NCBI GenBank assembly: GCA_024228395.1
Contig: JAAETM010000018.1
Span: 2,440 to 66,439 of the forward strand
Source: a bacterium
GTDB lineage: Bacteria > Planctomycetota > UBA1135 > GCA-002686595
Direction of reading: 5' to 3'
DNA: 64,000 bases
Shown here piece by piece: positions 1 to 64,000 of this stretch. How positions within the stretch are numbered: position 1 is the stretch's first letter; every line of letters begins with the position of its first letter. The notes under the pieces are model-generated. The model was not told where the DNA came from. It searched no databases and worked only from the letters and a program-made list of their open reading frames with translations. The translations under genes were made by a program, and so were the position numbers.

Positions 1-354
1 GACCGGTTGCCCGAGGTGCTAGAAGGGCTAAAAAAATCCTTGGGACCTATGGCCAATATGCTCGATATGTTCCTGACCCCCGAGCGCCTGGTGGATATTC
101 GTAAAACTCTGGTGTGCAAAATTCTGGAGGACAAGGAGTCCCTGACGGTCTCCCTTGAGCAAGCGCTGGAGCAGGGTCTGGACGTGCACAGTCTGGTGGA
201 GACCAAGGTGGCGGAATTCCCTGTGGAGCGGTTGGAGGAATTGATCCTGATGGTGGCGAAAAAGGAGCTGCGAGCCATCGAAATTCTCGGCGGGATACTA
301 GGCGCCGTGATCGGATTATTGCAAGCTGGTATCCTGTCCCTTCTGCCGGCTTAG
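1..354 (+). CDS. DUF445-family membrane protein, C-terminal part (gene begins upstream of the window)
   Basis: Frame-1 ORF is open to the window edge. The C-terminus ...VERLEELILMVAKKELRAIEILGGILGAVIGLLQ with a terminal hydrophobic helix resembles DUF445/YheB-type proteins. TAG stop at 352-354. Confidence 0.55.
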   Translation, partial: DRLPEVLEGLKKSLGPMANMLDMFLTPERLVDIRKTLVCKILEDKESLTVSLEQALEQGLDVHSLVETKVAEFPVERLEELILMVAKKELRAIEILGGILGAVIGLLQAGILSLLPA

Positions 355-402
355 CCCTTGGCATCGACGTCGAAGGTCTTTTAGTACTCACAATCGTTGA
401 TC

Positions 403-2178
403 ATGGAAAAGAGCAAGAACTTGGCCCTTATTGTTACTTTGAGTCTGTTTGGGCTTATATCAGGCTGCGGGGACAAAGAACTTGTGGTCATGGAGGGTCC
501 CACCCCCGCGGAGCAACCTCCGGTTGAGGTGAGCAACGAGCTTCATATTGAGGCGCCCCATCCCAAGCTACGCATTCCCCAGCAGATCGAGCTGCTCAGC
601 GAAAGCCTGACCAATGCGTTCAATGCCTTCGGTGACAAGGTCTTCATCCGCGATTGGGCTGGGCTGAAGGACTTTTTGCACGAGGGCTTCCGGGGCCACG
701 ATGTCTTTGATTTGTCTGTGTTGTCAAAGGAACCCTTGGCCCTGGGTGCCCAGGTCTTCACCGGGGATGTGTCCGGCGCGCCGCTTGTTGGGCGCACGGA
801 GTTCTTGCATTCCTTCGAACTCCGGATCGGTGCCTGGCGTCGGCTGGAGGAGTCGGTGTGGAAGGTGCGTGGTGCGGAATTTGAGCACTCCAAGCAACCC
901 TCATGGGGCCGCGTGGAATGGGCGGCTCACATGGTTGGTTTGAGGGGCGACGGCGGTCGCGAACTGCTCGAGTTCGCTGGTCTGGCGCGTGTGGAGCGCA
1001 GGGCAACCGGTGGGTGGGTGATCACCCATTTGGAAGTGCACGAGGCCGTGGGCACGCGTGGTGGCAAACTATTGTTTGAGGATGTGACCCGCGCTGCAGG
1101 TGTGCACTTCAAAGGTGTGCGCTATGGGAAGCCGGGCAATGACTCCGATGGTTGGAATGGCCTGGCCAGCGCGGATGTGAATGGGGATGGGATCTGGGAT
1201 GTGTTTGTGCCCAGTTCCACCAAGAGTTTCTTGTACCTGGGCCAGAAGGGTGGCGGATTCCGGGAGGCCGGTTCGGAATCGGGTTTGGGTTCTATTTACG
1301 CGGGAACCGGCGCGCTTTTTTTCGACTTCGAGAACGATGGGGATCAGGACCTTTTGGTGGCCCATGTGGGCTGGGAAGAAGGCGGCCTTCGCGAAACGGG
1401 CGGACAAAGCCTGCGAGCCTACAGGAACGATGGCGAGGGGAAGTTTGGGGAAGCCACCGAAATCATGGAACTCGACGAAATCCGCTGCGCGGCATTTGGT
1501 CTGACCGCCCTGGATGCGGATGGGGATGGGTTTGTGGACGTGTACGTGAGTGCGTATGGGCGCATGGGACATCGGCGCAATGATTCATGGAATGAAGCGA
1601 CCAACGGTGAAGCAGACATCTTGTTGCACAATGATGCCGGGAGTGCTTTTGTCGATGTGACCGAAAAATCTGGGATCGAAGATCGGGGTTGGACCTATGG
1701 TGCCGTGGCGGCGGACTTCGACTCCGATGGGGATCAGGACATTTACGCTGTGACGACCTTCGGTTCCAATCACCTGTGGATCAACCGGGGTGATGGTGTG
1801 TTTGATGATCGGGCGAAGGACCAGGGCGTGGCCTTGCGTGGAAATAGTATGGGTGTTTCCGTGGGGGATCCCAATGAGGACGGCCAGCTGGACTTGTTCT
1901 TGACCTGCCCTTCTTCCAATACCGGGCGTCGTATCCTCAAACGTTTTGATGAGGAAGAACGTACCCTGTTGTGGAATGACTTGGCGCGTATGGCGGGGGG
2001 GAATCTACTGTTACAGGGCGACGGAAAAGGAGCATTCGACGTGATCGAAGGCGCTGGAGGAGCGGGCGGAGCGGGTTGGGCTTGGGGTCAAACCCTGGCT
2101 GACTTTGACCTGGATGGACATCAGGATGTCTATTGCGTGAATGGCTTTGTGACCGGGGATATTCCGCGGGACACATGA
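403..2178 (+). CDS. FG-GAP/VCBS-repeat lipoprotein; N-terminal part of a CRTAC1/ASPIC-UnbV-type protein, ending at an in-frame TGA
   Basis: ATG at 403 (TTG at 397 also possible). Lipobox LISGC. Repeated Ca-binding-like FG-GAP motifs (ADVNGDGIWDVFV, LDADGDGFVDVYV, ADFDSDGDQDIYA, DFDLDGHQDVYC). The TGA at 2176-2178 is in the same frame as the next ORF. Confidence 0.75.
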   Translation: MEKSKNLALIVTLSLFGLISGCGDKELVVMEGPTPAEQPPVEVSNELHIEAPHPKLRIPQQIELLSESLTNAFNAFGDKVFIRDWAGLKDFLHEGFRGHDVFDLSVLSKEPLALGAQVFTGDVSGAPLVGRTEFLHSFELRIGAWRRLEESVWKVRGAEFEHSKQPSWGRVEWAAHMVGLRGDGGRELLEFAGLARVERRATGGWVITHLEVHEAVGTRGGKLLFEDVTRAAGVHFKGVRYGKPGNDSDGWNGLASADVNGDGIWDVFVPSSTKSFLYLGQKGGGFREAGSESGLGSIYAGTGALFFDFENDGDQDLLVAHVGWEEGGLRETGGQSLRAYRNDGEGKFGEATEIMELDEIRCAAFGLTALDADGDGFVDVYVSAYGRMGHRRNDSWNEATNGEADILLHNDAGSAFVDVTEKSGIEDRGWTYGAVAADFDSDGDQDIYAVTTFGSNHLWINRGDGVFDDRAKDQGVALRGNSMGVSVGDPNEDGQLDLFLTCPSSNTGRRILKRFDEEERTLLWNDLARMAGGNLLLQGDGKGAFDVIEGAGGAGGAGWAWGQTLADFDLDGHQDVYCVNGFVTGDIPRDT

Positions 2179-2189
2179 AGCGCTTTTTG

Positions 2190-2206
2190 GCGCCACGTGG
2201 TGGCGC
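2190..2206 (+). promoter_or_regulatory. GC hairpin (gcgccac-gtg-gtggcgc) starting 12 nt after the in-frame TGA; SECIS-like or readthrough candidate
   Basis: Perfect 7-bp inverted repeat read directly from the sequence. Its position relative to the UGA is compatible with bacterial SECIS placement, but the stem and loop are small. Confidence 0.25.
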
Positions 2207-3273
2207 AGAGCATGGGGTTGGAGGGTGAGGTGGAAGCACCCAAGCACTTGCACGATGACGAAACGGAAGCATTCCAGCACCCCTGGGTCGTGGAAATGTT
2301 CCGGCGCGGATTTTCCTTCAATGGGAATGAACGCAACCAGCTGTTTTTGGGCGACGGCAACGGTTCCTTTGTGAGCTACTCGGGGTTGGGTGGGGCAGAC
2401 TCGCCCCTGGATGGTCGCGGACTCTTGGCGATGGACTTCGACGACGATTTGGACTTGGATCTATTTGTTCACAATATTCAGCGGGAGCGGCACAACTTGT
2501 ATCGCAACTTGGCTGGTGGCAAGGGCCAGGCGATTAAAGTGCAGCTATTGGCGACCTCCGGCAGTCCTGAAGCTATCGGAGCTAAGGTGGAATTGCGCAT
2601 CGGTTCCCGCCGGTTGACCCAGGTGATGATGCGTGGCGCCGGCTATGCGTCCTGCAGCGCGCCCGAGTTGCTCTTCGGTTTGGGCGCGGAAAAGAGCGGC
2701 GAGTTGGTTGTGTCCTGGCCCTACGGTGAGCCGGAAAGTTTCGGCAAGGTCGAGGCCGGAACCCGATGGTTGCTGAAGCAAGGTGCGGGCAAACCCCAAC
2801 CCTTGCAGGCTCGATCCAACCCCTTACCCGATCCTTGGCCCCCGGGGCTGCGAATCGCCGTGGGGGAACCGCTTCCGCCCTTTGCCGTGGAACTGGCGGA
2901 TGGCAAGCACTTGGTTGTTGATTCAAGCCTGATTCCGCCCGGGGGCACGATGCACCTGAATCTGTGGGCCAGCTATTGCAAGCCCTGCGTGGAGGAGCTG
3001 CCCATTCTGGACAAGCTCCACAAGGAGAAAGGGCAGCTAGTGATGGGCATCAGCCTGGATGGTGGGCAGGCGCGCGACACGGCTCGCAAGCAGCTCGCGG
3101 CTGCCAAGGTCGCATATCCCAATGCCTTCCTGCTGGTGGATGACGAGGGGGCTGGGAAGCAGGTGGATACATTCCTGGATCTTTTTCAACTGATCCTGCC
3201 CACCACTTTGGAAATTGATTCCGATGGGCGTCTGGTGGCGGTGCACCAGGGCCGCATCGATCAGAATCGGTGA
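2197..3273 (+). CDS. FG-GAP + ASPIC/UnbV-like module fused to a TlpA-like thioredoxin domain (CxxC); probable continuation of the 403..2178 gene
   Basis: Same frame as 403..2178, only 18 nt after its TGA. A further FG-GAP unit (LLAMDFDDDLDLDLFVHN) is followed by an ASPIC/UnbV-like segment (IGAKVELRIGSRRLTQVMMRGAGYASCSAPELLFGLG). The C-terminal TlpA-like motif is NLWASYCKPCVEELP. Confidence 0.7.
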   Translation: MVAQSMGLEGEVEAPKHLHDDETEAFQHPWVVEMFRRGFSFNGNERNQLFLGDGNGSFVSYSGLGGADSPLDGRGLLAMDFDDDLDLDLFVHNIQRERHNLYRNLAGGKGQAIKVQLLATSGSPEAIGAKVELRIGSRRLTQVMMRGAGYASCSAPELLFGLGAEKSGELVVSWPYGEPESFGKVEAGTRWLLKQGAGKPQPLQARSNPLPDPWPPGLRIAVGEPLPPFAVELADGKHLVVDSSLIPPGGTMHLNLWASYCKPCVEELPILDKLHKEKGQLVMGISLDGGQARDTARKQLAAAKVAYPNAFLLVDDEGAGKQVDTFLDLFQLILPTTLEIDSDGRLVAVHQGRIDQNR

Positions 3274-3390
3274 CAGACCCCTCGTATTCGTGAGAATTCG
3301 TCGGAGAAGCGGGAAAGGTTCCGCCCATAGGTCCCCTTGGCGAAGTTATGCTCTTGCCACGGGACGTAGAATGCGAAAAAGGAATAGGGA

Positions 3391-4137
3391 ATGAGGAATC
3401 CTCTCCTGCCCCCTGTGCCCGCTCACCCAGACCCCATTGGCATGAACCCTATCAAACTTCTTATCCCTGCTCTCCTGGCCCTGGCCGCCTGCTCTGGTCC
3501 CCAAGGTGCAGCTCTGCACCGCATTGCTCCCGAGGTCAATAGCCGCCGCTACTCCGGTTTGGACCGAATCTCCCCAGGCGACGCCCTGACAATCCGCTTT
3601 CAAAGCAATCCGGAGGCCTGGGACCAGGACGTCATCGTGCAGGCCGATGGAAACGTCTCGCTAAAGGCGCTGGATCCCATGCGCGTGGGCGGAATGCTCC
3701 CCAGTGAGCTGGATGAGGCCCTACGCAGCGCCTATGCCATGATCATCGAAGGTGGTTACCCAGAATTGACCGTTTCGATCGCTATCCAAGCCCCCGATCA
3801 GGCTTACGTGATCGGAGAGGTCAACCAGCCCGGCCCCGTGGAGCTCGGCCCCGATGGCACCTTGACCTTCGTGCAGGCCATCGCCCTGGCAGGTGGCCAC
3901 ATCCAGGAAACCTCCTGGTTGGGCAACATCAGTTTGATCCGCTGGGATCCGACTAGTAACTCGCAAATGAGTTGGATTGTGGACGGTCGCACCAAGTGGT
4001 GGGGTTCCTCGGCGACCATCCACATGCAAGAGCACGATGTGCTCTACGTACCCAACACGCGAATCGACCAGACTGGAATCAACCTGGACAACTGGGTTCG
4101 GCGTATGATCCCTGTTCCTCGTTTTTTGGCACAGTAA
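3391..4137 (+). CDS. Outer-membrane polysaccharide export protein (OPX, Wza-like: Poly_export + SLBB)
   Basis: Lipobox LALAACSG. PGDALTIRF...DGNVSL motif followed by VIGEVNQPGPVEL...TLTFVQAIALAGG (SLBB-like). GGAATAGGGA lies upstream of ATG 3391; ATG 3442 is an alternative start. Confidence 0.8.
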   Translation: MRNPLLPPVPAHPDPIGMNPIKLLIPALLALAACSGPQGAALHRIAPEVNSRRYSGLDRISPGDALTIRFQSNPEAWDQDVIVQADGNVSLKALDPMRVGGMLPSELDEALRSAYAMIIEGGYPELTVSIAIQAPDQAYVIGEVNQPGPVELGPDGTLTFVQAIALAGGHIQETSWLGNISLIRWDPTSNSQMSWIVDGRTKWWGSSATIHMQEHDVLYVPNTRIDQTGINLDNWVRRMIPVPRFLAQ

Positions 4138-4182
4138 GAACGAGGGGGCTTCGGCCCCCGTCCCCAGTGATGGAGAGTTAGC

Positions 4183-5829
4183 ATGAGCGACGACAGTTTT
4201 GACGACGACGTGGAAATGGAAGAAGGTGATTCATCCCCCTTCAACATCAGGGTCTTGCTTCTCTACGGAGCTTGGCGGTCGAAGCATTGGATTGCCCTTT
4301 GCGCGTTGCTTGGAATGGTTGGAGGGTTAGTGGCTGCGGCCTCCATGCCCAATGTATACCAATCGATGGGGCGCATGGACTATCGGCCGGGCGCCAACGA
4401 GGCGCAGACCATGGCCATGGCGGCTGGCGTGGACGATATAAATGTGGGGAGCTATATTCCCGGCATGGGCAACGAGCTCATGATCCTGGACGATTTGGCG
4501 ATATACATGGGGGTGGCCAAGGAGTTGGGCCCTGCCTATGTCTTGGGCAAGCCGGATCCGACCGCAGGTGATGAGGGCGCGAACATTGTGACTCGCTTAT
4601 GGCATGGTTTCCAGAAGACCATGATTGACATGACCCATCGCGGTTTCGAGAAGGGCAATCTGGTCACGGAGAAAGCATTGCTCGGTGCGGCCCTCAGCTT
4701 GAAGGATCGAACGGATTTGTATGTGCCCGTGCGCACGCCAACTTCGATCATCACCGTTTTTTTTGACGGCTACTCCGAGGTGCACGCCCAGAAGACTCTC
4801 GAAGCGATTCTCAAGGCCCTAAAGCAGTTTCACAGGGACAAGTACAAGAGTGAGGACTTCCGCGAAATCGTGCGGGAGAACTATGAGATTCTGCAGGGCA
4901 AGATCACGAGCACCGATGAGGAGATCCAGCAGCATCAGAGGAGCTGTGGCTACCTGGACCTCGAAGGGGAGCGCACGTCATATCTAGAGCAAAAGAGCGC
5001 GGGGAAAATAGCGATCAGTGGCGAGAGGGTCAAAATCGCGAACCTGGAAAGTCGCTTGAAGCAGACCAGGGAAGAGTTGGAAGATGAGGAGCCCATGAAG
5101 GACATCCTTGTGCCGGCGGTGACGGAGATTTCTATCGAGTACCGGGCGCAGCAGTCGTTCTTGCTGGAACAGAAACGTCTTCTAGCGGAGAGGCGGGCGG
5201 CCCGCGGTGTGTCCAAAGGTGACATCAAAGCGCTTGAGCATAGCGTCAAGGAAAACGAGAGAATCCTGAATGACATGGAGCGCCTGACCGAGGTGCAGCC
5301 GGCTCGCATGGAACCCCGGCCCAACGATTATCACAACGACTTGACCACCCGCAAAAGTTTGATTGAGAGCGAGCTTGCTGGCGCCAGGTCGAGCATGGCC
5401 GAGCTTGAGAAGCATGTGAAGACCTGCGACGACCACCTTGAGAGCATGGGGGAGTGCCGTGAACTGCACAGGCAGAAGCTCTCTGAACTGACAGCTTTAC
5501 AGTACGAGCGAGCCGTGGTCAGCAAACAATTGCAAGCTAGTGAGAACCAGCAAGCACTGGTGGATCAGGGACACTCTGCACTCATGATCTTGAGTGAGGC
5601 TACCCTGCCCCGCAACAAGACCGGACCCAAGCGCATCAAGCCCCTGGGCACGGGGATCATGGCCGGCTTGGCCATCGGAATGTTCCTCGCTATCCTGCGG
5701 CAACTACTCGATCCCACTGTGCGCTATCGCGAAACGCTGGAGAAAGAGTTGGATTGCCCGGTGTTGACCGTCGTGCCGGAGACCAAGTCCCTGTACCGAA
5801 TCAAACCCAGCAAAGTCAAGGCCAGCTGA
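4183..5829 (+). CDS. Polysaccharide co-polymerase / chain-length determinant (PCP, Wzz/GumC-like)
   Basis: N-terminal TM (HWIALCALLGMVGGLVAAA), a long coiled-coil periplasmic region and a C-terminal TM (GTGIMAGLAIGMFLAIL). SD-like GGAGAG lies 7 nt upstream. Located between the OPX gene and the kinase-like ATPase gene. Confidence 0.75.
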   Translation: MSDDSFDDDVEMEEGDSSPFNIRVLLLYGAWRSKHWIALCALLGMVGGLVAAASMPNVYQSMGRMDYRPGANEAQTMAMAAGVDDINVGSYIPGMGNELMILDDLAIYMGVAKELGPAYVLGKPDPTAGDEGANIVTRLWHGFQKTMIDMTHRGFEKGNLVTEKALLGAALSLKDRTDLYVPVRTPTSIITVFFDGYSEVHAQKTLEAILKALKQFHRDKYKSEDFREIVRENYEILQGKITSTDEEIQQHQRSCGYLDLEGERTSYLEQKSAGKIAISGERVKIANLESRLKQTREELEDEEPMKDILVPAVTEISIEYRAQQSFLLEQKRLLAERRAARGVSKGDIKALEHSVKENERILNDMERLTEVQPARMEPRPNDYHNDLTTRKSLIESELAGARSSMAELEKHVKTCDDHLESMGECRELHRQKLSELTALQYERAVVSKQLQASENQQALVDQGHSALMILSEATLPRNKTGPKRIKPLGTGIMAGLAIGMFLAILRQLLDPTVRYRETLEKELDCPVLTVVPETKSLYRIKPSKVKAS

Positions 5830-5870
5830 GCCCTTCTCTGGAACCGAGAATCGAAACAAGCAAATCAACA

Positions 5871-6539
5871 ATGGCCACTCATTTTTCAGGCGCGGCAAGT
5901 CCGTTGCAGCAGGCGATCGACACGGTTCAGCCCTTGGCGGAGGATCTTTGGACCCGCGTCTCGGCGGCCCACACGAACCGCAGGATTACGCGCACGCTCT
6001 TCACTTCTGCAGAACGTGGGTCGGGCAATACGGTCCTGGCGGCGGCCTGTGGCATGGGACTGGCGCGCAACCTGCGACAGGAGACCACGGTGGTGGAAAC
6101 CAACTTGTTGCGTCCCGCGTTGTCGACCTACTTGGGTTTGCCAGGGACCCCGGGTCTTTCGGATATGCTGGTGGGCCGTGCGCAGACTTCTGAGTCGCGT
6201 TTCCAGGTGCCAGGCTGCCCTTCGCTTTTTGGCCTACCCGCGGGCTCTCCGCGCCCGGCCGTTCCCGGAGAATTTGCGGACGACCGTGCCCAATCCTTGC
6301 TCGAAGAACTCAGCCGATTGGGCCGCCATGTGATTTTCGATGCTCCGCCTATCACGGAACACCCCGAAGTGCTTTCCCTGTTGGGTTACGTGGATGTGGT
6401 GGTGTTGGTCGTGCGCGCCCGTTCGACCAAAAAAGACCAAACCCAAAAAGCAATCCAGCTCATCCAGGATTCAGGCGTGCCGCTGCTCGGGACTATCTTG
6501 AATAGATTTAAATCCGACAACCCGATGCAGCGGGGCTAG
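5871..6539 (+). CDS. BY-kinase-like (CpsD/CapB/Wzc C-terminal type) P-loop protein with degenerate Walker A and no Tyr cluster
   Basis: LFTSAERGSGNTVLAAA aligns to S..pGeGK[ST] with Lys replaced by Asn. The Walker A' region reads VVETNLLRP instead of DxD. The Walker B-like segment VIFDAPP is kept, as is LLGTILNRF. The C-terminus lacks tyrosines. Start taken at ATG 5871 to avoid overlap with the upstream gene. Confidence 0.7.
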   Translation: MATHFSGAASPLQQAIDTVQPLAEDLWTRVSAAHTNRRITRTLFTSAERGSGNTVLAAACGMGLARNLRQETTVVETNLLRPALSTYLGLPGTPGLSDMLVGRAQTSESRFQVPGCPSLFGLPAGSPRPAVPGEFADDRAQSLLEELSRLGRHVIFDAPPITEHPEVLSLLGYVDVVVLVVRARSTKKDQTQKAIQLIQDSGVPLLGTILNRFKSDNPMQRG

Positions 6540-6594
6540 GAAACCTGGCGATTTGCGATGAGCCGTCTGAAGACCGCGGATTGTCAACGGCCTG

Positions 6595-7800
6595 CTAAAG
6601 CGTCAAAACCTGTGGGTTGAGACCCAGGGCTTGCACGTCTGTTGTGATCTCATCGGTGTAGATTGGGTTCATGATGATGAGCGTTCGAATGGGTCGGCCT
6701 TTGAGCGCGGCGGGGGCAACGATTTCGTGGCCCGTGCCGGCGACGAAGCGACCGTGTTTGTCCGGGTTGATATCGACCACGCAATCGATCCGGTCGTGGT
6801 TCCCCACCGTGGTCAGGAATCCGGTGGCCTTGGACCCCGAGCCCCACAGGGCCACCGTTCCGGGTGGGTGCCCATGGAGCAGTTTGTGCCAGCGTGCGAT
6901 GGTTGCGCAGCAAGTTCCCCTGAAGATCTGTACGGCTTGCAACATCTGCGCCGGGTCCTTGCAAGCCTGATCAGCCGCGCAGGTGCCTGGTTGCGCAAGT
7001 AGGTGCAAGTACTGTCTGCCATACACCAAATCCAAGTCCTTTATCACGAAGCCCGCAGATTCAAAAATCCGACCAAGTGATGCTTCACTGAAGTACGAGC
7101 AGTGCTCGTAATACACATCCCAAAAGGCACCTTCTTTTAAAATGCGCAGGCTATCGGGTACCTCAAAAAAGGTCCAATTGTCCGAACGGGATTCCAGATG
7201 CTTGAAGACCAGGGCCACCAGGTCCTGCACCTTCGGCAAATGTTCCAAGGTATGCCGGCAAAAAATCGCCCGTGCGTCCAACGCCAAATGCTTCTTCGAA
7301 TAGGACTCCTGCAGGAAGCTCAATCCACGTCCGGCTCGCAGGTCCACCCGCCCCGCCGTTGAACTTGGGTCGATTCCAATTCCCCGCGCATCGGCTGCCC
7401 TGCAAAGTTGCTCGAGGAAATCTCCGCGACCGCAGCCAATCTCCACCATCAGCTGGTTCGCGCACTCGCGCCCCTTGAGTAGGCCTTGAATCGTACCTTC
7501 CAGGAACGAGCGGAATGTTCCGGAGCACCCCTGGGTTTCCACGTAGTCCTCGCTGTAGTCAATGCGCGCCGGGTCGAAGAGTTGGTTGAATATGAAGCCG
7601 CAGTGCGCGCACGCGGCCAATTCCAAATCGCCCGTGGGGAAGGCCTTGGCCCGGTCCGCATCTTCCAGGAGAACGCAGGAATGGACCGGGATCCCTTGGA
7701 GCCGGTAGAAACTGTGTGTGTCCGATCCGCCGCAAGCTGGACAGGGGGCGGCAGCTGCGGCGGGAAAGGCCACGTGGGAGGGGAGATCTTGGGGGTCCAT
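6595..7800 (-). CDS. SAM-dependent methyltransferase, Zn-ribbon + class I MTase + C-methyltransferase-type C-terminal domain (MT1)
   Basis: CPACGG...CAHCGF zinc-ribbon pairs and SAM motif I VEIGCGRGDFL. The C-terminal Rossmann-like block VALWGSGSKATGFL...IDINPDKHGRF is typical of TylCIII-type NDP-hexose C-methyltransferases. Confidence 0.75.
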   Translation of the reverse strand: MDPQDLPSHVAFPAAAAAPCPACGGSDTHSFYRLQGIPVHSCVLLEDADRAKAFPTGDLELAACAHCGFIFNQLFDPARIDYSEDYVETQGCSGTFRSFLEGTIQGLLKGRECANQLMVEIGCGRGDFLEQLCRAADARGIGIDPSSTAGRVDLRAGRGLSFLQESYSKKHLALDARAIFCRHTLEHLPKVQDLVALVFKHLESRSDNWTFFEVPDSLRILKEGAFWDVYYEHCSYFSEASLGRIFESAGFVIKDLDLVYGRQYLHLLAQPGTCAADQACKDPAQMLQAVQIFRGTCCATIARWHKLLHGHPPGTVALWGSGSKATGFLTTVGNHDRIDCVVDINPDKHGRFVAGTGHEIVAPAALKGRPIRTLIIMNPIYTDEITTDVQALGLNPQVLTL

Positions 7801-7936
7801 AATCCCGGAAGGGCGGGTGTTTTGTGGGGGCGCGGTGGGGCTGGAGGTGGTATAGGGTATAGAATGCAGGTCCCAAAGTTCCGGTTACAGAGCTTTCCCC
7901 GCGTCCCACCCCGCCCTGGCAGGATATCCTTCCCGC

Positions 7937-8605
7937 ATGCTGTCCTTTCTGCCTGAATTGCCTGCCGATGAGCCCCTCCGGGTTCTGTGTCTCGGTGCCC
8001 ACTGCGACGATGTGGAAATTGGTGCGGGTGGACTTTTACTCGAGCTGATGGGCCGCGAGAGGCCGCTGGAGGTTCACTGGTCGGTGTTCACCTCGGATGG
8101 GGTGCGCAGGGAAGAGGCCCAGGCCAGCGCCGAATGGTTTCTGACCCGGCCGGGCAACCGGTCCGACCCCGCAGCCAGCATAGAGATCCATGACCTGCCT
8201 GCGAGTTTCCTGCCCAGCCACTGGGGGGATTTGAAGGAGGGTTTTTTCGACCTTCGCTCTCGTTTTGATCCGCACCTTGTTCTGACCCATCGCCGCGATG
8301 ACCGTCACCAGGACCATGGTTTGGTTGCTGAGCTTACTTGGAATACCTTTCGGGACCATACGATCTTGGAATATGAAATCGCCAAGTTCGAGGGTGACCT
8401 GGGTCAACCCAATGTGTTCATGTCACTGACAGAAGAAATCGTTTCGCTGAAGATATCGGCCATTCGAAAGTACTTCGCATCCCAGGCGGACAAAACCTGG
8501 TTTGACGAGAGTGCGTTCCGTGCGCTCATGCGCTTGCGCGGAATCGAATGCAATTCGCCTTCCGGTTACGCCGAGGCCTTTCACGCCAGCAAGCTCTGCT
8601 TGTAG
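7937..8605 (+). CDS. PIG-L/LmbE-family deacetylase
   Basis: Motifs LCLGAHCDDVEIGAGG and HRRDDRHQDH. Confidence 0.8.
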   Translation: MLSFLPELPADEPLRVLCLGAHCDDVEIGAGGLLLELMGRERPLEVHWSVFTSDGVRREEAQASAEWFLTRPGNRSDPAASIEIHDLPASFLPSHWGDLKEGFFDLRSRFDPHLVLTHRRDDRHQDHGLVAELTWNTFRDHTILEYEIAKFEGDLGQPNVFMSLTEEIVSLKISAIRKYFASQADKTWFDESAFRALMRLRGIECNSPSGYAEAFHASKLCL

Positions 8606-8646
8606 GGCACTCCCTAGCCTGCACCCCCAACCTTCGCTCAAGTAAA

Positions 8647-9672
8647 ATGCGCGTTCTCGTTACCGGCCACAACGGATATATCGGACAAGTCCTGGACCCC
8701 ATGCTGCAGAACTACGGCCATGAGGTCGTGGGTTTGGACACGTTCTATTTCGAAGGCTGCCAGTTTGATGAGTCTCCCGACGGGTCTTCCACGATTCGCA
8801 AGGACATTCGCGATGTGGAAGCCAAGGACCTGGAAGGCTTTGATGCTGTGATTTTTCTCGCGGCTCTTTCCAATGATGCCTTGGGCGACCTGGATTCAGG
8901 CCTGACCGTGGATATCAATAACAGCGCCACCGTGCGTTTCGCGAAGCTTGCCAAGCAAGCTGGGGTGGGACGCTTCCTGTTTTCCTCGTCGTGTAGCCTG
9001 TATGGGGCGGCGGAAGGGGACGATTTGCTCACTGAGGATTCGCCCCTGAATCCAGTGACCGCCTACGGCAAGGCTAAGATTGACGTGGAGTTGGAGCTAC
9101 GAAAGCTCGCGAACGACCATTTCTCACCCTCCTACATGCGCAATGCCACCGCCTATGGTCTTTCGCCGAGCCTGCGCATCGATCTGGTGGTGAACAACCT
9201 GACCGGGTATGCATTCACTACGGGTGAAGTGCTCATGAAGTCTGATGGCACGCCCTGGCGGCCCCTAGTGCACGTGGAAGACATTGCGCTGGCCATGCGC
9301 TGCGTGTTGGAGTCTCCCCGGGATCCGATTCACAACCGGGCTTTCAATGTGGGGCGAACCGAGGAGAATTATCAGATCAAGGACGTGGCCGCGATTGTGC
9401 AGGACGTGGTCTCGGGCAGCCAGATTACCCTTGCCGAAGGTGCAAGTCCGGACACGCGCACTTACCGGGTCAACTTCGACCGCATCAGTTATGAGGTTCC
9501 TACCTTCATGCCGCAATGGACGGTACGTGAGGGCGTGGAGGAGCTGTACAAGGCTTACAAGGAGCACGGGTTGACCGCAGAGGAGTTGGATTCATCGAAG
9601 TACTTGCGTATCAAGACGATTCTCGCGCACAAGTCCGGGGGGCGTTTGGACGACAAGTTGCGTTGGTCTTAA
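8647..9672 (+). CDS. NAD-dependent nucleotide-sugar epimerase/dehydratase (extended SDR)
   Basis: MRVLVTGHNGYIGQ (GxxGxxG) and catalytic AYGKAK (YxxxK). Start taken at ATG 8647; the longer ORF from 8548 overlaps the preceding gene. Confidence 0.8.
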   Translation: MRVLVTGHNGYIGQVLDPMLQNYGHEVVGLDTFYFEGCQFDESPDGSSTIRKDIRDVEAKDLEGFDAVIFLAALSNDALGDLDSGLTVDINNSATVRFAKLAKQAGVGRFLFSSSCSLYGAAEGDDLLTEDSPLNPVTAYGKAKIDVELELRKLANDHFSPSYMRNATAYGLSPSLRIDLVVNNLTGYAFTTGEVLMKSDGTPWRPLVHVEDIALAMRCVLESPRDPIHNRAFNVGRTEENYQIKDVAAIVQDVVSGSQITLAEGASPDTRTYRVNFDRISYEVPTFMPQWTVREGVEELYKAYKEHGLTAEELDSSKYLRIKTILAHKSGGRLDDKLRWS

Positions 9673-9744
9673 GGGCTAATTCTGTGCCGGTTTTCCTGCG
9701 CAAACGTTGGTGCTACCCAATCCATCTACGCAATGGCACGCGGG

Positions 9745-10965
9745 CTACACGACCCGAACTTCAGGGATTGGCACGATGAACTTGCCACCCCCAGCACGGA
9801 ACTCAGAGCACTGCTCCAAGACTTCGAGCTCGTAGTTCCAGGCCATCAGCAGCACATAGTCCGGTCGATCTTCAACCAAGCGGCTGGGTGGGAAGATCTC
9901 CAAGCGGTACCCGCAGGTCCAGCGACCGTGCTTGTGTGGGCTGATGTCGATGGCGTACTCCAGAGTGCCCTCAGGCAGGTTCAAGAAGTTGATCAATGTG
10001 GTCGCCATGCCGCCCGCGGCCCCGTAGGCCACGATGCGCTTGCCGCTCGCGTGGAGATCGATGAGTTGTTTGCGCAGGTCCTCGCGGATAGCACGCGACT
10101 TGTCCGCAAAATCTTCATAGAACTGGAATTGCTCTACTCCGCGCTCGACTTCCTCAGTGAGCAAAGCCTGCACGGCGGGGCTAGCTTGGCCGATGCGATC
10201 GAAGTAAACACGCAAGGAGCCACCAAAGGTATCGATGTGTTTCACATCGATGAGCTGCAATCCCGCACGCGCGAAAAGGCGTTGCAGGGATGTGGCGGTC
10301 CAGTAGGTCACGTTCGCGTGGAACATGTTGTCAAACGCCACCATGTCGACGGTGTCCACAAGGTAGGGAACCTCCAAGACGACCAGGCCATTGGGCTTGA
10401 GAACGCTCTTCACGCTGTTCACGAAATCCTTGGGGCTGGGGATCAGGTTGAGCAGATTGTTGGCGACGATTACGTCGGCTAGGTGTCCCTGTTCGACGAG
10501 TTCGCTGGCAATGTTGCAATCGAAAAGGCGGCAGTGGGTTTCGATGCCCTTCTCATTGGCTACTTTGCAGGGGCCTTGGGCGGGGTCCACGCCCAGGACT
10601 TTGGCGCCCGCATCCTTGAAAACAGCGAGTTGGTAGCCATCGTTGCTGGCGACTTCAATCACCAGGGAGTCCGGCCCCAATGGTTGACGCTGCATGATTT
10701 CATGGGCGGCCTCGTTGAAGTGCTTGACCAGGCCCGGGTTGACGGATGTGTAGTAGGGGTAGTTTCCACCCCAAAGAACTTCCGGTGATACGTCGCCCAG
10801 GATCTGAACCAGAGCGGACTCGGGACAGAAGACCAGTTTGAGCGGAAAGCGCGTGTCGTCCTTGTCCGGATCATTGGCCTCCAGCAACACGTCAGCGAGG
10901 GGGACGTTTCCAAAGTCCAGGATCGTTTCCAGGCAATTGCTGTTAGACGCGCGACATAGATCCAT
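9745..10965 (-). CDS. TylCIII-type SAM-dependent (C-)methyltransferase paralog (MT2)
   Basis: N-terminus CRASNSNC...LDFGNVPLAD (second Cys pair lost: FCPES). Motif I VIEVASNDGYQL. C-terminal block VAYGAAGGMATTLINFL...IDISPHKHGRW. ATG 10965 is chosen because the longer ORF overlaps rfbF. Confidence 0.75.
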   Translation of the reverse strand: MDLCRASNSNCLETILDFGNVPLADVLLEANDPDKDDTRFPLKLVFCPESALVQILGDVSPEVLWGGNYPYYTSVNPGLVKHFNEAAHEIMQRQPLGPDSLVIEVASNDGYQLAVFKDAGAKVLGVDPAQGPCKVANEKGIETHCRLFDCNIASELVEQGHLADVIVANNLLNLIPSPKDFVNSVKSVLKPNGLVVLEVPYLVDTVDMVAFDNMFHANVTYWTATSLQRLFARAGLQLIDVKHIDTFGGSLRVYFDRIGQASPAVQALLTEEVERGVEQFQFYEDFADKSRAIREDLRKQLIDLHASGKRIVAYGAAGGMATTLINFLNLPEGTLEYAIDISPHKHGRWTCGYRLEIFPPSRLVEDRPDYVLLMAWNYELEVLEQCSEFRAGGGKFIVPIPEVRVV

Positions 10966-10988
10966 TGAATCAGATGTACATTGGGATG

Positions 10989-11762
10989 TTAGATATTCCA
11001 AATTTGCCAGGGAGCGTGTCCCTCGGTGTGCATTTCGTGAAGGACCGTGCGGTCCTTGAAAGTGTCCATATTTTGCCAAAAGCCTTCGTACTTCATGGCG
11101 ATCAATTTGTCGTTCTTAATCAGCCGTGAAAATGGTTCCATCACGAGTTCCTCATCCTTGTTCAGGTAATCAAAAATCTCTTGCCTGAGCACAAAGTAAC
11201 CACCGTTGACCCAAAGGTCCGAATTTTTGGTTTCACGCAGTTCCCTGACCTGAGAGCCGCCGTCGATGTCGACCACGTGGAAGGAGTGGGGGGGCTTCAC
11301 GGCAACGAACCCCGCCACCGCATCGGAGCTGCTCACGGCCTCGACTATTTTGGGTAGGGGGAAGTCGGTCAGGTTGTCCGAATAATTGGCCAGGAACACT
11401 TCTTCGCCTTTGACGTATTCCTTGACGCGCCGCAGACGCTCTCCAATACAAGCGGATATGCCCGTGTCACAGAAGGTGATGTTCCAGTCGTGGATGTCCG
11501 TGTTGAGCAATTTCATCCCACCGCCCTTTTGCAGCACGAAGTCATTGGACATGTACTCGTCGTAGTTGACGAAGTAGTCTTTGATGAAATCGGCCTTGTA
11601 ACCGAGGCAAAGGATGAAGTCCGTATGCCCGTAGGCCGCATAGTACTTCATGACATGCCAGAGGATCGGCCGATAGCCGACCTCCACCATGGGTTTGGGG
11701 ATCTTGTCGGAATAGTCACGCAGACGCATTCCGAGGCCGCCGCAGAAGAGGACAACTTTCAT
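10989..11762 (-). CDS. rfbF: Glucose-1-phosphate cytidylyltransferase
   Basis: MKVVLFCGGLGMRLRDYSDKIPKPMVEVGYRPILWHVMKYYAAYGHTDFILCLGYK is the characteristic RfbF N-terminus. The length (257 aa) is typical. Confidence 0.9.
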   Translation of the reverse strand: MKVVLFCGGLGMRLRDYSDKIPKPMVEVGYRPILWHVMKYYAAYGHTDFILCLGYKADFIKDYFVNYDEYMSNDFVLQKGGGMKLLNTDIHDWNITFCDTGISACIGERLRRVKEYVKGEEVFLANYSDNLTDFPLPKIVEAVSSSDAVAGFVAVKPPHSFHVVDIDGGSQVRELRETKNSDLWVNGGYFVLRQEIFDYLNKDEELVMEPFSRLIKNDKLIAMKYEGFWQNMDTFKDRTVLHEMHTEGHAPWQIWNI

Positions 11763-11765
11763 GGG

Positions 11766-13025
11766 CTATCCGAGGATCTGGATCTCCGGAATGGGGATGA
11801 CAAATTTGGCGCCCCAATCACGAACGTAGGCGAGCTGCTTGCGAATTTCTCTTTCCAGGTTCCAGGGCAAGATGAAAATGTAGTCGGGGCGTGCCTCTTC
11901 CAAGGCCTCGGGTGGGAAGATCGGTATTTGGGTTCCCGGTGTGAAGCGACCGTGTTTGTACGGGTTGCGGTCTACTGCGAACTCGATCAGGTCAGATCGT
12001 ACGCCGCAATAATTGAGTAGGGTATTGCCCTTCCCAGGCGCGCCGTAGGCTACCACGTTTTTCTCTTCTTCCTTGGCTTGGATGAGGAATTTGAGTGTTT
12101 CGCGCTTGGATCTTTCGACTAGCTCGGTGAACTTTAGGTAGGTGCGCAGCTCTTTGAAACCAAGCCGTTTCTCTTCCTTCAGAAGCGCTTTGACCGATTT
12201 ATTGATCTCCTGCGTGCCGCTGTCATTGAGTTGGGCAAACACTCTCAACGAGCCGCCATGGGTTTTGAGCTCTTGCACATCGAACACGGTCAGGCCCTGG
12301 TTCTTCAAAATTCCTGAAAGGACTCCGAAAGAAAGATAGGAGAAGTGTTCATGGTAGATCGTGTCGTACTGAACCTGATCCATGAGGCGCGCCAAGTGGG
12401 GGAACTCCAACGTGACAACACCTTCGGGGGCGAGCAACTCTTGGAAGCCTCCCACGAAATCGTTGATGTCGGGCACGTGGGCAACCACGTTGTTGGCGGT
12501 CATCAGATCGGCGCGGCCATGCTCCTCACGCACGGCACGGGCGGTCTCGCGACTGAAGAATTGCTGCATGCTGGGCACGCCCACTTCCAGCGCGGCCTCG
12601 GCCACGGTCCATGAGGGCTCGATGCCCAGGCACCGGATCTTGGCGCGCACGAAGTTCTGCAGCAGGTAGCCGTCATTGGAAGCGACCTCCACGCAGAAAC
12701 TGTCCCGGGTCAACCCGAAACGTTCGGTCATGTCCGCGCAATACTGGCGTGCATGCTCCAGCCAGGAATCGGAAAAGGAGCTGAAGTAGGCGTAGTCGTC
12801 GAAGATCGAATCGGCGTCCACGTAGTCTTTGAGTTGGACCAGGAAACACTCGCTACATACCAGGGCGTGCAGGGGGTAGAAGATTTCGCCCTGTTCCAAT
12901 TGATCGGCGCGTAGGAAGGCCTCGCACGGGGGAGATTTCCCCAGATCTACGAAGGTGTGCTCCAGGGGAGTGGAGCAAGCACGGCAAAGAGCCTGTTCGG
13001 TATTGGTGGGAATGGGAGCATTCAT
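11766..13025 (-). CDS. TylCIII-type SAM-dependent (C-)methyltransferase paralog (MT3)
   Basis: CRACSTP...VDLGKSPPCEAFL...CSECFLVQL (both Zn pairs intact). Motif I CVEVASNDGYLL. C-terminal block VAYGAPGKGNTLLNY...VDRNPYKHGRF. Confidence 0.8.
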   Translation of the reverse strand: MNAPIPTNTEQALCRACSTPLEHTFVDLGKSPPCEAFLRADQLEQGEIFYPLHALVCSECFLVQLKDYVDADSIFDDYAYFSSFSDSWLEHARQYCADMTERFGLTRDSFCVEVASNDGYLLQNFVRAKIRCLGIEPSWTVAEAALEVGVPSMQQFFSRETARAVREEHGRADLMTANNVVAHVPDINDFVGGFQELLAPEGVVTLEFPHLARLMDQVQYDTIYHEHFSYLSFGVLSGILKNQGLTVFDVQELKTHGGSLRVFAQLNDSGTQEINKSVKALLKEEKRLGFKELRTYLKFTELVERSKRETLKFLIQAKEEEKNVVAYGAPGKGNTLLNYCGVRSDLIEFAVDRNPYKHGRFTPGTQIPIFPPEALEEARPDYIFILPWNLEREIRKQLAYVRDWGAKFVIPIPEIQILG

Positions 13026-13033
13026 GGCGGAAA

Positions 13034-14224
13034 TTAGGCAAACGCTATTTCCGGGTTCAAACCCAGGTTCCGCAGGTTATTTCGAATTTCCTGCTCGTAA
13101 ATTGGGTTGATGATGATGACCAAGTCAGGCCGATACTCAAGCAAGGCTTCGGGTGGGGAAACCACTTGACCCGTGCCAGCCACGTGTAGCCCATACTTGC
13201 GCGGATTGATGTCGACGGCGCACTGGATTGTGCGTTCCGGGTCGACCAGGTTGAGGAAGTTGATGCCGCGGGCGCCGGTTCCCCAGATGGCGACCTTCTT
13301 ACCCTGGATGTTGGCTTGCTCCAGACGGTTCTTCCAATCAACCTTGCATCGAGTCCAAGCCGCTTCAAATTCGGCAGCCCCCTTTTCGAGCTCGACTAGG
13401 TCGTCGAACTCGGGGGTTCGATCGATGGCATTGGGGTTGGTGGTGGCTTCGACGGTGACGAATTGCTTGGCGTAGGTTTCCTCGGCATAGATCACATTGA
13501 AGCCTGCCTTGCTCAAAAGGCGCGCCAAGCTTCCTGCTGAAAAATATGTGCAGTGCTCATAGATCATGTCCCAAGCTGTTTGTCGCGCTAGCGCCGGGGG
13601 GAAATTGGGAACCTCCATGACCACGGTGGTGGCATGGTCCTTGGGCAATCCGCTACGGATCATCTTGAGAAACTGCAGGGGGTCGGAAACGTGTTCCAGA
13701 ACTTGGCGGCAAACCAAAATGTCGGCGTTGATACTGAGGTCGGGGGGGGGGAAGTACTCACGCCGGATTTCGACGCGGCCTTCTTCGAGGGAGGTGGGTT
13801 GGCCCTCGTGGTAGGAAGGGTCAAAGCCCACGCCGCTACCAGCGCCATGCTGTATCATCAGACTCAGAAAATTAGCATCGCCACAGCCAATCTCGACCAC
13901 GCGCTTGCCCTTTAGCGAGTAGCGCTCGACCAGGTCCTTGGCGAAGCCCTGGAGGTATCCCTGGAAGAACTCGGAGAAGCCCAGGGAGTTTTCATATCCA
14001 TCCCCATAGCCCAAAAGGCTTTCATCGAAGAGCTGATTGATCGCCATGCCCGTTTCGGGGTCCACAACCAACTCAAAATCGCCGCGGGGAGCGTTCCTGG
14101 CGGCTTCCTCCGTGGGCCAAAGCACGCACACATGCACCGGGATGTGCGGCAAGCTGAGAAATGGGTTGGGTTGGCTACTGGATTGCATTGGGTGGAAGGG
14201 GGGGGGGCGGTTTGAGGCTGGCAT
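13034..14224 (-). CDS. SAM-dependent methyltransferase paralog of MT1 lacking the Zn-ribbon cysteines (MT4); start uncertain (14188, 14224 or 14248)
   Basis: LPHIPVHVCVLW...FELVVDPETGMAINQLFD aligns to MT1 LQGIPVHSCVLL...LELAACAHCGFIFNQLFD with the cysteines gone. Motif I VVEIGCGDANFL. C-terminal block VAIWGTGARGINFL...VDINPRKYG. The first ~100 codons of the 507-aa ORF look non-coding. Confidence 0.7.
   Translation of the reverse strand: MPASNRPPPFHPMQSSSQPNPFLSLPHIPVHVCVLWPTEEAARNAPRGDFELVVDPETGMAINQLFDESLLGYGDGYENSLGFSEFFQGYLQGFAKDLVERYSLKGKRVVEIGCGDANFLSLMIQHGAGSGVGFDPSYHEGQPTSLEEGRVEIRREYFPPPDLSINADILVCRQVLEHVSDPLQFLKMIRSGLPKDHATTVVMEVPNFPPALARQTAWDMIYEHCTYFSAGSLARLLSKAGFNVIYAEETYAKQFVTVEATTNPNAIDRTPEFDDLVELEKGAAEFEAAWTRCKVDWKNRLEQANIQGKKVAIWGTGARGINFLNLVDPERTIQCAVDINPRKYGLHVAGTGQVVSPPEALLEYRPDLVIIINPIYEQEIRNNLRNLGLNPEIAFA
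13742..13751. repeat. G10 homopolymer inside the MT4 coding sequence (C10 on the coding strand, encodes FPPPD)
   Basis: Counted directly: cGGGGGGGGGGa. Confidence 0.95.
14198..14207. repeat. G10 homopolymer at the 5' end of MT4
   Basis: Counted directly. It lies 10 nt upstream of the ATG at 14188, or inside the codons RPPPF if translation starts at 14224 or 14248. Confidence 0.95.
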
Positions 14225-14651
14225 ATTACGGGACTGGGCATGCCCCATGAAGAGACAGCTTCCCGTTTTGAAAGTCGGTTGAAATGGTGCGGTCCTTGAG
14301 AGTTTTCCAATCGCGTAGAGGGTAGCAATTGGGCGGGGTTGAAATGCGACTTCCAAAGGGCCCCGGGGCTCGCAATTCGCCCTTCGGTGGCTCCAAGGGG
14401 CCAGTATTAGGAGGCGTGGACACGCAGCGCCCAGAATGGGGCGTCGTCCCGAGGGAAGGGCATGTGGGGCTTGGATCCGCGCTATGCCAAGTCGCGTGAA
14501 CTTGACCATCACTGAACCCAACTTGGTTGTCTCTGGCTCCCCGAATCGGGGTATCATACGGCGGCTTCACTCCGCCCCTATTGTCCGCTTTTCCCAGCCC
14601 AAACCCCCCAGGCGCCAAGGCTGGAATCTCTCCACCAAGCACTCCGATTCC

Positions 14652-17600
14652 GTGAAATCACTCTCTTTCCATCTGCTCTGCCTTGGAGCTGTTCTTGGCC
14701 TTGTGGGACCCGAACAGGCCCAGGGGCAGGTAAGCCTGAACCCGAGTTCCCAGACGAGAACCCGCCGAATGGTGCAGTCTAGTGTCCAGTCCCTTCCCCG
14801 AGTGGCGTTCGAGCCCAATGTGGCGCGCGTCGAAGAAGGGGCTACTCCCCTGGCACTGAACCTGAGCCTCTCGCAGACGTCGGCATCTCCGGTTCAGGTA
14901 ACCCTGATCTCCACCGGCGAGGCGCAATTGGGCGTCGATTTCGATTTGAACACCCAGACGGTTACCTTTGCGCCGGGACAGACGACGGCACAGGTGATCT
15001 TGACCGCTCTCCCCGATGGGATCGCTGAAGGTGTGGAGACGATCGACTTGGCCCTGGGCATTCCGATCGCCTCCCGTGTGGGCGAAGGTGCGCGCCACCG
15101 ATTATTTTTGGCCGATGTGGGCGGAACGGGGTCCGGAGGCGTTTTGGTTTCGGATGACTTCGATCGCTGCGGCGGATTGTCGAGCCTGTGGTCTTTTGTG
15201 GACCCCTTGGGAGACGCCGTGGTGCAGGTGACGGGCATCGCGAGCGGTCAAGCACTTTTGGAAGTTCAGGTTCCCGCCGGAGTCCAGCACCAAGCATTGA
15301 ATTTGCTTTCTGCTCCACAGGTCTTGCAACCAATGGTTGCCGGCGACTTTGAAGTGGAAGTGGCTTTTACGGACAGCCCCGACGATGGAGAAATCTACGG
15401 GCTTCTGATCAAAGAGGATGGGCTCAATTGGTCGCGTTTCGACTTCTCTCGGAGTGGCGGCGCACTGCGGGCGTTCGCTGGCCGCACCATCTCGGGCAGC
15501 ACCACCAGGAAACTGGACACTTCCATAGCCGGAGGTGGTGCAGGGTTGTGGATGCGCGTGGGGCGCGTTGGAATCGAATACTCCATGCGCGTGTCCACCG
15601 ACGGTGTACTTTGGACCACACTCACCACCTTCTCCCACGGCATGGCGGCTTCGCAAGTGGGCCCCTACCTGGGCAATTTTGGTTCCCTGCCGGCAGCGCA
15701 GATGGCGGTGGATTATGTGTTCGATGCGGCTGCTCCAATCGTGCCGGAAGATAGCGGTATCCTGTCGAATCCGGTTCTAAACCTCATTTCAACGGGTTCT
15801 GGTAGTGCGTCAGCAATTCCCCCGGGGCCTATCTATGCCTGTGCAACCGACGTGACCCTGACGGCGGTTGCAAATCCGGGTTGGGCTTTTGATTCCTGGA
15901 CAGGGGACGTTTCCAGTACCACCTCGCCCATCGTGATCACCATGAATGGTCCCATGGATGTCACGGCTGTGTTTGTTTCCACCGTCAACCCCGCGGTGAT
16001 CTCGAATATTCAGGTCCTGCCTTCTCACCAGCATGCCGTGGTGACTTGGGACACGGACCAACCCACCGACTCCCTGGTGAACTTTGGAACCACGGCGGGT
16101 TATGGCAGCCAGGCCCAAGAGAGTGCCATGGTTTTGAACCACAGTGTGGTGTTGCCGGGACTGACGGAGCAGACCCAGTATCACTTCCAGGTGGTTTCCG
16201 TGAATGCCGGTGGGGATGTGGCCCAAAGTGCTGATGGATTGTTCACCACTATTGCAGCCTCGGTTCCCGCACTGATATCCGAGGACTTCAACGTATGTGG
16301 CGGTTTGCCCGCCGCTTGGACGTTTGTAGATGGGCCAAGCATGGATGGTAGCTTTGGTTTGCAGGGTGCGGGAACATCCGATGCGCAGCTGACGATTTCG
16401 GTTCCTGCCGGTAGCAACCATGATCCTTACGACAGCATTGAATGTCCGCGGGTGATGCAAACGATCGCGGATGTGGACTTCGAGGTCGAGGTCAAGTTCG
16501 ACAGCGAGATCGCTTTGGGTTATCAGATTCAAGGCATTCTCGTGGATCAGGATCTGACGAATTGGTTGCGTTTTGATGTCTATGGATCGCCCACGGGGCC
16601 GCGCTACTTTGCCGGTTCCAACGACGTCGGTGGAACCCAGCAATTGGCCGACGGCGCCCTGGGTGGCGTGGCTCCCTACTACTTGCGCGTTGGACGCAGC
16701 GGGGATCTGTGGACCTTTGAGCATTCCCCCGATGGCACGGTCTGGAACACGCTGGCGAGCTTCAGTAGGTCCCTCATTGTGGATCGGGTGGGGCCTTTTG
16801 CGGGCAACGCTGGCGTGAATGGGGCGGCTTCAGCCCCCGCGTTCACAGCCTTGTGCGACTACGTCTTCGACACCGCCGCGCCCATCGTCCCTGAGGATGG
16901 CAGCGTTGTCAGCGGAGGTCCCTTCACCCTGACAACCAGTGTTCCCGGGGGTGGCGGCAGCATCGATGTGATGCCGCTTTCCGCCACTTACAATTGCGGC
17001 GATTTGGTGGACTTGACCGCAACGGCAGAGTTGGGCTTCCTCTTCTCCGGTTGGTCTGGCGATCTGATCAGCCAGGACAATCCATTGCAGATTTCCATTG
17101 GTGCCAACATGGATATCTCGGCCAACTTCGCGCCGATTCCTGTTTCTCCTGTGATCTCCAATGTGCAGGTTGTGCCCGGCGATGTGGATGCATTGATCAC
17201 TTGGGAGACGGATTTGCCAAGCGATTCCCTGGTGAATTTCGGACCCACGTCGGCTTATGGCAGTCAGGCCCAGGACGGGGGCTTGGTCACGAGCCATCAA
17301 ATATTGATCACGGGACTGACCGAGCAGACCCAGTATCACTTCCAGGTGGTTTCTACCACCGCTGCCGGAGATTCTGCGCAGGGCACCGATCAGCAGTTCA
17401 CCACGCAGAGTACCGTGACTTCAGTTCTGATCTCCGACGACTTCAATGGTTGTGGGGGATTGGGTCCGTCGTGGACCTTCTTTGATTCGCCCGCATTGGA
17501 TGGGAGCTATGGCTTGCAGGGTATGGGCACAAACGATGCCCAGTTGTGGATTTCGATTCCCGGAGGCAGCGAGCACCGATCTTGGAATGCCTTGGGTGCG

Positions 17601-20591
17601 CCACGGGTCATGCAGAGCATTGATGATGTGGACTTCGAAATGGAGGCAAAGTTCGACAGTGAGGTGGGGTCAGCTTACCAGTACCAGGGTATTTTGGTTC
17701 AGCAAGACGTTACCAATTGGCTTGTCTTCGACGTTTATGGAACCGCCCAAGGGGCGCGTTTCTACGTGGGATCGACCGACAGTGGTGGAACACACTTCAA
17801 GGGGGATGGGCCCATTGTTGGGTCTGCGCCCTATTACGTGCGGGTTGCCCGGAGCGGCAATACATGGAGCTTTGAGCATTCAGCCGACGGTTCTTCCTGG
17901 ACCACTTTGACGAGTTTCTTCCGTCCTCTCACGGTGGAACAGGTGGGCCCCTATGCGGGCAATACCGATTTGGCGGGCGGGGCCGCCTCACCGGCTTTTA
18001 CCATGGAGTGCGATTACGTGTTCGACACATCTTCGCCCATATCCCCAGAGGATGGTACCGTCGGTGGCGGTCCCTTTGCCTTGACCACAAGCGTGCCTGG
18101 CGCCGGTGGCAGTGTCATGGTGTCGCCGCAGGCAAGCACGTACAACTGTGGGGATCAAGTGACCCTGACGGCGATCCCGGACAGCGGGTATCAGTTCACA
18201 GGTTGGGGCGGAGACGCCAGTGGGAGTGTGAATCCCCTGGTTGTTTCAGTCAGTGGCCACTTGAATATCATTGGCCAGTTCACGCCGAGTAGCCTGGTGC
18301 CCGTTATTGTTAATGTGGTGGTGACGCCCACAGCTAATTCCGCAACCGTGACTTGGGATACGATCGATCCTGCGGATGGCAGCGTGGCCTATGGCCTGAC
18401 CCAAGGTTTGGGTAGTACCGTGGGGCATGCAAATATGACCACGTCCCACATGCTGGTGCTTCCGGGGCTCGATCCTGTGACTCAGTATTTCTATCAGATT
18501 TCGTCCACGGACTCGGATGGGGATACCACTGTACACACCTTGGATTCCTTCATGACGGCCTCGGCCGGATCACTTGTGTCCGACGATTTCCGCAAGGCCA
18601 ACCTGAACCTGAACGTTTGGACCTTTACAGATCCCCATGGGGTGGCCGAGTTGACCCTATCGGGCTCTGAGACTTCGGACGCCTACTTGGAGATCGCGGT
18701 GCCCCCGGGGGTTGCGTACGAACCTTGGATGTTGAACAGATCCGCCCGCGTTTCACAGTCGGTTGCCGACGAGGACTTCGCCTTCGAAGTGAAGTTTGAA
18801 AACGCGATTACGGAAGTGAACACGTCCACCGGTGTATTCGTCGAGACCGATGTGGATGATTGGATCCGCTTGGACTACTACTTTGATGGTACGGACCTGA
18901 ACGTGTTCTCCGGCCGTTTCGTGGGGGGCAGTCCCGCGAACCTGGAATCCGCATTGGTTCAGAATGGACATTGGGGTGATGACTCTCCCCTGTACCTCCG
19001 GCTTTCCCGGCAGGGCAGCCAGTGGGTGACCGAATACGGTTTTGACGGAGTTGCTTGGCATTCCGTTGGCAGTTTTTCAAGCGCTATGGTGCCCAACAAG
19101 GTGGGCATCCTGTGTGGCAATTCCGCTGGATCTAAGAATCCGCAGCGAGTTCGTGTAGATTGGTTTGAGAGTGACCTGCTGTCGATTCAGCCTGAGGATC
19201 CTGCGCCCGGACCGGATATCACGCCACCGTTTGTTTATGACGTGGACGCAACCCCCCTGTCGGACTCTGCCGTGCAGGTTTCTTGGGCGACCGAGGAACC
19301 ATCCACGGGTGTTTTGGAATGGGGGACGACCGCGTCCTATGGCATGGCGCCTGCAACCAGCGGAGTCCTCGGCCTGCGCCACTCCGTAACTTTGCTGGGT
19401 TTGACCGCAGACACGACCTACCATTTCCGCGTGGTGTCCGATGATCCGCACTTGAATTCCGGAGCCACCATGGATCAGACGATTGCAACCCATGCGGTGC
19501 CCGTCGCGGGTGAGCCCATGTTCGAATACTGGTATGGGGTGCAGGATGTTGTGACAGGCGCCCACAGCCTGTCCTTTGGCGCCTTCGGCAATGGGCAGAA
19601 TCAGTTCAATGTGCTGGGTCGTATCACCGACTCAGATCAGGATCGGATCGCCTTGGAAGTGACGCTGGAATACCGCCTGAATGGTGGGATCTGGCAGCCC
19701 CTGGCCATGGGTGATGACCGCACATTCAATTACGCACCCTGGCGATTGGCCAACGAAGGGGACTTCAACCTAGAGTTGTTCGTGGAGTCGCTTCTTGCGG
19801 CGCCGCTGGTCGGCGGCGTGCACCAAAACACCTTGGAGTTCAGGGCGACCGATGATGGTGGCCACACGAGTTTGTCCACCGTACTCGTGGATTACACTCC
19901 TGCGGTGACATGGATTGATACCCTGACCGTCAACTGGGCGGACGTGGCCAACAACCTTGGCGGTCGCATTGAAGAAGCTGTGCAGGTGGTGGACGGCATG
20001 TGGGAAGTGTTCAACGATCCCACACTTGGGCATGTTGTACGACCCAATCCCAACGAATTGGGTTATGACAGGTTGCTATCGATAGGTGAAGGCCATGGCC
20101 CGGATGCATGGGACAACTATGAGGTCTTGGTGCCGGTGACGGTGGAGTCATTCGACCCCCAGGGTTACACGGCCGGCACTTCTTCCTATGGCATGGGTTT
20201 TGTTTTGCGTTGGACCGGGCATACCGAGGACGGGCCTTATGTGCAGCCAAACCATGGTCTGTATCCAATGGGCGGCCTTTGGATTTATCGGTGGTTTAAC
20301 AACACGGAGCGCTGGGAACTGTGGATCGACGAGAATGAGGATATTCTGCCCCAGCTCGGGAATGCGGTCTCACTGGGAGTCACCTATTGGTATCGAATGC
20401 GATGTGAAGACGCACCGGGTGGCGGAACCACATATTCTTTGAAGGTGTGGGAGAATGGCTCGGTCGAACCCTCGGCTTGGACTTTTGAACACATCACAAA
20501 TCCTGGCGATCCCAAGAAAGGTTCTTTCGTTCTCGTGGCCCATCATGTGAACGCGTCCTTTGGTGAGGTCATCGTCACTCACCTTCCCTAG
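14652..20591 (+). CDS. Very large secreted modular protein: Calx-beta-like domain + 4x ConA/LamG-like jelly-roll modules interleaved with InlB-B-repeat-like and Fn3-like domains + C-terminal domain of about 360 aa
   Basis: A GTG at 14652 gives the signal peptide KSLSFHLLCLGAVLGLVGPEQAQG; the upstream 72 codons look non-coding. Calx-beta-like segment: VQVTLISTGEAQLGVDFDL...FAPGQTTAQV. Repeated L[IV]SDDF..CGGL...W.F.D jelly-roll modules, GW.F..W.GD B-repeat-like units and Fn3-like V.WDTD.P.DS.V.FG...YG units. Confidence 0.8.
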   Translation: MKSLSFHLLCLGAVLGLVGPEQAQGQVSLNPSSQTRTRRMVQSSVQSLPRVAFEPNVARVEEGATPLALNLSLSQTSASPVQVTLISTGEAQLGVDFDLNTQTVTFAPGQTTAQVILTALPDGIAEGVETIDLALGIPIASRVGEGARHRLFLADVGGTGSGGVLVSDDFDRCGGLSSLWSFVDPLGDAVVQVTGIASGQALLEVQVPAGVQHQALNLLSAPQVLQPMVAGDFEVEVAFTDSPDDGEIYGLLIKEDGLNWSRFDFSRSGGALRAFAGRTISGSTTRKLDTSIAGGGAGLWMRVGRVGIEYSMRVSTDGVLWTTLTTFSHGMAASQVGPYLGNFGSLPAAQMAVDYVFDAAAPIVPEDSGILSNPVLNLISTGSGSASAIPPGPIYACATDVTLTAVANPGWAFDSWTGDVSSTTSPIVITMNGPMDVTAVFVSTVNPAVISNIQVLPSHQHAVVTWDTDQPTDSLVNFGTTAGYGSQAQESAMVLNHSVVLPGLTEQTQYHFQVVSVNAGGDVAQSADGLFTTIAASVPALISEDFNVCGGLPAAWTFVDGPSMDGSFGLQGAGTSDAQLTISVPAGSNHDPYDSIECPRVMQTIADVDFEVEVKFDSEIALGYQIQGILVDQDLTNWLRFDVYGSPTGPRYFAGSNDVGGTQQLADGALGGVAPYYLRVGRSGDLWTFEHSPDGTVWNTLASFSRSLIVDRVGPFAGNAGVNGAASAPAFTALCDYVFDTAAPIVPEDGSVVSGGPFTLTTSVPGGGGSIDVMPLSATYNCGDLVDLTATAELGFLFSGWSGDLISQDNPLQISIGANMDISANFAPIPVSPVISNVQVVPGDVDALITWETDLPSDSLVNFGPTSAYGSQAQDGGLVTSHQILITGLTEQTQYHFQVVSTTAAGDSAQGTDQQFTTQSTVTSVLISDDFNGCGGLGPSWTFFDSPALDGSYGLQGMGTNDAQLWISIPGGSEHRSWNALGAPRVMQSIDDVDFEMEAKFDSEVGSAYQYQGILVQQDVTNWLVFDVYGTAQGARFYVGSTDSGGTHFKGDGPIVGSAPYYVRVARSGNTWSFEHSADGSSWTTLTSFFRPLTVEQVGPYAGNTDLAGGAASPAFTMECDYVFDTSSPISPEDGTVGGGPFALTTSVPGAGGSVMVSPQASTYNCGDQVTLTAIPDSGYQFTGWGGDASGSVNPLVVSVSGHLNIIGQFTPSSLVPVIVNVVVTPTANSATVTWDTIDPADGSVAYGLTQGLGSTVGHANMTTSHMLVLPGLDPVTQYFYQISSTDSDGDTTVHTLDSFMTASAGSLVSDDFRKANLNLNVWTFTDPHGVAELTLSGSETSDAYLEIAVPPGVAYEPWMLNRSARVSQSVADEDFAFEVKFENAITEVNTSTGVFVETDVDDWIRLDYYFDGTDLNVFSGRFVGGSPANLESALVQNGHWGDDSPLYLRLSRQGSQWVTEYGFDGVAWHSVGSFSSAMVPNKVGILCGNSAGSKNPQRVRVDWFESDLLSIQPEDPAPGPDITPPFVYDVDATPLSDSAVQVSWATEEPSTGVLEWGTTASYGMAPATSGVLGLRHSVTLLGLTADTTYHFRVVSDDPHLNSGATMDQTIATHAVPVAGEPMFEYWYGVQDVVTGAHSLSFGAFGNGQNQFNVLGRITDSDQDRIALEVTLEYRLNGGIWQPLAMGDDRTFNYAPWRLANEGDFNLELFVESLLAAPLVGGVHQNTLEFRATDDGGHTSLSTVLVDYTPAVTWIDTLTVNWADVANNLGGRIEEAVQVVDGMWEVFNDPTLGHVVRPNPNELGYDRLLSIGEGHGPDAWDNYEVLVPVTVESFDPQGYTAGTSSYGMGFVLRWTGHTEDGPYVQPNHGLYPMGGLWIYRWFNNTERWELWIDENEDILPQLGNAVSLGVTYWYRMRCEDAPGGGTTYSLKVWENGSVEPSAWTFEHITNPGDPKKGSFVLVAHHVNASFGEVIVTHLP
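15144..18572 (+). repeat. Intragenic tandem modules (about 1128, 1155 and 1146 nt) within the giant gene
   Basis: Module starts LVSDDF 15144, LISEDF 16272, LISDDF 17427 and LVSDDF 18573. The 32-nt string gagcagacccagtatcacttccaggtggtttc is identical at 16167-16198 and 17322-17353 (offset 1155 nt = 385 codons). Confidence 0.9.
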
Positions 20592-20653
20592 CGAAGGCCT
20601 GTGGTTGTCTTGTTGACCCTAAGGCCTCGCAGGTGTACTGTCCCGGCAATCCC

Positions 20654-23071
20654 ATGTTTCAGCAACTCCAACCCCGTCTATTCCCGTCCCTTTTCATTCT
20701 AGTATTGGCCTCTCTGGTCCCCGCATGCAATCACAGGGGTAGCGGTTCTTCAGGAGGTGGTTCTGGAGGTGGCTCCGGTCTAACTTTAAGCAACTTGACC
20801 GTCGATGTTGGACCCAACTTTGCCCTGGTGGAGTGGGACTCCAGCGAGGCATCGAGTGGACGCGTGGAATTTGGCGTCACAAACCAATACAACCATGCCG
20901 TTTCTGGCGCGGAAGGTGTGTTGCACCACCAGATCCTCCTGACCGGCTTGATTCCCTCGACGGATTATCATTTCAATGCTTCGTCGAGCACGTCTGCCGG
21001 TGGCTTTGCGGAGTTCGGCGATACAGCGTTCGAGACGTCTGATGCGGGGTCACTGCTATCGGATGACTTCAATTCCTTCAACCTGAATCGTGCGCTTTGG
21101 TCCTATGTGGACCCCCATGATCGAGGACAGTTGCGCATGGAGGGGGCCGGGACTTCCGGCGCCACGGTTTCCTTGGAAGTGCCGGGAAACGTGTCTTACA
21201 GCGGTGAACTAGGCCATTTGCAGCTTTTGCAACCTGTGATGAACGTGGCCCAAAGCGAATGGGAGGCCAAGTTCCAGAACGCATTTGACGTGTCCGATGG
21301 GGAGGGTGGCATCATGGTGGAATCTACGCCTGGTACGGCCATGACCTTTGGTTTCCGCTTCGATGGGGGAGATCTCATGTTGCAAGCCACGCGCTATGCT
21401 GGCGGTACCGAGGCTCAGAGCGACTCCACTTGGATTCAAAGTGGCGCCTGGTCCGGCGTTGAAGACTTGTGGTTGCGGCTGGCCCGCGAGGGTTCGTCCT
21501 TTGTGGCCAGTTACTCCACCAACGGGCAGGTGTGGTTCGCTGGACCCGAGCTAGACTTCTCCGGGGTAACTACCTTGGGCGGTTTGTATGCGGGCAATGG
21601 CCCCTTGAGCGACGGTGCATTCATCCTGGAAACCGACTACATCTTCGACAATGCTCATCCCCTGCCGTTCGAAGACTTGGGTTTGCCCGAGGACCGCCAG
21701 GAACCCTATGTCTATCGTTGGCATATTGACCTGCTCTCCAATTCTGCGGCACGCCTGATGTGGTACAGCGACGAGCCCAGCACGGGTATTGTGCGCTGGG
21801 GACTCAGCACTGAATATCTTGGTGGCTCGAGCTTTGTCGAGCCCGCGGCCTACAGCAACGAGGGCATCATGCCCGGCTTGGACCCCGCATCTCTGTACCA
21901 TGCACAAGCCACGGTGAGTGATGTGTTGGAGCATGCGGAAGTTCTGCCCGACCAGACCTTCAATACCAATGGTTATGGCAGCGATCATCCCGCGATTCGC
22001 GTTTGGAATGGTTGGCAGCATGAGGTTACCAATCACAACTATCAGGTGTTCGGAGAGAACGGGAATGCCCAGGACCGGGTCAATATCGTGGGCCGGGTCT
22101 TCGATGAAGATGAAGATCGCATCGCGCTTTCGGATACCCTGGAGTGGTCCCTCAATGGTGGGCCCTATGTGACCACCTTGCTCGGAGATGATCGAGCCAT
22201 CGACCCGGCACCTTGGCGCTTGAGCGATGAGGGAGACTTCAACATCGTGATCCCCGTGGCGGATCTGGACGATGCTCCTATCCAGGATGGCTACCACCGC
22301 AACGAGTTGCTATTGCGCGCTGCGGATGACGATGGGCACGATTCTTACCACATGGTGTTCGTGTTGTTCAAGCCCGGTACAAGCTGGCCCGGCAACTATA
22401 CGACAGACTTCGAGGCTTCCGCTCTTCTCAACAAGCAGGGCGTGCAGTACCAAGTTCAAGTTGTGGATGGCGATTGGCACTTGGACCAGGACACGTACCA
22501 TGGTTATGTGCTGCGGACCAACGGCAAGCGTTTGGGCTACGATCGCATCATTGCCTTGGGTGAAGCACTGGGCGTGAATGCCTGGGACAATTACGAGGCG
22601 ACGATTCCCTTCACGGTCATGGGGTTCGATCAGGCCGGGTTCACACCTGGAACCGGCTCCTATGGTTTCGGGGTCATCAATCGCTGGAATGGACATCAAG
22701 AAGGGGGCATGTTCGAAGTTCCCCTGCACGGCCTCTATCCAATGGATTCCCTGTTCACCTATCGTTGGTATGACCTGGCGGGTAGTGAGGCTTGGGAGCT
22801 GTGGGTCAACGAGAACAACCATGAGATCTTGGGGTTCAACGGTCCGACGATCGTGCCCGGCGACAACTACGTCATGAAAGTGCGTGTGCAAACCCAGGCC
22901 AATGGCAATGTGCAGCATGACATCAAGGTGTGGCCGCTCGGAGCAGCCGAACCTGCCGGATGGACCCACAGCCACACCTCCCCAGCAGGTGGACCGGAAA
23001 CGGGTTCGATGGCGATCTTCGCACACCACGTGGACCTGACCGTCGGCGACATCACCGTCACCGAACTGTAG
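20654..23071 (+). CDS. Secreted lipoprotein paralog of the giant protein (Fn3-like, ConA/LamG-like, Fn3-like, shared C-terminal domain)
   Basis: Signal/lipobox LVLASLVPAC followed by a Gly/Ser linker. LLSDDFNSFNLNRALWSYVDPHD module. The C-terminal region (GENGNAQDRVNIVGRVFDEDEDRIAL...GDDRAIDPAPWRLSDEGDFN) aligns with 14652..20591 (GNGQNQFNVLGRITDSDQDRIAL...GDDRTFNYAPWRLANEGDFN). Confidence 0.8.
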   Translation: MFQQLQPRLFPSLFILVLASLVPACNHRGSGSSGGGSGGGSGLTLSNLTVDVGPNFALVEWDSSEASSGRVEFGVTNQYNHAVSGAEGVLHHQILLTGLIPSTDYHFNASSSTSAGGFAEFGDTAFETSDAGSLLSDDFNSFNLNRALWSYVDPHDRGQLRMEGAGTSGATVSLEVPGNVSYSGELGHLQLLQPVMNVAQSEWEAKFQNAFDVSDGEGGIMVESTPGTAMTFGFRFDGGDLMLQATRYAGGTEAQSDSTWIQSGAWSGVEDLWLRLAREGSSFVASYSTNGQVWFAGPELDFSGVTTLGGLYAGNGPLSDGAFILETDYIFDNAHPLPFEDLGLPEDRQEPYVYRWHIDLLSNSAARLMWYSDEPSTGIVRWGLSTEYLGGSSFVEPAAYSNEGIMPGLDPASLYHAQATVSDVLEHAEVLPDQTFNTNGYGSDHPAIRVWNGWQHEVTNHNYQVFGENGNAQDRVNIVGRVFDEDEDRIALSDTLEWSLNGGPYVTTLLGDDRAIDPAPWRLSDEGDFNIVIPVADLDDAPIQDGYHRNELLLRAADDDGHDSYHMVFVLFKPGTSWPGNYTTDFEASALLNKQGVQYQVQVVDGDWHLDQDTYHGYVLRTNGKRLGYDRIIALGEALGVNAWDNYEATIPFTVMGFDQAGFTPGTGSYGFGVINRWNGHQEGGMFEVPLHGLYPMDSLFTYRWYDLAGSEAWELWVNENNHEILGFNGPTIVPGDNYVMKVRVQTQANGNVQHDIKVWPLGAAEPAGWTHSHTSPAGGPETGSMAIFAHHVDLTVGDITVTEL

Positions 23072-23097
23072 TCAACCAAGAGATGTCGAGGAATCCG

Positions 23098-23127
23098 CGC
23101 CCCTCAAAGCTCCGGCTTTGGGGGGCG
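23098..23127. terminator. 13-bp stem / tetraloop hairpin between convergent genes (bidirectional intrinsic-terminator candidate)
   Basis: cgcccctcaaagc-tccg-gctttggggggcg (one G:U pair), followed by tatctatttg. Located between the stop at 23071 (+) and the stop at 23142 (-). Confidence 0.55.
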
Positions 23128-23141
23128 TATCTATTTGATGC

Positions 23142-24320
23142 CTAAAGCCCGTCGACCAATCCCAACTCGCCCACCGTTTCGACCATCTTCTTGGCCGTTC
23201 TCGAATGGGCCTGGGCGTTGGGGTGGGAGTCGGTCATGGAGTTGACCCATTTGTTCAATGGGGCATCCTCGAACCAGGTGGACGTATCCCCGACAGGTAG
23301 GGGAGCCGCATGCTCTCGCGCATGTTGTAGAAAGGTGTCCGTCCATGGGCCGGAGTTCCAGCGGAAATGGAAGATGGCCAGGGGGATCCCCTGGGCCTCG
23401 CAGCGTTCGCCCATTCGATTGAGGGCTTGCATGTTCTTCTCCCAACCTTCGGTGTCAGGGTTCATGCTGCGTTCTGCGCCTTCCAGGGAAATACCGCCCA
23501 GGCCGTTGGTCAGAGCGTGGTTCGCCAGGCGATACAGGAAGCTGTTGCGCATCGCTATTTGAAGGCGACGGATGGGGGAGGGCTTGCTGGCTTGGGCCTT
23601 CCATTGGTCTGAGTAGGTCAACACATCGTTGTCGATGATCACCAATACGACCAAGTCTGGTTGCAGGTCAAATCCATGGTGCTCCAGGTAGAGCTCCTCC
23701 TGTTCTGAGTTGTAGCTACATACCCCCGCGTTGATTCCTACCCAGGTATCGCCGGTGGCCTTCTCCAGGCGATCGGCCACACCATTGACGAAAAGTCGCT
23801 CCTCCTTGACGCCCCAACCGAAGACCACCGAATCGCCCAGGAAAAGCACCCGCTTTTCGTCGGGGCCTTTGGAGCCCAGTTCGGGGCCCCGCAAGCCCAG
23901 GGAGTTGTACCGGACTTGGGTTCCATCTAGCACGACCTCGGTGCTGGCCGGCTGGGTGTAAACCAGCTTTTCGTTATCCCGGCGCATGTGGATGTAGCGC
24001 TGCATTTCGCCGTAGTAGGCGAAACCCATGGGGTCGATTGTGCGCAGCAGCACCTCGCCCATGAAGGTCGCCAATATCAGGCCGCAAAAGAGCGAGCTCA
24101 GGGCGGCACGACTAGCGAGAAGTCGGCGGCGGAATGGGGTCCACAGGCAAGCGCTGGAGATTAGGGTTAGGAATGCCCATCCTGCCGCCAGGGAGGCATA
24201 ACCAAAACTCCAGCGGCCCAGCACCTGGGGCTCCTGGGAGCGGTGCAAGACCAGGTAGATCAGTACCGGCCACGTGCAAAGGGGGAGAGTCCACTTCAAC
24301 GCATTCGAGGGGGATGTCAT
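23142..24320 (-). CDS. Membrane-anchored SGNH/GDSL-family hydrolase (possible polysaccharide O-acetyl esterase/transferase)
   Basis: Block I VLFLGDSVVFGWG with N-terminal TM helices (WPVLIYLVL, LAAGWAFLTLISSA). Start taken at ATG 24320; the longer ORF runs into the transposase-relic sequence. Confidence 0.65.
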   Translation of the reverse strand: MTSPSNALKWTLPLCTWPVLIYLVLHRSQEPQVLGRWSFGYASLAAGWAFLTLISSACLWTPFRRRLLASRAALSSLFCGLILATFMGEVLLRTIDPMGFAYYGEMQRYIHMRRDNEKLVYTQPASTEVVLDGTQVRYNSLGLRGPELGSKGPDEKRVLFLGDSVVFGWGVKEERLFVNGVADRLEKATGDTWVGINAGVCSYNSEQEELYLEHHGFDLQPDLVVLVIIDNDVLTYSDQWKAQASKPSPIRRLQIAMRNSFLYRLANHALTNGLGGISLEGAERSMNPDTEGWEKNMQALNRMGERCEAQGIPLAIFHFRWNSGPWTDTFLQHAREHAAPLPVGDTSTWFEDAPLNKWVNSMTDSHPNAQAHSRTAKKMVETVGELGLVDGL

Positions 24321-24547
24321 GGGAGTTCTTTCTTGCCGGGTGAATCCAGGAGTCAGACCCGGGCACAAACAGGGTCCAAATTCACGGGTAAGGCTAATCT
24401 TTGTGCCGTCGGGTCCCCGATGAAACTGCCTTATCTCCCCAACTCCATACCACAGGTCGGAATTCAATGCAAAGGACCACCGGTGGTTCACGCTGTCCCC
24501 CAATTTGGCACGGCCGTTTCCTTGCTCCAGACCCCCGATCCCTCGAA

Positions 24548-25395
24548 TCAGAACACTTTTGTCCGGGCACCTCGGTAACCCCCATTGTTTGGCGTCCTCG
24601 ATGATCGGAAGCACTGTCCGAGCACGGCCATGTAGAACACCAAGGCGCATGGGTCCGAGGTGCACGAGCCAAGTAAGATCATTGACCAACCGATTCCTAT
24701 CATCTCACCAGCAATTGCTTCGCCAAAGAAAAAGTACCCGTTCTGCCACTTGATCGATCCATCTCGCCTAACTCGTCGCGGCAGGTAAGACTCTGGGTTC
24801 TCATGATCGGGGAGCTCTGCTGGTATCGAATGAGGTGACTCTTCGTACAAGTCCGATGGAGCCTTCATCGCTAGCGCCTCATGAGGCCACAAAGGCCACG
24901 AGAGCCAAAAGGCGGGCCATTGTCGCTGAGCATGACGTCAGGAATTCCATGGCTCTCAATTGGCGTTTGAATGATTCGCTTCAACCACTGGAGGGGCGTG
25001 ATGCCCGCACCGAATTCGCTTCCTCCTTGAAACTACGACACCGGCACGTTTGAGGACCGCGTCCACTGTACTCCTTGCTGGAACATCGTCATCGACCCAT
25101 TCTCTGGCAAGCAGAGCCAGGATTTTCTTGGAACCTGAAGTCGGATGCGTCTTGTGGATTCTAAGAATAGAAGCCTCAGCATCTGCTGGAGTGCGATTGG
25201 GATGCCGCCCTAGAGCCGACGATCAATCGCGGAGTCCATCGGTTCCATTTTCATAGTATCGTTTTAGGGTCTTGTACCAGTTTTTTGGCTTATCTCAAGG
25301 CTCAAGCACAACTCGGTCATGGTCCGGTCGCCGCGCTGAGCGGTAGCCACGAACCTCAATCTCTCATCCACGGGGTCTGTTTGATTCCAAGGCAT
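24548..25395 (-). mobile_element. IS481-type transposase pseudogene (frameshifted, internally deleted, with a premature TGA)
   Basis: The minus-strand translation starts MPWNQTDPVDERLRFVATAQRGDRTMTELCLSLEISQKTG. After a 1-nt frameshift it continues YKTLKRYYENGTDGLRD*SSALGRHPNRTPADAEASILRIHKTHPTSGSKKILALLARE...VPARSTVDAVLKRAG. Later fragments are GIPDVMLSDNGPPF and WPHEALAMKAPSDLYEESP...VRRDGSIKWQNGYFFFGEAIAGEMIG, then VNDLTWLVHLGPMRLGVL in another frame. About 850 nt remain, which is shorter than the roughly 1.1 kb I would expect for an intact transposase gene of this type. Confidence 0.7.
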
Positions 25396-25510
25396 TCACG
25401 CCAGATACCACCCCAGCGCGATCAGCGCCCCAAAAAGTGTTACCCTTGTGTCCTGATATTTCTGTTACCAATGTGCCCGGACCGGACCGTATGCTAAAGC
25501 TTGTGCACTG

Positions 25511-25520
25511 CCCCCCCCCC
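25511..25520. repeat. C10 homopolymer 45 nt upstream of the ATG at 25566
   Basis: Counted directly: gCCCCCCCCCCa. Confidence 0.95.
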
Positions 25521-25565
25521 ATCTGCGTGTAGCTTCCCAACCTCCCCATGATTAATCCGGGCTAA

Positions 25566-26975
25566 ATGAAAGTTCTCGTAGCCATTGCCAATTACGGCAC
25601 CAAGAACAAGGCGTTCTTGGACCGCTTGCTCGCAGAGTATCGGTCCATGCCCTGGGATGTGCATCTCGTTGTGTTGTCGGACGAACCCAAAACCGATTTG
25701 GGTGGTGATGTGGAAGTATTGGTTGGTACACCGGAGGAGGACCCCTGGTCTCTTCCGTTCGCCCATCGCAGTCTTTTTGTGGAGCGCATAGAAGACTACG
25801 ATGTCTTCATCTATTCCGAAGACGACACCCTGCTCACCACACGCAATCTACAGGCGTGGATGGAACTGCAGCCAAGCCTACCCGATGACCAAATCCTCGG
25901 TTTTCTGCGCTTCGAAACCTATCGCGACGGGGAACTTTCCTATTGCGGCATTCACTACCATTACCACTGGAACCCGAAGACCGTGGAGCGCGTCGGCGGC
26001 GAAACTTTTGCGCATTATACAAACGAACACAGCGCCCTCTCGGTGCTCAGCCGACGTCAGTTGCGCCACTGTATTGATTCCGGTAACTATGACGTGCCCG
26101 CTCACCAAGGTCGCTACGACATGTTGGTTTCGGCAGCTTCGGATCCCTACACCCAATGCGGGTTGCAGCGCCTGATCTGCACCTCCCGCGTGGATGACTT
26201 TTTATTGTCCCACCTGCCCAACGTGTACTTGGATCGCATCGGTGTGAAGGCGCGGGACTTTCTTCCGCAGTTGCAGGCCATCGAGAGAATTGCCGACGGG
26301 GAAGTTTCATCGGACCAACTGTTCGACCCCAAGGTTCGACTGAACGTCCCGCGAGAAGATTGGAACAAGATTTACTACCCCGAGGTCATTCCTGAATATC
26401 GAGATGCCATTCACTTTGGTGCCCGGCGCATCCTATCCATTGGTTGTGGAGCGGGCGATGTGGAAGCGGACTGGATAGCCCAGGGCGCCACGGTCACCGC
26501 GATCCCCATGGACGCCATCATCGGGGCCACCGCTGCGCTCAGGTCGATAGAGGTATTGCCTCCGAACCTGAATGAGGCTGTGGCCATGTTGGATGGTCGC
26601 CTGTTCGATATCGTGGTCTTCAACAATTGCCTTGAGTACGTTGCTGAGCCCGCGGCGTGGATTCAGCACTTTTTGCCATGTTTGGCCAACAAGGGGCAAG
26701 TGGTGGTGCACGTGCCCAACCAGTTGGGCCGACGTCTCCGCTTCCGTGCGCGCAAGGAGGACTATCCCTATGCCCTACGATCCCGGTTCCGTGACGCCAA
26801 CTATCACTTTACAAGCCCGGGCATTGTGCGCGCCTGGTTCCGTGCGGCCGGGGTGGACCTGGGTGAGATCCATTTCATCCTGAGGGGTAAGGCGGGACGG
26901 ATCGCGAGCATGTTCAAGGGCCTGCTGGACCCCGTTCTTGCAATTTCCTTCATTCAGAGCGGAAGGAAGCGCTAA
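25566..26975 (+). CDS. Two-domain protein: N-terminal GT-A-like domain of unknown specificity + C-terminal class I SAM methyltransferase
   Basis: N-terminus MKVLVAIANYGTKNKAFLDRLL...YDVFIYSEDDTLL (DxD-like). The C-terminal half has motif I ILSIGCGAGDVEADW and FDIVVFNNCLEYV. Confidence 0.6.
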   Translation: MKVLVAIANYGTKNKAFLDRLLAEYRSMPWDVHLVVLSDEPKTDLGGDVEVLVGTPEEDPWSLPFAHRSLFVERIEDYDVFIYSEDDTLLTTRNLQAWMELQPSLPDDQILGFLRFETYRDGELSYCGIHYHYHWNPKTVERVGGETFAHYTNEHSALSVLSRRQLRHCIDSGNYDVPAHQGRYDMLVSAASDPYTQCGLQRLICTSRVDDFLLSHLPNVYLDRIGVKARDFLPQLQAIERIADGEVSSDQLFDPKVRLNVPREDWNKIYYPEVIPEYRDAIHFGARRILSIGCGAGDVEADWIAQGATVTAIPMDAIIGATAALRSIEVLPPNLNEAVAMLDGRLFDIVVFNNCLEYVAEPAAWIQHFLPCLANKGQVVVHVPNQLGRRLRFRARKEDYPYALRSRFRDANYHFTSPGIVRAWFRAAGVDLGEIHFILRGKAGRIASMFKGLLDPVLAISFIQSGRKR

Positions 26976-26979
26976 CTCC

Positions 26980-27936
26980 GTGGGGGATTGTCCGCTGCAG
27001 GCACCCCGTTTCTCGGTTGTCATTCCCGCCTACAACCGGGAGGCCATCGTGGGGCGCGCTATTCAAAGTGCGCTGGATCAGAGCTTTGCACCCTTCGAAA
27101 TCCTGGTTGTCGACGACGGTTCGTCGGACCGCACCGTGGAGGTTGTCGAGTCCTACGGCGATCAAGTGACCCTGATCAAGCGCGAGAACGGCGGCGCGCC
27201 GGCGGCTCGCAACAGCGGCATCTTCGCCGCCACAGGCGAGTGGATCGCCTTCCTCGATTCAGACGATTACTGGACGTCCGACCACCTGAAGCGCATGGCC
27301 GTTGCCATCGAGGGGACCGAGGGTCACGCCGAATATTACTTTGCCGACATTCACATGGCGGAGAATGAGGGTGGATTGCCCCAGTGGGGTCGCGCGGAAT
27401 TTTCGATCGACAGCGACTTCGAAATGCGCGAGGATGGAACGCCCTGGGTGTTGCGCAAACGTGTACCCCTGCTGTTGCAAGCCTCCGTTTTTCACCGTGA
27501 GCGCTTGGTGGCTGCAGGCGGCATGTGGGAGGTCCTTCCCATGCGCGACGACACCCATGTATTCCTACGCCATGGAATTGCCAAGCCTATTTGCGCGGTG
27601 GCTGGTATCGGCACCATTCAGACCTCCGATGATCAATCGGGTGGGCGTTTGACCACAACCATCTGCAATACCACCGAGCGTTATTGGCGTTGCTCGATTC
27701 TGATGTGGCAGGACCTGTTGAATTATGTGCCGGCGGAAGATCGGGAATCCTGTCGCTTGCTCAAACAACGCCTCAGCACATCTCGCATTCGGTTCGCAGT
27801 CAAGGCCGCAAAAGCTGGCCGCGTCTGGTGCGTTCCCCATCACCTTATTTTGGCTTCTCTCGGAAGCCCGGGCACCGTGCTGGGTTCGGTGGCAAGAAAG
27901 ATTGGGATCGCAAGCCAGGAAACCTTGACGGCCTAG
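26980..27936 (+). CDS. Family 2 glycosyltransferase
   Basis: FSVVIPAYNREAIVGRAIQSALDQSFAPFEILVVDDGSSDRT...FLDSDD. A GTG at 26980 avoids overlap with the upstream gene. Confidence 0.8.
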   Translation: MGDCPLQAPRFSVVIPAYNREAIVGRAIQSALDQSFAPFEILVVDDGSSDRTVEVVESYGDQVTLIKRENGGAPAARNSGIFAATGEWIAFLDSDDYWTSDHLKRMAVAIEGTEGHAEYYFADIHMAENEGGLPQWGRAEFSIDSDFEMREDGTPWVLRKRVPLLLQASVFHRERLVAAGGMWEVLPMRDDTHVFLRHGIAKPICAVAGIGTIQTSDDQSGGRLTTTICNTTERYWRCSILMWQDLLNYVPAEDRESCRLLKQRLSTSRIRFAVKAAKAGRVWCVPHHLILASLGSPGTVLGSVARKIGIASQETLTA

Positions 27937-27960
27937 CACCGAAGCTTCACTTTCTTTCCC

Positions 27961-28863
27961 GTGGACCATCCCCGAATCACTGTTGCCATTCCAGTCTACA
28001 ACGGACTTCCTTATCTCAAGGAAGCCGTGGACTCGGTATTGAGCCAGGATTTCGAGGACCTGGAGTTGATCCTTGCGGACAATGCCTCCACTGATGGAAC
28101 CGAGGCGCTCTGCCGGCTATATGCAGAAGGTGACTCCCGCGTGCGCTACTTCCGCCATGTCGAAAACATGGGGGCCGCAGCCAACTTCAATTTCTGTGTT
28201 GCCCGTGCCAAGGGTGAATTCTTCAAGTGGACAGCCGCAGATGATGTTTGCGGCCAAGGCTGGCTGTCCCAGAGCGTGCAGGCCTTGGACCAGGCCGGGC
28301 CGGGAGCCGTGTTGGCCTATCCCTGGATTCAGTGGATCGATGAGTTCTCAGCGAACCTGGATTCCTATGGGCAAGGACTACCCTGGTCTATGGGTAAGCC
28401 CCACGAACGCTTGACGGCGTTGCTGTCCGATCCGGTTGATACCCACTTGTTCAAATGCAGCCCGGTCTGTGGCCTCATTCGGTTGAAGACCCTACGAACC
28501 ACGGGGTTGATTGGTTCCTTTGGTGGTTCCGACAAGGTGACCCTTGTGGAACTTGCGCTGCGCGGCCATTGGGTGGAGGTGCCGGAGTTCTATTTTAAGC
28601 GTAGGGTTCACGCTGGTTCTTCCCTAGCGGCCAACCAGACTCCGGAGGAACTGGCTCAGTGGTTCGATCCCACGGGTGGTAAGCGCTATCCGATGCCGCG
28701 CGTGACTTTGTTTCAAGGGTTCATTCGAGCGGTCAAGGATGCACCTCTTGCGAGGCACGAACGCTGGCGTTGCTTGCGTGTGATGGTGAAGTTTTTTCGG
28801 TCGGAGTGGCGTGTTATGGGGGGGGAGTACAAGATCAAGTTGAGGGAATTTTTGGGGCGCTAG
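27961..28863 (+). CDS. Family 2 glycosyltransferase
   Basis: ITVAIPVYNGLPYLKEAVDSVLSQDFEDLELILADNASTDGT...AADD. GTG start. Confidence 0.8.
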   Translation: MDHPRITVAIPVYNGLPYLKEAVDSVLSQDFEDLELILADNASTDGTEALCRLYAEGDSRVRYFRHVENMGAAANFNFCVARAKGEFFKWTAADDVCGQGWLSQSVQALDQAGPGAVLAYPWIQWIDEFSANLDSYGQGLPWSMGKPHERLTALLSDPVDTHLFKCSPVCGLIRLKTLRTTGLIGSFGGSDKVTLVELALRGHWVEVPEFYFKRRVHAGSSLAANQTPEELAQWFDPTGGKRYPMPRVTLFQGFIRAVKDAPLARHERWRCLRVMVKFFRSEWRVMGGEYKIKLREFLGR

Positions 28864-29204
28864 CTTCGTGTCCTTCGGTGCGCCAGGCTAAGCCTGGACA
28901 ATCACATCATCTGAAAGGGGGTGATCATGGCAATAATCGACTGGCCATGTAGTTGGCTGGGCGGGGTCTCGCGGTGACGCAGACACTGAAGCACCTAGTC
29001 GGCGAAATCGTGGGCCGTAGTAAAGCGAACCGGTCATCGGCCTCGTTACACGAAGTTGCGGGGGGCCAAGATTCCGAAGATCATGAAGTCAGCACTGATC
29101 GTGAAGCTGTCGATGCGAGCAGCGATCGGACCCGCCAGGGTGGCAGCGGACGACACGTGACAATTGATTGTTTAGAAACCTGGGAGACCTCGTAGGTCGG
29201 ATTC

Positions 29205-29716
29205 ATGATCCGAACCCTGGATTTCTTGGGTTGCACCTTTCGGTGGAACAAAAGTAACTACGAAGGCTGGCGTCCATACCTGCAAACCGCTCCTTCCGAA
29301 GCCTCGGCGCTGCGCGCAAAGGTAAGGATACGAGACCTAACTCGGATATTTCATGAACGCGCACCCCAGGCTTCGCAAACGGGCCCCTCTCGCTCCCTGC
29401 CAGGAACCGAGTTGCAGTGCCTGGAGCGCGTCTTCATGGAATATCCGGGCTAACGGATCGGCGCTATCGGATGATTCCGATCGACAAGCTGATACGAAGG
29501 GTCAATCGATTCCTGATCGGGTGGAGGGGATATTTTGAGCACGGGTATCCCTACCGAACCTTTCGCAAGCTCGACAGACACGCCTACTCCGCAGTATACA
29601 ACCACCTCCGCAAGCGAAGTCAGCGGCGTTTCAAACCACCGAAGGGCTGCTCATACTATGAACTCATCTACAAACGGATGGGACTCATACGACTCGCGGC
29701 CAAAGGCTCTCGATAG
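29205..29716 (+). pseudogene. Group II intron reverse transcriptase/maturase remnant (end of RT plus X domain only; frameshifted)
   Basis: LDFLGCTFRW...PSEASALRAKVRIRDLTR in one frame is followed by IDKLIRRVNRFLIGWRGYFEHGYPYRTFRKLDRHAYSAVYNHLRKRS in another. These are typical of the RT-7/maturase junction and the GIIM region. RT domains 0-6 are absent. Confidence 0.65.
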
Positions 29717-29738
29717 CAACAGAAGAAGTCCGTGGGAA

Positions 29739-29769
29739 AGCCGGATGCGGAAAATCTGCACATCCGGTT
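29739..29769 (+). ncRNA. Group II intron domain V
   Basis: AGCCGGAUGCGGAAAAUCUGCACAUCCGGUU: AGC triad, G:U at the second pair, an 8-bp lower helix, a 2-nt AC bulge on the 3' strand and a short upper helix with an A-rich loop. Confidence 0.7.
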
Positions 29770-29906
29770 TGATGAGGGGGATGGGGCATGGGCTCCATCC
29801 CTACTCTACTGCGAACCCAAAATCTCTCTCCTACTCGTCCCTCAATCCCAACCCCCACTTCACAGCGGACCCCAAGTGTTTCGCTTCCACGGCCCAGTGC
29901 CACAGC

Positions 29907-31241
29907 CTACAGTCCAGAGGCCCGCAGTATTGCCGACATCTGTTCCTGTACGTGTGCCCGCACCTTAGGCAAAGCCAGATCCAAACGGCTCTTGGCCGCC
30001 GCACGATCCATATAGCTCTGCATCAGACTGTCCAGCGCATCTTGGGTCTCAAGCGCACGAGGATCGGTGACCTCAGCGGCTTGATCACAGGTCTCGAAAA
30101 CCCCCTGGAACTTCAATGAATAGGCCACAGCCCCCGTGGGCACTCCCGACGACAAAGCCCCGATGGTCGAATGCATTCGCGTGCCACAGAACCACTTCAG
30201 CTTGCCCAGTACACTCTTCACTTCAGCCGCCGTGTACGGCGGTTTGAGAATCGAAATGTGCTCTTGTTCGGTGGCCGACATGGCTTGCATTACCTGGGCG
30301 CAGGCCTCGGGATCCGATTCCACATTGTCCTTGGGCTCGAGCACATGGGGCACAAGAACAACCCGTTCACCGCGTTCGATCAACTCCCGCACCAACCCGT
30401 GAATGAGCTCCTTGTAGTCGGCTTTGAAACCGTAGCGTTCTTTGGCCGCGTTTGGATCCAGATAGATCAAACCACTCACGTTCAGGCCCACCGCCCCCTG
30501 CACTTCCCCTAACCAGGTGGCGGCTTTGTCTTCGAGAATCAGCATGGCTGGGGTGGTGGGCGGCAAACCGAACGCTAGGTCGACACCGACCCGGTGCTTC
30601 TCCGGATCGAAACTTTCGCCGCACAGTTCCTTCAGCGCGACAAAACTCTTTTCATCCCGCGCCCAAGCCATGCGGGCACCCGCCACGGCAGCTTCTGCTA
30701 TTGCGCGCAGGCCCGGGTCTTGGAAGGGACCATAGGTCTGCGGTAACAACACGAGTGGTGTGCCTTGCTCCAAGGTCAGAAGCTTGGGATGCATGGTGGT
30801 CCAAAACCGTTTGACCCCGTAGAGGTCAGTGAACGAATCGCCCCCGGAAACATCCCACACGGCCATGGCTCGGTTGATGCTGCGTACGGCGGGATTGAGT
30901 GCGCTGCCCAAGGGACTCATGCGGCCTAGGAAGCGCATGGTGGCCAGGGTGTCCATGCTGTACAGGCGTTTGGACGGGTTGGCGGCCATGGCGGTGACCC
31001 GGTAGGAACTCTCTCCGATGCGCACTTCGAGTGCTTGGCTTCCTCGGCCAAAGTCGAACACGGTCACGTCCGCGTTCGGGTAGCGCTGGAACATGCCCGC
31101 CACCGCCGAATGGAACAGGGCGGAAACCCCTAGGTTGCCGGTGGAGGGGGCGGCGCCAAAAAGGCACAGGCGCGGAGCGCTGGCGTTCGGGTTGGGCAAG
31201 GTTTGGTGGGGGCACGGATGGGGACTGGTTTGCCGCGACAT
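29907..31241 (-). CDS. Polysaccharide pyruvyl transferase (WcaK/AmsJ-like)
   Basis: GNLGVSALFHSAV...VGVDLAFGL...FCGTRMHSTIGALSSGVPTGAVAYSLKFQGVFE. ATG 31241 is chosen; the upstream part of the ORF overlaps the repeated non-coding element. Confidence 0.75.
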   Translation of the reverse strand: MSRQTSPHPCPHQTLPNPNASAPRLCLFGAAPSTGNLGVSALFHSAVAGMFQRYPNADVTVFDFGRGSQALEVRIGESSYRVTAMAANPSKRLYSMDTLATMRFLGRMSPLGSALNPAVRSINRAMAVWDVSGGDSFTDLYGVKRFWTTMHPKLLTLEQGTPLVLLPQTYGPFQDPGLRAIAEAAVAGARMAWARDEKSFVALKELCGESFDPEKHRVGVDLAFGLPPTTPAMLILEDKAATWLGEVQGAVGLNVSGLIYLDPNAAKERYGFKADYKELIHGLVRELIERGERVVLVPHVLEPKDNVESDPEACAQVMQAMSATEQEHISILKPPYTAAEVKSVLGKLKWFCGTRMHSTIGALSSGVPTGAVAYSLKFQGVFETCDQAAEVTDPRALETQDALDSLMQSYMDRAAAKSRLDLALPKVRAHVQEQMSAILRASGL

Positions 31242-31275
31242 TCCTTGGGGTGAGCCGGGTGCGAGAGCGGTGCAT

Positions 31276-31352
31276 GATCCCAAAACGGAGTCGGCTGGTC
31301 CTCTTTTCTTCGGTAGGTTCGTCGAGAAAACCCATTCCAATCCCTCGAAGCC
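31276..31352. repeat. 77-nt conserved element, copy A (5' leader of the pyruvyl transferase gene)
   Basis: 58/77 identity with 31876-31952 in direct orientation. The minus strand carries GAGGG-N7-ATG (ATG = 31335-31333). Confidence 0.85.
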
Positions 31353-31359
31353 TGCCAAT

Positions 31360-31394
31360 GGGATCAGGCTGGTGGGAGAACCCAGCCTGATCCC
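31360..31394. promoter_or_regulatory. Perfect 13-bp inverted repeat with a 9-nt loop
   Basis: gggatcaggctgg-tgggagaac-ccagcctgatccc. No U-tract on either side. Lies between the small ORF (stop at 31428) and repeat copy A. Confidence 0.6.
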
Positions 31395-31427
31395 ACAGCC
31401 CGAAAACGGGGCTGGTCCCGAGCGGTG

Positions 31428-31640
31428 CTAATTGATCATGAACAGCATCATCAGCAGGGCCATTTCGTTTTTTTCCTTCTCGCGCACCAACACCCGAACG
31501 ATCTCCTTGGGGCTTTCGGTTTTTAGGATCTGCTTCATGGCATAACTTGCAGAAGAGAAGATCTTTGCGATTTCCTTTCGGTCGGCCTGTTTTAGCTGCT
31601 GGATCTCGGTGTAGGAAAGGCGTGTTGTGAAGAGGCTCAT
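31428..31640 (-). CDS. Hypothetical 70-aa protein with a hydrophobic C-terminal tail, in an AT-richer patch
   Basis: MSLFTTRLSYTEIQQLKQADRKEIAKIF...EKNEMALLMMLFMIN. Visibly lower GC than the flanks. Weak RBS. No family recognised. Confidence 0.35.
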   Translation of the reverse strand: MSLFTTRLSYTEIQQLKQADRKEIAKIFSSASYAMKQILKTESPKEIVRVLVREKEKNEMALLMMLFMIN

Positions 31641-31875
31641 CAGTCCACGGCGTCGCGCCTCGTCATAGAGCTGCTTGCCGAAGGGCGGGTTGCTGGTGGT
31701 GGAATCTGTTATGGGCTGGGGTTGGGAGGGTCATCTTACATCTGCTGGGGGTTCTTATTCGGTCTGTTGGCGAAAGTCGGGGCCTGGATGCGCACGAAGA
31801 GGCAACCCGGGCAGTTGCCGTCGGAAGCGTGCTTTTGGGGGTCCAGGGCGTGCAGGATCGGGAAAGCTGCCAGAG

Positions 31876-31952
31876 GATCCTAAAACGGGCCCTCCCGGTC
31901 TCCTTTTCTGGGGCAGGTTCGTCGAATATACCCATTCCAGCCCCTCCAACCC
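31876..31952. repeat. 77-nt conserved element, copy B
   Basis: Direct repeat of 31276-31352, offset by exactly 600 nt. The minus strand carries GGAGGGG-N5-ATG (ATG = 31935-31933). Confidence 0.85.
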
Positions 31953-31968
31953 CCTTTTTCTATTGTCC

Positions 31969-33240
31969 ATGGGACCGATCCGGAACATCCGGGATGTCGC
32001 CGAAAAGCACCTCTGCACCGGTTGCGGAGTTTGCGCCTACCTTGAGCCCCAGGGCATCCGCATGGTGGATGACTTGGGTCAGGGGCGGCGTCCAGTGGTG
32101 CAGGACGGGGCGGGACAGGGCGATGCGCTGGCCGCATGCCCTGGCAAGGCCATGGGGCTGCCTCCTTTCGACGGCAGCAAGGGCCATCTAAAAGAGCTTT
32201 GGCGGGGTTGGGGTCCGATCCTGGAGCTTTGGGAAGGCTACGCTACCGATGGTGAAGTTCGTTTGGCCGGTTCCAGTGGGGGGGCGGCCACGGCCCTGTC
32301 CATTTTCGCACTCGACCAGAAACGCAGTTCCGGTGTTTTGCATACGGTGGCGCGTGGGGATGTGCCCTACCTGAACGAAACGACCCTCAGTCAAACCCGC
32401 GAGCAGCTCATGGCGGCTAGTGGGTCGCGCTATGCGCCCGCCAGCCCCTGCGATGGCCTGCAAAAGATCGAGGACAGCCCGGGGAAGTGCGTGTTCATCG
32501 GAAAACCATGTGATGGGGCCGCACTCAAGCAGGCGGAGGGATTGAGGCCTGCGTTGTCTTCCAAGATCGACGTCAGCATCGCCATATTTTGCGCCGGGGC
32601 GCCTTCGACGCAGGGCACCCTGGAAATGGCAAGGCAGCTGGGTGTGCCCGAACCCAACCACATCGAGTCGGTGCGCTACCGGGGCAATGGTTGGCCGGGC
32701 ATGGCGGTGGTCAGGGGCAAGGATTCCGCTGGCCAGACCGTATCTGGCGAGCTGACCTACGCGGATTCCTGGGGTCGCATCCTGCAGAAGTTTCGGCCCT
32801 GGCGCTGTTACTCCTGCGCGGACCACACGGGCGAGTTCGCGGATATCTCGGTGGGCGATCCCTGGTACCGGGACATTCCAGAGGGCGAACCTGGTAGGTC
32901 CTTGATCCTGGTACGCACCGAACGTGGGCGCGATTTCCTGCGCGCGGCCATGGAAGTAAACGCGCTGACCCTGGAAAAGGCTGCCGCCCATGTGCTGCCC
33001 GATTCGCAGATGAATCTGTTGCATACCCGCGGTGCGGTTTGGGGTCGCAACTGGGCTTGCAGGCTGCTCGGTGTGGCCGCGCCCAAGTACACAGGCATGG
33101 GAACGGGCAAAACCTGGCTCCAGGACCTGACTTTCAAGCAGCGCACCCAGGCCTTTTATGGCACCTTCAAGCGCGTGTTCACCAAGAAGCTCTACAAGCG
33201 CAGGCCCGTTGTTCCCTTTGATGGGGAGGGATGTAGCTGA
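31969..33240 (+). CDS. Coenzyme F420 hydrogenase/dehydrogenase beta-subunit-like (FrhB-family) protein
   Basis: N-terminus HLCTGCGVCAYLEP, SSGGAATAL, GKPCDGAAL, FCAGAPS. ATG 31969 is chosen; the upstream part of the ORF overlaps repeat copy B. Confidence 0.7.
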   Translation: MGPIRNIRDVAEKHLCTGCGVCAYLEPQGIRMVDDLGQGRRPVVQDGAGQGDALAACPGKAMGLPPFDGSKGHLKELWRGWGPILELWEGYATDGEVRLAGSSGGAATALSIFALDQKRSSGVLHTVARGDVPYLNETTLSQTREQLMAASGSRYAPASPCDGLQKIEDSPGKCVFIGKPCDGAALKQAEGLRPALSSKIDVSIAIFCAGAPSTQGTLEMARQLGVPEPNHIESVRYRGNGWPGMAVVRGKDSAGQTVSGELTYADSWGRILQKFRPWRCYSCADHTGEFADISVGDPWYRDIPEGEPGRSLILVRTERGRDFLRAAMEVNALTLEKAAAHVLPDSQMNLLHTRGAVWGRNWACRLLGVAAPKYTGMGTGKTWLQDLTFKQRTQAFYGTFKRVFTKKLYKRRPVVPFDGEGCS

Positions 33241-34631
33241 TGGCGTTCCTATTGGCGCAGCACTTCGAAAAGGAGGGCTTTGGCGAGCAGGCCTTCCACG
33301 GGGCCACGACGATCCACCCGGCCGCCTTGATCCTCGTGCTGGTGTTGATCGCCTTGACCCTGATCGTCAAGCGCAACAAGGCCGTCTATCCGATCATCTT
33401 CGCGGCCTGCTTCTTGCCCGCCGCCCAACGGTTGGTCATCGTCGGCGCGGACTTTTCCATGCTGCGCCTGCTGATCTTGGCGGGCATGCTGCGGGTCTTC
33501 TTCAAGGGCGAAGTGAAGAACTACCAATGGATCAAACTCGATACGCTGGTGACTGCCTGGTGCGTGATCAGTGCGTTGGCTTACATTGTGCTGTGGGGAT
33601 CGATGGGGCAGTTCATTTTCCGCGTGGGCCAGCTGTATGACATATTGGGGCTGTATCTCTACTTCCGCGTGGTCATTCGAAAGTGGGGGGACGTGGAAGG
33701 TGCGGTGCGTTTCACGATTTTGCTGACTCCCGTTCTGCTGGCGTTATTTTTTCTTGAGAAGCAGACCGGGAAGAACCCATTCCACTTCTTGGGTGCCCAA
33801 GAGTGGGCCACCATTCGCCATTTTCGGGTTCGCTGCCAGGGACCGTTTCCCCATGCGATTCTGGCGGGCACCTACTTCGCCGCGGTATTGCCGATGGCCC
33901 TGGCGCTCTTCTTCCGGCCCAAGGGCAAGGCCTTTGTAATCAGGTCCCTCATCGGTGTGATGGGGCTGGTGTATTTGTGCGCGTCGAGCACGCCCTTGGT
34001 TGGTGTGACGGCCGGTTTCCTGGGTCTGGCGGGTTGGACCCTGCGCTATCGCATGGCGTTGATTCGCATGGGCACGGTGGCGGCTCTCTTCGCCTTGCAC
34101 ATGGTGATGGAAGCGTCCGTCTGGCACCTGATTTCGCGCATGAGTTTTTCCAAGGGCAATACCGCCTACCACCGCTTTTTGTTGATTGACAATTCGATTC
34201 GATATTTCACGGAGTGGGCTGCAATTGGAGTGAAGGGGACAGCACATTGGGGCCATGCCATGGGCGATTTGACCAACCAATTCGTGCGGGAAGGCGCGCG
34301 CGGCGGTTTCCTTTCCCTGATCTTCTTCTGTTGGGCCCTGGCCGAGGGCTTCAGCTTGTGTGGCAAGCTCTGGCGGCGCGTGCGGCGCAATAAGGTCAAG
34401 CGCTACATGGTCTGGGGTTTGGGTACGGCCCTTTTCGCCCACTGCCTGATGTTCCTCTCGATCTCGATTACCCACAGTCAGCAGAACATGAGTTTGTTCT
34501 TCTTCATTCTGGCATCCCTGGGCAGCTTGTCCCTGCTAGGCAAAAAAACCAAGCGCAAGCGCAAGGGGCCGCGTTCGATGGCGATGAATTCAAACCGGCC
34601 GCAGGATGAACTCCAGGAGGAGGCCGCCTGA
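33240..34631 (+). CDS. O-antigen ligase/polymerase-like (Wzy-type) integral membrane protein
   Basis: About 10 hydrophobic helices with a loop-rich central segment. The ATG overlaps the upstream stop (TGATG). Locus context. Confidence 0.6.
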   Translation: MAFLLAQHFEKEGFGEQAFHGATTIHPAALILVLVLIALTLIVKRNKAVYPIIFAACFLPAAQRLVIVGADFSMLRLLILAGMLRVFFKGEVKNYQWIKLDTLVTAWCVISALAYIVLWGSMGQFIFRVGQLYDILGLYLYFRVVIRKWGDVEGAVRFTILLTPVLLALFFLEKQTGKNPFHFLGAQEWATIRHFRVRCQGPFPHAILAGTYFAAVLPMALALFFRPKGKAFVIRSLIGVMGLVYLCASSTPLVGVTAGFLGLAGWTLRYRMALIRMGTVAALFALHMVMEASVWHLISRMSFSKGNTAYHRFLLIDNSIRYFTEWAAIGVKGTAHWGHAMGDLTNQFVREGARGGFLSLIFFCWALAEGFSLCGKLWRRVRRNKVKRYMVWGLGTALFAHCLMFLSISITHSQQNMSLFFFILASLGSLSLLGKKTKRKRKGPRSMAMNSNRPQDELQEEAA

Positions 34632-35632
34632 TGCTGGACGCGGCCACACAGACCATTGAACTTTCCGTGTTGGTGGTGAGCTATCAAACCCGGGAGTTGA
34701 CCTTGGCGTGCTTGCGTTCCCTGCTGCAAGAGACCAATGCGGTTTGCATGGAGGTCCTGGTGCTCGACAATGATTCTTCCGATGGCAGTGCCGAGGCCAT
34801 CGCTGAAGAATTTCCGGAACTCACCCTGTTCGCCCTCCAGGAGAACCTGGGATTCGGAGCTGCCAACAATTACCTGGCGGATCGCGCAACGGGCCGGCGC
34901 CTGTTGCTACTGAATCCTGATACGCTCGTCTTGCATGGTGCCGTGGATCACCTGTGGGCGTTCGCGGAGTCGCATGCCGGCGCCCAGCTTTGGGGCGGGC
35001 GCACCTTGTTTGAAGACCGCAGCCTGAATCCATCCTCCTGCTGGGGCGCCCCGACCCCGTGGAGCGCATTGAGCCTCGGGCTCGGCCTCGCACGTGCCTT
35101 TCCACGCAGTCCATTGTTTCACCCCGAAGGCTTGGGTGCCTGGAAACGTGACACGGTGCGTGAGGTTCCCATCGTTTCCGGGTGCTTCTTGATGATCGAT
35201 CGCGATCTATGGCAGAGCCTGCAAGGTTTCCACCCGGACTTCTTCATGTATGGGGAGGACGCGGACCTGTGTCTGCGCGCCAACGCTCACGGGGCGCGTC
35301 CGCTGATCGATCCCGATGCGGTCATCGTGCACTATGGCGGAGCTTCGGAACGTGGTGTTCGCGCGGGAAAAATGACCCGCCTGTTCACGGCCAAGGCCCA
35401 GCTGTACCGCAAATTCTGGGGGGCGGGTTCGGCGCGCTTCGGACTTCTTTCCCTGGACCTTTGGACCCTGGTGCGGTGCTTTGCATTTGGCTTGTTGGCC
35501 TTGGTGGGCAAGGGCTCTCCCGCGTCGCGTTCGGCATGGAAAGAGGTCTGGCAGGGCCGCGATGCCTGGCACAGTGCCTTCCACAGAACGCAACCCTACA
35601 AAGCACCCGGTGGGGGCGGGGCCCACCCATGA
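34631..35632 (+). CDS. Family 2 glycosyltransferase (WbbL/rhamnosyltransferase-like)
   Basis: LSVLVVSYQTRELTLACLRSLL...VLDNDSSDGS...LLLNPDT...GEDADLCLR. The start overlaps the upstream stop. Confidence 0.8.
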   Translation: MLDAATQTIELSVLVVSYQTRELTLACLRSLLQETNAVCMEVLVLDNDSSDGSAEAIAEEFPELTLFALQENLGFGAANNYLADRATGRRLLLLNPDTLVLHGAVDHLWAFAESHAGAQLWGGRTLFEDRSLNPSSCWGAPTPWSALSLGLGLARAFPRSPLFHPEGLGAWKRDTVREVPIVSGCFLMIDRDLWQSLQGFHPDFFMYGEDADLCLRANAHGARPLIDPDAVIVHYGGASERGVRAGKMTRLFTAKAQLYRKFWGAGSARFGLLSLDLWTLVRCFAFGLLALVGKGSPASRSAWKEVWQGRDAWHSAFHRTQPYKAPGGGGAHP

Positions 35633-36090
35633 GCAAGCGAAGTGGAAAGCGTATTTTGGCTGTGGCCTCGGGTGGTGGACATTGGGTGCAGATGATGCGT
35701 CTGCGCCCGGCGTTTGAGGGCTACGAGGTGGCCTTCCTCAGTGTGCATCCTGAATATCAGGAGCAGGTTCGGGGCCATCGCCTGTATGTGGTCGCGGATT
35801 CCAACGCCAAGAACAAAATCGCTGTGATCAAAACGGCTTGGGGCGTATGGCACGCCCTGCGCAAGGAGCGTCCAGATGTGGTGATCTCCACGGGGGCTGC
35901 ACCCGGCGGATTGGCCCTGTTCTTCGCCAAGCGCATGGGGGCCAAAACGATCTGGTTGGACTCTATCGCCAACGCGGAGGTGCTGTCCCTTTCCGGGCAG
36001 AAGGCCGGCGCCTACGCGGACCTGTGGCTGACCCAATGGCCGGAGCTCGCCAAGCAGGATGGGCCGGAATACTCGGGGAGTGTACTGTGA
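35629..36090 (+). CDS. Alg14-like / PssD-like glycosyltransferase membrane-association subunit
   Basis: ILAVASGGGHWVQMMRL...VVISTGAAPG. ATGA overlap with the upstream GT2 stop. Confidence 0.7.
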   Translation: MSKRSGKRILAVASGGGHWVQMMRLRPAFEGYEVAFLSVHPEYQEQVRGHRLYVVADSNAKNKIAVIKTAWGVWHALRKERPDVVISTGAAPGGLALFFAKRMGAKTIWLDSIANAEVLSLSGQKAGAYADLWLTQWPELAKQDGPEYSGSVL

Positions 36091-36581
36091 TTCTCGTCAC
36101 CGTTGGAACCCAGGTCGCGTTCGACCGCTTGGTGCGCACCGTGGATGCGTGGGCTGGGGATAATGGAATCTCGGGAGTGTTCGCCCAAATCGGCCCCAGC
36201 GACTACGAACCCCAATCGATCGAATTTGCCCAGTTCATGGATCCTCCGAGCTTTGAGGAGCTCTTCATCAAAGCGGACGTGGTCATCGCCCATGCCGGCA
36301 TGGGCACAATTCTGAAGGCCTTGGAGCTCGGCAAGCCCGTCTTGATCATGCCGCGCAGGGCATCCCTTGGGGAACAGCGCAATGAGCATCAGCTGGCAAC
36401 CGCGGAACGCTTCAAGAAACTAGGAGTCGTGCGCGTTGCCGCCGATGAAAACGAGTTGCTTGCGCAATTGAATCAGTTGCAAGATATGCAAACTGCTGAT
36501 CGAATTGGAAGCAGCGCCTCCACGCAGTTGATCGATCGCTTGAAGGGCTTTTTGTGTGAGCACCTGGGTGATTCCGAATAG
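36087..36581 (+). CDS. Alg13-like / PssE-like glycosyltransferase catalytic subunit (GT28 C-terminal domain)
   Basis: ILVTVGTQVAFDRL...VIAHAGMGTILKALELGKPVLIMPR...EQRNEHQ. GTGA overlap with the Alg14-like stop. Confidence 0.7.
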   Translation: MILVTVGTQVAFDRLVRTVDAWAGDNGISGVFAQIGPSDYEPQSIEFAQFMDPPSFEELFIKADVVIAHAGMGTILKALELGKPVLIMPRRASLGEQRNEHQLATAERFKKLGVVRVAADENELLAQLNQLQDMQTADRIGSSASTQLIDRLKGFLCEHLGDSE

Positions 36582-36589
36582 GCGTTGGC

Positions 36590-38491
36590 CTACTGGTTGT
36601 TGATCCCCATCAGGTCACCCGTATCATCCCAGCGGTTGCCTTTCATGTGGATGGGGCCATCCCCGTCGAGCACGCCGTATCGGTATTGACGGCCGAAGCG
36701 GTTGTTGATGATGCGTACGTTGGTGGGCGGGCCATGGCCCCGGCCCTTGTCGGTGATGTACAAGGTGAAATTGCCGCCGGACAACCAGTTGTTTTCGATG
36801 AGCACATCGTCGATGGGGCCCAGTCCGGTTTGAATGATCAGGCAGGCGTTGGACTTATAGGGCTCACCGATGTTGATCGGGATGTCGAAAAAGTTGCCCC
36901 GGAACACCATACCGGTGCCATCGCGGCTTTGGTTGGCATCCGCGTGGGCGCCTTCCGCTGTTCCAATATGGTGTACCCAGCAGTACTCCACGACCGAGCC
37001 ACTTGAGGTCTTGAATCCATCGCCCCCACTTTCGTGAATGTTCAGGCGTTGGGCGGTAAACCCCTCCCCGAACACGCAGGAACTATACACGTTGTAAACC
37101 TCACCATCTTGCAGCAGGATGCCATTGTTGCCAAAGTTGCACTGCACTCCGTAGCGAGAACCCTTGCCGTCGACAATGAAGTTGCGCACGGTCACGTTGT
37201 TGGCCCGAATCACCAGGGGACCCTCGATGTGCACATTCTCGATGACCGTTCCATCCTCCGTCACAGTGATGGGGCCCACCTTGCGAAGGGCTGAAGGGGC
37301 CCGGGGTCCGGTGTTGTGAGGTCCTGGTTTGACGCCATGGCCATCGGTACCGCCTGCTGGTTTGACCTGCAGGTGCACCGTTCGCTCACAGCTCCCTAGC
37401 TTGTTGCTCGCATTTGTGAAGAGGATTTTTGCGTCATAGGTTCCCGGCTTGAATTTAGCGATGGCGTCCTTGTCAAAGGACAAAGGCAGCAGCAGCTGAG
37501 CTCCGGGCGCTAGCTCGCCCGAGTGGCTCGGGAGTTTTAACCAGGCACTCTGGTTTTCTATCTTCCAGGACAGGGGTTTGGTTCCGATGTTGTGCAACCT
37601 CCAGCCACGGCTGGAGACCACCACCCCTTGCCCTTGGGCCGCTAGAATCGAAATGTCCTTGCTCGGACCGACCGACAGGTGTCCGTGGCCTCCATAGCCA
37701 CTGCCCGCGCGGAAGTTGTTGACGATCTGCTCTTTCTTGAGTGCCGTGTCGTAGATAGCCATTCTGAAAAGGTCGCCCAGCCAAGGCAAGGTCGCCCCCA
37801 GTTCGCTGGCCACGACCAAGCGGTAACTCGAGTCCCAGTTGCCCAAAGTGCCAGGCGTGTTTCTACTGCACTTCTGTGTGCCGTTCACAAATAAGCGAGT
37901 GGTGCCATCCTCTGCCTTGGTGTAGACCAGATGTTGAATGCCAAGCTGGGCAACGCCTGCCGGGGTTGTGTGCATGGGCTGCCCGTTCAAGTCTGTGAGC
38001 GTGGTGCGCAACCGCATGTTGAAAGTGTCGCTGGGCTCTTCCGTCCCGGGTCCTTGGCCCAGGGAGAAATTGCGCATGGTCGGTCCGTTGGAAATGCCAA
38101 TCAAGTGCGCCGTTCCACCGGGGGTCAGGTTGGTGGGCCGGATCCAGGCCTCCACGGTGAACTGTTGCGTTTTGCGGATGCGCTCGATCACCCGCCGTGC
38201 CGGCCCAACCGAGTTCAAGGTCGTGGGGGAGTGAATGCCCAGGCCCCCGGAAATCCAGTGGACAGCACCGGCATCCTTGATGACCAAATCCAGGGGGGGG
38301 AGAGCCCCCGAGACATCGTGCACCTTGGTTCCAGAGGCTTCGGCAAAACGGTACTCCACCAATAGGCCCGCTTTCTCCCGCAGGGGAGCCTCTTGTACCT
38401 TGGGCTTCTGTGCGGCACCAGACTCGCAAAGCCAGCCAGCCACCAAGAGAAACAGGCAGACGAAGTGTTGAGAAGGGGCGTATCTGGACAT
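36590..38491 (-). CDS. Secreted LamG (Laminin_G_3-like) + right-handed beta-helix protein, paralog 1
   Basis: Signal peptide FVCLFLLVAGWLCESGAAQ. LamG-like block LLVEYRFAEASG...FTVEAWIRP...PWLGDLFRMAIYDTALKKEQI. Beta-helix-like C-terminus ITVTEDGTVIENVHIEG...ANNVTVRNFIVDG...GAHADANQS...NRWDDTGDLMGINNQ. Confidence 0.75.
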   Translation of the reverse strand: MSRYAPSQHFVCLFLLVAGWLCESGAAQKPKVQEAPLREKAGLLVEYRFAEASGTKVHDVSGALPPLDLVIKDAGAVHWISGGLGIHSPTTLNSVGPARRVIERIRKTQQFTVEAWIRPTNLTPGGTAHLIGISNGPTMRNFSLGQGPGTEEPSDTFNMRLRTTLTDLNGQPMHTTPAGVAQLGIQHLVYTKAEDGTTRLFVNGTQKCSRNTPGTLGNWDSSYRLVVASELGATLPWLGDLFRMAIYDTALKKEQIVNNFRAGSGYGGHGHLSVGPSKDISILAAQGQGVVVSSRGWRLHNIGTKPLSWKIENQSAWLKLPSHSGELAPGAQLLLPLSFDKDAIAKFKPGTYDAKILFTNASNKLGSCERTVHLQVKPAGGTDGHGVKPGPHNTGPRAPSALRKVGPITVTEDGTVIENVHIEGPLVIRANNVTVRNFIVDGKGSRYGVQCNFGNNGILLQDGEVYNVYSSCVFGEGFTAQRLNIHESGGDGFKTSSGSVVEYCWVHHIGTAEGAHADANQSRDGTGMVFRGNFFDIPINIGEPYKSNACLIIQTGLGPIDDVLIENNWLSGGNFTLYITDKGRGHGPPTNVRIINNRFGRQYRYGVLDGDGPIHMKGNRWDDTGDLMGINNQ

Positions 38492-38655
38492 GATTGCGAA
38501 GCTGGACCAATGGGGAGTACTGGCTTTCAAGTTGACCCAAGCATAATCAAAATCCGGCCCGTTGGATGTTCTGCGGCGGGGTAAAATCGGCTCCAACAAA
38601 GATTGGGCTGGCACGGTCTCCCGAGCCAGCCCAATGTGCTTTCAAGCGGGGTGCG

Positions 38656-41265
38656 CTACTCGTTGTTGATCGACATCAGCTCGTCGTTGTCGTCCCAGCG
38701 ATTGCCGGAAATGAGCACGTAGCCGGTGATGTTGAGGACGCCGTAGCGGTAGTTGCGACCAAAGCGGTTGTTTAACAAACGCGCATTGGTGGGGTTGCCG
38801 TAGTTCGGGCGGCTTGAGCCCGGGGGCGGAAGCTTGTTCTCGATGTAAACCGTGAAATTGCCACCATCGAGCCAGTTGTCTTCGATCAGGATATTGTCGA
38901 TCGGGCCATCTCCAGTCTGCATGATGAAGGCTGCGTTTTGCTTGTAGGGTGCACCGATATCGATCGGCAGGTCCATGAAGTTTCGACGGAAGATGAAGTT
39001 GTTTCCCGAACGGGTTTGGTTGCAGTCCGAGTGGGCACCGGGCTTTGTACCTAGATGGTGCACCCAGCATTCCTCGACCACAACGTCATTGGTACACTTG
39101 AAGCCATCACCGCCACTGTCGTGAAGATTGAGACGTCGGGCTTCGAAGCCTCCCCCGTAGATGTGCGCACTATCCACATTGAATAGTTCACCATCTTCGA
39201 TCACGATGCCCGAGTGGCCTCCCGTGGCCCGGATGGCGTAGGGCGTGTTGCCCGGGTCCACTTTGAAGTTGCGGATCGTCACGTTGTTCGCCTCGATGAA
39301 GATGGTGCCGTGCACAAAGACGTTTTCAAGAACCGTCCCGTCTTGGGTGATGGTCAAGCCACCCACGTCATCCAGGATGCTCGGGTCGCTGGGTCCGGTG
39401 TTCTGCGGTCCAGGGCGTTCGCCGGATCCGGGACCGCTTTCGGTGATCACTCGCAGGTGAATGCTCTTTTCAGTGGTGCCGTAACTGCTCGTGTTGTTGG
39501 TGAAGTTGGCGACGGCCGCATAGGATCCGGGGGGCAGGGCCATGATTTGTGCTTGGTCCAATTGGATACCCGTGGTGGAGCCTTGCTCGGGAGCCAGGGT
39601 GCCGTTTGCACTGGCCAATGAGACCCAGGGTTGGTTCACACCAGCACTCCATTCCAGGCTCGCTGAACCCAGGTTGGAAAGGTCGAATTCATCCACGCTC
39701 ATGTAGATGCCTTGACCAAGGGTTGCGGTCACTTGGATCTGGGCGTTGGGCGTTACGCAGAGTTGACCCACCTCGGCCGCTCCACTGCCAGCCAAGCGGT
39801 TTTGATTGATCTCCGCCGGTGTGAGGGCGCGGTCGTAGATCGCCATCAGGAAAAGGTCTCCAAGCCAAGGACGGGACGCGCCAATTTCACCGGCGATCGC
39901 CATGCGATAGCTCGTGTCCCAATTGTCCATGTCTCCGCCAAGCTGATTTTGTGCTGCCACTTGCCCATTCACGAACAACCTGGATAGGCCATCTGCGCGT
40001 CGGGAATAAACCACGTGCTGCAGGCCTAGGGAGACACTGCCAGCGCTCGTTGTGAGCAGCGGCATGCCATCCAGGTCCGTGGCGCTGGTGCGGATGCGCA
40101 TGTTGAAGGTATCCTTGGGTTGGCTTCCCCAAAGGCCTTGGCCCAGTGTGAAGTTGCGTAGACTCGGCCCATTGGAAATGCCGAATATCCGGGCGGGTCC
40201 GTCTTGATTGAGGCTCGATGGGCGCAACCACGCCTCCACGGTGATTTCACCGCTCTGCTGGATGCTCTGGGTGGCCCTGGTGGCGGGCCCAGGCGTCGCG
40301 AGCAGGGTCGGGTTCGTAATCGATATTCCGCCGGGCAGCCAGGTGACTGAGTTGGGGTCTTCGATGGTCAGGTCAAGGGCCGGGCTGACTCCGGAAATGT
40401 CCTGAACGACGGAACCGCCGCCCTCTTCGAAGTGGTACTCCGCGAGCAAACCATTTGTGATGCGGCCCTCTTCTTCGCTGAATTCCACGGTGACATCAAT
40501 GATGTGGGCCTCTCCGGACCTCGGAACCATTTCGCCGGTGAGTTGTGTGTCGTAGGTCCCCCCTCCAAGGGCTCCAAGGATAACTTCGTCGACGGCGAGA
40601 GAGACCTCCTGTGTTTCCCCGGGTTCAAGCGGTTCATTGTTGGGGGTTTCAATCACGAGCCAAGCGTCCTCGCTCGTGAGGCTCCAATGGAGCGCTGCGT
40701 TGCCCGAGTTCGTGATGGTGACGGTTCCATTGGATCCGGATGATGCATTGTTTGAACTAGCTTGAATCGTAAGTTCACTTTCCGGCCTTATCTGGAGGAT
40801 TCCCCTGCTTGGCGGGCCGACCGAAAGCTGGAAGGGAATGAAGATGTCTCCCGCAGCGTTGCTCAGGGTCCGGAGTGTCAGGTTGGAAGGGTAGGCTCCC
40901 TCGGGTAGGCCTGCAGCTTGAGCCTGGTCGATCTCGACGGTCACCTCGGTTGAGGCCCCGGCAGTCAATATGCCTCCATTCGGAGTGGTTGTGAGCCAAG
41001 TCACCTCGGCGTCCATGCTCCACTGCACCACCTCCGACCCGAAGTTCTGGAGCGTGTAGGTTCTCGTTCCCTGGGGGAAAGGTCCCCCTTGGGGGCCTAT
41101 GATGTTAAAGACCGATCCATCGGACACGCCGGCTCCTAGCGTGATGGTGCCTTCATCTCCAGTTCCAACGGAACCGGAGGTGGGGCTGCAGGAGCCCAGG
41201 ATCGAAATGAGTGAGGCCAGGCCAATCAGGCCCAGCAGGTTGCGCTTGCGGTGTTTCGCGATCAT
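38656..41265 (-). CDS. LamG + beta-helix lipoprotein, paralog 2 (extra N-terminal Ig-like domains)
   Basis: Lipobox LISILGSC. LLAEYHFEEGGG...ITVEAWLRP...PWLGDLFLMAIYDRALTPAEI...GAHSDCNQT...NRWDDNDELMSINNE. Collinear with paralogs 1 and 3. Confidence 0.8.
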   Translation of the reverse strand: MIAKHRKRNLLGLIGLASLISILGSCSPTSGSVGTGDEGTITLGAGVSDGSVFNIIGPQGGPFPQGTRTYTLQNFGSEVVQWSMDAEVTWLTTTPNGGILTAGASTEVTVEIDQAQAAGLPEGAYPSNLTLRTLSNAAGDIFIPFQLSVGPPSRGILQIRPESELTIQASSNNASSGSNGTVTITNSGNAALHWSLTSEDAWLVIETPNNEPLEPGETQEVSLAVDEVILGALGGGTYDTQLTGEMVPRSGEAHIIDVTVEFSEEEGRITNGLLAEYHFEEGGGSVVQDISGVSPALDLTIEDPNSVTWLPGGISITNPTLLATPGPATRATQSIQQSGEITVEAWLRPSSLNQDGPARIFGISNGPSLRNFTLGQGLWGSQPKDTFNMRIRTSATDLDGMPLLTTSAGSVSLGLQHVVYSRRADGLSRLFVNGQVAAQNQLGGDMDNWDTSYRMAIAGEIGASRPWLGDLFLMAIYDRALTPAEINQNRLAGSGAAEVGQLCVTPNAQIQVTATLGQGIYMSVDEFDLSNLGSASLEWSAGVNQPWVSLASANGTLAPEQGSTTGIQLDQAQIMALPPGSYAAVANFTNNTSSYGTTEKSIHLRVITESGPGSGERPGPQNTGPSDPSILDDVGGLTITQDGTVLENVFVHGTIFIEANNVTIRNFKVDPGNTPYAIRATGGHSGIVIEDGELFNVDSAHIYGGGFEARRLNLHDSGGDGFKCTNDVVVEECWVHHLGTKPGAHSDCNQTRSGNNFIFRRNFMDLPIDIGAPYKQNAAFIMQTGDGPIDNILIEDNWLDGGNFTVYIENKLPPPGSSRPNYGNPTNARLLNNRFGRNYRYGVLNITGYVLISGNRWDDNDELMSINNE

Positions 41266-41660
41266 ACCTTCAACTACGGTTGCACCCTGAAGTTTGAGTG
41301 CTAACCGATGGAGTGGATACTCCTGTGCATGGTCCCCTAGGGGCCCACGCGGGCGAGATTGGCTGGCACCATTGCTTCTGATTTGTGCCGGCGGGTTCCT
41401 GCCTCCTCCACGGGCCCGCGATCATGGACCGCAGGGACGTGGGGAAACGAGTTCCCATGCCGGGGCCCCTGAGGGAGCCGTGGCGTGGTATCGACGACCC
41501 CCATTGGGACCCTTGATCGAGATGAGGAGTTTTTGAATTGGCCTGATCAGGTTGGGGCAGGGGCACTTGATGGGCGCCAGGGGGAGGGGCAAGCCTCAAA
41601 TAAAGACGGCGGGAGCGACCCAAGTGTCGCTCCCGCCGTCCAATAAATCTGGGCCTGAGA

Positions 41661-44261
41661 TCAGTTGTTGTTGATACTCATGAGCTGGCCATTGTCATCC
41701 CAGCGGTTTCCGGCCATGTAAACGTAGCCGGTGACCCGTAGCACGCCATAGCGGTTGTCCCGACCAAAACGGTTGTTGATCATCCTGCAGTTGGTGGGGT
41801 CCCCGTAATTCGGGCGGGTGGATCCGGGCGGCGGTACCTTGTTCTCAAAGTAGACCGAGAAGTTGCCCCCATTGATCCAATTGTCTTCGACCAATACGTT
41901 GTCGATGGGGCCGTCACCGGTTTGCATGATCCAGCAGGCGTTCTGCTTGTAGGGGGCTCCAATGTCGATGGGGATGTCGAAGAAATTACCTCGGAAGACG
42001 AAGTTCGACCCGCTACGCGTTTGGTTGCAGTCCGCATGGGCACCAGGTGCCGTACCGATGTGGTGAACCCAGCAGGATTCGACCAAAACATCGTTGGTTG
42101 CCTTGAAGCCATCGCCACCACTTTCGTGAAGGTTCAGTCTGCGTGCTTCGAAACCTCCCCCGTAGATGTGGGCACTGGCCACGTTGATCAGTTCACCATC
42201 TTCAATCACGATACCGTGCTTGCCGGAGTTGGCACGAATGCCATAGGGCTGACCACCGGCATCAATGATAAAGTTGCGCAAGGTAACGTTGTTGGCTTCG
42301 ATGTTCACGGCGCCAAAGACATGCACGTTCTCGATGACCGCACCATCTTGGGTGATCGTCATGCCGCCCACCGGTTGCAATGTGCTCGGATCGGAGGGCC
42401 CGGTGTTGTGAGCCCCCGGGCGGTTACCCGTACTCGGTGCACCGGGTTCGCTCACCGTGACCACCACCTCTCGCAGGGTCGAGCCATACAGGCTAGTTTG
42501 GTTCACCAGGCGCACCGTGGCCCGGTAGGTGCCCGCGGGCAAGGCCGCGATGGTAGCAGAGTCCAATTGTGTGCTGAGCGTCGTCGTTTGAGTGGACTGG
42601 AGAAAGCCGGACGAGCTTCCGAGGTTGAGCCACGATGCGTTCGAAGTACAGCTCCACTCCAATTCCTCGCCGCCGATGTTGGTCAATTGGTAATCGTCGA
42701 GGGACCCGGTGGGGCCGTTGCCACGGATGGCGCTGACATGCAATTCGTTGGCAGGCAGCGCGTTCAAGTGTCCCACGTTGCTGGTCCCGTTGCCCGCGGC
42801 CATGTTGAGGAGGATTTCGTTGGGAGTGAGCGCGTGATCGTAGACGGCGACCATGAACAGATCACCGATCCAGGGGCGGGAGGCCCCGATCTCGTTGGCC
42901 ACGGCTAAGCGGAAACTGGTGTCCCAGTTGGTTGTATTGCCAGCAATTTGCATCTCCTGGATCAAATACCCGTTCAGGTAAATCGACCCTCGACCATCGG
43001 TGTTCCGAACGTACACCAGGTGTTGCATTCCGATGGAAGCGGTTCCGGGGTTCGTAGTGATCAGGGGCATTCCGTCCAGGTTGGTGCCCGTGCTGCGCAA
43101 ACGCATGTTGAATGTGTCGCGAGGCCGACCTCCCCACAGGCCCTGGGCCAAGGTGAAGTTGCGCAAGTAAGGACCATTTGAGATCCCGATCAAACGGGCG
43201 GGCCCATGCTGGTTGACGTTTGCAGGTCGAATCCAAGATTCCACGGTCAGCTCGCCGGTTTGACGGATGGTCTCCGTGATCCGGGTAGCAGGGCCGGGGG
43301 TGGATAGCAATGTGGGAGAATGGATGTTCAGGCCGCTAGCCTGCCATTCCACCGCAGAAGGATCCTGAATGTGAAGGTCTTGCGGGGGCGCGACTCCGGA
43401 GGTGTCGTGCACGATCGAACCGGAGCCTTCTTCGAATAGGTATTCGGCGATCAATCCCTTGGTGACCCGGTTGCTTGGAGTTGGCGCCAATACCACGGTG
43501 ACGGGAATGGTCACGAGTTGCGAAGTGTTGGCCGTGTTTCGAATGGCCACCTGGCTCTGGTGGGTGCCTAGACCCAGAACAGAAAGCTCGGACTCCTTGA
43601 CGTAGACATTCAGGGTGTCTGTTTCGCCGGGCAGGAAGTGCGTGTCGCCGTTTGTGCCGAGGCGCAGCCAGCTATCCTGGGATTCGGCGGTCCAAGTCAT
43701 CGGTGATGAGCCCGTGTTCTCGATGGCGATCTCCCCATCGATCTCGTTGTCAGCGGCAGCCGCGTTGGTCTGGATGGCAAGGCCGCCAGACGGCTGGGCC
43801 CGGAAGAAGGCTGTGCTTCCAGGCATCACATTCAGATTGAGGGCTAGGTAAGTCTCACCACCGACGTTGTTCCGAGTCTGTAGCCTGAGCTCTGTGGGGT
43901 AGGTGCCCACGGCCAGGCTGGAGGCCAGCGCCTGATCAATCTCCACGATCACCGGGATTTCCTGATCGGGTCCGAGCAAGCCGCTCGAAGGGGTCGCGTT
44001 CAACCAAGCGTGACTGGAGCACATGCGCCAAACGGCGGCTTCCCCAGAGTTGTTGCGAAGTTGAACGGTATGGGTTCCGGACGGAAAGGGTCCACCCATG
44101 GGGCCGTCGATCTCAATCGCTCGTGTGGTGCTTAGGATCACCACATCTTCCCCGTCTCCCGAGTCGTCTGAAATGCTTGAAGAGCAAGCGGCAGCCATGA
44201 AGAGAGCAATCGGTGCGAGCAAGTACACATGAGCTCGACACCATTCGAATTGTTGGATCAT
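41661..44261 (-). CDS. LamG + beta-helix lipoprotein, paralog 3 (extra N-terminal Ig-like domains)
   Basis: Lipobox LFMAAAC (start ATG 44261). LIAEYLFEEGSG...LTVESWIRP...PWIGDLFMVAVYDHALTPNEI...GAHADCNQT...NRWDDNGQLMSINNN. Confidence 0.8.
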   Translation of the reverse strand: MIQQFEWCRAHVYLLAPIALFMAAACSSSISDDSGDGEDVVILSTTRAIEIDGPMGGPFPSGTHTVQLRNNSGEAAVWRMCSSHAWLNATPSSGLLGPDQEIPVIVEIDQALASSLAVGTYPTELRLQTRNNVGGETYLALNLNVMPGSTAFFRAQPSGGLAIQTNAAAADNEIDGEIAIENTGSSPMTWTAESQDSWLRLGTNGDTHFLPGETDTLNVYVKESELSVLGLGTHQSQVAIRNTANTSQLVTIPVTVVLAPTPSNRVTKGLIAEYLFEEGSGSIVHDTSGVAPPQDLHIQDPSAVEWQASGLNIHSPTLLSTPGPATRITETIRQTGELTVESWIRPANVNQHGPARLIGISNGPYLRNFTLAQGLWGGRPRDTFNMRLRSTGTNLDGMPLITTNPGTASIGMQHLVYVRNTDGRGSIYLNGYLIQEMQIAGNTTNWDTSFRLAVANEIGASRPWIGDLFMVAVYDHALTPNEILLNMAAGNGTSNVGHLNALPANELHVSAIRGNGPTGSLDDYQLTNIGGEELEWSCTSNASWLNLGSSSGFLQSTQTTTLSTQLDSATIAALPAGTYRATVRLVNQTSLYGSTLREVVVTVSEPGAPSTGNRPGAHNTGPSDPSTLQPVGGMTITQDGAVIENVHVFGAVNIEANNVTLRNFIIDAGGQPYGIRANSGKHGIVIEDGELINVASAHIYGGGFEARRLNLHESGGDGFKATNDVLVESCWVHHIGTAPGAHADCNQTRSGSNFVFRGNFFDIPIDIGAPYKQNACWIMQTGDGPIDNVLVEDNWINGGNFSVYFENKVPPPGSTRPNYGDPTNCRMINNRFGRDNRYGVLRVTGYVYMAGNRWDDNGQLMSINNN

Positions 44262-44667
44262 ACTTTTCCTGATGAAAATCAATCTGTTCGACTGCGGATT
44301 AGACCTAGGGCATGCACCGGAGCCCCGGGCTTCCTTCAAGGGATACCGGGGGCCACCGATCAGCGTGAAGCTTGCAGGCGAACGGAAATAGATTTGGAGA
44401 GATTGGGGAGCAGCCCAGTTCTAGCGCGGAGTGAGAGAGCCTGTATGCGCTGACTGCCACATGTGATCGTTTGCCGTACGGCCCCCGATCGGTAGCGTAT
44501 TTTTATGAAAAAAGGCGCAGCATTCCAAGAGTTCAGCCGACGAAGAGTTTTTTTGCCGGCGGACCCCCGCCCCAGGGCCTCCCAAGGGGGGGGCGGGCAC
44601 AGGATTTCCCGGGATCATCGCACATCGGGGGCGTGGGCTTTCCGACCAAAGGATGTGGCAAATTCAC

Positions 44668-44686
44668 AAAAAGCCGCATCTGCGGC
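44668..44686 (-). terminator. Weak intrinsic-terminator candidate downstream of the sugar-transferase gene
   Basis: The minus strand reads gccgcagatgcggc followed by ttttt. The stem is only 5 bp, about 220 nt past the stop at 44908. Confidence 0.3.
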
Positions 44687-44907
44687 CTTAGCAGGCCGCC
44701 TGAAAACAGCAATACCCCATCGAGCCCTCACAAACCGTCTGACTGCGTTGTCACAACCCCGCAAATAGGGCGACTGTGCGGGGAACCCGAGCGCCTTGCC
44801 AGGCGATTTGTGAGCACTCGGCCGGGAAGCCGCTGATCTTCAGGCGTCCTGCCTTGGGGATCGAACCCGGTTTCCGATGGAGGATCCGGGCAGAGTGGGG
44901 TGGGGCT

Positions 44908-46092
44908 TTAATAGGCGCCGCGCCCACTGATGACCGCACCGAAGGTCTTCAGGATTAGCTTCACGTCGAACCAGAAGGAACGCTTCTGTTGATACTCGAT
45001 ATCCATGCGCACCCACTCTTCGAACTTGATTTCGCTGCGCCCGCTCACTTGCCAAATGCAGGTAATGCCACCCGTGCGATCCAAGCGTTTGTGCTGCCAC
45101 AGGGAATATTTCTCCACTTCGTCGAGCGTGGGCGGACGCGGGCCGATGAGGGTCATGTCCCCGCGTAGTACATTGTAGAGCTGGGGCAATTCGTCGATGC
45201 TGGTTTTGCGCAAGTAACGTCCCACACGGGTGATGCGTGGGTCGTTCTTCATCTTGAAGATCGGACCACTTTTCTCGTTGCGGCCCTGGAGGCTAGCCCT
45301 GCGCGCATCCGCGTCCAAGTACATGGATCGGAACTTGTAGAACTTGAAAGGCACTCCACCTAGGCCAGCTCGAAGCTGGGTGTAGATAGCCGGCCCGGGT
45401 GAGGACAAACGCACAGCCAATGCCGCTCCGATCAGAACGGGGGAGAGCACAAGGAGCGATGTGCTAGACACCAGAATGTCAATGAATCTGCGGCCCCAAC
45501 CAATCGGCTGCAAAAAAGCCCTAGACAGGTCCTGGGCTGTCGCGGGGGTTGCTGATTTCGCAACGAGCTCAGACCCTTGGGGTTGCTTTGAGGGGGCTTC
45601 ATTCAGCCGATCACTGCAATCCTCTTGATTGGGCGAGGTGTCTGATTTCAACGGATAGCTGCAGATCTCGTATGAGATGTTGTGTGCTTCACCGAGCAGC
45701 GGGTCACGGAATTGACTCAAGCTGTTTTCGGCGAACGTGCGTGCTCCTGCCGGATGGGTTTCAGGGAGTAGGACGGCCAAGTGCTTGCTATCCAAGCTGC
45801 CGAGCAGATCATACAGACGCATCAATTCGAGCAGGTGCTCGGCCAGGGGGCACAGGTTGTAATCATCCCCGCCTTCCTTCCAGAAAACCACCATACAGAA
45901 CGCGCGTCCATTGCGATCGGTCCGTGACCGCTCGCGTTGGAATGCTTCTGCTAGCTCTTCGACCCCCAAGGCTCCAGGAACCGCCATGGAGTGGCGAAAC
46001 ATGGACCGGATGGAGGCCCAAGCGCCGGGTCTATCCTTCTGAAGGTTGTTGAACATTCGTTGCGGGGAATTGCGGGGGGGCTTTTGCCTCAT
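44908..46092 (-). CDS. Polyprenyl-phosphate glycosyl-1-phosphate transferase (bacterial sugar transferase, WbaP/WcaJ-type catalytic domain) with an N-terminal degenerate GGDEF-like domain
   Basis: C-terminus: PGPAIYTQLRAGLGG.PFKFYKFRSM...DPRITRVGRYLRKTSIDELPQLYNVLRGDMTLIGPRPP. N-terminus (aa ~55-125): RNGRAFCMVVF...MRLYDLLGSLDSKHLAVLLPETHPAGARTFAE aligns to the GGDEF-domain core R..D...R.GGDEF.vlLPeT....A...Ae. Confidence 0.8.
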   Translation of the reverse strand: MRQKPPRNSPQRMFNNLQKDRPGAWASIRSMFRHSMAVPGALGVEELAEAFQRERSRTDRNGRAFCMVVFWKEGGDDYNLCPLAEHLLELMRLYDLLGSLDSKHLAVLLPETHPAGARTFAENSLSQFRDPLLGEAHNISYEICSYPLKSDTSPNQEDCSDRLNEAPSKQPQGSELVAKSATPATAQDLSRAFLQPIGWGRRFIDILVSSTSLLVLSPVLIGAALAVRLSSPGPAIYTQLRAGLGGVPFKFYKFRSMYLDADARRASLQGRNEKSGPIFKMKNDPRITRVGRYLRKTSIDELPQLYNVLRGDMTLIGPRPPTLDEVEKYSLWQHKRLDRTGGITCIWQVSGRSEIKFEEWVRMDIEYQQKRSFWFDVKLILKTFGAVISGRGAY

Positions 46093-46289
46093 GGGGCTAC
46101 CAGATAAACTTTCGGCACTTGAGTATGTTGCAGTTCACTTCCGAAGAATATTTGGAGTGGAATGGGGACTCAAGGTGAGAATGATTGTCAGTGCTGGGGG
46201 GTCAGAGGGTTTTGGCAGGGCCAGTAGGCCCGCTTACGTGGTCTTTCTGAGGGCCCCATCGTATCAAGGCGTATGAGGCTTGTGAGCAA

Positions 46290-47315
46290 TCACTGGCCAT
46301 GTTCTGATTCTTCCACCGCCCGAATCACGTCCCGAACAGAGACGGCATCCATGGAGGCTGGGGGCAGGGGGATCCCGCTGGGGGCTGCAGGGTGGCGGAT
46401 CACCTTGTGTTGGGTCCCATAGGGTCCGGTCCGCAGTGGGTCCGCTGGGCCAAACAGGGCGATCACGGGCAGCCCTAGTGCGCTCGCCAGGTGCATGGGG
46501 CCGGTGTCACACCCGATAAAAAGGTCACATTTCGACAAGACGGCCATCAGCTCCGGCAAACTTGTTTGGCCCAGGAGATCCACGAAGCGGGGATTGCCAG
46601 CCAGTCGATCGCGGGTGGGAGCTGCGTCCTGTTCGTCCCCAGGGCCTCCGGTCAACACCACCCCAGTTTTGCGTTTTCCTAGCAGGCCTTCGATGAGGTC
46701 CGCATACCGTTCTGGAGCCCACCGGTTTTCAGGCTTGGATGCACCGATATGGACAACAACAGGGCCGGGTTCGAGATCGCTCAACCAGGTCTTGGCTCGC
46801 GCTTGAATCACCGTGGGAATCGGTGGTAGGGGATGGGTCACAGGACCGCAGCAACCCAAGAAGGAAGCGAACTCCCCGTATTGATCGACCATGTGGTGAC
46901 GGGGCGGTCCACTGGGGATGAGTTCTCCGTACAGCAGCCAGGCACCCTCCTTGCAGCGGCTGCGGTCAAAACCCAGGACTCGCGCCGCTCCAGAAAGTCG
47001 GGCCAATACCGCGCTCTTGAGCATACGCTGTAAGTCGATCACTAGGCCATAGCGCTGTTTTCTCAACTCCCGCCGCAGGGCAGGTAGCGCTCGGACCATT
47101 CCCTTGCGTGGAAATCTGTGCACGGTGTCCACCGAGGGATTGCCTTGCAACAATGGTTCCGCCAAGGGATGTGTGAGCCAACCCACATGCACGCTGGGGT
47201 ATTGTCGCTTGATTGCTGCAGCCAGGGTGAGCGCATTGACCACATCTCCGATGGCTCCCAGGCGTATGATCAAGACGCGTTGGGGGATGGCGGGATTGAT
47301 GCTCTTTGCGGGCAT
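46290..47315 (-). CDS. Family 9 glycosyltransferase (heptosyltransferase-like)
   Basis: VLIIRLGAIGDVVNALTLAAAIKRQYP...IGCDTGPMHLASALGLPVIALFGP. Confidence 0.8.
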   Translation of the reverse strand: MPAKSINPAIPQRVLIIRLGAIGDVVNALTLAAAIKRQYPSVHVGWLTHPLAEPLLQGNPSVDTVHRFPRKGMVRALPALRRELRKQRYGLVIDLQRMLKSAVLARLSGAARVLGFDRSRCKEGAWLLYGELIPSGPPRHHMVDQYGEFASFLGCCGPVTHPLPPIPTVIQARAKTWLSDLEPGPVVVHIGASKPENRWAPERYADLIEGLLGKRKTGVVLTGGPGDEQDAAPTRDRLAGNPRFVDLLGQTSLPELMAVLSKCDLFIGCDTGPMHLASALGLPVIALFGPADPLRTGPYGTQHKVIRHPAAPSGIPLPPASMDAVSVRDVIRAVEESEHGQ

Positions 47316-47509
47316 GGGTGCAGGTTAGTGTCCAGCGCCCACAAAAGCGATTCCGCTGGCCCTTGATAATAGCGATTCCTCTGTGAGCCGTCGCAATCCA
47401 CTCGGCGCCGGTGCCGAACCCTCTGCACAGGCCGCAAGAGCCAGTCGGGAGCTCAATCGTGTGATTTGAGGGTTGATTTCTCCGCATAAACGTGATCGGG
47501 GCGCTCCCT

Positions 47510-47518
47510 GGGGGGGGG
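47510..47518. repeat. G9 homopolymer in the PilZ/GT9 intergenic region
   Basis: Counted directly. Lies about 195 nt upstream of the GT9 start. Confidence 0.95.
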
Positions 47519-47550
47519 CAGCCCGATGGAGGGTCTACGCGCAAGGTTGT

Positions 47551-48324
47551 CTACGCGGCTTCTTCGTCATCACCCGAACCGGGCTCTTCAAAGCTGTCTT
47601 CGAAGGCGAGGTTTTCCAACTTCCGCATCTTCACATAGTCCACGAAGATGTCCGAGTACCCGCAAAATTGCTCGCTGAAAAGAGCGCCGACGAAGGCCAT
47701 ATCTCCCATCATGCGGCGTTGGCGCACGGAGATTTCGCCCTGGATCAATTGGTCGGAGTTGGGAAGCATGAACGCGGCGGAAAGGGGCATATCGGGGTGC
47801 AGTTGCCTTCCTTCCTCCTGCGAGAGCGTGATGCCAATGCCTTCTGTGGAAATGTCGTAGATCTTGCCGGTGAATTGGGTGGAACCATCAGCGACTTTGA
47901 CGTCAATGACCTTTCCCTTGTCCGGGTGTACACGGTTGTTCCTACGCCGGCTGAAGTAGCGCCCCATGGCGTTGTCCAACTGGGAGTAGAGGTTGCCCGT
48001 GTTGATGAACTGGAGCGCGATCAAGGTTTGACCAGGTCCTTGGGGCACACTTCGAATCACCTTTGCCGGGGTGCACACCGACCAGCCGTGCATGGGGTGG
48101 GCTAGGGTGAATTGCAGCACGTCCCCCTCATTGATCTCGGCAACGAGGTCCTCGGGCGCGATGACCGCCGAGCCTTCTATGGTCAGGTCGTACAGATCGG
48201 CCGGCGCCATGTCGCCGTTGGAAAGATCAAGCTCAACTACCAAGGTTTCGGAGTCGGGGATAGCGTTGCGCTTCAATTCCCGGCGGCAAGTGATGGGTTG
48301 AACGCACTTTTTATGGAAGAACAT
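47551..48324 (-). CDS. PilZ-domain protein (c-di-GMP receptor) with an N-terminal beta-rich domain
   Basis: Canonical RxxxR (RRNNR) and D/NxSxxG (DISTEG) motifs with the usual spacing. Start taken at ATG 48324. Confidence 0.8.
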   Translation of the reverse strand: MFFHKKCVQPITCRRELKRNAIPDSETLVVELDLSNGDMAPADLYDLTIEGSAVIAPEDLVAEINEGDVLQFTLAHPMHGWSVCTPAKVIRSVPQGPGQTLIALQFINTGNLYSQLDNAMGRYFSRRRNNRVHPDKGKVIDVKVADGSTQFTGKIYDISTEGIGITLSQEEGRQLHPDMPLSAAFMLPNSDQLIQGEISVRQRRMMGDMAFVGALFSEQFCGYSDIFVDYVKMRKLENLAFEDSFEEPGSGDDEEAA

Positions 48325-48415
48325 GGCTCTCCGGAGGCATTGTGTACAGAGGACAGAACATGTTGCTTTTCGACCGGGGCCGCCTATCTGCCTAACTGCA
48401 ATTTCGTGACGGAAA

Positions 48416-49717
48416 TCAGTTTCCCGATTTGGGCCACGGGAAGTCCCCGCCGATGGGCAATCGCTGCACTTCGAAAAGCACCGCGACCAACTCACGGTCA
48501 CGGCCCGCCCGGTGGGGGTTATGGAATTCCCAAACCACCCGGCCGTCGGGGGCGATTTCCTGGGCCAAACCGGCGCAGGACAGGCTCACGAGGGTATTGC
48601 CATTCTTCAAACGCCGCACGTTTCCAGAGAAGATTGAGACGAAGGAGCTTTCGGGGGTGCCGTGGTGAATCCATGGCATTTTATGGGTGATCGGGTCCCA
48701 CTCCACCAGCCGCGTGAAGCCTCCCTGCCCCATGTTGTCAAAAATCAGCAGATTGCCAGAGTCCAACCCGGACACGGAGTGGGGGCCATGCCAGGGACCT
48801 TCGGCCATCCAAACGATCTTGTTTTGCTCCGTGTTTAGGATTGCAACAGCATTCACATCTCGGAAGCACAGGAGCCAATCCCCGGTGTTCACGCGGGACA
48901 AGCGCGCAGCCAGGGACTCTGGAACCGGGTCTACCGAGTTGTTGTGCAGCACGTCGCCACCTTGTTTTGCATGTTGCAAGAGGAATGAGCTCCATCGTGA
49001 TTGGAAGAGAGCTTCGTAGATGGAGGTGCGTTTGATGAGAGCGCCGGTTTCTAAATCAATCTGGCAAAGCGCATCCTCTACCACAGGCTCTTCATTCTCC
49101 AAATAGGGCAGGAATCGGCCATCTCGCGAGAGCGTAAAGATGCGCCCATTCGCTACTTCGAAGTCGTGGTGGGCTCCCCCATCCCAATACCAAAGCAGGT
49201 TGGAGTCGTGGTCCAATCGCGCGAGTCCGAGTCCCTCGTAACAAACGAGCAGATCACCTTCGGGAAGCAGGTGCACCTTGCGCCAGGTGAGTTGGGATCG
49301 GCGCGTGGGCGTGCGCTCGCTAGGGACTTGGTCGAAGGGTAGGGCCCAGCTGTGGAGCACTTTGCCCTGCATGTCCATCAGGGTTGCTTCGGGGGCGTGG
49401 CCGCTGCAATACAGGTTGTATCCATCCTGGGCCGCCTCCCGGTCGTACAGCACCACGCCGGTTTGGATCTTGGCCTGTTCATAACCGGTTGCGTAGCCGG
49501 TGCTGGCCAGGTGTTCGAGCTGCCGTCGGGTCTCGTCATCCAAAGCCCCCGTGCCCTGGGGAAACCGCACGTCCTGCCAAAAGCCATCAGGGTGATCCTG
49601 GGCGGATTGTAGGTGGGGCCTGTCCTCCTCATCGGCGCACGCAATCCCCGCGAAAAGGGCCAGGAGGGCTAGCAGCGGGGCCCGTTTGGGGTAAGAACTG
49701 GCTTGGGGGGCAAACAT
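48416..49717 (-). CDS. Secreted beta-propeller protein, arylsulfotransferase (ASST)-like
   Basis: Lipobox LFAGIAC. Motifs HHDFEV.NGRIFTL and VLHNNSVDP recall the ASST family. The call is tentative. Confidence 0.45.
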   Translation of the reverse strand: MFAPQASSYPKRAPLLALLALFAGIACADEEDRPHLQSAQDHPDGFWQDVRFPQGTGALDDETRRQLEHLASTGYATGYEQAKIQTGVVLYDREAAQDGYNLYCSGHAPEATLMDMQGKVLHSWALPFDQVPSERTPTRRSQLTWRKVHLLPEGDLLVCYEGLGLARLDHDSNLLWYWDGGAHHDFEVANGRIFTLSRDGRFLPYLENEEPVVEDALCQIDLETGALIKRTSIYEALFQSRWSSFLLQHAKQGGDVLHNNSVDPVPESLAARLSRVNTGDWLLCFRDVNAVAILNTEQNKIVWMAEGPWHGPHSVSGLDSGNLLIFDNMGQGGFTRLVEWDPITHKMPWIHHGTPESSFVSIFSGNVRRLKNGNTLVSLSCAGLAQEIAPDGRVVWEFHNPHRAGRDRELVAVLFEVQRLPIGGDFPWPKSGN

Positions 49718-49813
49718 GGTGGTGGGGTGGCCTGTGCGTGGTCTAGGGCTCGATTCCACAACATATTGTGGTCTTTACTTGAGTGGTGCACCACAGGCTG
49801 TATGCTCGGGTCC

Positions 49814-50476
49814 ATGGACAAGCCTATCCGCATCTACTTAGTTGGCGCGCACGCGACCGGAAAGACCACCCTAGCCCGCATGATTCGGGATCGGTACGAC
49901 CTTCCCATGATTTCCGAGGTCGCCCGGGGGATTCTGGCGGAAATGGAAGCCCAGGTGGACTCTCTACGGACCAATGTGGAGCTAGTGAACCAGTATCAAA
50001 TGGAGGTTTTCGAGCGTCAGATTTCCTCCGAGCAGGCCCAAGTCGGCTCCTTTGTGTCCGATCGTGCCTTTTGCAATCTGGCCTACGCTGCCCATCACTC
50101 GACCATCTTAGGCAAAATCTTCTCCGATCCCAGGCTGCGCGCCTACATGGAATCGGTGCGCACGGGGGTGGTATTTTTCGTGCGGCCCCAACGCAAATTG
50201 CTCGTGCAAGACGGCGTGCGCGAGGCCTTGGAGTGGGATGACGTCGTGCGCATCGACGGCATGGTCAAATTGATGCTCGAGATGTTCGACATCCCTTACA
50301 TCCCCATGGAATCCCTATCCATACAGGAGCGCTTGCGCATGATCACCCAGGTCCTGAACCTGGCAGGTTTGAGCGAAAAGAGCCATGCTGCCATGTCCCA
50401 GTTGGAGACGAATGGGAACCCGACCAGGGAAGCGCCTTCCGCCAGGGGATTCTCCATGGGCCGGGAACTGTCCTAG
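49814..50476 (+). CDS. P-loop ATPase (AAA_28/NadR-C-terminal-like)
   Basis: IYLVGAHATGKTTLARMI Walker A, with size and layout like the small NadR-type kinase/ATPase domains. Confidence 0.55.
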   Translation: MDKPIRIYLVGAHATGKTTLARMIRDRYDLPMISEVARGILAEMEAQVDSLRTNVELVNQYQMEVFERQISSEQAQVGSFVSDRAFCNLAYAAHHSTILGKIFSDPRLRAYMESVRTGVVFFVRPQRKLLVQDGVREALEWDDVVRIDGMVKLMLEMFDIPYIPMESLSIQERLRMITQVLNLAGLSEKSHAAMSQLETNGNPTREAPSARGFSMGRELS

Positions 50477-50540
50477 CGAATGGCCTCGAATTCGTGGGCT
50501 TGGCTCCGACCTCCCCCCGAATGGTGGGGTAGGGTTTCAC

Positions 50541-51464
50541 ATGCACTTCGAATTCGTTAGAGGACATCGGACTCCCCAGTCTGTTTCGGTAGAACTTTCA
50601 GCGCCCGCACGCAGTGGTTTGGTGCCTGTGCACGATTTGGCCAAGCTCTTTGGCTGCACGGATTCTGATATCGTCAGGTGGGCTGAATGCATGTCCATCG
50701 CCCAGGAAGAGATGGATTGGCGCGGTGCCCAATTGGCGTGCCTGACCCTGCAGGATGCCTTCCGCATGCACTTGGCCATGCGCGCCATGGTGGAGGACCC
50801 TATTCAGGCGGCGGACCTGCGCATGCTTGAGTTGCGGCGCACGCTCGCAGGGAAGGAGCAAGCCTTGGAGCAAGCCTTGGAGCAAACTCGGAAGGAGTTG
50901 GCGGCGTCGAATACCATTGTCGCGCAGCGCAACAGCGAGCTCAAAACTCTGAAGAACGGCGTGGCCCAGTTGGAAGAAACCGTCGCGCAAAGTGCCAGTG
51001 TTCATCGTGAACTGGAGAGAATGCAAAAACTCCACGTGGAATCCCAAGCGCAGCAGGGTCAGTTGGCTCTCAAATGGGGTGGTGCCAATGAGTTGCTGCG
51101 GGAACTGCGGTCCGGACAGGAAGCTGCCAAGCAGAGATTGCAGGAATTGGAAGAACTCCTCGCGAAGACCCAGGTCGCCAAACAGCAAGTGGAGCAGGAC
51201 GCCCTACGCGCTCAAGGACAAGCAAGGGACACCGAAGCGCGCCTGACCCAGGAATTGAATCGGGTGGAGGAGTGTCTTCGAAAAGCGGAAGCTGCCGTCG
51301 AAGATGCACAACCGGACCCGCGTGAGGTGGAGTATCGGAAGTTGGCACGTGTGCGCACATCCAAGAGATTGCACACCCTAAGACGCACTTGCATCACCGC
51401 GACCGAGGTCGAGCGGAACCTGGAGCGCTACTGCAATCGCCTTGAGGAAAAACTCAGGGGGTAG
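50541..51464 (+). CDS. Hypothetical protein: HTH-like N-terminus + long coiled coil
   Basis: VHDLAKLFGCTDSDIVRW (excisionase/MerR-like HTH appearance) followed by about 200 aa of heptad-rich Q/E/L sequence. Confidence 0.45.
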   Translation: MHFEFVRGHRTPQSVSVELSAPARSGLVPVHDLAKLFGCTDSDIVRWAECMSIAQEEMDWRGAQLACLTLQDAFRMHLAMRAMVEDPIQAADLRMLELRRTLAGKEQALEQALEQTRKELAASNTIVAQRNSELKTLKNGVAQLEETVAQSASVHRELERMQKLHVESQAQQGQLALKWGGANELLRELRSGQEAAKQRLQELEELLAKTQVAKQQVEQDALRAQGQARDTEARLTQELNRVEECLRKAEAAVEDAQPDPREVEYRKLARVRTSKRLHTLRRTCITATEVERNLERYCNRLEEKLRG

Positions 51465-51471
51465 GGCGTCC

Positions 51472-51960
51472 CTAGAACACCACGCCCAGGATTTCCGCTT
51501 CAAACACCAGGTTGCCATTTGCCATGGCTTGTGCTTGGTAGCGGAACATGCGCTTCGAAGAGCGCAGTAGTTTGGTGATGATGTACAGGCGGCAGGTGGG
51601 TTCCACCGAACCGCGGAAGCGAGCATTGTCCACCCCAGCGAACCCCACGAAGGATCCTCCCGGCAGGGGAGTGGTGTTGCGATGGGCAGAATAATCGTAG
51701 GCGGAGAGCTGCGCGGCGGTTTCTATTTGCAAGGCGCCCGGGAAAAGCGGACGCCCTGGGATGTGATCTTTAGCCCACCAATCGTCGGTGGTGATGTCCC
51801 GGTAGCCCACCAAAAGGCCATTCTCCACGTCTTCGTGCAGCACACCCTCCAGCATTCGGAAGCGCCCGGATTGCTTGAGGAAAGGGTCCAAGTCGCGGGG
51901 CCCCACGAGGACGGTTTCAAGGTCGATGGAGCCCAGATCGATTAGTGGAGTGCTTGCCAT
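51472..51960 (-). CDS. FabA/FabZ-like 3-hydroxyacyl-ACP dehydratase (hotdog fold)
   Basis: DHIPGRPLFPGALQIETAAQL active-site region. Start taken at ATG 51960. Confidence 0.7.
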   Translation of the reverse strand: MASTPLIDLGSIDLETVLVGPRDLDPFLKQSGRFRMLEGVLHEDVENGLLVGYRDITTDDWWAKDHIPGRPLFPGALQIETAAQLSAYDYSAHRNTTPLPGGSFVGFAGVDNARFRGSVEPTCRLYIITKLLRSSKRMFRYQAQAMANGNLVFEAEILGVVF

Positions 51961-52055
51961 GTGGGAGAGTGTATTGGGCGCAATGCCCGAATTCGAGGGT
52001 TTACCGCCACCTTTCGCCCTTTGAGGGCTTCTGGGCACCCTGGAGATGTTTCTAC

Positions 52056-53423
52056 TCAGCTCTCCACGTGTGGATCCTGCAGCCAGCGGCCCTTTTGGAC
52101 CAGTCTATGGAAGATCAAGCCCTTGGCGAAGGTCGTCACGTTGATAGCCCACCAAAGGCCGCTGGGGCCAAATCTCCAGGTCACGGCGAAGAGGATCCCC
52201 AAGGGCACTCGGGCCAAGTTGCCGGGGACGGAAACCCAAAAGATGGGCCGGGTGTGGCCGGCGGCCATGTGGACGTTTTCCGATACGGCTTCTAGGGCTA
52301 CGAAAACCTGGCTGATGGCCAAGATGCGAAGATAGAGAATCGCCTCGCGCAACACTTCCAGGTCGTCCGTGAAAGCCCGCACGAGATAGGGCCCCGGCAC
52401 CACAAAGGAGAAGCTGATGAGTGCGGAGGCCGCCAGGGCGATGCGTCTCGTGCTGCGGGTCAATGCCAGGGCAAGGACCTTGTCCTTTGCCCCAAGGGCG
52501 CGCCCCACCATGGCTGAACCTCCGAGTGCGATGCCCAGGAAGAGGGGATAAGAAACAGCTTCGAAGGCGTTGAATCCAATGCTGAAGCCCGCCAAGGCCG
52601 CATCCGGAAAGTGTGAAAATACCCAGCGTGCCAGGGCCAGGTAGACACACGCATAAATCGCGATGGAGATGCAGGAAGGCAAACCGGTACGAACGATGCG
52701 GACCAACTCTGAAATGGCGATGCGCGTTTTCGGAATCAGAGGCACGCCCTTGCGGCGTACCAGCCATGCCAAACCCAAACAGAGTGTGATCGTCCGCGAA
52801 AGCCCCGTGGCCAAAGCGGCTCCTTGAACACCCAACCAAATCTGGGGCGTTTCTTGCAGGGCTGGAAATCCACCATAGATGAAGAGGGGATTGAGCACGA
52901 AGTTCAAACCGATGGCGGTGATCTGCAAGATCAGGGGGGAACGAACATCTCCCATGGAGATGAAAACGTTGTCCAGCAGTGGCGCGAAGGCGATGGGCAA
53001 GGCCACCAGGTACGTGCCGCGAATGTACGCAGTGGTGGATTGGGCCACGCCTTCGGAGAGACCCATGAGCCCGGTCAATTGGGGTGTGATCCAATAGCCG
53101 ATTCCGCCCACGATCAAGGCCAGCAGGCTGGAAAGAGCGAATCCGTGGTGGATGGCGCTATTGCGCGCGGCCTCATCTCCCGCACCACTAGCGCGCGCCA
53201 CCCGCGACATGCATCCGGCCACCGCCAAGAAATACAGGGCGAAGTTTAAGATCATCACGAAGGTGGCCGCGCCCAATGCGGCTTGGGCTTGCTTGCCCAA
53301 TCCACCCACCCAGAACTGATCGTTGATGCGGAAGGCCGAACTGCATAGACATGACGCAACCGTAGGCCAAGTGAATCGCAGTACGTTGCGCAGTCGCGCT
53401 TCCGAGGGCACTACTGTCGACAA
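52056..53423 (-). CDS. MATE-family (MOP superfamily) transporter
   Basis: 12-TM-like profile. N-terminus ...WPTVASCLCSSAFRINDQFWVGGLGKQAQAALG is typical of the MATE repeat. Confidence 0.75.
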   Translation of the reverse strand: MSTVVPSEARLRNVLRFTWPTVASCLCSSAFRINDQFWVGGLGKQAQAALGAATFVMILNFALYFLAVAGCMSRVARASGAGDEAARNSAIHHGFALSSLLALIVGGIGYWITPQLTGLMGLSEGVAQSTTAYIRGTYLVALPIAFAPLLDNVFISMGDVRSPLILQITAIGLNFVLNPLFIYGGFPALQETPQIWLGVQGAALATGLSRTITLCLGLAWLVRRKGVPLIPKTRIAISELVRIVRTGLPSCISIAIYACVYLALARWVFSHFPDAALAGFSIGFNAFEAVSYPLFLGIALGGSAMVGRALGAKDKVLALALTRSTRRIALAASALISFSFVVPGPYLVRAFTDDLEVLREAILYLRILAISQVFVALEAVSENVHMAAGHTRPIFWVSVPGNLARVPLGILFAVTWRFGPSGLWWAINVTTFAKGLIFHRLVQKGRWLQDPHVES

Positions 53424-54499
53424 TAAACGGGGTATGGGTGGGGTTGCCCTTCGGACAGGGGGATCACAAGGGTTGTGCGCCCATGTCGTTCACTCGGCTT
53501 GTGCTCCATGCGCAGGCGGTAGGTCCCGGCAGGCAAGTAACGCAGGGTGAGTTCACCGGTGAAATCGGCCACCCCGTCGATGGGCACGGCGCCATGGCCG
53601 CGAACGATGGCGTCGGGGAGGGGCATTCCCTCCCGATCGATCACCCGTAGCGTGACTTCGTGGGTCTTCGGAAGGGTGCCTGTCCAAGTGGCCAGTTTTC
53701 CGACTTCGATCTGGATGTCCTGCGCCGGAACAAGGGGTTGATCTGCGTGGCCAACCAGTATTGTGAGAGTTCCCGCGGGAAGCTCTTCGAAAGTGTGGAG
53801 CCCTGCCGCATCCGTCTTGGCTGTCCAGCGTTTGCCCGTGATCTTGGATTCCAAAATCAAGGGTAGGTCGAGGGCGGGGGACGAATCCTCGTTCTGAAGG
53901 CTCACCTGCAGGCTGGAGAGTGGCTGCAAGCGCAGCATCACGTGGGAGCGATCCTTGACCCGATGTCCAGGTCCCTCAATCTTGAAGAGTGAGATCTCCA
54001 AGGCGACCGAAGCTTGATCTTCCGCTCGTGCGTATACCCGGTACGACGCCATGGGCAAGTCTCTCACTTCAAAGGTGGTTTGCTGTCCGGGAAATTCGAT
54101 TTCCCGGCGGATGGCCGTTTCACGACCCATCGCAAATTCGGAAGGTTCAATCACCAGGGTCCACTTCTCAGGCATGGACCTGGAGTCACTGGGAAGAAGC
54201 TCACCGGAGATCTGGCCCATGCCATCGAACGTGCGCCTCATCTTCCGGTACGGCAGGGGGCCAACTTCCACTCGACTGGAGGGCGTGAGGCCATCATCTT
54301 GCAGGGGAGCCAGGTCGACCGGCGGGCTTTGCTCCACGCCGAGCTCGCCCTGGGTATCTTGGGTCATGCCAGATTCGGCGTTGGACCCCTTCATGCTGGT
54401 CCAGGTGAATGCACCGGCGATCACAAGGATGAGCAGGAGTAGGATCCACAGGGCGGATCCCTCCCGGGAGTGTTTCGTTTTTAGACCATTCGTTGACAC
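53411..54499 (-). CDS. Membrane-anchored protein with carboxypeptidase-regulatory-like (prealbumin-fold) repeats
   Basis: N-terminal TM ALWILLLLILVIAGAF. Repeats of the form G..V.D..G.P...A.V...tDa.G.f.l..LPAGTY. Confidence 0.5.
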   Translation of the reverse strand: MSTNGLKTKHSREGSALWILLLLILVIAGAFTWTSMKGSNAESGMTQDTQGELGVEQSPPVDLAPLQDDGLTPSSRVEVGPLPYRKMRRTFDGMGQISGELLPSDSRSMPEKWTLVIEPSEFAMGRETAIRREIEFPGQQTTFEVRDLPMASYRVYARAEDQASVALEISLFKIEGPGHRVKDRSHVMLRLQPLSSLQVSLQNEDSSPALDLPLILESKITGKRWTAKTDAAGLHTFEELPAGTLTILVGHADQPLVPAQDIQIEVGKLATWTGTLPKTHEVTLRVIDREGMPLPDAIVRGHGAVPIDGVADFTGELTLRYLPAGTYRLRMEHKPSERHGRTTLVIPLSEGQPHPYPVYCRQ

Positions 54500-54644
54500 G
54501 TTTCTATCCCTCCTTCTAACCTTGTTCGGCCCGTCCCGTTAAGTCAGGGTTGGGGTGCCCGTGGTTTGCCCCGCGAGCCATGATCCTAGCGAGTTCTGGA
54601 GTCTCTGCCAGTGCCAGCCTGACCTCCATACAAAATCTCTTCGA

Positions 54645-57080
54645 ATGTCGTTTCCCCGTTTATTGTGGTTTGCACTCAGCCTTGTCTGTCTGGCGGCCTC
54701 TGGGCGGTCTCAGGGGCGTGTTATCGTGCTCGGGTTCGACGGTGCCGATGCCCGCATGACCCGTCGCATGATGGATGCCGGCGAATTGCCACACATGGCC
54801 AAATTGGCCGAGCAGGGCACCTTTGCGCCCCTGATTTCCACCAATCCGGCCGAGTCTGCCGCGGGTTGGGCAGCCCTCAACACCGGGGTAGGACCGGTGA
54901 AAAACGGAGTGGCCAGTTTCATTGTGCGCAGCTTGGAAGCGGACCACGTGAAGCCTGCCACCGGCCATGTGCGCATCGAGGACGTGGCCTACAAGGACTT
55001 GGATCACCGGGGAATCTTCAAGCGTTGGATCGCAGGCACAGAGCGCATGCCCCTCATTCTGGGTGGGGTTTTGATCTCCCTGCTCGTGCTGTGGCTGTTG
55101 TTTCGATTTCTGTTCGGTATGGGCAAGCTGGCTGCGCTCTTGATGGCCGGTATTTTGTCGGGTGCACTGGGGGCTGGTTTGCATCGGGCCAAGGGTTACA
55201 TGGATATTCAAATCGTGGATGTCTTTCACAACCAGGTCGTGGCGGACGGCTTTTGGGACTATGCGGGCCGCGCGGGCGTGCCCTCGATCGTGCTCGACGC
55301 CGCCCTGTCGTTCGGACGTGATGCCACCGAAGGAACGCGCGTGCTCGGGGGTTTGGGATTGCCCGACACGGTGGGCGCGGTCAGCGGCAACTGGTCGATC
55401 TTCACCGACGATGCTTTGCTTGGCAGTCCCCAACCCTTGGGCGAAAATGCAGGCTCCACCCAAAGTGGTTCCATGTATCTGCTCACCGATATCAATGGAG
55501 TCTTGAAGGGTGATGTCTATGGGCCCGTGCACGCGGAGCAACGCGCCTCGGTGCTCACCGAATTGAAAGCGCTGCTTTTGGAGTTGGAGGGCGCGGGCAG
55601 CATGGGATACAAGGAGAAGGGTACCCTGGACGAACGTTTGCGCCAATTGGAGCGTGAAGCCGCCGCCTTTGGTTTGAACGATCAGGGCGAATCGGGTGGT
55701 TCTATTTCAAATACGGCGCGCACCAAGTTGCCGCTCTTGATCGAGCGCGGCGAAGGGGAAGTCACCGTGACCTTGGGTTCCGACGAACCCCAAACCATCC
55801 GCGAGGGGGAGTGGTCCAGTTGGTTCCATTTGGAATTTGAGATCAACCCCATGGTGAGCGCCAAAGCCATCACTCGCATGCGGCTCAACTCCGCCGCCGA
55901 TCCCTTGGAGTTGTACGTGCATACCTTCGAAATCGACCCGGAGGCCCCCCTGGAATGGCAGCCGGTCAGCCAACCCCCCGGGTTCGCCAAAGAGGCCGCC
56001 GATTGGATCGATGCGCCCTACGAGACCTTGGGTTGGTCCTGCATGACCAACCAACTTAAGGACCGTCGCTTGGACACACGCGTGTTCTTGGAGGACATCG
56101 AGTTCACCATGGATTGGCGCCGCCGTTTGACCGCGGCCGCCATGCAGCGTGATGATTGGCGTTTGCTCTACAGCGTCTACAGCACCACCGACCGCGTGCA
56201 GCACATGATGTACGCGCACTTTGATGATCGACACCCGGGGCACGACGAGGAGACCGCTGCGCAGAGCGTATCGTTCTTCGGCAAGCCGACGACCTTCGCC
56301 GAGGTGATCCCAGCCATCTACAAACAGATGGACGAGCGCGTGGGGGAAGCCATGGAGGCCATGCGCCCCGACGATGTGCTGTACCTGTGCGCGGACCACG
56401 GATTCACCAGCTTCCGCCGGCAGGTGTTTTTGAACAACCTGCTATGCGAGCATGGTTACTTGAAGCTCAAGGAGGACCTTCGGGTTGCCGATGGGGGAAC
56501 CCCTTTGGGGTTTGTTGATTGGTCCAGCACCCAGGCCTATTCCCTGGGATTGGGCATGGTGTATCTGAACCTCAAAGGCCGGGAGCCCCACGGCATCGTG
56601 GATCCCGCAGATGCCCGCGCCCTCCTGGAGAACATCCGAAAAGACCTTCTAGCGGTCCAGGACTTCGGTCAAGACCTGGAGGTGTCGGTTGAGCCTGTTT
56701 CGCCCATAGCAGACGCCGAGATTCTCTGGGATGCATATCCGGGTGAGTGGCAGGGCAAGGGCTATCCCTGCGCCGATCTGATGGTTGGGTTTGCGGAATT
56801 TTATCGCATCGCCTGGGGCGGCGTCATGGGGGGCATGGCGCTGCACCAAACTTCCCATGGCGTGACCCCTTACGAGGCCTACAAGGACAACCTGAACCCT
56901 TGGAGTGGCGATCACGCATCCAACTCCCCGGACCTGGTCACGGGCATTTTCTTCAGCAGTAAAAAACTCAACTTGCCCGAGACCGGAGTGAGCGTCATGC
57001 ACTTGGCACCCACGATTTTGAAGAGTCTGGACGTGCCGATTCCGGACAGCCTGCGCTTGGCTCCTCTGACCGCTGAGTGA
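54645..57080 (+). CDS. Alkaline-phosphatase-superfamily protein (type I phosphodiesterase/nucleotide pyrophosphatase-like) with an internal TM insertion
   Basis: Signal peptide, VIVLGFDGADARM, ...YLCADHGFTSF, SGDHAS. Confidence 0.7.
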   Translation: MSFPRLLWFALSLVCLAASGRSQGRVIVLGFDGADARMTRRMMDAGELPHMAKLAEQGTFAPLISTNPAESAAGWAALNTGVGPVKNGVASFIVRSLEADHVKPATGHVRIEDVAYKDLDHRGIFKRWIAGTERMPLILGGVLISLLVLWLLFRFLFGMGKLAALLMAGILSGALGAGLHRAKGYMDIQIVDVFHNQVVADGFWDYAGRAGVPSIVLDAALSFGRDATEGTRVLGGLGLPDTVGAVSGNWSIFTDDALLGSPQPLGENAGSTQSGSMYLLTDINGVLKGDVYGPVHAEQRASVLTELKALLLELEGAGSMGYKEKGTLDERLRQLEREAAAFGLNDQGESGGSISNTARTKLPLLIERGEGEVTVTLGSDEPQTIREGEWSSWFHLEFEINPMVSAKAITRMRLNSAADPLELYVHTFEIDPEAPLEWQPVSQPPGFAKEAADWIDAPYETLGWSCMTNQLKDRRLDTRVFLEDIEFTMDWRRRLTAAAMQRDDWRLLYSVYSTTDRVQHMMYAHFDDRHPGHDEETAAQSVSFFGKPTTFAEVIPAIYKQMDERVGEAMEAMRPDDVLYLCADHGFTSFRRQVFLNNLLCEHGYLKLKEDLRVADGGTPLGFVDWSSTQAYSLGLGMVYLNLKGREPHGIVDPADARALLENIRKDLLAVQDFGQDLEVSVEPVSPIADAEILWDAYPGEWQGKGYPCADLMVGFAEFYRIAWGGVMGGMALHQTSHGVTPYEAYKDNLNPWSGDHASNSPDLVTGIFFSSKKLNLPETGVSVMHLAPTILKSLDVPIPDSLRLAPLTAE

Positions 57081-57084
57081 TTCC

Positions 57085-57402
57085 ATGGAATCCATTCGAC
57101 CTTCCGAATTGGCTGAACGCCTGCAACGTGGCGACAAGCTGGTCCTGCTCGATGTGCGCCGTCACAACGAGTTGGAAATTTGCGTCCTGCCGAACGTCGT
57201 GCACCTGCCCCTCAGCGATCTGGACCAAGGCCACCACATACTCGACCCCGACGATGTGATCGTTTGCATTTGCCATCACGGTATTCGCAGCGCCCAGGCA
57301 TGCACGATGTTGGAGTCCTACGGTTTCGACGGGGTCATCAACCTGACCGGTGGCATGGAGCTTTGGGCCCAGGAAATGGATCCGGAAATGGCGCGTTACT
57401 AA
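57085..57402 (+). CDS. Rhodanese-domain protein
   Basis: Single rhodanese fold with active-site loop CICHHGIRS. Confidence 0.8.
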   Translation: MESIRPSELAERLQRGDKLVLLDVRRHNELEICVLPNVVHLPLSDLDQGHHILDPDDVIVCICHHGIRSAQACTMLESYGFDGVINLTGGMELWAQEMDPEMARY

Positions 57403-57411
57403 ACTCCGGTC

Positions 57412-57756
57412 ATGACTCCACCGCGCAAATCAGCTCCGATCAACCTGGCCCGGGAGCGCATCTATTCGGTCATCGACTGTATTCCCAGGGGACGGGTGTC
57501 GACCTACGGCACCATCGCAAACGAAGCTGGCAGGCCCCGCGGCGCCCGCCAGGTGGCAGCCGCCCTGCGCAACCTGGGCCCTGGCCGCGACCTACCCTGG
57601 TTCCGCGTGGTCAACGCCTCGGGCCGCATTAGCCAGCGTCCCGGCGGCAGTGAACTCGCCCAGCGCAAGATTCTCGAAAAGGAAGGCGTGCTGTTCAGCC
57701 CATCGAATCGCATCGACCTCAAGCGCTTCGGCTGGCCGGACGGATCTTTTGGGTGA
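57412..57756 (+). CDS. MGMT-family DNA-binding protein, alkyltransferase-like (Atl/YbaZ-type, no catalytic Cys)
   Basis: IPRGRVSTYGTIA...ARQVAAAL...LPWFRVVNASG: Trp occupies the PCHRV cysteine position. Confidence 0.75.
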   Translation: MTPPRKSAPINLARERIYSVIDCIPRGRVSTYGTIANEAGRPRGARQVAAALRNLGPGRDLPWFRVVNASGRISQRPGGSELAQRKILEKEGVLFSPSNRIDLKRFGWPDGSFG

Positions 57757-57858
57757 TCGACTCAGAACCCGATGAATAGATGTCAGGGGAGTTGGTAGGC
57801 TGTGGGTGGCTGCCCATTGGGTAGCGAGTCTTTACTCTCCCCTTGATCTGATCATGTC

Positions 57859-58794
57859 ATGGCCGACTGGAACCTCCATTACCAAGAACTACGCGAGCAG
57901 CTTGCCCTGAGGGAAAAGAACAAGGGGCGCTTGCACCGGGCCCGTGTTGAGTTGGACGCCCAGCTGACGGAGTTGGACAAGCACAAGGTCCGGCTAGAAA
58001 AGGAACGCAAGGATGTGGCCAAGTTGGAGGGCCTGAGCCTGACGGCTCTCTTCCATACGATTCTTTGCAGTAAGACGGAACAACTGGACATCGAACGCCA
58101 GGAGGCGCTGCGGGCCAAGCTGAAGTTTGATCAGTGCCGTGGCGCGGTGGCACGCAGGAAGGAGGAGGTAGGGGAGCTTGTCGCAAAGATCGAAGCAGGC
58201 GAGGGGTTGGAGACTGAAGTTGCGGCTGTCCTGAAACAGAAGGAAGAGTGGCTCACCCGGGAAGGGGGAGAGCACGCCCAGCAGCTCGCCGACTTTGCAG
58301 AAAATATTGCCAATGCCAAATCCCACCAGCGCGAACTTGGGGAAGCGTGGGCCGCGGGGGATGAAGCGTGCGAATCGATGGAGAAAGTCGTGAAGAGCCT
58401 GCAGACGGCGAAGAGCTGGGGCACGTACGACATGCTAGGTGGTGGGATCGTAGCTACCAGTGTGAAGCACTCCCACATCAACAAAGCCAAGGGTTACATG
58501 GAGGACGCGGTCTACAAATTGGAAACTTACAGCGATGAGTTGCAGGATGTAAACCTGGAATGGAATTCCTCCATGGGCATATCCAGTTTTAATACCTTTG
58601 CGGATTACCTGCTCGACGGACTGATCTTCGACTGGGTCGTGCAGTCTAAGATCAAGAAATCCCTTGGGTCCTGTACGCGAGCCGTGTCGTCTGTCAAATC
58701 TATCCAACGCCGTTTGGAAACTGAAATTGCCGAGGTCAAAGATCGGGTCCGAACCCTCGAGGCCGAGAGGATCGAGCTGCTCGAACAGGGCTAG
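57859..58794 (+). CDS. Hypothetical coiled-coil protein
   Basis: Long ORF with coding-like composition and heptad-rich N- and C-terminal segments. No family recognised. Confidence 0.5.
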   Translation: MADWNLHYQELREQLALREKNKGRLHRARVELDAQLTELDKHKVRLEKERKDVAKLEGLSLTALFHTILCSKTEQLDIERQEALRAKLKFDQCRGAVARRKEEVGELVAKIEAGEGLETEVAAVLKQKEEWLTREGGEHAQQLADFAENIANAKSHQRELGEAWAAGDEACESMEKVVKSLQTAKSWGTYDMLGGGIVATSVKHSHINKAKGYMEDAVYKLETYSDELQDVNLEWNSSMGISSFNTFADYLLDGLIFDWVVQSKIKKSLGSCTRAVSSVKSIQRRLETEIAEVKDRVRTLEAERIELLEQG

Positions 58795-58831
58795 TGGGGG
58801 GCAGGCGAGGGGTGCGTCAGGTTGATCCCAG

Positions 58832-59161
58832 ATGGGCGGATTTGTGGGCCCTTTACAATCCCCTGACAAGCTGCTCACAAAGTTGGGCGATGCTTGGGGC
58901 ATGAACAACAAAGAAAAGACAAAACAAGAGGGGCTTCCCATGAAAACCGAAGAATTTTCGAGTTGGCAGGACCCGGAATCGGGCGAATGGATGGTGCTGA
59001 CGTCCAAGGGCTCGCCCTTTACAGATGGGGTGCTCAATGAGGCCCCCGGGGGGGGCGAGGTAGCAGACGACGTGGGCAAACCCCGCAGGATTTGCGATCG
59101 CTGCGCCACTCGAAACAGCAAATGGACCATGCCCCGGCTGGCTGCGAGCTCGGTTGTTTGA
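58832..59161 (+). CDS. Hypothetical small protein (start uncertain)
   Basis: Only an open frame. Contains CDRC. No family recognised. Confidence 0.25.
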   Translation: MGGFVGPLQSPDKLLTKLGDAWGMNNKEKTKQEGLPMKTEEFSSWQDPESGEWMVLTSKGSPFTDGVLNEAPGGGEVADDVGKPRRICDRCATRNSKWTMPRLAASSVV

Positions 59162-59272
59162 GTGACGCCAAGGGGCTCAAGGGGCGGGGTCCAGGGGGCT
59201 TCCGCGCACGGGATTGGCACGCGCCCTGCGATTCTGCATGAATAATTAGCCTTGAACGGTTAGCTTTTCGCC

Positions 59273-60880
59273 ATGAAAGCAGGCGACACACCGGCGCGGG
59301 GAGATCACTGGACAGTTTTGATTTGGATGGTCTTTGGAGTCGGGGTGGGACTCGTGATGCAGTGGAAGTTGGAAGCGCCCTCCTATTTGGGGCTGGATGT
59401 TTCCGCTAGCACCTCTGGTGTGCGAGTTTCTGGCTTGGCGGCCAAGGGGCCGGCATCGAAAGCCGGGCTTTCCGTGGGGGAGGACCTGCGCGGCGTGGTG
59501 CTGAACCGGGGAACGGAAGAAGAGTCCTACGTTTGGTTGCGCACACCGAGTGATCTAAGGGAGGGCGTGTTGCCCCGCGTGGCCCAGGGCGAGGTGGTAT
59601 GGATGCTGCCCTCACGCGGATCCGACGACCCGCGGGTCGTGGAGACCTTTGATGCGGCCACCGACAAGGCCGTGCCCGTATCGGTGGGATTGTCCAAGGA
59701 CTCGCAGCGCGCCAAGTACATAGCGCCCTTTGCTTTTGTGGCAGCCCTGTTCATCTCCTTGCTCAAGATGCTGATCGTGCCCATTGTGCTTTCATCGATC
59801 GTGGCCGGCGTGGCCGGCGTGGGGGCCATGAAGGACCTGTCGAGATTGGGCGGCAAAACGTTCTTCTATTACATGGCTACCAGCGTGCTCGCCATCATCG
59901 TGGGGCAGACCCTGGTCAACATCATTCGCCCCGGCGATGGCGCCCAGCTAGGCCTGGCCTACGAGCCCTTCGCCGGCGGGTCCGACAGCTCCCAATTCAT
60001 CGAGGTTTTCCAGCGCATGGTGCCTTCGAACGTTTTCAACGCGCTCGGCGACAACAGCGCCATGCTGGCCGTCATCTTCTTCGCCCTGATTCTGGGTGTG
60101 GCCATCACGCGCAGCGCCGAACCCCACAACACCCGCATGCGCGAGTGGTTCGTCTCGCTCAACGAGGTCATGATGAAGATGGCCGGCGGCGTGCTGAAGC
60201 TCTTGCCCTATGGCGTCTTCGCTCTGATGGTCAAGGTCGTGGCTGGCACCGGTTTCGAACCCTTTAAGGCCCTGCTGCTCTATATGTTCACCGTGGCGCT
60301 GGCGCTCTTCATCCACGCCTTCATCACCCTGCCCCTGGTGCTCAAGTTTATTGGCGGGTTGCATCCGATCCGTTGGGTCAAGGCCATGGCGCCCGCGCTC
60401 ATGACCGCCTTTAGCACCAGCTCCTCCAGCATGACCCTGCCGGTCACCATGGAAACCGTGCACGCCCGTGGCAAGGTCTCAAAGAAGGTCGGCTCCTTCA
60501 CCCTGCCCCTGGGCGCCACCATCAACATGGACGGCACCGCCCTGTACGAGTGCATCGGCGTGATTTTCCTGGCCCAGTACTATGCGTCCGTTGGCGGGGA
60601 TCCCCTGACCATCGCCCAGCAGGGTCTGATCGTGATCATGGCCCTCATGGCCAGCGTGGGAGCCGCCGGCATCCCCTCCGCCGGCCTGGTCATGATGCTG
60701 ACCATCCTCTCCGCCCTGCACCTGCCCCTGGAAGGCGCCGCCCTGCTGCTGGCCGTCGACCGCCCCCTGGACATGATGCGCACCGTGGTCAACGTCTGGT
60801 CCGACTCCTGTGGAGCCGCTGTGGTGGCCCGCAGCGAGGGGGAAGAGGGACCCTTGGACCCCGCCCTGGATGTGGTGTAA
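59273..60880 (+). CDS. Dicarboxylate/amino acid:cation symporter (DAACS, GltP-like) with a PDZ-like insertion after TM1
   Basis: Core motifs LFISLLKMLIVPIVLSSI, AFSTSSSSMTLP, GATINMDGTALYE, VDRPLDMMRTVVNVWSD. Insert: GVRVSGLAAKGPASKAGLSVGEDLRGVVLN. Confidence 0.8.
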   Translation: MKAGDTPARGDHWTVLIWMVFGVGVGLVMQWKLEAPSYLGLDVSASTSGVRVSGLAAKGPASKAGLSVGEDLRGVVLNRGTEEESYVWLRTPSDLREGVLPRVAQGEVVWMLPSRGSDDPRVVETFDAATDKAVPVSVGLSKDSQRAKYIAPFAFVAALFISLLKMLIVPIVLSSIVAGVAGVGAMKDLSRLGGKTFFYYMATSVLAIIVGQTLVNIIRPGDGAQLGLAYEPFAGGSDSSQFIEVFQRMVPSNVFNALGDNSAMLAVIFFALILGVAITRSAEPHNTRMREWFVSLNEVMMKMAGGVLKLLPYGVFALMVKVVAGTGFEPFKALLLYMFTVALALFIHAFITLPLVLKFIGGLHPIRWVKAMAPALMTAFSTSSSSMTLPVTMETVHARGKVSKKVGSFTLPLGATINMDGTALYECIGVIFLAQYYASVGGDPLTIAQQGLIVIMALMASVGAAGIPSAGLVMMLTILSALHLPLEGAALLLAVDRPLDMMRTVVNVWSDSCGAAVVARSEGEEGPLDPALDVV

Positions 60881-60992
60881 CCTGCCCGTCCCGATCGGAT
60901 CCCTAGGCCCTCCCTAAAATAATTTGCAATGGGGCCCAAGCCATCCCGGCTTGTGTGCCCCAACCCGACCGTCATTCGCTATCCTCTTCCCC

Positions 60993-61910
60993 ATGCACGG
61001 AACTCTGACAGAACGAATCACCCGCTCCTTGGCTTACATGCTGCGGCACCAGCCCGAGGAATTTGACCTGGAACTCGACGACGAAGGCTGGGGCGAGATG
61101 GAAGAGGTCGTCTGCGCGCTCAACGAGCGCCTGGGCGAACCCATCGAAGAAGAAGACGTGTCCGAAGCCCTTGGCGGCGGCGACCGCCAGCGCTACGAGA
61201 TCAAGGATGATCGCATCCGCGCCCTGTACGGACATTCTTTCCACGTGGAGCCCGGCGAGTCCGTGGAGCCGCCGGAATTCCTGTACGTGGGTGTCGGCAG
61301 CCGCGACGCTTCACGCGCCGAAGACCGCGGCCTGCGCCCCACGCGCCGCAGCTTCGTGCACCTGGCGCTGACCGAAGAAGATGCCGTGGAAACCGGCCGC
61401 CGCGCTGCGCCCGAGTACGCCGTGCTCAAGATCGACGCCGTGGAAGCATGGGAAGAGGGCATCGAGTTCTACAACCGCATCTCCCTGTTCCTCTCCGAGG
61501 AAATCCCCGCCGAGTTCATCGAGGTTGGTGAGGTTCAAACCGACGGCATCCGCCGCCACCGCGGTGGACGCGATGGTGGCAGGGGCCGTGACCGCGGTCC
61601 CCGCCGCGGAGGTCGCGACAATGATCGTGGACGTGGACGGGGTCGTGGGCGTGACGACAACCGTGACGAGTATCGCGGTCGTAGCGAGGAGCGCGCGCCC
61701 CGCGAAGAGCGTGCACCTCGCGAAGAGCGTGCCCCCCGCGAAGAGCGTGCCCCCCGCGAAGAGCGCGCACCCCGCGCGGAAGCACCCAAGCCGGAGCCGA
61801 AAGCAGAGCCGAAAGCAGAGCCCAAAGCCGAGCCGAAGCCCAAGGCGGAAGCCAAGTCCAAGCAAGGCGGCGATTCGGAGCCCTCCGGTTTCGGCGCTGG
61901 CCTTTCCTGA
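60993..61910 (+). CDS. kptA: RNA 2'-phosphotransferase (Tpt1/KptA family) with an Arg/Gly/Asp-rich and ERAPRE/AEPK-repeat C-terminal tail
   Basis: RITRSLAYMLRHQPEEFDLELDDEGW...IRALYGHS...VHLA. The tail reads RGGRDGGRGRDRGPRRGGRDNDRGRGRGRGRDD...(EERAPR)x5...(AEPK)n. Confidence 0.75.
   Translation: MHGTLTERITRSLAYMLRHQPEEFDLELDDEGWGEMEEVVCALNERLGEPIEEEDVSEALGGGDRQRYEIKDDRIRALYGHSFHVEPGESVEPPEFLYVGVGSRDASRAEDRGLRPTRRSFVHLALTEEDAVETGRRAAPEYAVLKIDAVEAWEEGIEFYNRISLFLSEEIPAEFIEVGEVQTDGIRRHRGGRDGGRGRDRGPRRGGRDNDRGRGRGRGRDDNRDEYRGRSEERAPREERAPREERAPREERAPREERAPRAEAPKPEPKAEPKAEPKAEPKPKAEAKSKQGGDSEPSGFGAGLS
61686..61775 (+). repeat. 5 x 18-nt tandem repeat (GAAGAGCGTGCCCCCCGC-like; encodes EERAPR), followed by 12-nt AEPK repeats to about 61840
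   Basis: Units read directly at 61686, 61704, 61722, 61740 and 61758. Confidence 0.9.
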
Positions 61911-61931
61911 GCCCAAAGCCAAAGGCAACCC

Positions 61932-62765
61932 GTGCCCACAAAGCTGCCCGATCACTATTCGGTGCATCGCGAAAACCAGGGAACCCTGGCGGTACTCAAA
62001 CAGTACTCGTCAGCCCTGGAGCAGCTGGGCTATTCACTCACCACCGACGGTGAGCGCAGCGACTCCGACCTCAAGGGTCGCGGCAACATGCAGGAGTTTC
62101 AGCTGGCCTCCGGCCAGAAACTCATCATTCGTCGCTTCCGCCGTGGGGGCATGGTCCGCTTCCTGAGCAAAGACCGCTTCCTCGACCCCGAGCGCCCCTT
62201 CCAGGAGATCGTTCTCTCCGAAGACCTGCGCGAACGTGGTTTCAAGACCCCTGTGATCGCGGCCGCACGGGCGCGTCGTTTGGGTTTGATGGGGTACCGC
62301 TTGGAGCTGGTGACCGAGCAGGTCAGCGGGGTGAAGTCCCTGGGCCGCTGGCAAGCCCAGTTCCGCGAGCAGCGCGTGGACGCGGAACTGCAACGCTCCA
62401 TGCTGAAGGTCGCAGGCCAAACGGTGCGCCGCCTGCACGAAGCCGGCTTCGAACACTCCGACCTGCAACCGGAAAACCTGCTCTGGCAGCCGGCCGCCGG
62501 TGCAGCGGCCCCCTACCTCTGGATCCTCGACCTGGACCGCTCCGTGTTACACCCGAGCCCCCTGCCCGACCCCACCCGCCAGCAAAACCTCTGGCGCCTC
62601 TGGCGCTACGTATTGCGCCGCGAGTCCACCGGCGGCAAGACGCTCACCCGCAGCGACTACTTACGTTTCCTAGTCGCCTACGAACCCGACCGCCCATTGC
62701 GAAAGACCCTGGCCGCCGCTCTTCAACATTTGCGCGCGACCCGCAGCCGTTATCACAAGCTATGA
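61932..62765 (+). CDS. Lipopolysaccharide kinase (Kdo/WaaP/InaA family)
   Basis: RLHEAGFEHSDLQPENLLW catalytic loop. GTG start. Confidence 0.7.
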   Translation: MPTKLPDHYSVHRENQGTLAVLKQYSSALEQLGYSLTTDGERSDSDLKGRGNMQEFQLASGQKLIIRRFRRGGMVRFLSKDRFLDPERPFQEIVLSEDLRERGFKTPVIAAARARRLGLMGYRLELVTEQVSGVKSLGRWQAQFREQRVDAELQRSMLKVAGQTVRRLHEAGFEHSDLQPENLLWQPAAGAAAPYLWILDLDRSVLHPSPLPDPTRQQNLWRLWRYVLRRESTGGKTLTRSDYLRFLVAYEPDRPLRKTLAAALQHLRATRSRYHKL

Positions 62766-63097
62766 ATGAGATTGAATGCAAAGTGTGCTCCGAGGGCAGC
62801 CTAGTGCTGCGTGAGTTGCCCAAGTTTCCAAGTCCTGAAGTTCAACGAGTGGGTGGCCTGTTGACGCTTGGGGCCACGATAGTGTTCGTGATCAGCTCGA
62901 TAGCATGTTCGATACTCTTCGTGGCAGTGCTCATCGACTTCAAGATCTTCCACCCAGGTATGGTGGCCTTACCTCTGGGCCTTGGAGTTGAGATTTTCCT
63001 CGGTTACCTTTTGCTCAGAACAGCCGGTGCATTGCTCACCATGGAAAAGCCCACCCTGCAATGTGACCACTGCAGCGCCACTATCCCGGCTAGCTGA
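62762..63097 (+). CDS. Small membrane protein with a split zinc-ribbon (CxxC ... CxxC)
   Basis: CKVC at the N-terminus, CDHC at the C-terminus, and three hydrophobic helices between. ATGA overlap with the upstream kinase gene. Confidence 0.5.
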   Translation: MNEIECKVCSEGSLVLRELPKFPSPEVQRVGGLLTLGATIVFVISSIACSILFVAVLIDFKIFHPGMVALPLGLGVEIFLGYLLLRTAGALLTMEKPTLQCDHCSATIPAS

Positions 63098-63147
63098 CAG
63101 TTCCCCAGGCGAAGGAGACTTCGCCACAACCAAGGAAGGCGGGTGAT

Positions 63148-64000
63148 TCACTCTTCTGAGGGCTCAGTGATCGAGGTCAGGTCGATCGGTATTGTCTCGC
63201 CTTCGATAAGTTGGACCTGTGATTTGTGGGAGAAGCGGGGGCCAGATTCATCGATGGCCTGCCACCTTACGAGCAGGGTCCAGCGGCCTGGCGTGATGGC
63301 TTGGGTGCGTTGGGCTTCCAGGATGGAGCCGGTGAAGCTCGGGTCGTCCTCCGATGGTGTGCTCTGGCCCGGAGGAATCCAATCTTCGAAATCGTAGGAG
63401 CCTCGCATTCCGGGTGGCAGGGTGATGTGTAGGAAGCCGCCCTTGCGAAGTACGATGTCCTCGGCTTGGCGGGTTTCAAAGGGCGGGATGACGTGTGAGT
63501 CGCTTTGGCCTGCCACGTGGGAGGGGCTCAAGGCGACTGCGATGACCGGTTGTGCGGGGGTGACGCCTTGCAGGCGGTAGTCTCCCCTGGCGTCGGTGAA
63601 CGTGGTGCGGATATCGCTCAATGCGAGCAGGTGAGGGGCCGCTCCTGGAGGCAGCTTGGTTAGTGCCGGGTCCAGGCGCTGCCGCATGTATCGCGCGGCA
63701 TCCTCTCCGGTAGTGCTAAGGGCTCGAATAGGAACGCCAGCCAAACCACGGCCATAAGAATCGACCACCCGTCCATGTAGTTCGGTTTGCGATCGGGTCA
63801 GAAGTAACTTGTTGTTACCAGGAATGAGCTCCACATCGAAACGTTCTGGCATGCGCAAGTCGGGGTGGGTGACCCAAAACTGCCAGGGCCCGGGTAGCAA
63901 TCCCTGCAGTTGAAACTCGCCATTGGCGTTGGTTTCGAACCCCTTGGGGTTCGAGAGATTTGCGGGGGTCACCCTTCGGCGAAAATCAATCGAATCCGAA
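63148..64000 (-). CDS. Carboxypeptidase-regulatory-like repeat protein, C-terminal part (gene starts beyond the window)
   Basis: The ORF is open to the window end. Repeats GRVVDSYGRGLAGVPI...TDARGDYRLQGVTP. Confidence 0.5.
   Translation of the reverse strand, partial: SDSIDFRRRVTPANLSNPKGFETNANGEFQLQGLLPGPWQFWVTHPDLRMPERFDVELIPGNNKLLLTRSQTELHGRVVDSYGRGLAGVPIRALSTTGEDAARYMRQRLDPALTKLPPGAAPHLLALSDIRTTFTDARGDYRLQGVTPAQPVIAVALSPSHVAGQSDSHVIPPFETRQAEDIVLRKGGFLHITLPPGMRGSYDFEDWIPPGQSTPSEDDPSFTGSILEAQRTQAITPGRWTLLVRWQAIDESGPRFSHKSQVQLIEGETIPIDLTSITEPSEE

Follow-up and report, generated by a model that had tools for sequence, protein, structure and literature searches.

A shortened GGDEF-like domain fused to a priming phosphoglycosyl transferase as a candidate c-di-GMP receptor

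The gene at 44908..46092 (minus strand) of the 64,000-nt planctomycete DNA analysed here (the window) encodes a protein of 394 residues in which a degenerate GGDEF-like domain is joined, through a linker, to a small monotopic phosphoglycosyl transferase (PGT). We lean towards reading this fusion as the PGT that primes synthesis in a Wzx/Wzy-type heteropolysaccharide cluster and that carries its own c-di-GMP receptor, a catalytically dead mini-GGDEF domain with an inhibitory site (I-site); the binding of c-di-GMP and its effect on catalysis are both inferred. A broader proposal, for which we see even chances, is that the domain is a widespread sensor that lets c-di-GMP act directly on the priming PGT, by a nucleotide-bridged pairing of domains that involves an RxxD motif and an arginine provided in trans. 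Judging from alignments, the family's most conserved residues are the three of the WspR-type I-site (R92, D95 and R60). The open reading frame has an ATG start; going by the homologue P0001, the true start may instead be M13 (nt 46056).

Architecture of the fusion protein

What kind of transferase is this? The sequence-only reading had seen a bacterial sugar transferase in the C-terminal part, and profile searches leave that identification standing: Bac_transf covers aa 201-388 (E=1.2e-61; 207.8 bits against a cutoff of 27; profile positions 1-178 of 179) and WbaP is matched with E=6e-44 in an alignment that pairs the DE dyad, KFRSM and GPRP. In the fusion these motifs are K253-F-R-S-M, D300-E301 (within SIDELPQL; nt 45190-45195) and G317-P-R-P, and they lie in the monotopic PGT catalytic domain (aa 198-394; 44911..45501, minus strand). 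The EPS_sugtrans, WbaP and WcaJ profiles match the same part, and the nearest sequence matches are hexose-1-P transferases (EpsZ, WbaP, WcaJ), all of them under their equivalog cutoffs. Foldseek searches with the AlphaFold model returned PglC (E=1.2e-13) and WbaP (E=9e-11); the modelled fold is PglC-like, with helices 199-215 and 217-230 flanking a break at S217-P218. This helix-break-helix is the predicted re-entrant membrane helix (aa 199-232; 45397..45498, minus strand), supported by the model and by the PglC and WbaP structural matches, and it would place both domains of the protein on the cytoplasmic face. As far as sequence and model can tell, the C-terminal domain is an intact small monotopic PGT of the PglC/WbaP type, its transferase activity and sugar specificity being inferred.

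A low-complexity linker, predicted to be disordered and of differing length among homologues (aa 152-197; 45502..45639, minus strand), connects the PGT to the N-terminal domain (aa 27-151; 45640..46014, minus strand), whose limits come from the HMM envelope, PDB profile matches, the AlphaFold model and Foldseek. As a single sequence this domain stays under the Pfam threshold for GGDEF (PF00990; 17.1 bits, E=0.005, cutoff 23.8), with only profile positions 57-138 matched. How, then, can it be recognised as a GGDEF homologue? A profile of three sequences matches a canonical cyclase with RYGGDEF (P0061) at E=1.6e-8 among 1.84 billion proteins, and a 44-sequence family profile matches the GGDEF domains in the PDB (E=2.9e-13 for 3ign, 2.2e-11 for 5euh and ~1e-8 for WspR). 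Pfam recognises GGDEF in 29 of 150 family relatives, GGDEF_2 in 12 and, weakly, PelD_GGDEF in 2. The AlphaFold model, computed from a 106-sequence alignment (a single-sequence run of the whole protein reached only pLDDT 37), has a pLDDT of 86.3 and a pTM of 0.80, with pLDDT >90 across most of the N-terminal domain. The structured core of this domain (helix 44-61, strand 65-72, helix 81-90, strands 96-101 and 104-110, helix 114-127 and strand 139-146) has a palm-type α-β-α-β-β-α-β order which, in the model, can be superimposed on GGDEF structures. Foldseek matched it to about 45 GGDEF structures with probability 1.00 and a target-normalised TM of up to 0.64; in the top 50, all matches other than four to PGTs (PglC, WbaP) are GGDEF domains. 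The HMM comparison and the structure prediction both place the domain in the GGDEF superfamily, as had been proposed earlier for aa ~55-125.

In HMMER alignments to solved GGDEF domains, RLYD falls at the RxxD I-site and DSKHL (aa 101-105; 45778..45792, minus strand) at GGEEF, and five residues separate the two. This bears out two further claims of the sequence-only reading, that DSKHL replaces the GG[DE]EF catalytic motif and that the RxxD lies exactly five residues upstream. GG(D/E)EF occurs in none of 158 family domain copies, and the residues at the DSKHL position are variable. All alignments to solved diguanylate cyclases (DGCs) contain a deletion of ~9 aa at the GTP/metal segment D-x-FK-x-x-ND-x-x-GH, where the family has a loop of 12-14 aa compared with 23 aa in P0061, and the C-terminal third of the canonical fold is absent. 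An active diguanylate cyclase is excluded by the missing GG(D/E)EF together with the deleted GTP/metal segment. Profiles and model confirm the N-terminal domain as a mini-GGDEF homologue of ~110-120 aa, which has lost more than the signature motif.

Conservation of the I-site residues and their possible ligand

What could such a domain still bind? The RxxD motif R92-L-Y-D95 (45808..45819, minus strand; a separate pattern match also begins at 45819) aligns in the family profile with WspR R242/D245, the primary I-site, and R60 (45913..45915, minus strand) aligns with WspR R198, the I-site arginine that comes from the neighbouring GGDEF domain. R313 of PleD, the secondary I-site arginine in α1, is presumably another counterpart of R60. 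R92 and D95 are each conserved in 100% of 159 family domain copies and R60 in 99%; the complete triad occurs in 158 of the 159, and in all 70 copies within PGT fusions. This second arginine, together with the recurrence of the fusion across phyla, makes the case stronger than it was in the sequence-only reading. An independent set of genomes, not chosen on these positions, has R60 in 33/33 and E54 in 32/32. Variants with two or three N-terminal domains in tandem keep the triad intact in every copy, which is consistent with a site formed by two domains. In WspR both arginines touch c-di-GMP, and the R242A and R198A mutants each purify nucleotide-free (PMC2270323). Ahead of the motif, R90 (83% of the family) extends it to RxRxxD, and further highly conserved positions are E54, G98, L109, T112, A117 and Y146-P147. 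Arginine and aspartate at the RxxD positions, together with the α1 arginine, are fairly frequent in ordinary GGDEF domains, so the conservation may be partly inherited or structural.

The α3 arginine that is used in PleD (R390) and is essential in PelD (R402) has no equivalent here. By alignment offset its position is N123, not conserved in the family, where D/E/K/R are mixed and Asp/Glu prevail; in needing R402, PelD is unlike the fusion. An earlier comparison with PelD survives in part: the proposed type of receptor, one with an I-site, is supported by the sequence evidence, but with the α3 arginine absent the site is nearer to that of WspR than to that of PelD. The absence of this arginine, with which affinity could be low, counts against a receptor; WspR has a lysine there.

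How might binding be passed on to the transferase? In the mechanism that we propose, an intercalated c-di-GMP dimer would sit on the RxxD of one N-terminal domain while R60 from another completes the site, the arrangement seen in WspR and PleD. The nucleotide would so pair two N-terminal domains, either across protomers or, in the double and triple tandem variants, within one chain, and this pairing would change PGT activity or the assembly with partner enzymes. High c-di-GMP would be expected to activate polysaccharide synthesis, an expectation that rests on analogy with PelD, PssE, BcsA and Alg44 and for which there are no data here. The geometry of the I-site may differ, since the mini-GGDEF lacks the C-terminal third. 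Small monoPGTs are also reported to be active as monomers (PMC12802240), which leaves a dimerisation switch without an evident catalytic reason.

Could the domain work without any ligand? It might be a structural or interaction module that serves dimerisation or the docking of Wzc, Wzx or glycosyltransferase partners, with the two arginines and the aspartate needed for folding or for an interface. The heavy truncation, the missing PelD/PleD α3 arginine and the structural appearance of the conserved E54, G98, L109, T112, A117 and Y146-P147 would all suit such a module, and the EpsW-EpsZ pair is a precedent for PGT control through protein contact (PMC12802240). However, the three most invariant charged residues match the experimentally defined WspR triad exactly, and tandem copies retain them, as do the one split gene examined (L007) and members from six phyla with differing neighbours, where one would expect a lineage-specific protein interface to have drifted. 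We consider a ligand-independent role unlikely.

Is c-di-GMP the right ligand? The same pocket might accept 3'3'-cGAMP, another cyclic dinucleotide, (p)ppGpp or a nucleotide sugar. Some hosts (Desulfobacterota, Myxococcota) belong to groups that use cGAMP made by Hypr-GGDEF enzymes; the α3 helix differs from that of PelD and PleD, and R90 adds an arginine to the motif. GGDEF domains have also been crystallised with (p)ppGpp, and two such structures (PDB 9g85/9g86) are among the Foldseek matches. Yet the active-site pocket for GTP, and as we assume for (p)ppGpp, is deleted, and characterised RxxD I-sites all bind c-di-GMP (PMC2270323, PMC8461298, PMC4125290), which makes another ligand quite improbable. 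That the domain is a functionless remnant of a former DGC-PGT fusion is scarcely tenable: it is shortened and its catalytic machinery eroded, but residues that stay invariant in at least ~150 clusters (50% identity) from at least six phyla, the duplication of some copies and a confident model (pLDDT >90 across most of the domain) speak for strong purifying selection.

Distribution and genomic neighbourhood

The family was recovered by exhaustive profile search, word-indexed homologue searches having given just two or three relatives. It counts at least ~150 protein clusters at 50% identity, mostly with the same mini-GGDEF/PGT fusion; MAE45626.1 is one of the family's accessions. A search of other genomes for this fusion, as the sequence-only reading had suggested, finds it recurring in at least six phyla: Planctomycetota, Proteobacteria, Desulfobacterota, Myxococcota, Spirochaetota and Acidobacteriota. 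Does the domain also exist by itself? In the one case examined on a long contig (L007), an apparent stand-alone domain turned out to be a split or frameshifted fusion gene; true stand-alone domains are unproven, and most short matches sit on short contigs. Cultured hosts are Methyloglobulus morosus KoM1, Deltaproteobacteria bacterium IMCC39146 and probably Fontivita pretiosa B-254. Family members are labelled in databases as "hypothetical" or as generic glycosyltransferase, and surveys by domain annotation would probably overlook the fusion because the mini-GGDEF falls under the Pfam threshold. No publication on a GGDEF-like/PGT fusion was found in the literature searched, although a mention in the supplementary data of O'Toole et al. 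2021 is not excluded. The initial impression of an undescribed arrangement is kept to that extent, but it is not a one-off; it belongs to a sizeable unannotated family.

In the window, a polysaccharide gene cluster surrounds the fusion gene. Directly upstream, on the same strand, lies a gene for a GT9-family glycosyltransferase (46290..47315, minus strand), kept in the nearest relatives (L070, L003, L098), and two genes upstream one for a PilZ-domain protein (47551..48501, minus strand) with RxxxR (RRNNR) and DxSxxG (DISTEG) intact. Three paralogous secreted BACON/LamG proteins are encoded directly downstream (36590..44339, minus strand). Related loci were collected with a hand-built degenerate DNA pattern (at least 120 matches) that favours D101/LP.T/GA members, and they form a sample, not a census. 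A BACON/LamG partner follows the fusion gene in 7 of 40 of these loci (Planctomycetota). The PilZ neighbour is kept only in the nearest clade and, present in just 2/40, was rejected as a family-wide partner. Wzx, Wzy, Wzz and BY-kinase genes are neighbours of the relatives' fusion genes, which usually stand within Wzx/Wzy-type polysaccharide clusters. What does this context say about c-di-GMP? The setting in a polysaccharide cluster counts in favour of a receptor function, as does the PilZ receptor encoded two genes upstream, whose motifs are intact; the lack of any cyclase or phosphodiesterase gene in the window and the confinement of the PilZ linkage to the nearest clade count against it. 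No c-di-GMP riboswitch was found in the intergenic regions flanking the fusion gene, and a promoter/terminator scan gave nothing exceeding shuffles.

Known c-di-GMP receptors and PGT regulation

PssE from Listeria monocytogenes binds two c-di-GMP per protein with a Kd of 0.79 uM and is required for EPS synthesis (PMC4125290). Like the fusion, it has an unrelated pentapeptide (DKDDA versus DSKHL) in place of GG(D/E)EF, with RxxD five residues upstream, and its gene lies inside a polysaccharide cluster, the pss exopolysaccharide operon. PssE, however, is not part of a larger fusion, its GGDEF domain is of full size, and it works in a synthase-dependent system with the BcsA-like PssC; the domain studied here is truncated and covalently joined to the PGT that primes a Wzx/Wzy-type pathway. 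PelD and BcsE bind c-di-GMP via RxxD (PMC8461298). PelD of Pseudomonas aeruginosa is likewise a degenerate GGDEF protein with RxxD, it has dimeric c-di-GMP bound and controls its polysaccharide post-translationally at the inner membrane (PMC8461298), but it contains a GAF domain as well as four TM helices, and its target is a GT4 (PelF) complex in which no PGT takes part. WspR and PleD share the I-site, at which c-di-GMP bridges two GGDEF domains. They are active enzymes in which the I-site mediates product inhibition, whereas the I-site of the fusion, in a protein without the active site, could act only as a sensor. How are other PGTs regulated? The PGT fusions of O'Toole, Imperiali & Allen 2021, as cited in PMC12802240, also combine a PglC-like core with an N-terminal domain; the reported regulatory fusions carry receiver domains, and the text consulted makes no mention of a GGDEF-like one. 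In EpsW-EpsZ of Myxococcus, regulatory input also arrives at the initiating PGT; unlike the mini-GGDEF, EpsW is a separate response regulator and acts on a large monoPGT.

Why would a sensor be placed at this enzyme? The priming PGT uses the shared undecaprenyl-phosphate pool, which makes it a logical control point. Polysaccharide synthesis under direct c-di-GMP control is well documented where it depends on a synthase, as for cellulose, alginate, Pel, PNAG and Listeria Pss, and it is mainly there that direct post-translational control has been characterised. How Wzx/Wzy-dependent pathways are controlled after translation is called poorly understood (PMC12802240). The receptor hypothesis is directly testable, with three predicted binding residues and cultured hosts at hand. 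If it is true, several hundred genes now labelled "hypothetical" or "generic glycosyltransferase" could be re-annotated, and a new minimal c-di-GMP-binding module of ~110 aa, overlooked by current domain databases, would be added to those known. A c-di-GMP sensor built into a priming PGT would be a new regulatory architecture, and in Wzx/Wzy-dependent and related pathways the first committed membrane step would come under post-translational control by a second messenger.

Homology of the two halves

The gene at 44908-46092 (minus strand) is a real ORF encoding 394 aa from an ATG, and its true start may be nt 46056 (M13), since the related protein P0001 starts at the equivalent position. The Pfam domain Bac_transf spans aa 201-388 (E=1.2e-61), and aa 198-394 align end to end with the catalytic domain of WbaP (E=6e-44) and also with PglC (E=3e-31). 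NCBIfam matches, to EpsZ, WbaP and WcaJ-type polyprenyl glycosylphosphotransferases, cover the C-terminal catalytic part only, where K253-F-R-S-M, the D300-E301 dyad within SIDELPQL, and GPRP are conserved. These matches and motifs establish the C-terminal half as an intact priming phosphoglycosyl transferase (PGT), as the sequence-only reading had recognised. An AlphaFold2 model of the protein, built with a 106-sequence family alignment (pLDDT 86.3, pTM 0.80), has a helix-break-helix (199-215/217-230) around S217-P218, which in monotopic PGTs forms the re-entrant membrane helix. With this topology the active site and the N-terminal domain both lie on the cytoplasmic face, where c-di-GMP occurs. 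The two halves are joined by a linker of ~45 residues, predicted to be disordered and variable in length among homologues.

But is the N-terminal domain really GGDEF-like? On its own, the window protein matches Pfam GGDEF at aa 78-152 with 17.1 bits, below the cutoff (23.8). Four further lines of evidence answer yes, as that reading had proposed. A three-sequence profile (the window protein and two close relatives) gave 12 weak matches in the PDB, 11 of them GGDEF domains, with HMMER aligning RLYD on RxxD and DSKHL/DDRHL on GGEEF. Searched exhaustively against 1.84 billion representative proteins, the same profile retrieved 520 clusters at E<=1e-3, including the textbook cyclase P0061 (...DALTGLANR...IDLDDLKRINDRLGHPAGD...RYGGDEF...; E=1.6e-8); among the best 150 of these, Pfam recognised GGDEF in 29, GGDEF_2 in 12 and PelD_GGDEF in 2. 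A 44-sequence family profile matched the solved GGDEF domains 3ign (E=2.9e-13), 5euh (2.2e-11) and the WspR entries (~1e-8). Finally, the modelled fold (alpha44-61, beta65-72, alpha81-90, beta96-101, beta104-110, alpha114-127, beta139-146) was compared with the PDB by Foldseek: apart from PglC and WbaP, matched by the C-terminal half, the top 50 were all GGDEF domains with probability 1.00.

What the domain has lost and kept

The N-terminal domain is a stripped-down GGDEF domain. All alignments to solved cyclases contain a ~9-residue deletion at the D-x-FK-x-x-ND-x-x-GH metal/GTP-binding segment, and family members connect beta1 to alpha2 by 12-14 aa, where canonical P0061 has 23 aa. GG(D/E)EF is found in 0/158 family copies, its place being taken by a variable pentapeptide, commonest D-x-x-[HR]-[LIV]; the loss of the catalytic motif, read earlier from DSKHL alone, thus holds for the family. 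The domain ends after beta4 (~aa 147-151), without the C-terminal third of a normal GGDEF domain. An active cyclase is excluded by the loss of segment, motif and C-terminal third, and the domain is a cytoplasmic, catalytically dead GGDEF fold.

What has been kept? Across 159 domain copies aligned with L-INS-i, E54, R60, R92, D95 and G98 are the sole positions conserved at >=98%, and the triad R60/R92/D95 is intact in 158 copies, including all 70 within PGT fusions. An independent pattern search agreed with the position first reported for RLYD, the RxxD motif (aa 92-95; nt 45819-45808, minus strand). HMMER aligns R92 and D95 with R242 and D245 of WspR, and R60 with R198, the arginine that precedes R242 by 44 residues. 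In WspR, c-di-GMP at the I-site is held by R242 together with R198 from a neighbouring GGDEF domain (De et al. 2008, PMC2270323), and the R242A and R198A proteins are each nucleotide-free on purification (PMC2270323). What survives in the family after loss of the active site is therefore exactly the triad of a WspR-type inhibitory site. As an independent check, 33 fusion proteins were collected from genomes with a DNA pattern that does not constrain R60, E54 or R57; among the matches listed, these were present in 33/33, 32/32 and 31/33, respectively. Position 90 is arginine in 83% of the family and leucine in the window protein, and many members have an RxRxxD motif.

The comparison with PelD made in the sequence-only reading stands for RxxD and fails for the alpha3 arginine. 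This arginine is R402 in PelD and R390 in PleD. The position is, by offset, N123 in the window protein and mixed D/E/K/R in the family. WspR has a lysine where PelD and PleD have arginine, so the site is WspR-like rather than PelD-like. In PelD, R402 is "absolutely required" (PMC8461298).

Distribution and genomic setting

Far from being a singleton, the fusion forms a family. Of the best 150 of 520 clusters, 58 have one N-terminal domain plus PGT, 5 have two and 1 has three; most others are short (110-196 aa) and largely from short contigs. In the one short case checked on a long contig, locus L007, a 208-aa Bac_transf is encoded by the next, overlapping ORF, which makes it a split or frameshifted fusion gene. 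There (7001-8118) the 173-aa mini-GGDEF ORF overlaps its neighbour by ~30 nt in a different frame on a contig rich in short ORFs, and could be either a long-read-assembly frameshift artefact or a genuinely split sensor/enzyme pair. Two or three tandem domains precede the PGT in P0005 (630 aa), P0006, P0037, P0046, P0137 (517-536 aa), P0091 (390 aa, Bac_transf part incomplete) and L006; one tandem cluster includes a Deltaproteobacteria MAG protein. The triad is kept in every tandem copy, which would fit a ligand site formed between two domains.

A degenerate DNA pattern (R..D..G..D-x7-LP.T...GA), covering 41% of family copies and excluding canonical cyclases, hit at least 120 stretches in species-representative genomes. 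The same fusion, which the sequence-only reading suggested looking for elsewhere, occurs in several phyla: among the matches listed, at least 34 stretches encode a strong N-terminal domain together with Bac_transf in a single ORF. Their sources are Planctomycetota (Planctomycetia, Phycisphaerae, Tepidisphaerales, Gemmataceae), Beta- and Gammaproteobacteria, Desulfobacterota/Thermodesulfobacteriota, Myxococcales, Spirochaetota and Acidobacteria. Among the cultured hosts are Methyloglobulus morosus KoM1 and Deltaproteobacteria bacterium IMCC39146; the match in Fontivita pretiosa B-254 is incomplete at the edge of the locus. Public labels of members include "hypothetical protein" and "sugar transferase", and one short member is a "GGDEF domain-containing protein". 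The pattern also found a second population, mostly from Planctomycetota and Halomonas/Vreelandella, of 300-450 aa proteins without a PGT domain and with a weaker, C-terminal match (25-66 bits) to the mini-GGDEF profile (L015, L016, L032, L037, L040, L043, L046, L047, L067, L076, L086 and others), presumably other degenerate GGDEF proteins with D replacing the first G.

In the window, the fusion gene lies in a polysaccharide cluster (~25.5-53 kb) with three GT2s, GT28-C, a pyruvyl transferase with FrhB-like partner, a methyltransferase, a MATE/Wzx-like transporter and GT9, and encodes the only PGT found there. In relatives it is first in, or inside, Wzx/Wzy-type clusters: L010 reads BY-kinase-like, PGT, GT4, Wzx, Wzy, GT4, WecG, GT2; L007 has Wzz/GNVR, the split PGT, GT2 and Wzy, with a GGDEF protein close by; and L002 has a string of GTs. 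Wzz, GNVR, ParA-type kinases, Polysacc_synt, Poly_export, WecG and GT4 recur across 17 loci from several phyla. Directly flanking the gene in the window are, upstream, GT9 and a PilZ protein and, downstream, BACON/LamG proteins; these neighbours are conserved within its own clade alone (2/40 loci for PilZ, 3/40 for GT9, 7/40 for BACON/LamG), with PilZ and GT9 together only in the closest relatives, L070 and L003. The PilZ protein (47551-48501, minus strand), two genes upstream, has intact RxxxR (RRNNR) and DxSxxG (DISTEG); an apparent degenerate PilZ-like half (DLTIEGSAV) precedes this canonical C-terminal domain, resembling YcgR, and translation probably begins downstream of the annotated GTG. 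Downstream, 36590-44339 (minus strand) encodes three large paralogues of 674, 869 and 892 aa, all secreted, in which BACON and LamG domains occur together with a C-terminal region resembling, by eye, a parallel beta-helix. In 7 of the 40 loci, all Planctomycetota, a homologue directly follows the fusion gene. Such proteins could be enzymes that process the glycan, or targets that the pathway glycosylates.

The window has no cyclase or phosphodiesterase gene, and the search for a c-di-GMP riboswitch beside the PGT gene was negative. The non-coding gaps on either side of that gene are unusually long (44340-44907, 568 bp downstream; 46093-46289, 197 bp upstream); they gave no match to an Rfam family, and promoter and terminator signals in them did not rise above those of shuffled sequence. 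Within the cluster, near the pyruvyl transferase gene, there is an Rfam match to a group II intron (domain V/VI) at 29736-29809 (plus strand; 46 bits, gathering score 40). Elsewhere, 14436-20591 (plus strand) encodes a 2051-aa surface protein (Calx-beta, fn3, DUF1349/GH43_C2 lectin-like, InlB B-repeat-like and purple-acid-phosphatase N-terminal domains), then an 812-aa relative. At 6595-14557, further upstream than the cluster, three genes resemble sugar C-methyltransferases (Methyltransf_13/14/23) and one encodes an NDP-sugar epimerase/dehydratase, which suggests that a glycan made by this region has branched or methylated deoxysugars.

A possible second-messenger input

What, then, does the domain do? 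Degenerate GGDEF I-site receptors are already established (PelD, PssE, BcsE and others), and on balance we lean towards a c-di-GMP receptor, with binding inferred. R92 and D95 would bind intercalated dimeric c-di-GMP, and R60 of a second domain would complete the site in trans, as in WspR and PleD; tandem variants could pair two domains within one chain, and single-domain proteins such as the window's would pair by dimerisation. By analogy with PelD, PssE, BcsA and Alg44, polysaccharide synthesis would be expected to be activated at high c-di-GMP; the effect on catalysis is unknown. Relief of auto-inhibition or partner recruitment is as plausible as a dimer switch, especially because small monoPGTs are reported to work as monomers (PMC12802240). 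The domain could instead be a ligand-independent interaction module, an unlikely reading; that it has a different nucleotide as ligand is more doubtful still. A functionless remnant, for all that the domain has lost, is scarcely credible for a triad invariant across phyla and tandem copies.

How much of this is new? Monotopic PGTs with extra domains, receiver domains included, are known (O'Toole et al. 2021, as cited in PMC12802240). A full-text literature search found no publication joining GGDEF to Bac_transf, phosphoglycosyl or priming transferases in this way, in line with the earlier impression of an undescribed arrangement; a mention in O'Toole et al. 2021 is not excluded. Both the fusion and the minimal form of the domain, which falls below the Pfam threshold and so is invisible to domain-annotation surveys, appear to be undescribed. 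According to the 2025 mBio paper (PMC12802240), c-di-GMP control is characterised for synthase-dependent systems and post-translational regulation of Wzx/Wzy-type pathways is incompletely understood. The direct second-messenger input at the priming step of such pathways that the fusion would imply, itself predicted, also appears undescribed. Homology and motifs provide strong evidence; function so far rests on prediction, but the hypothesis can be tested at once.
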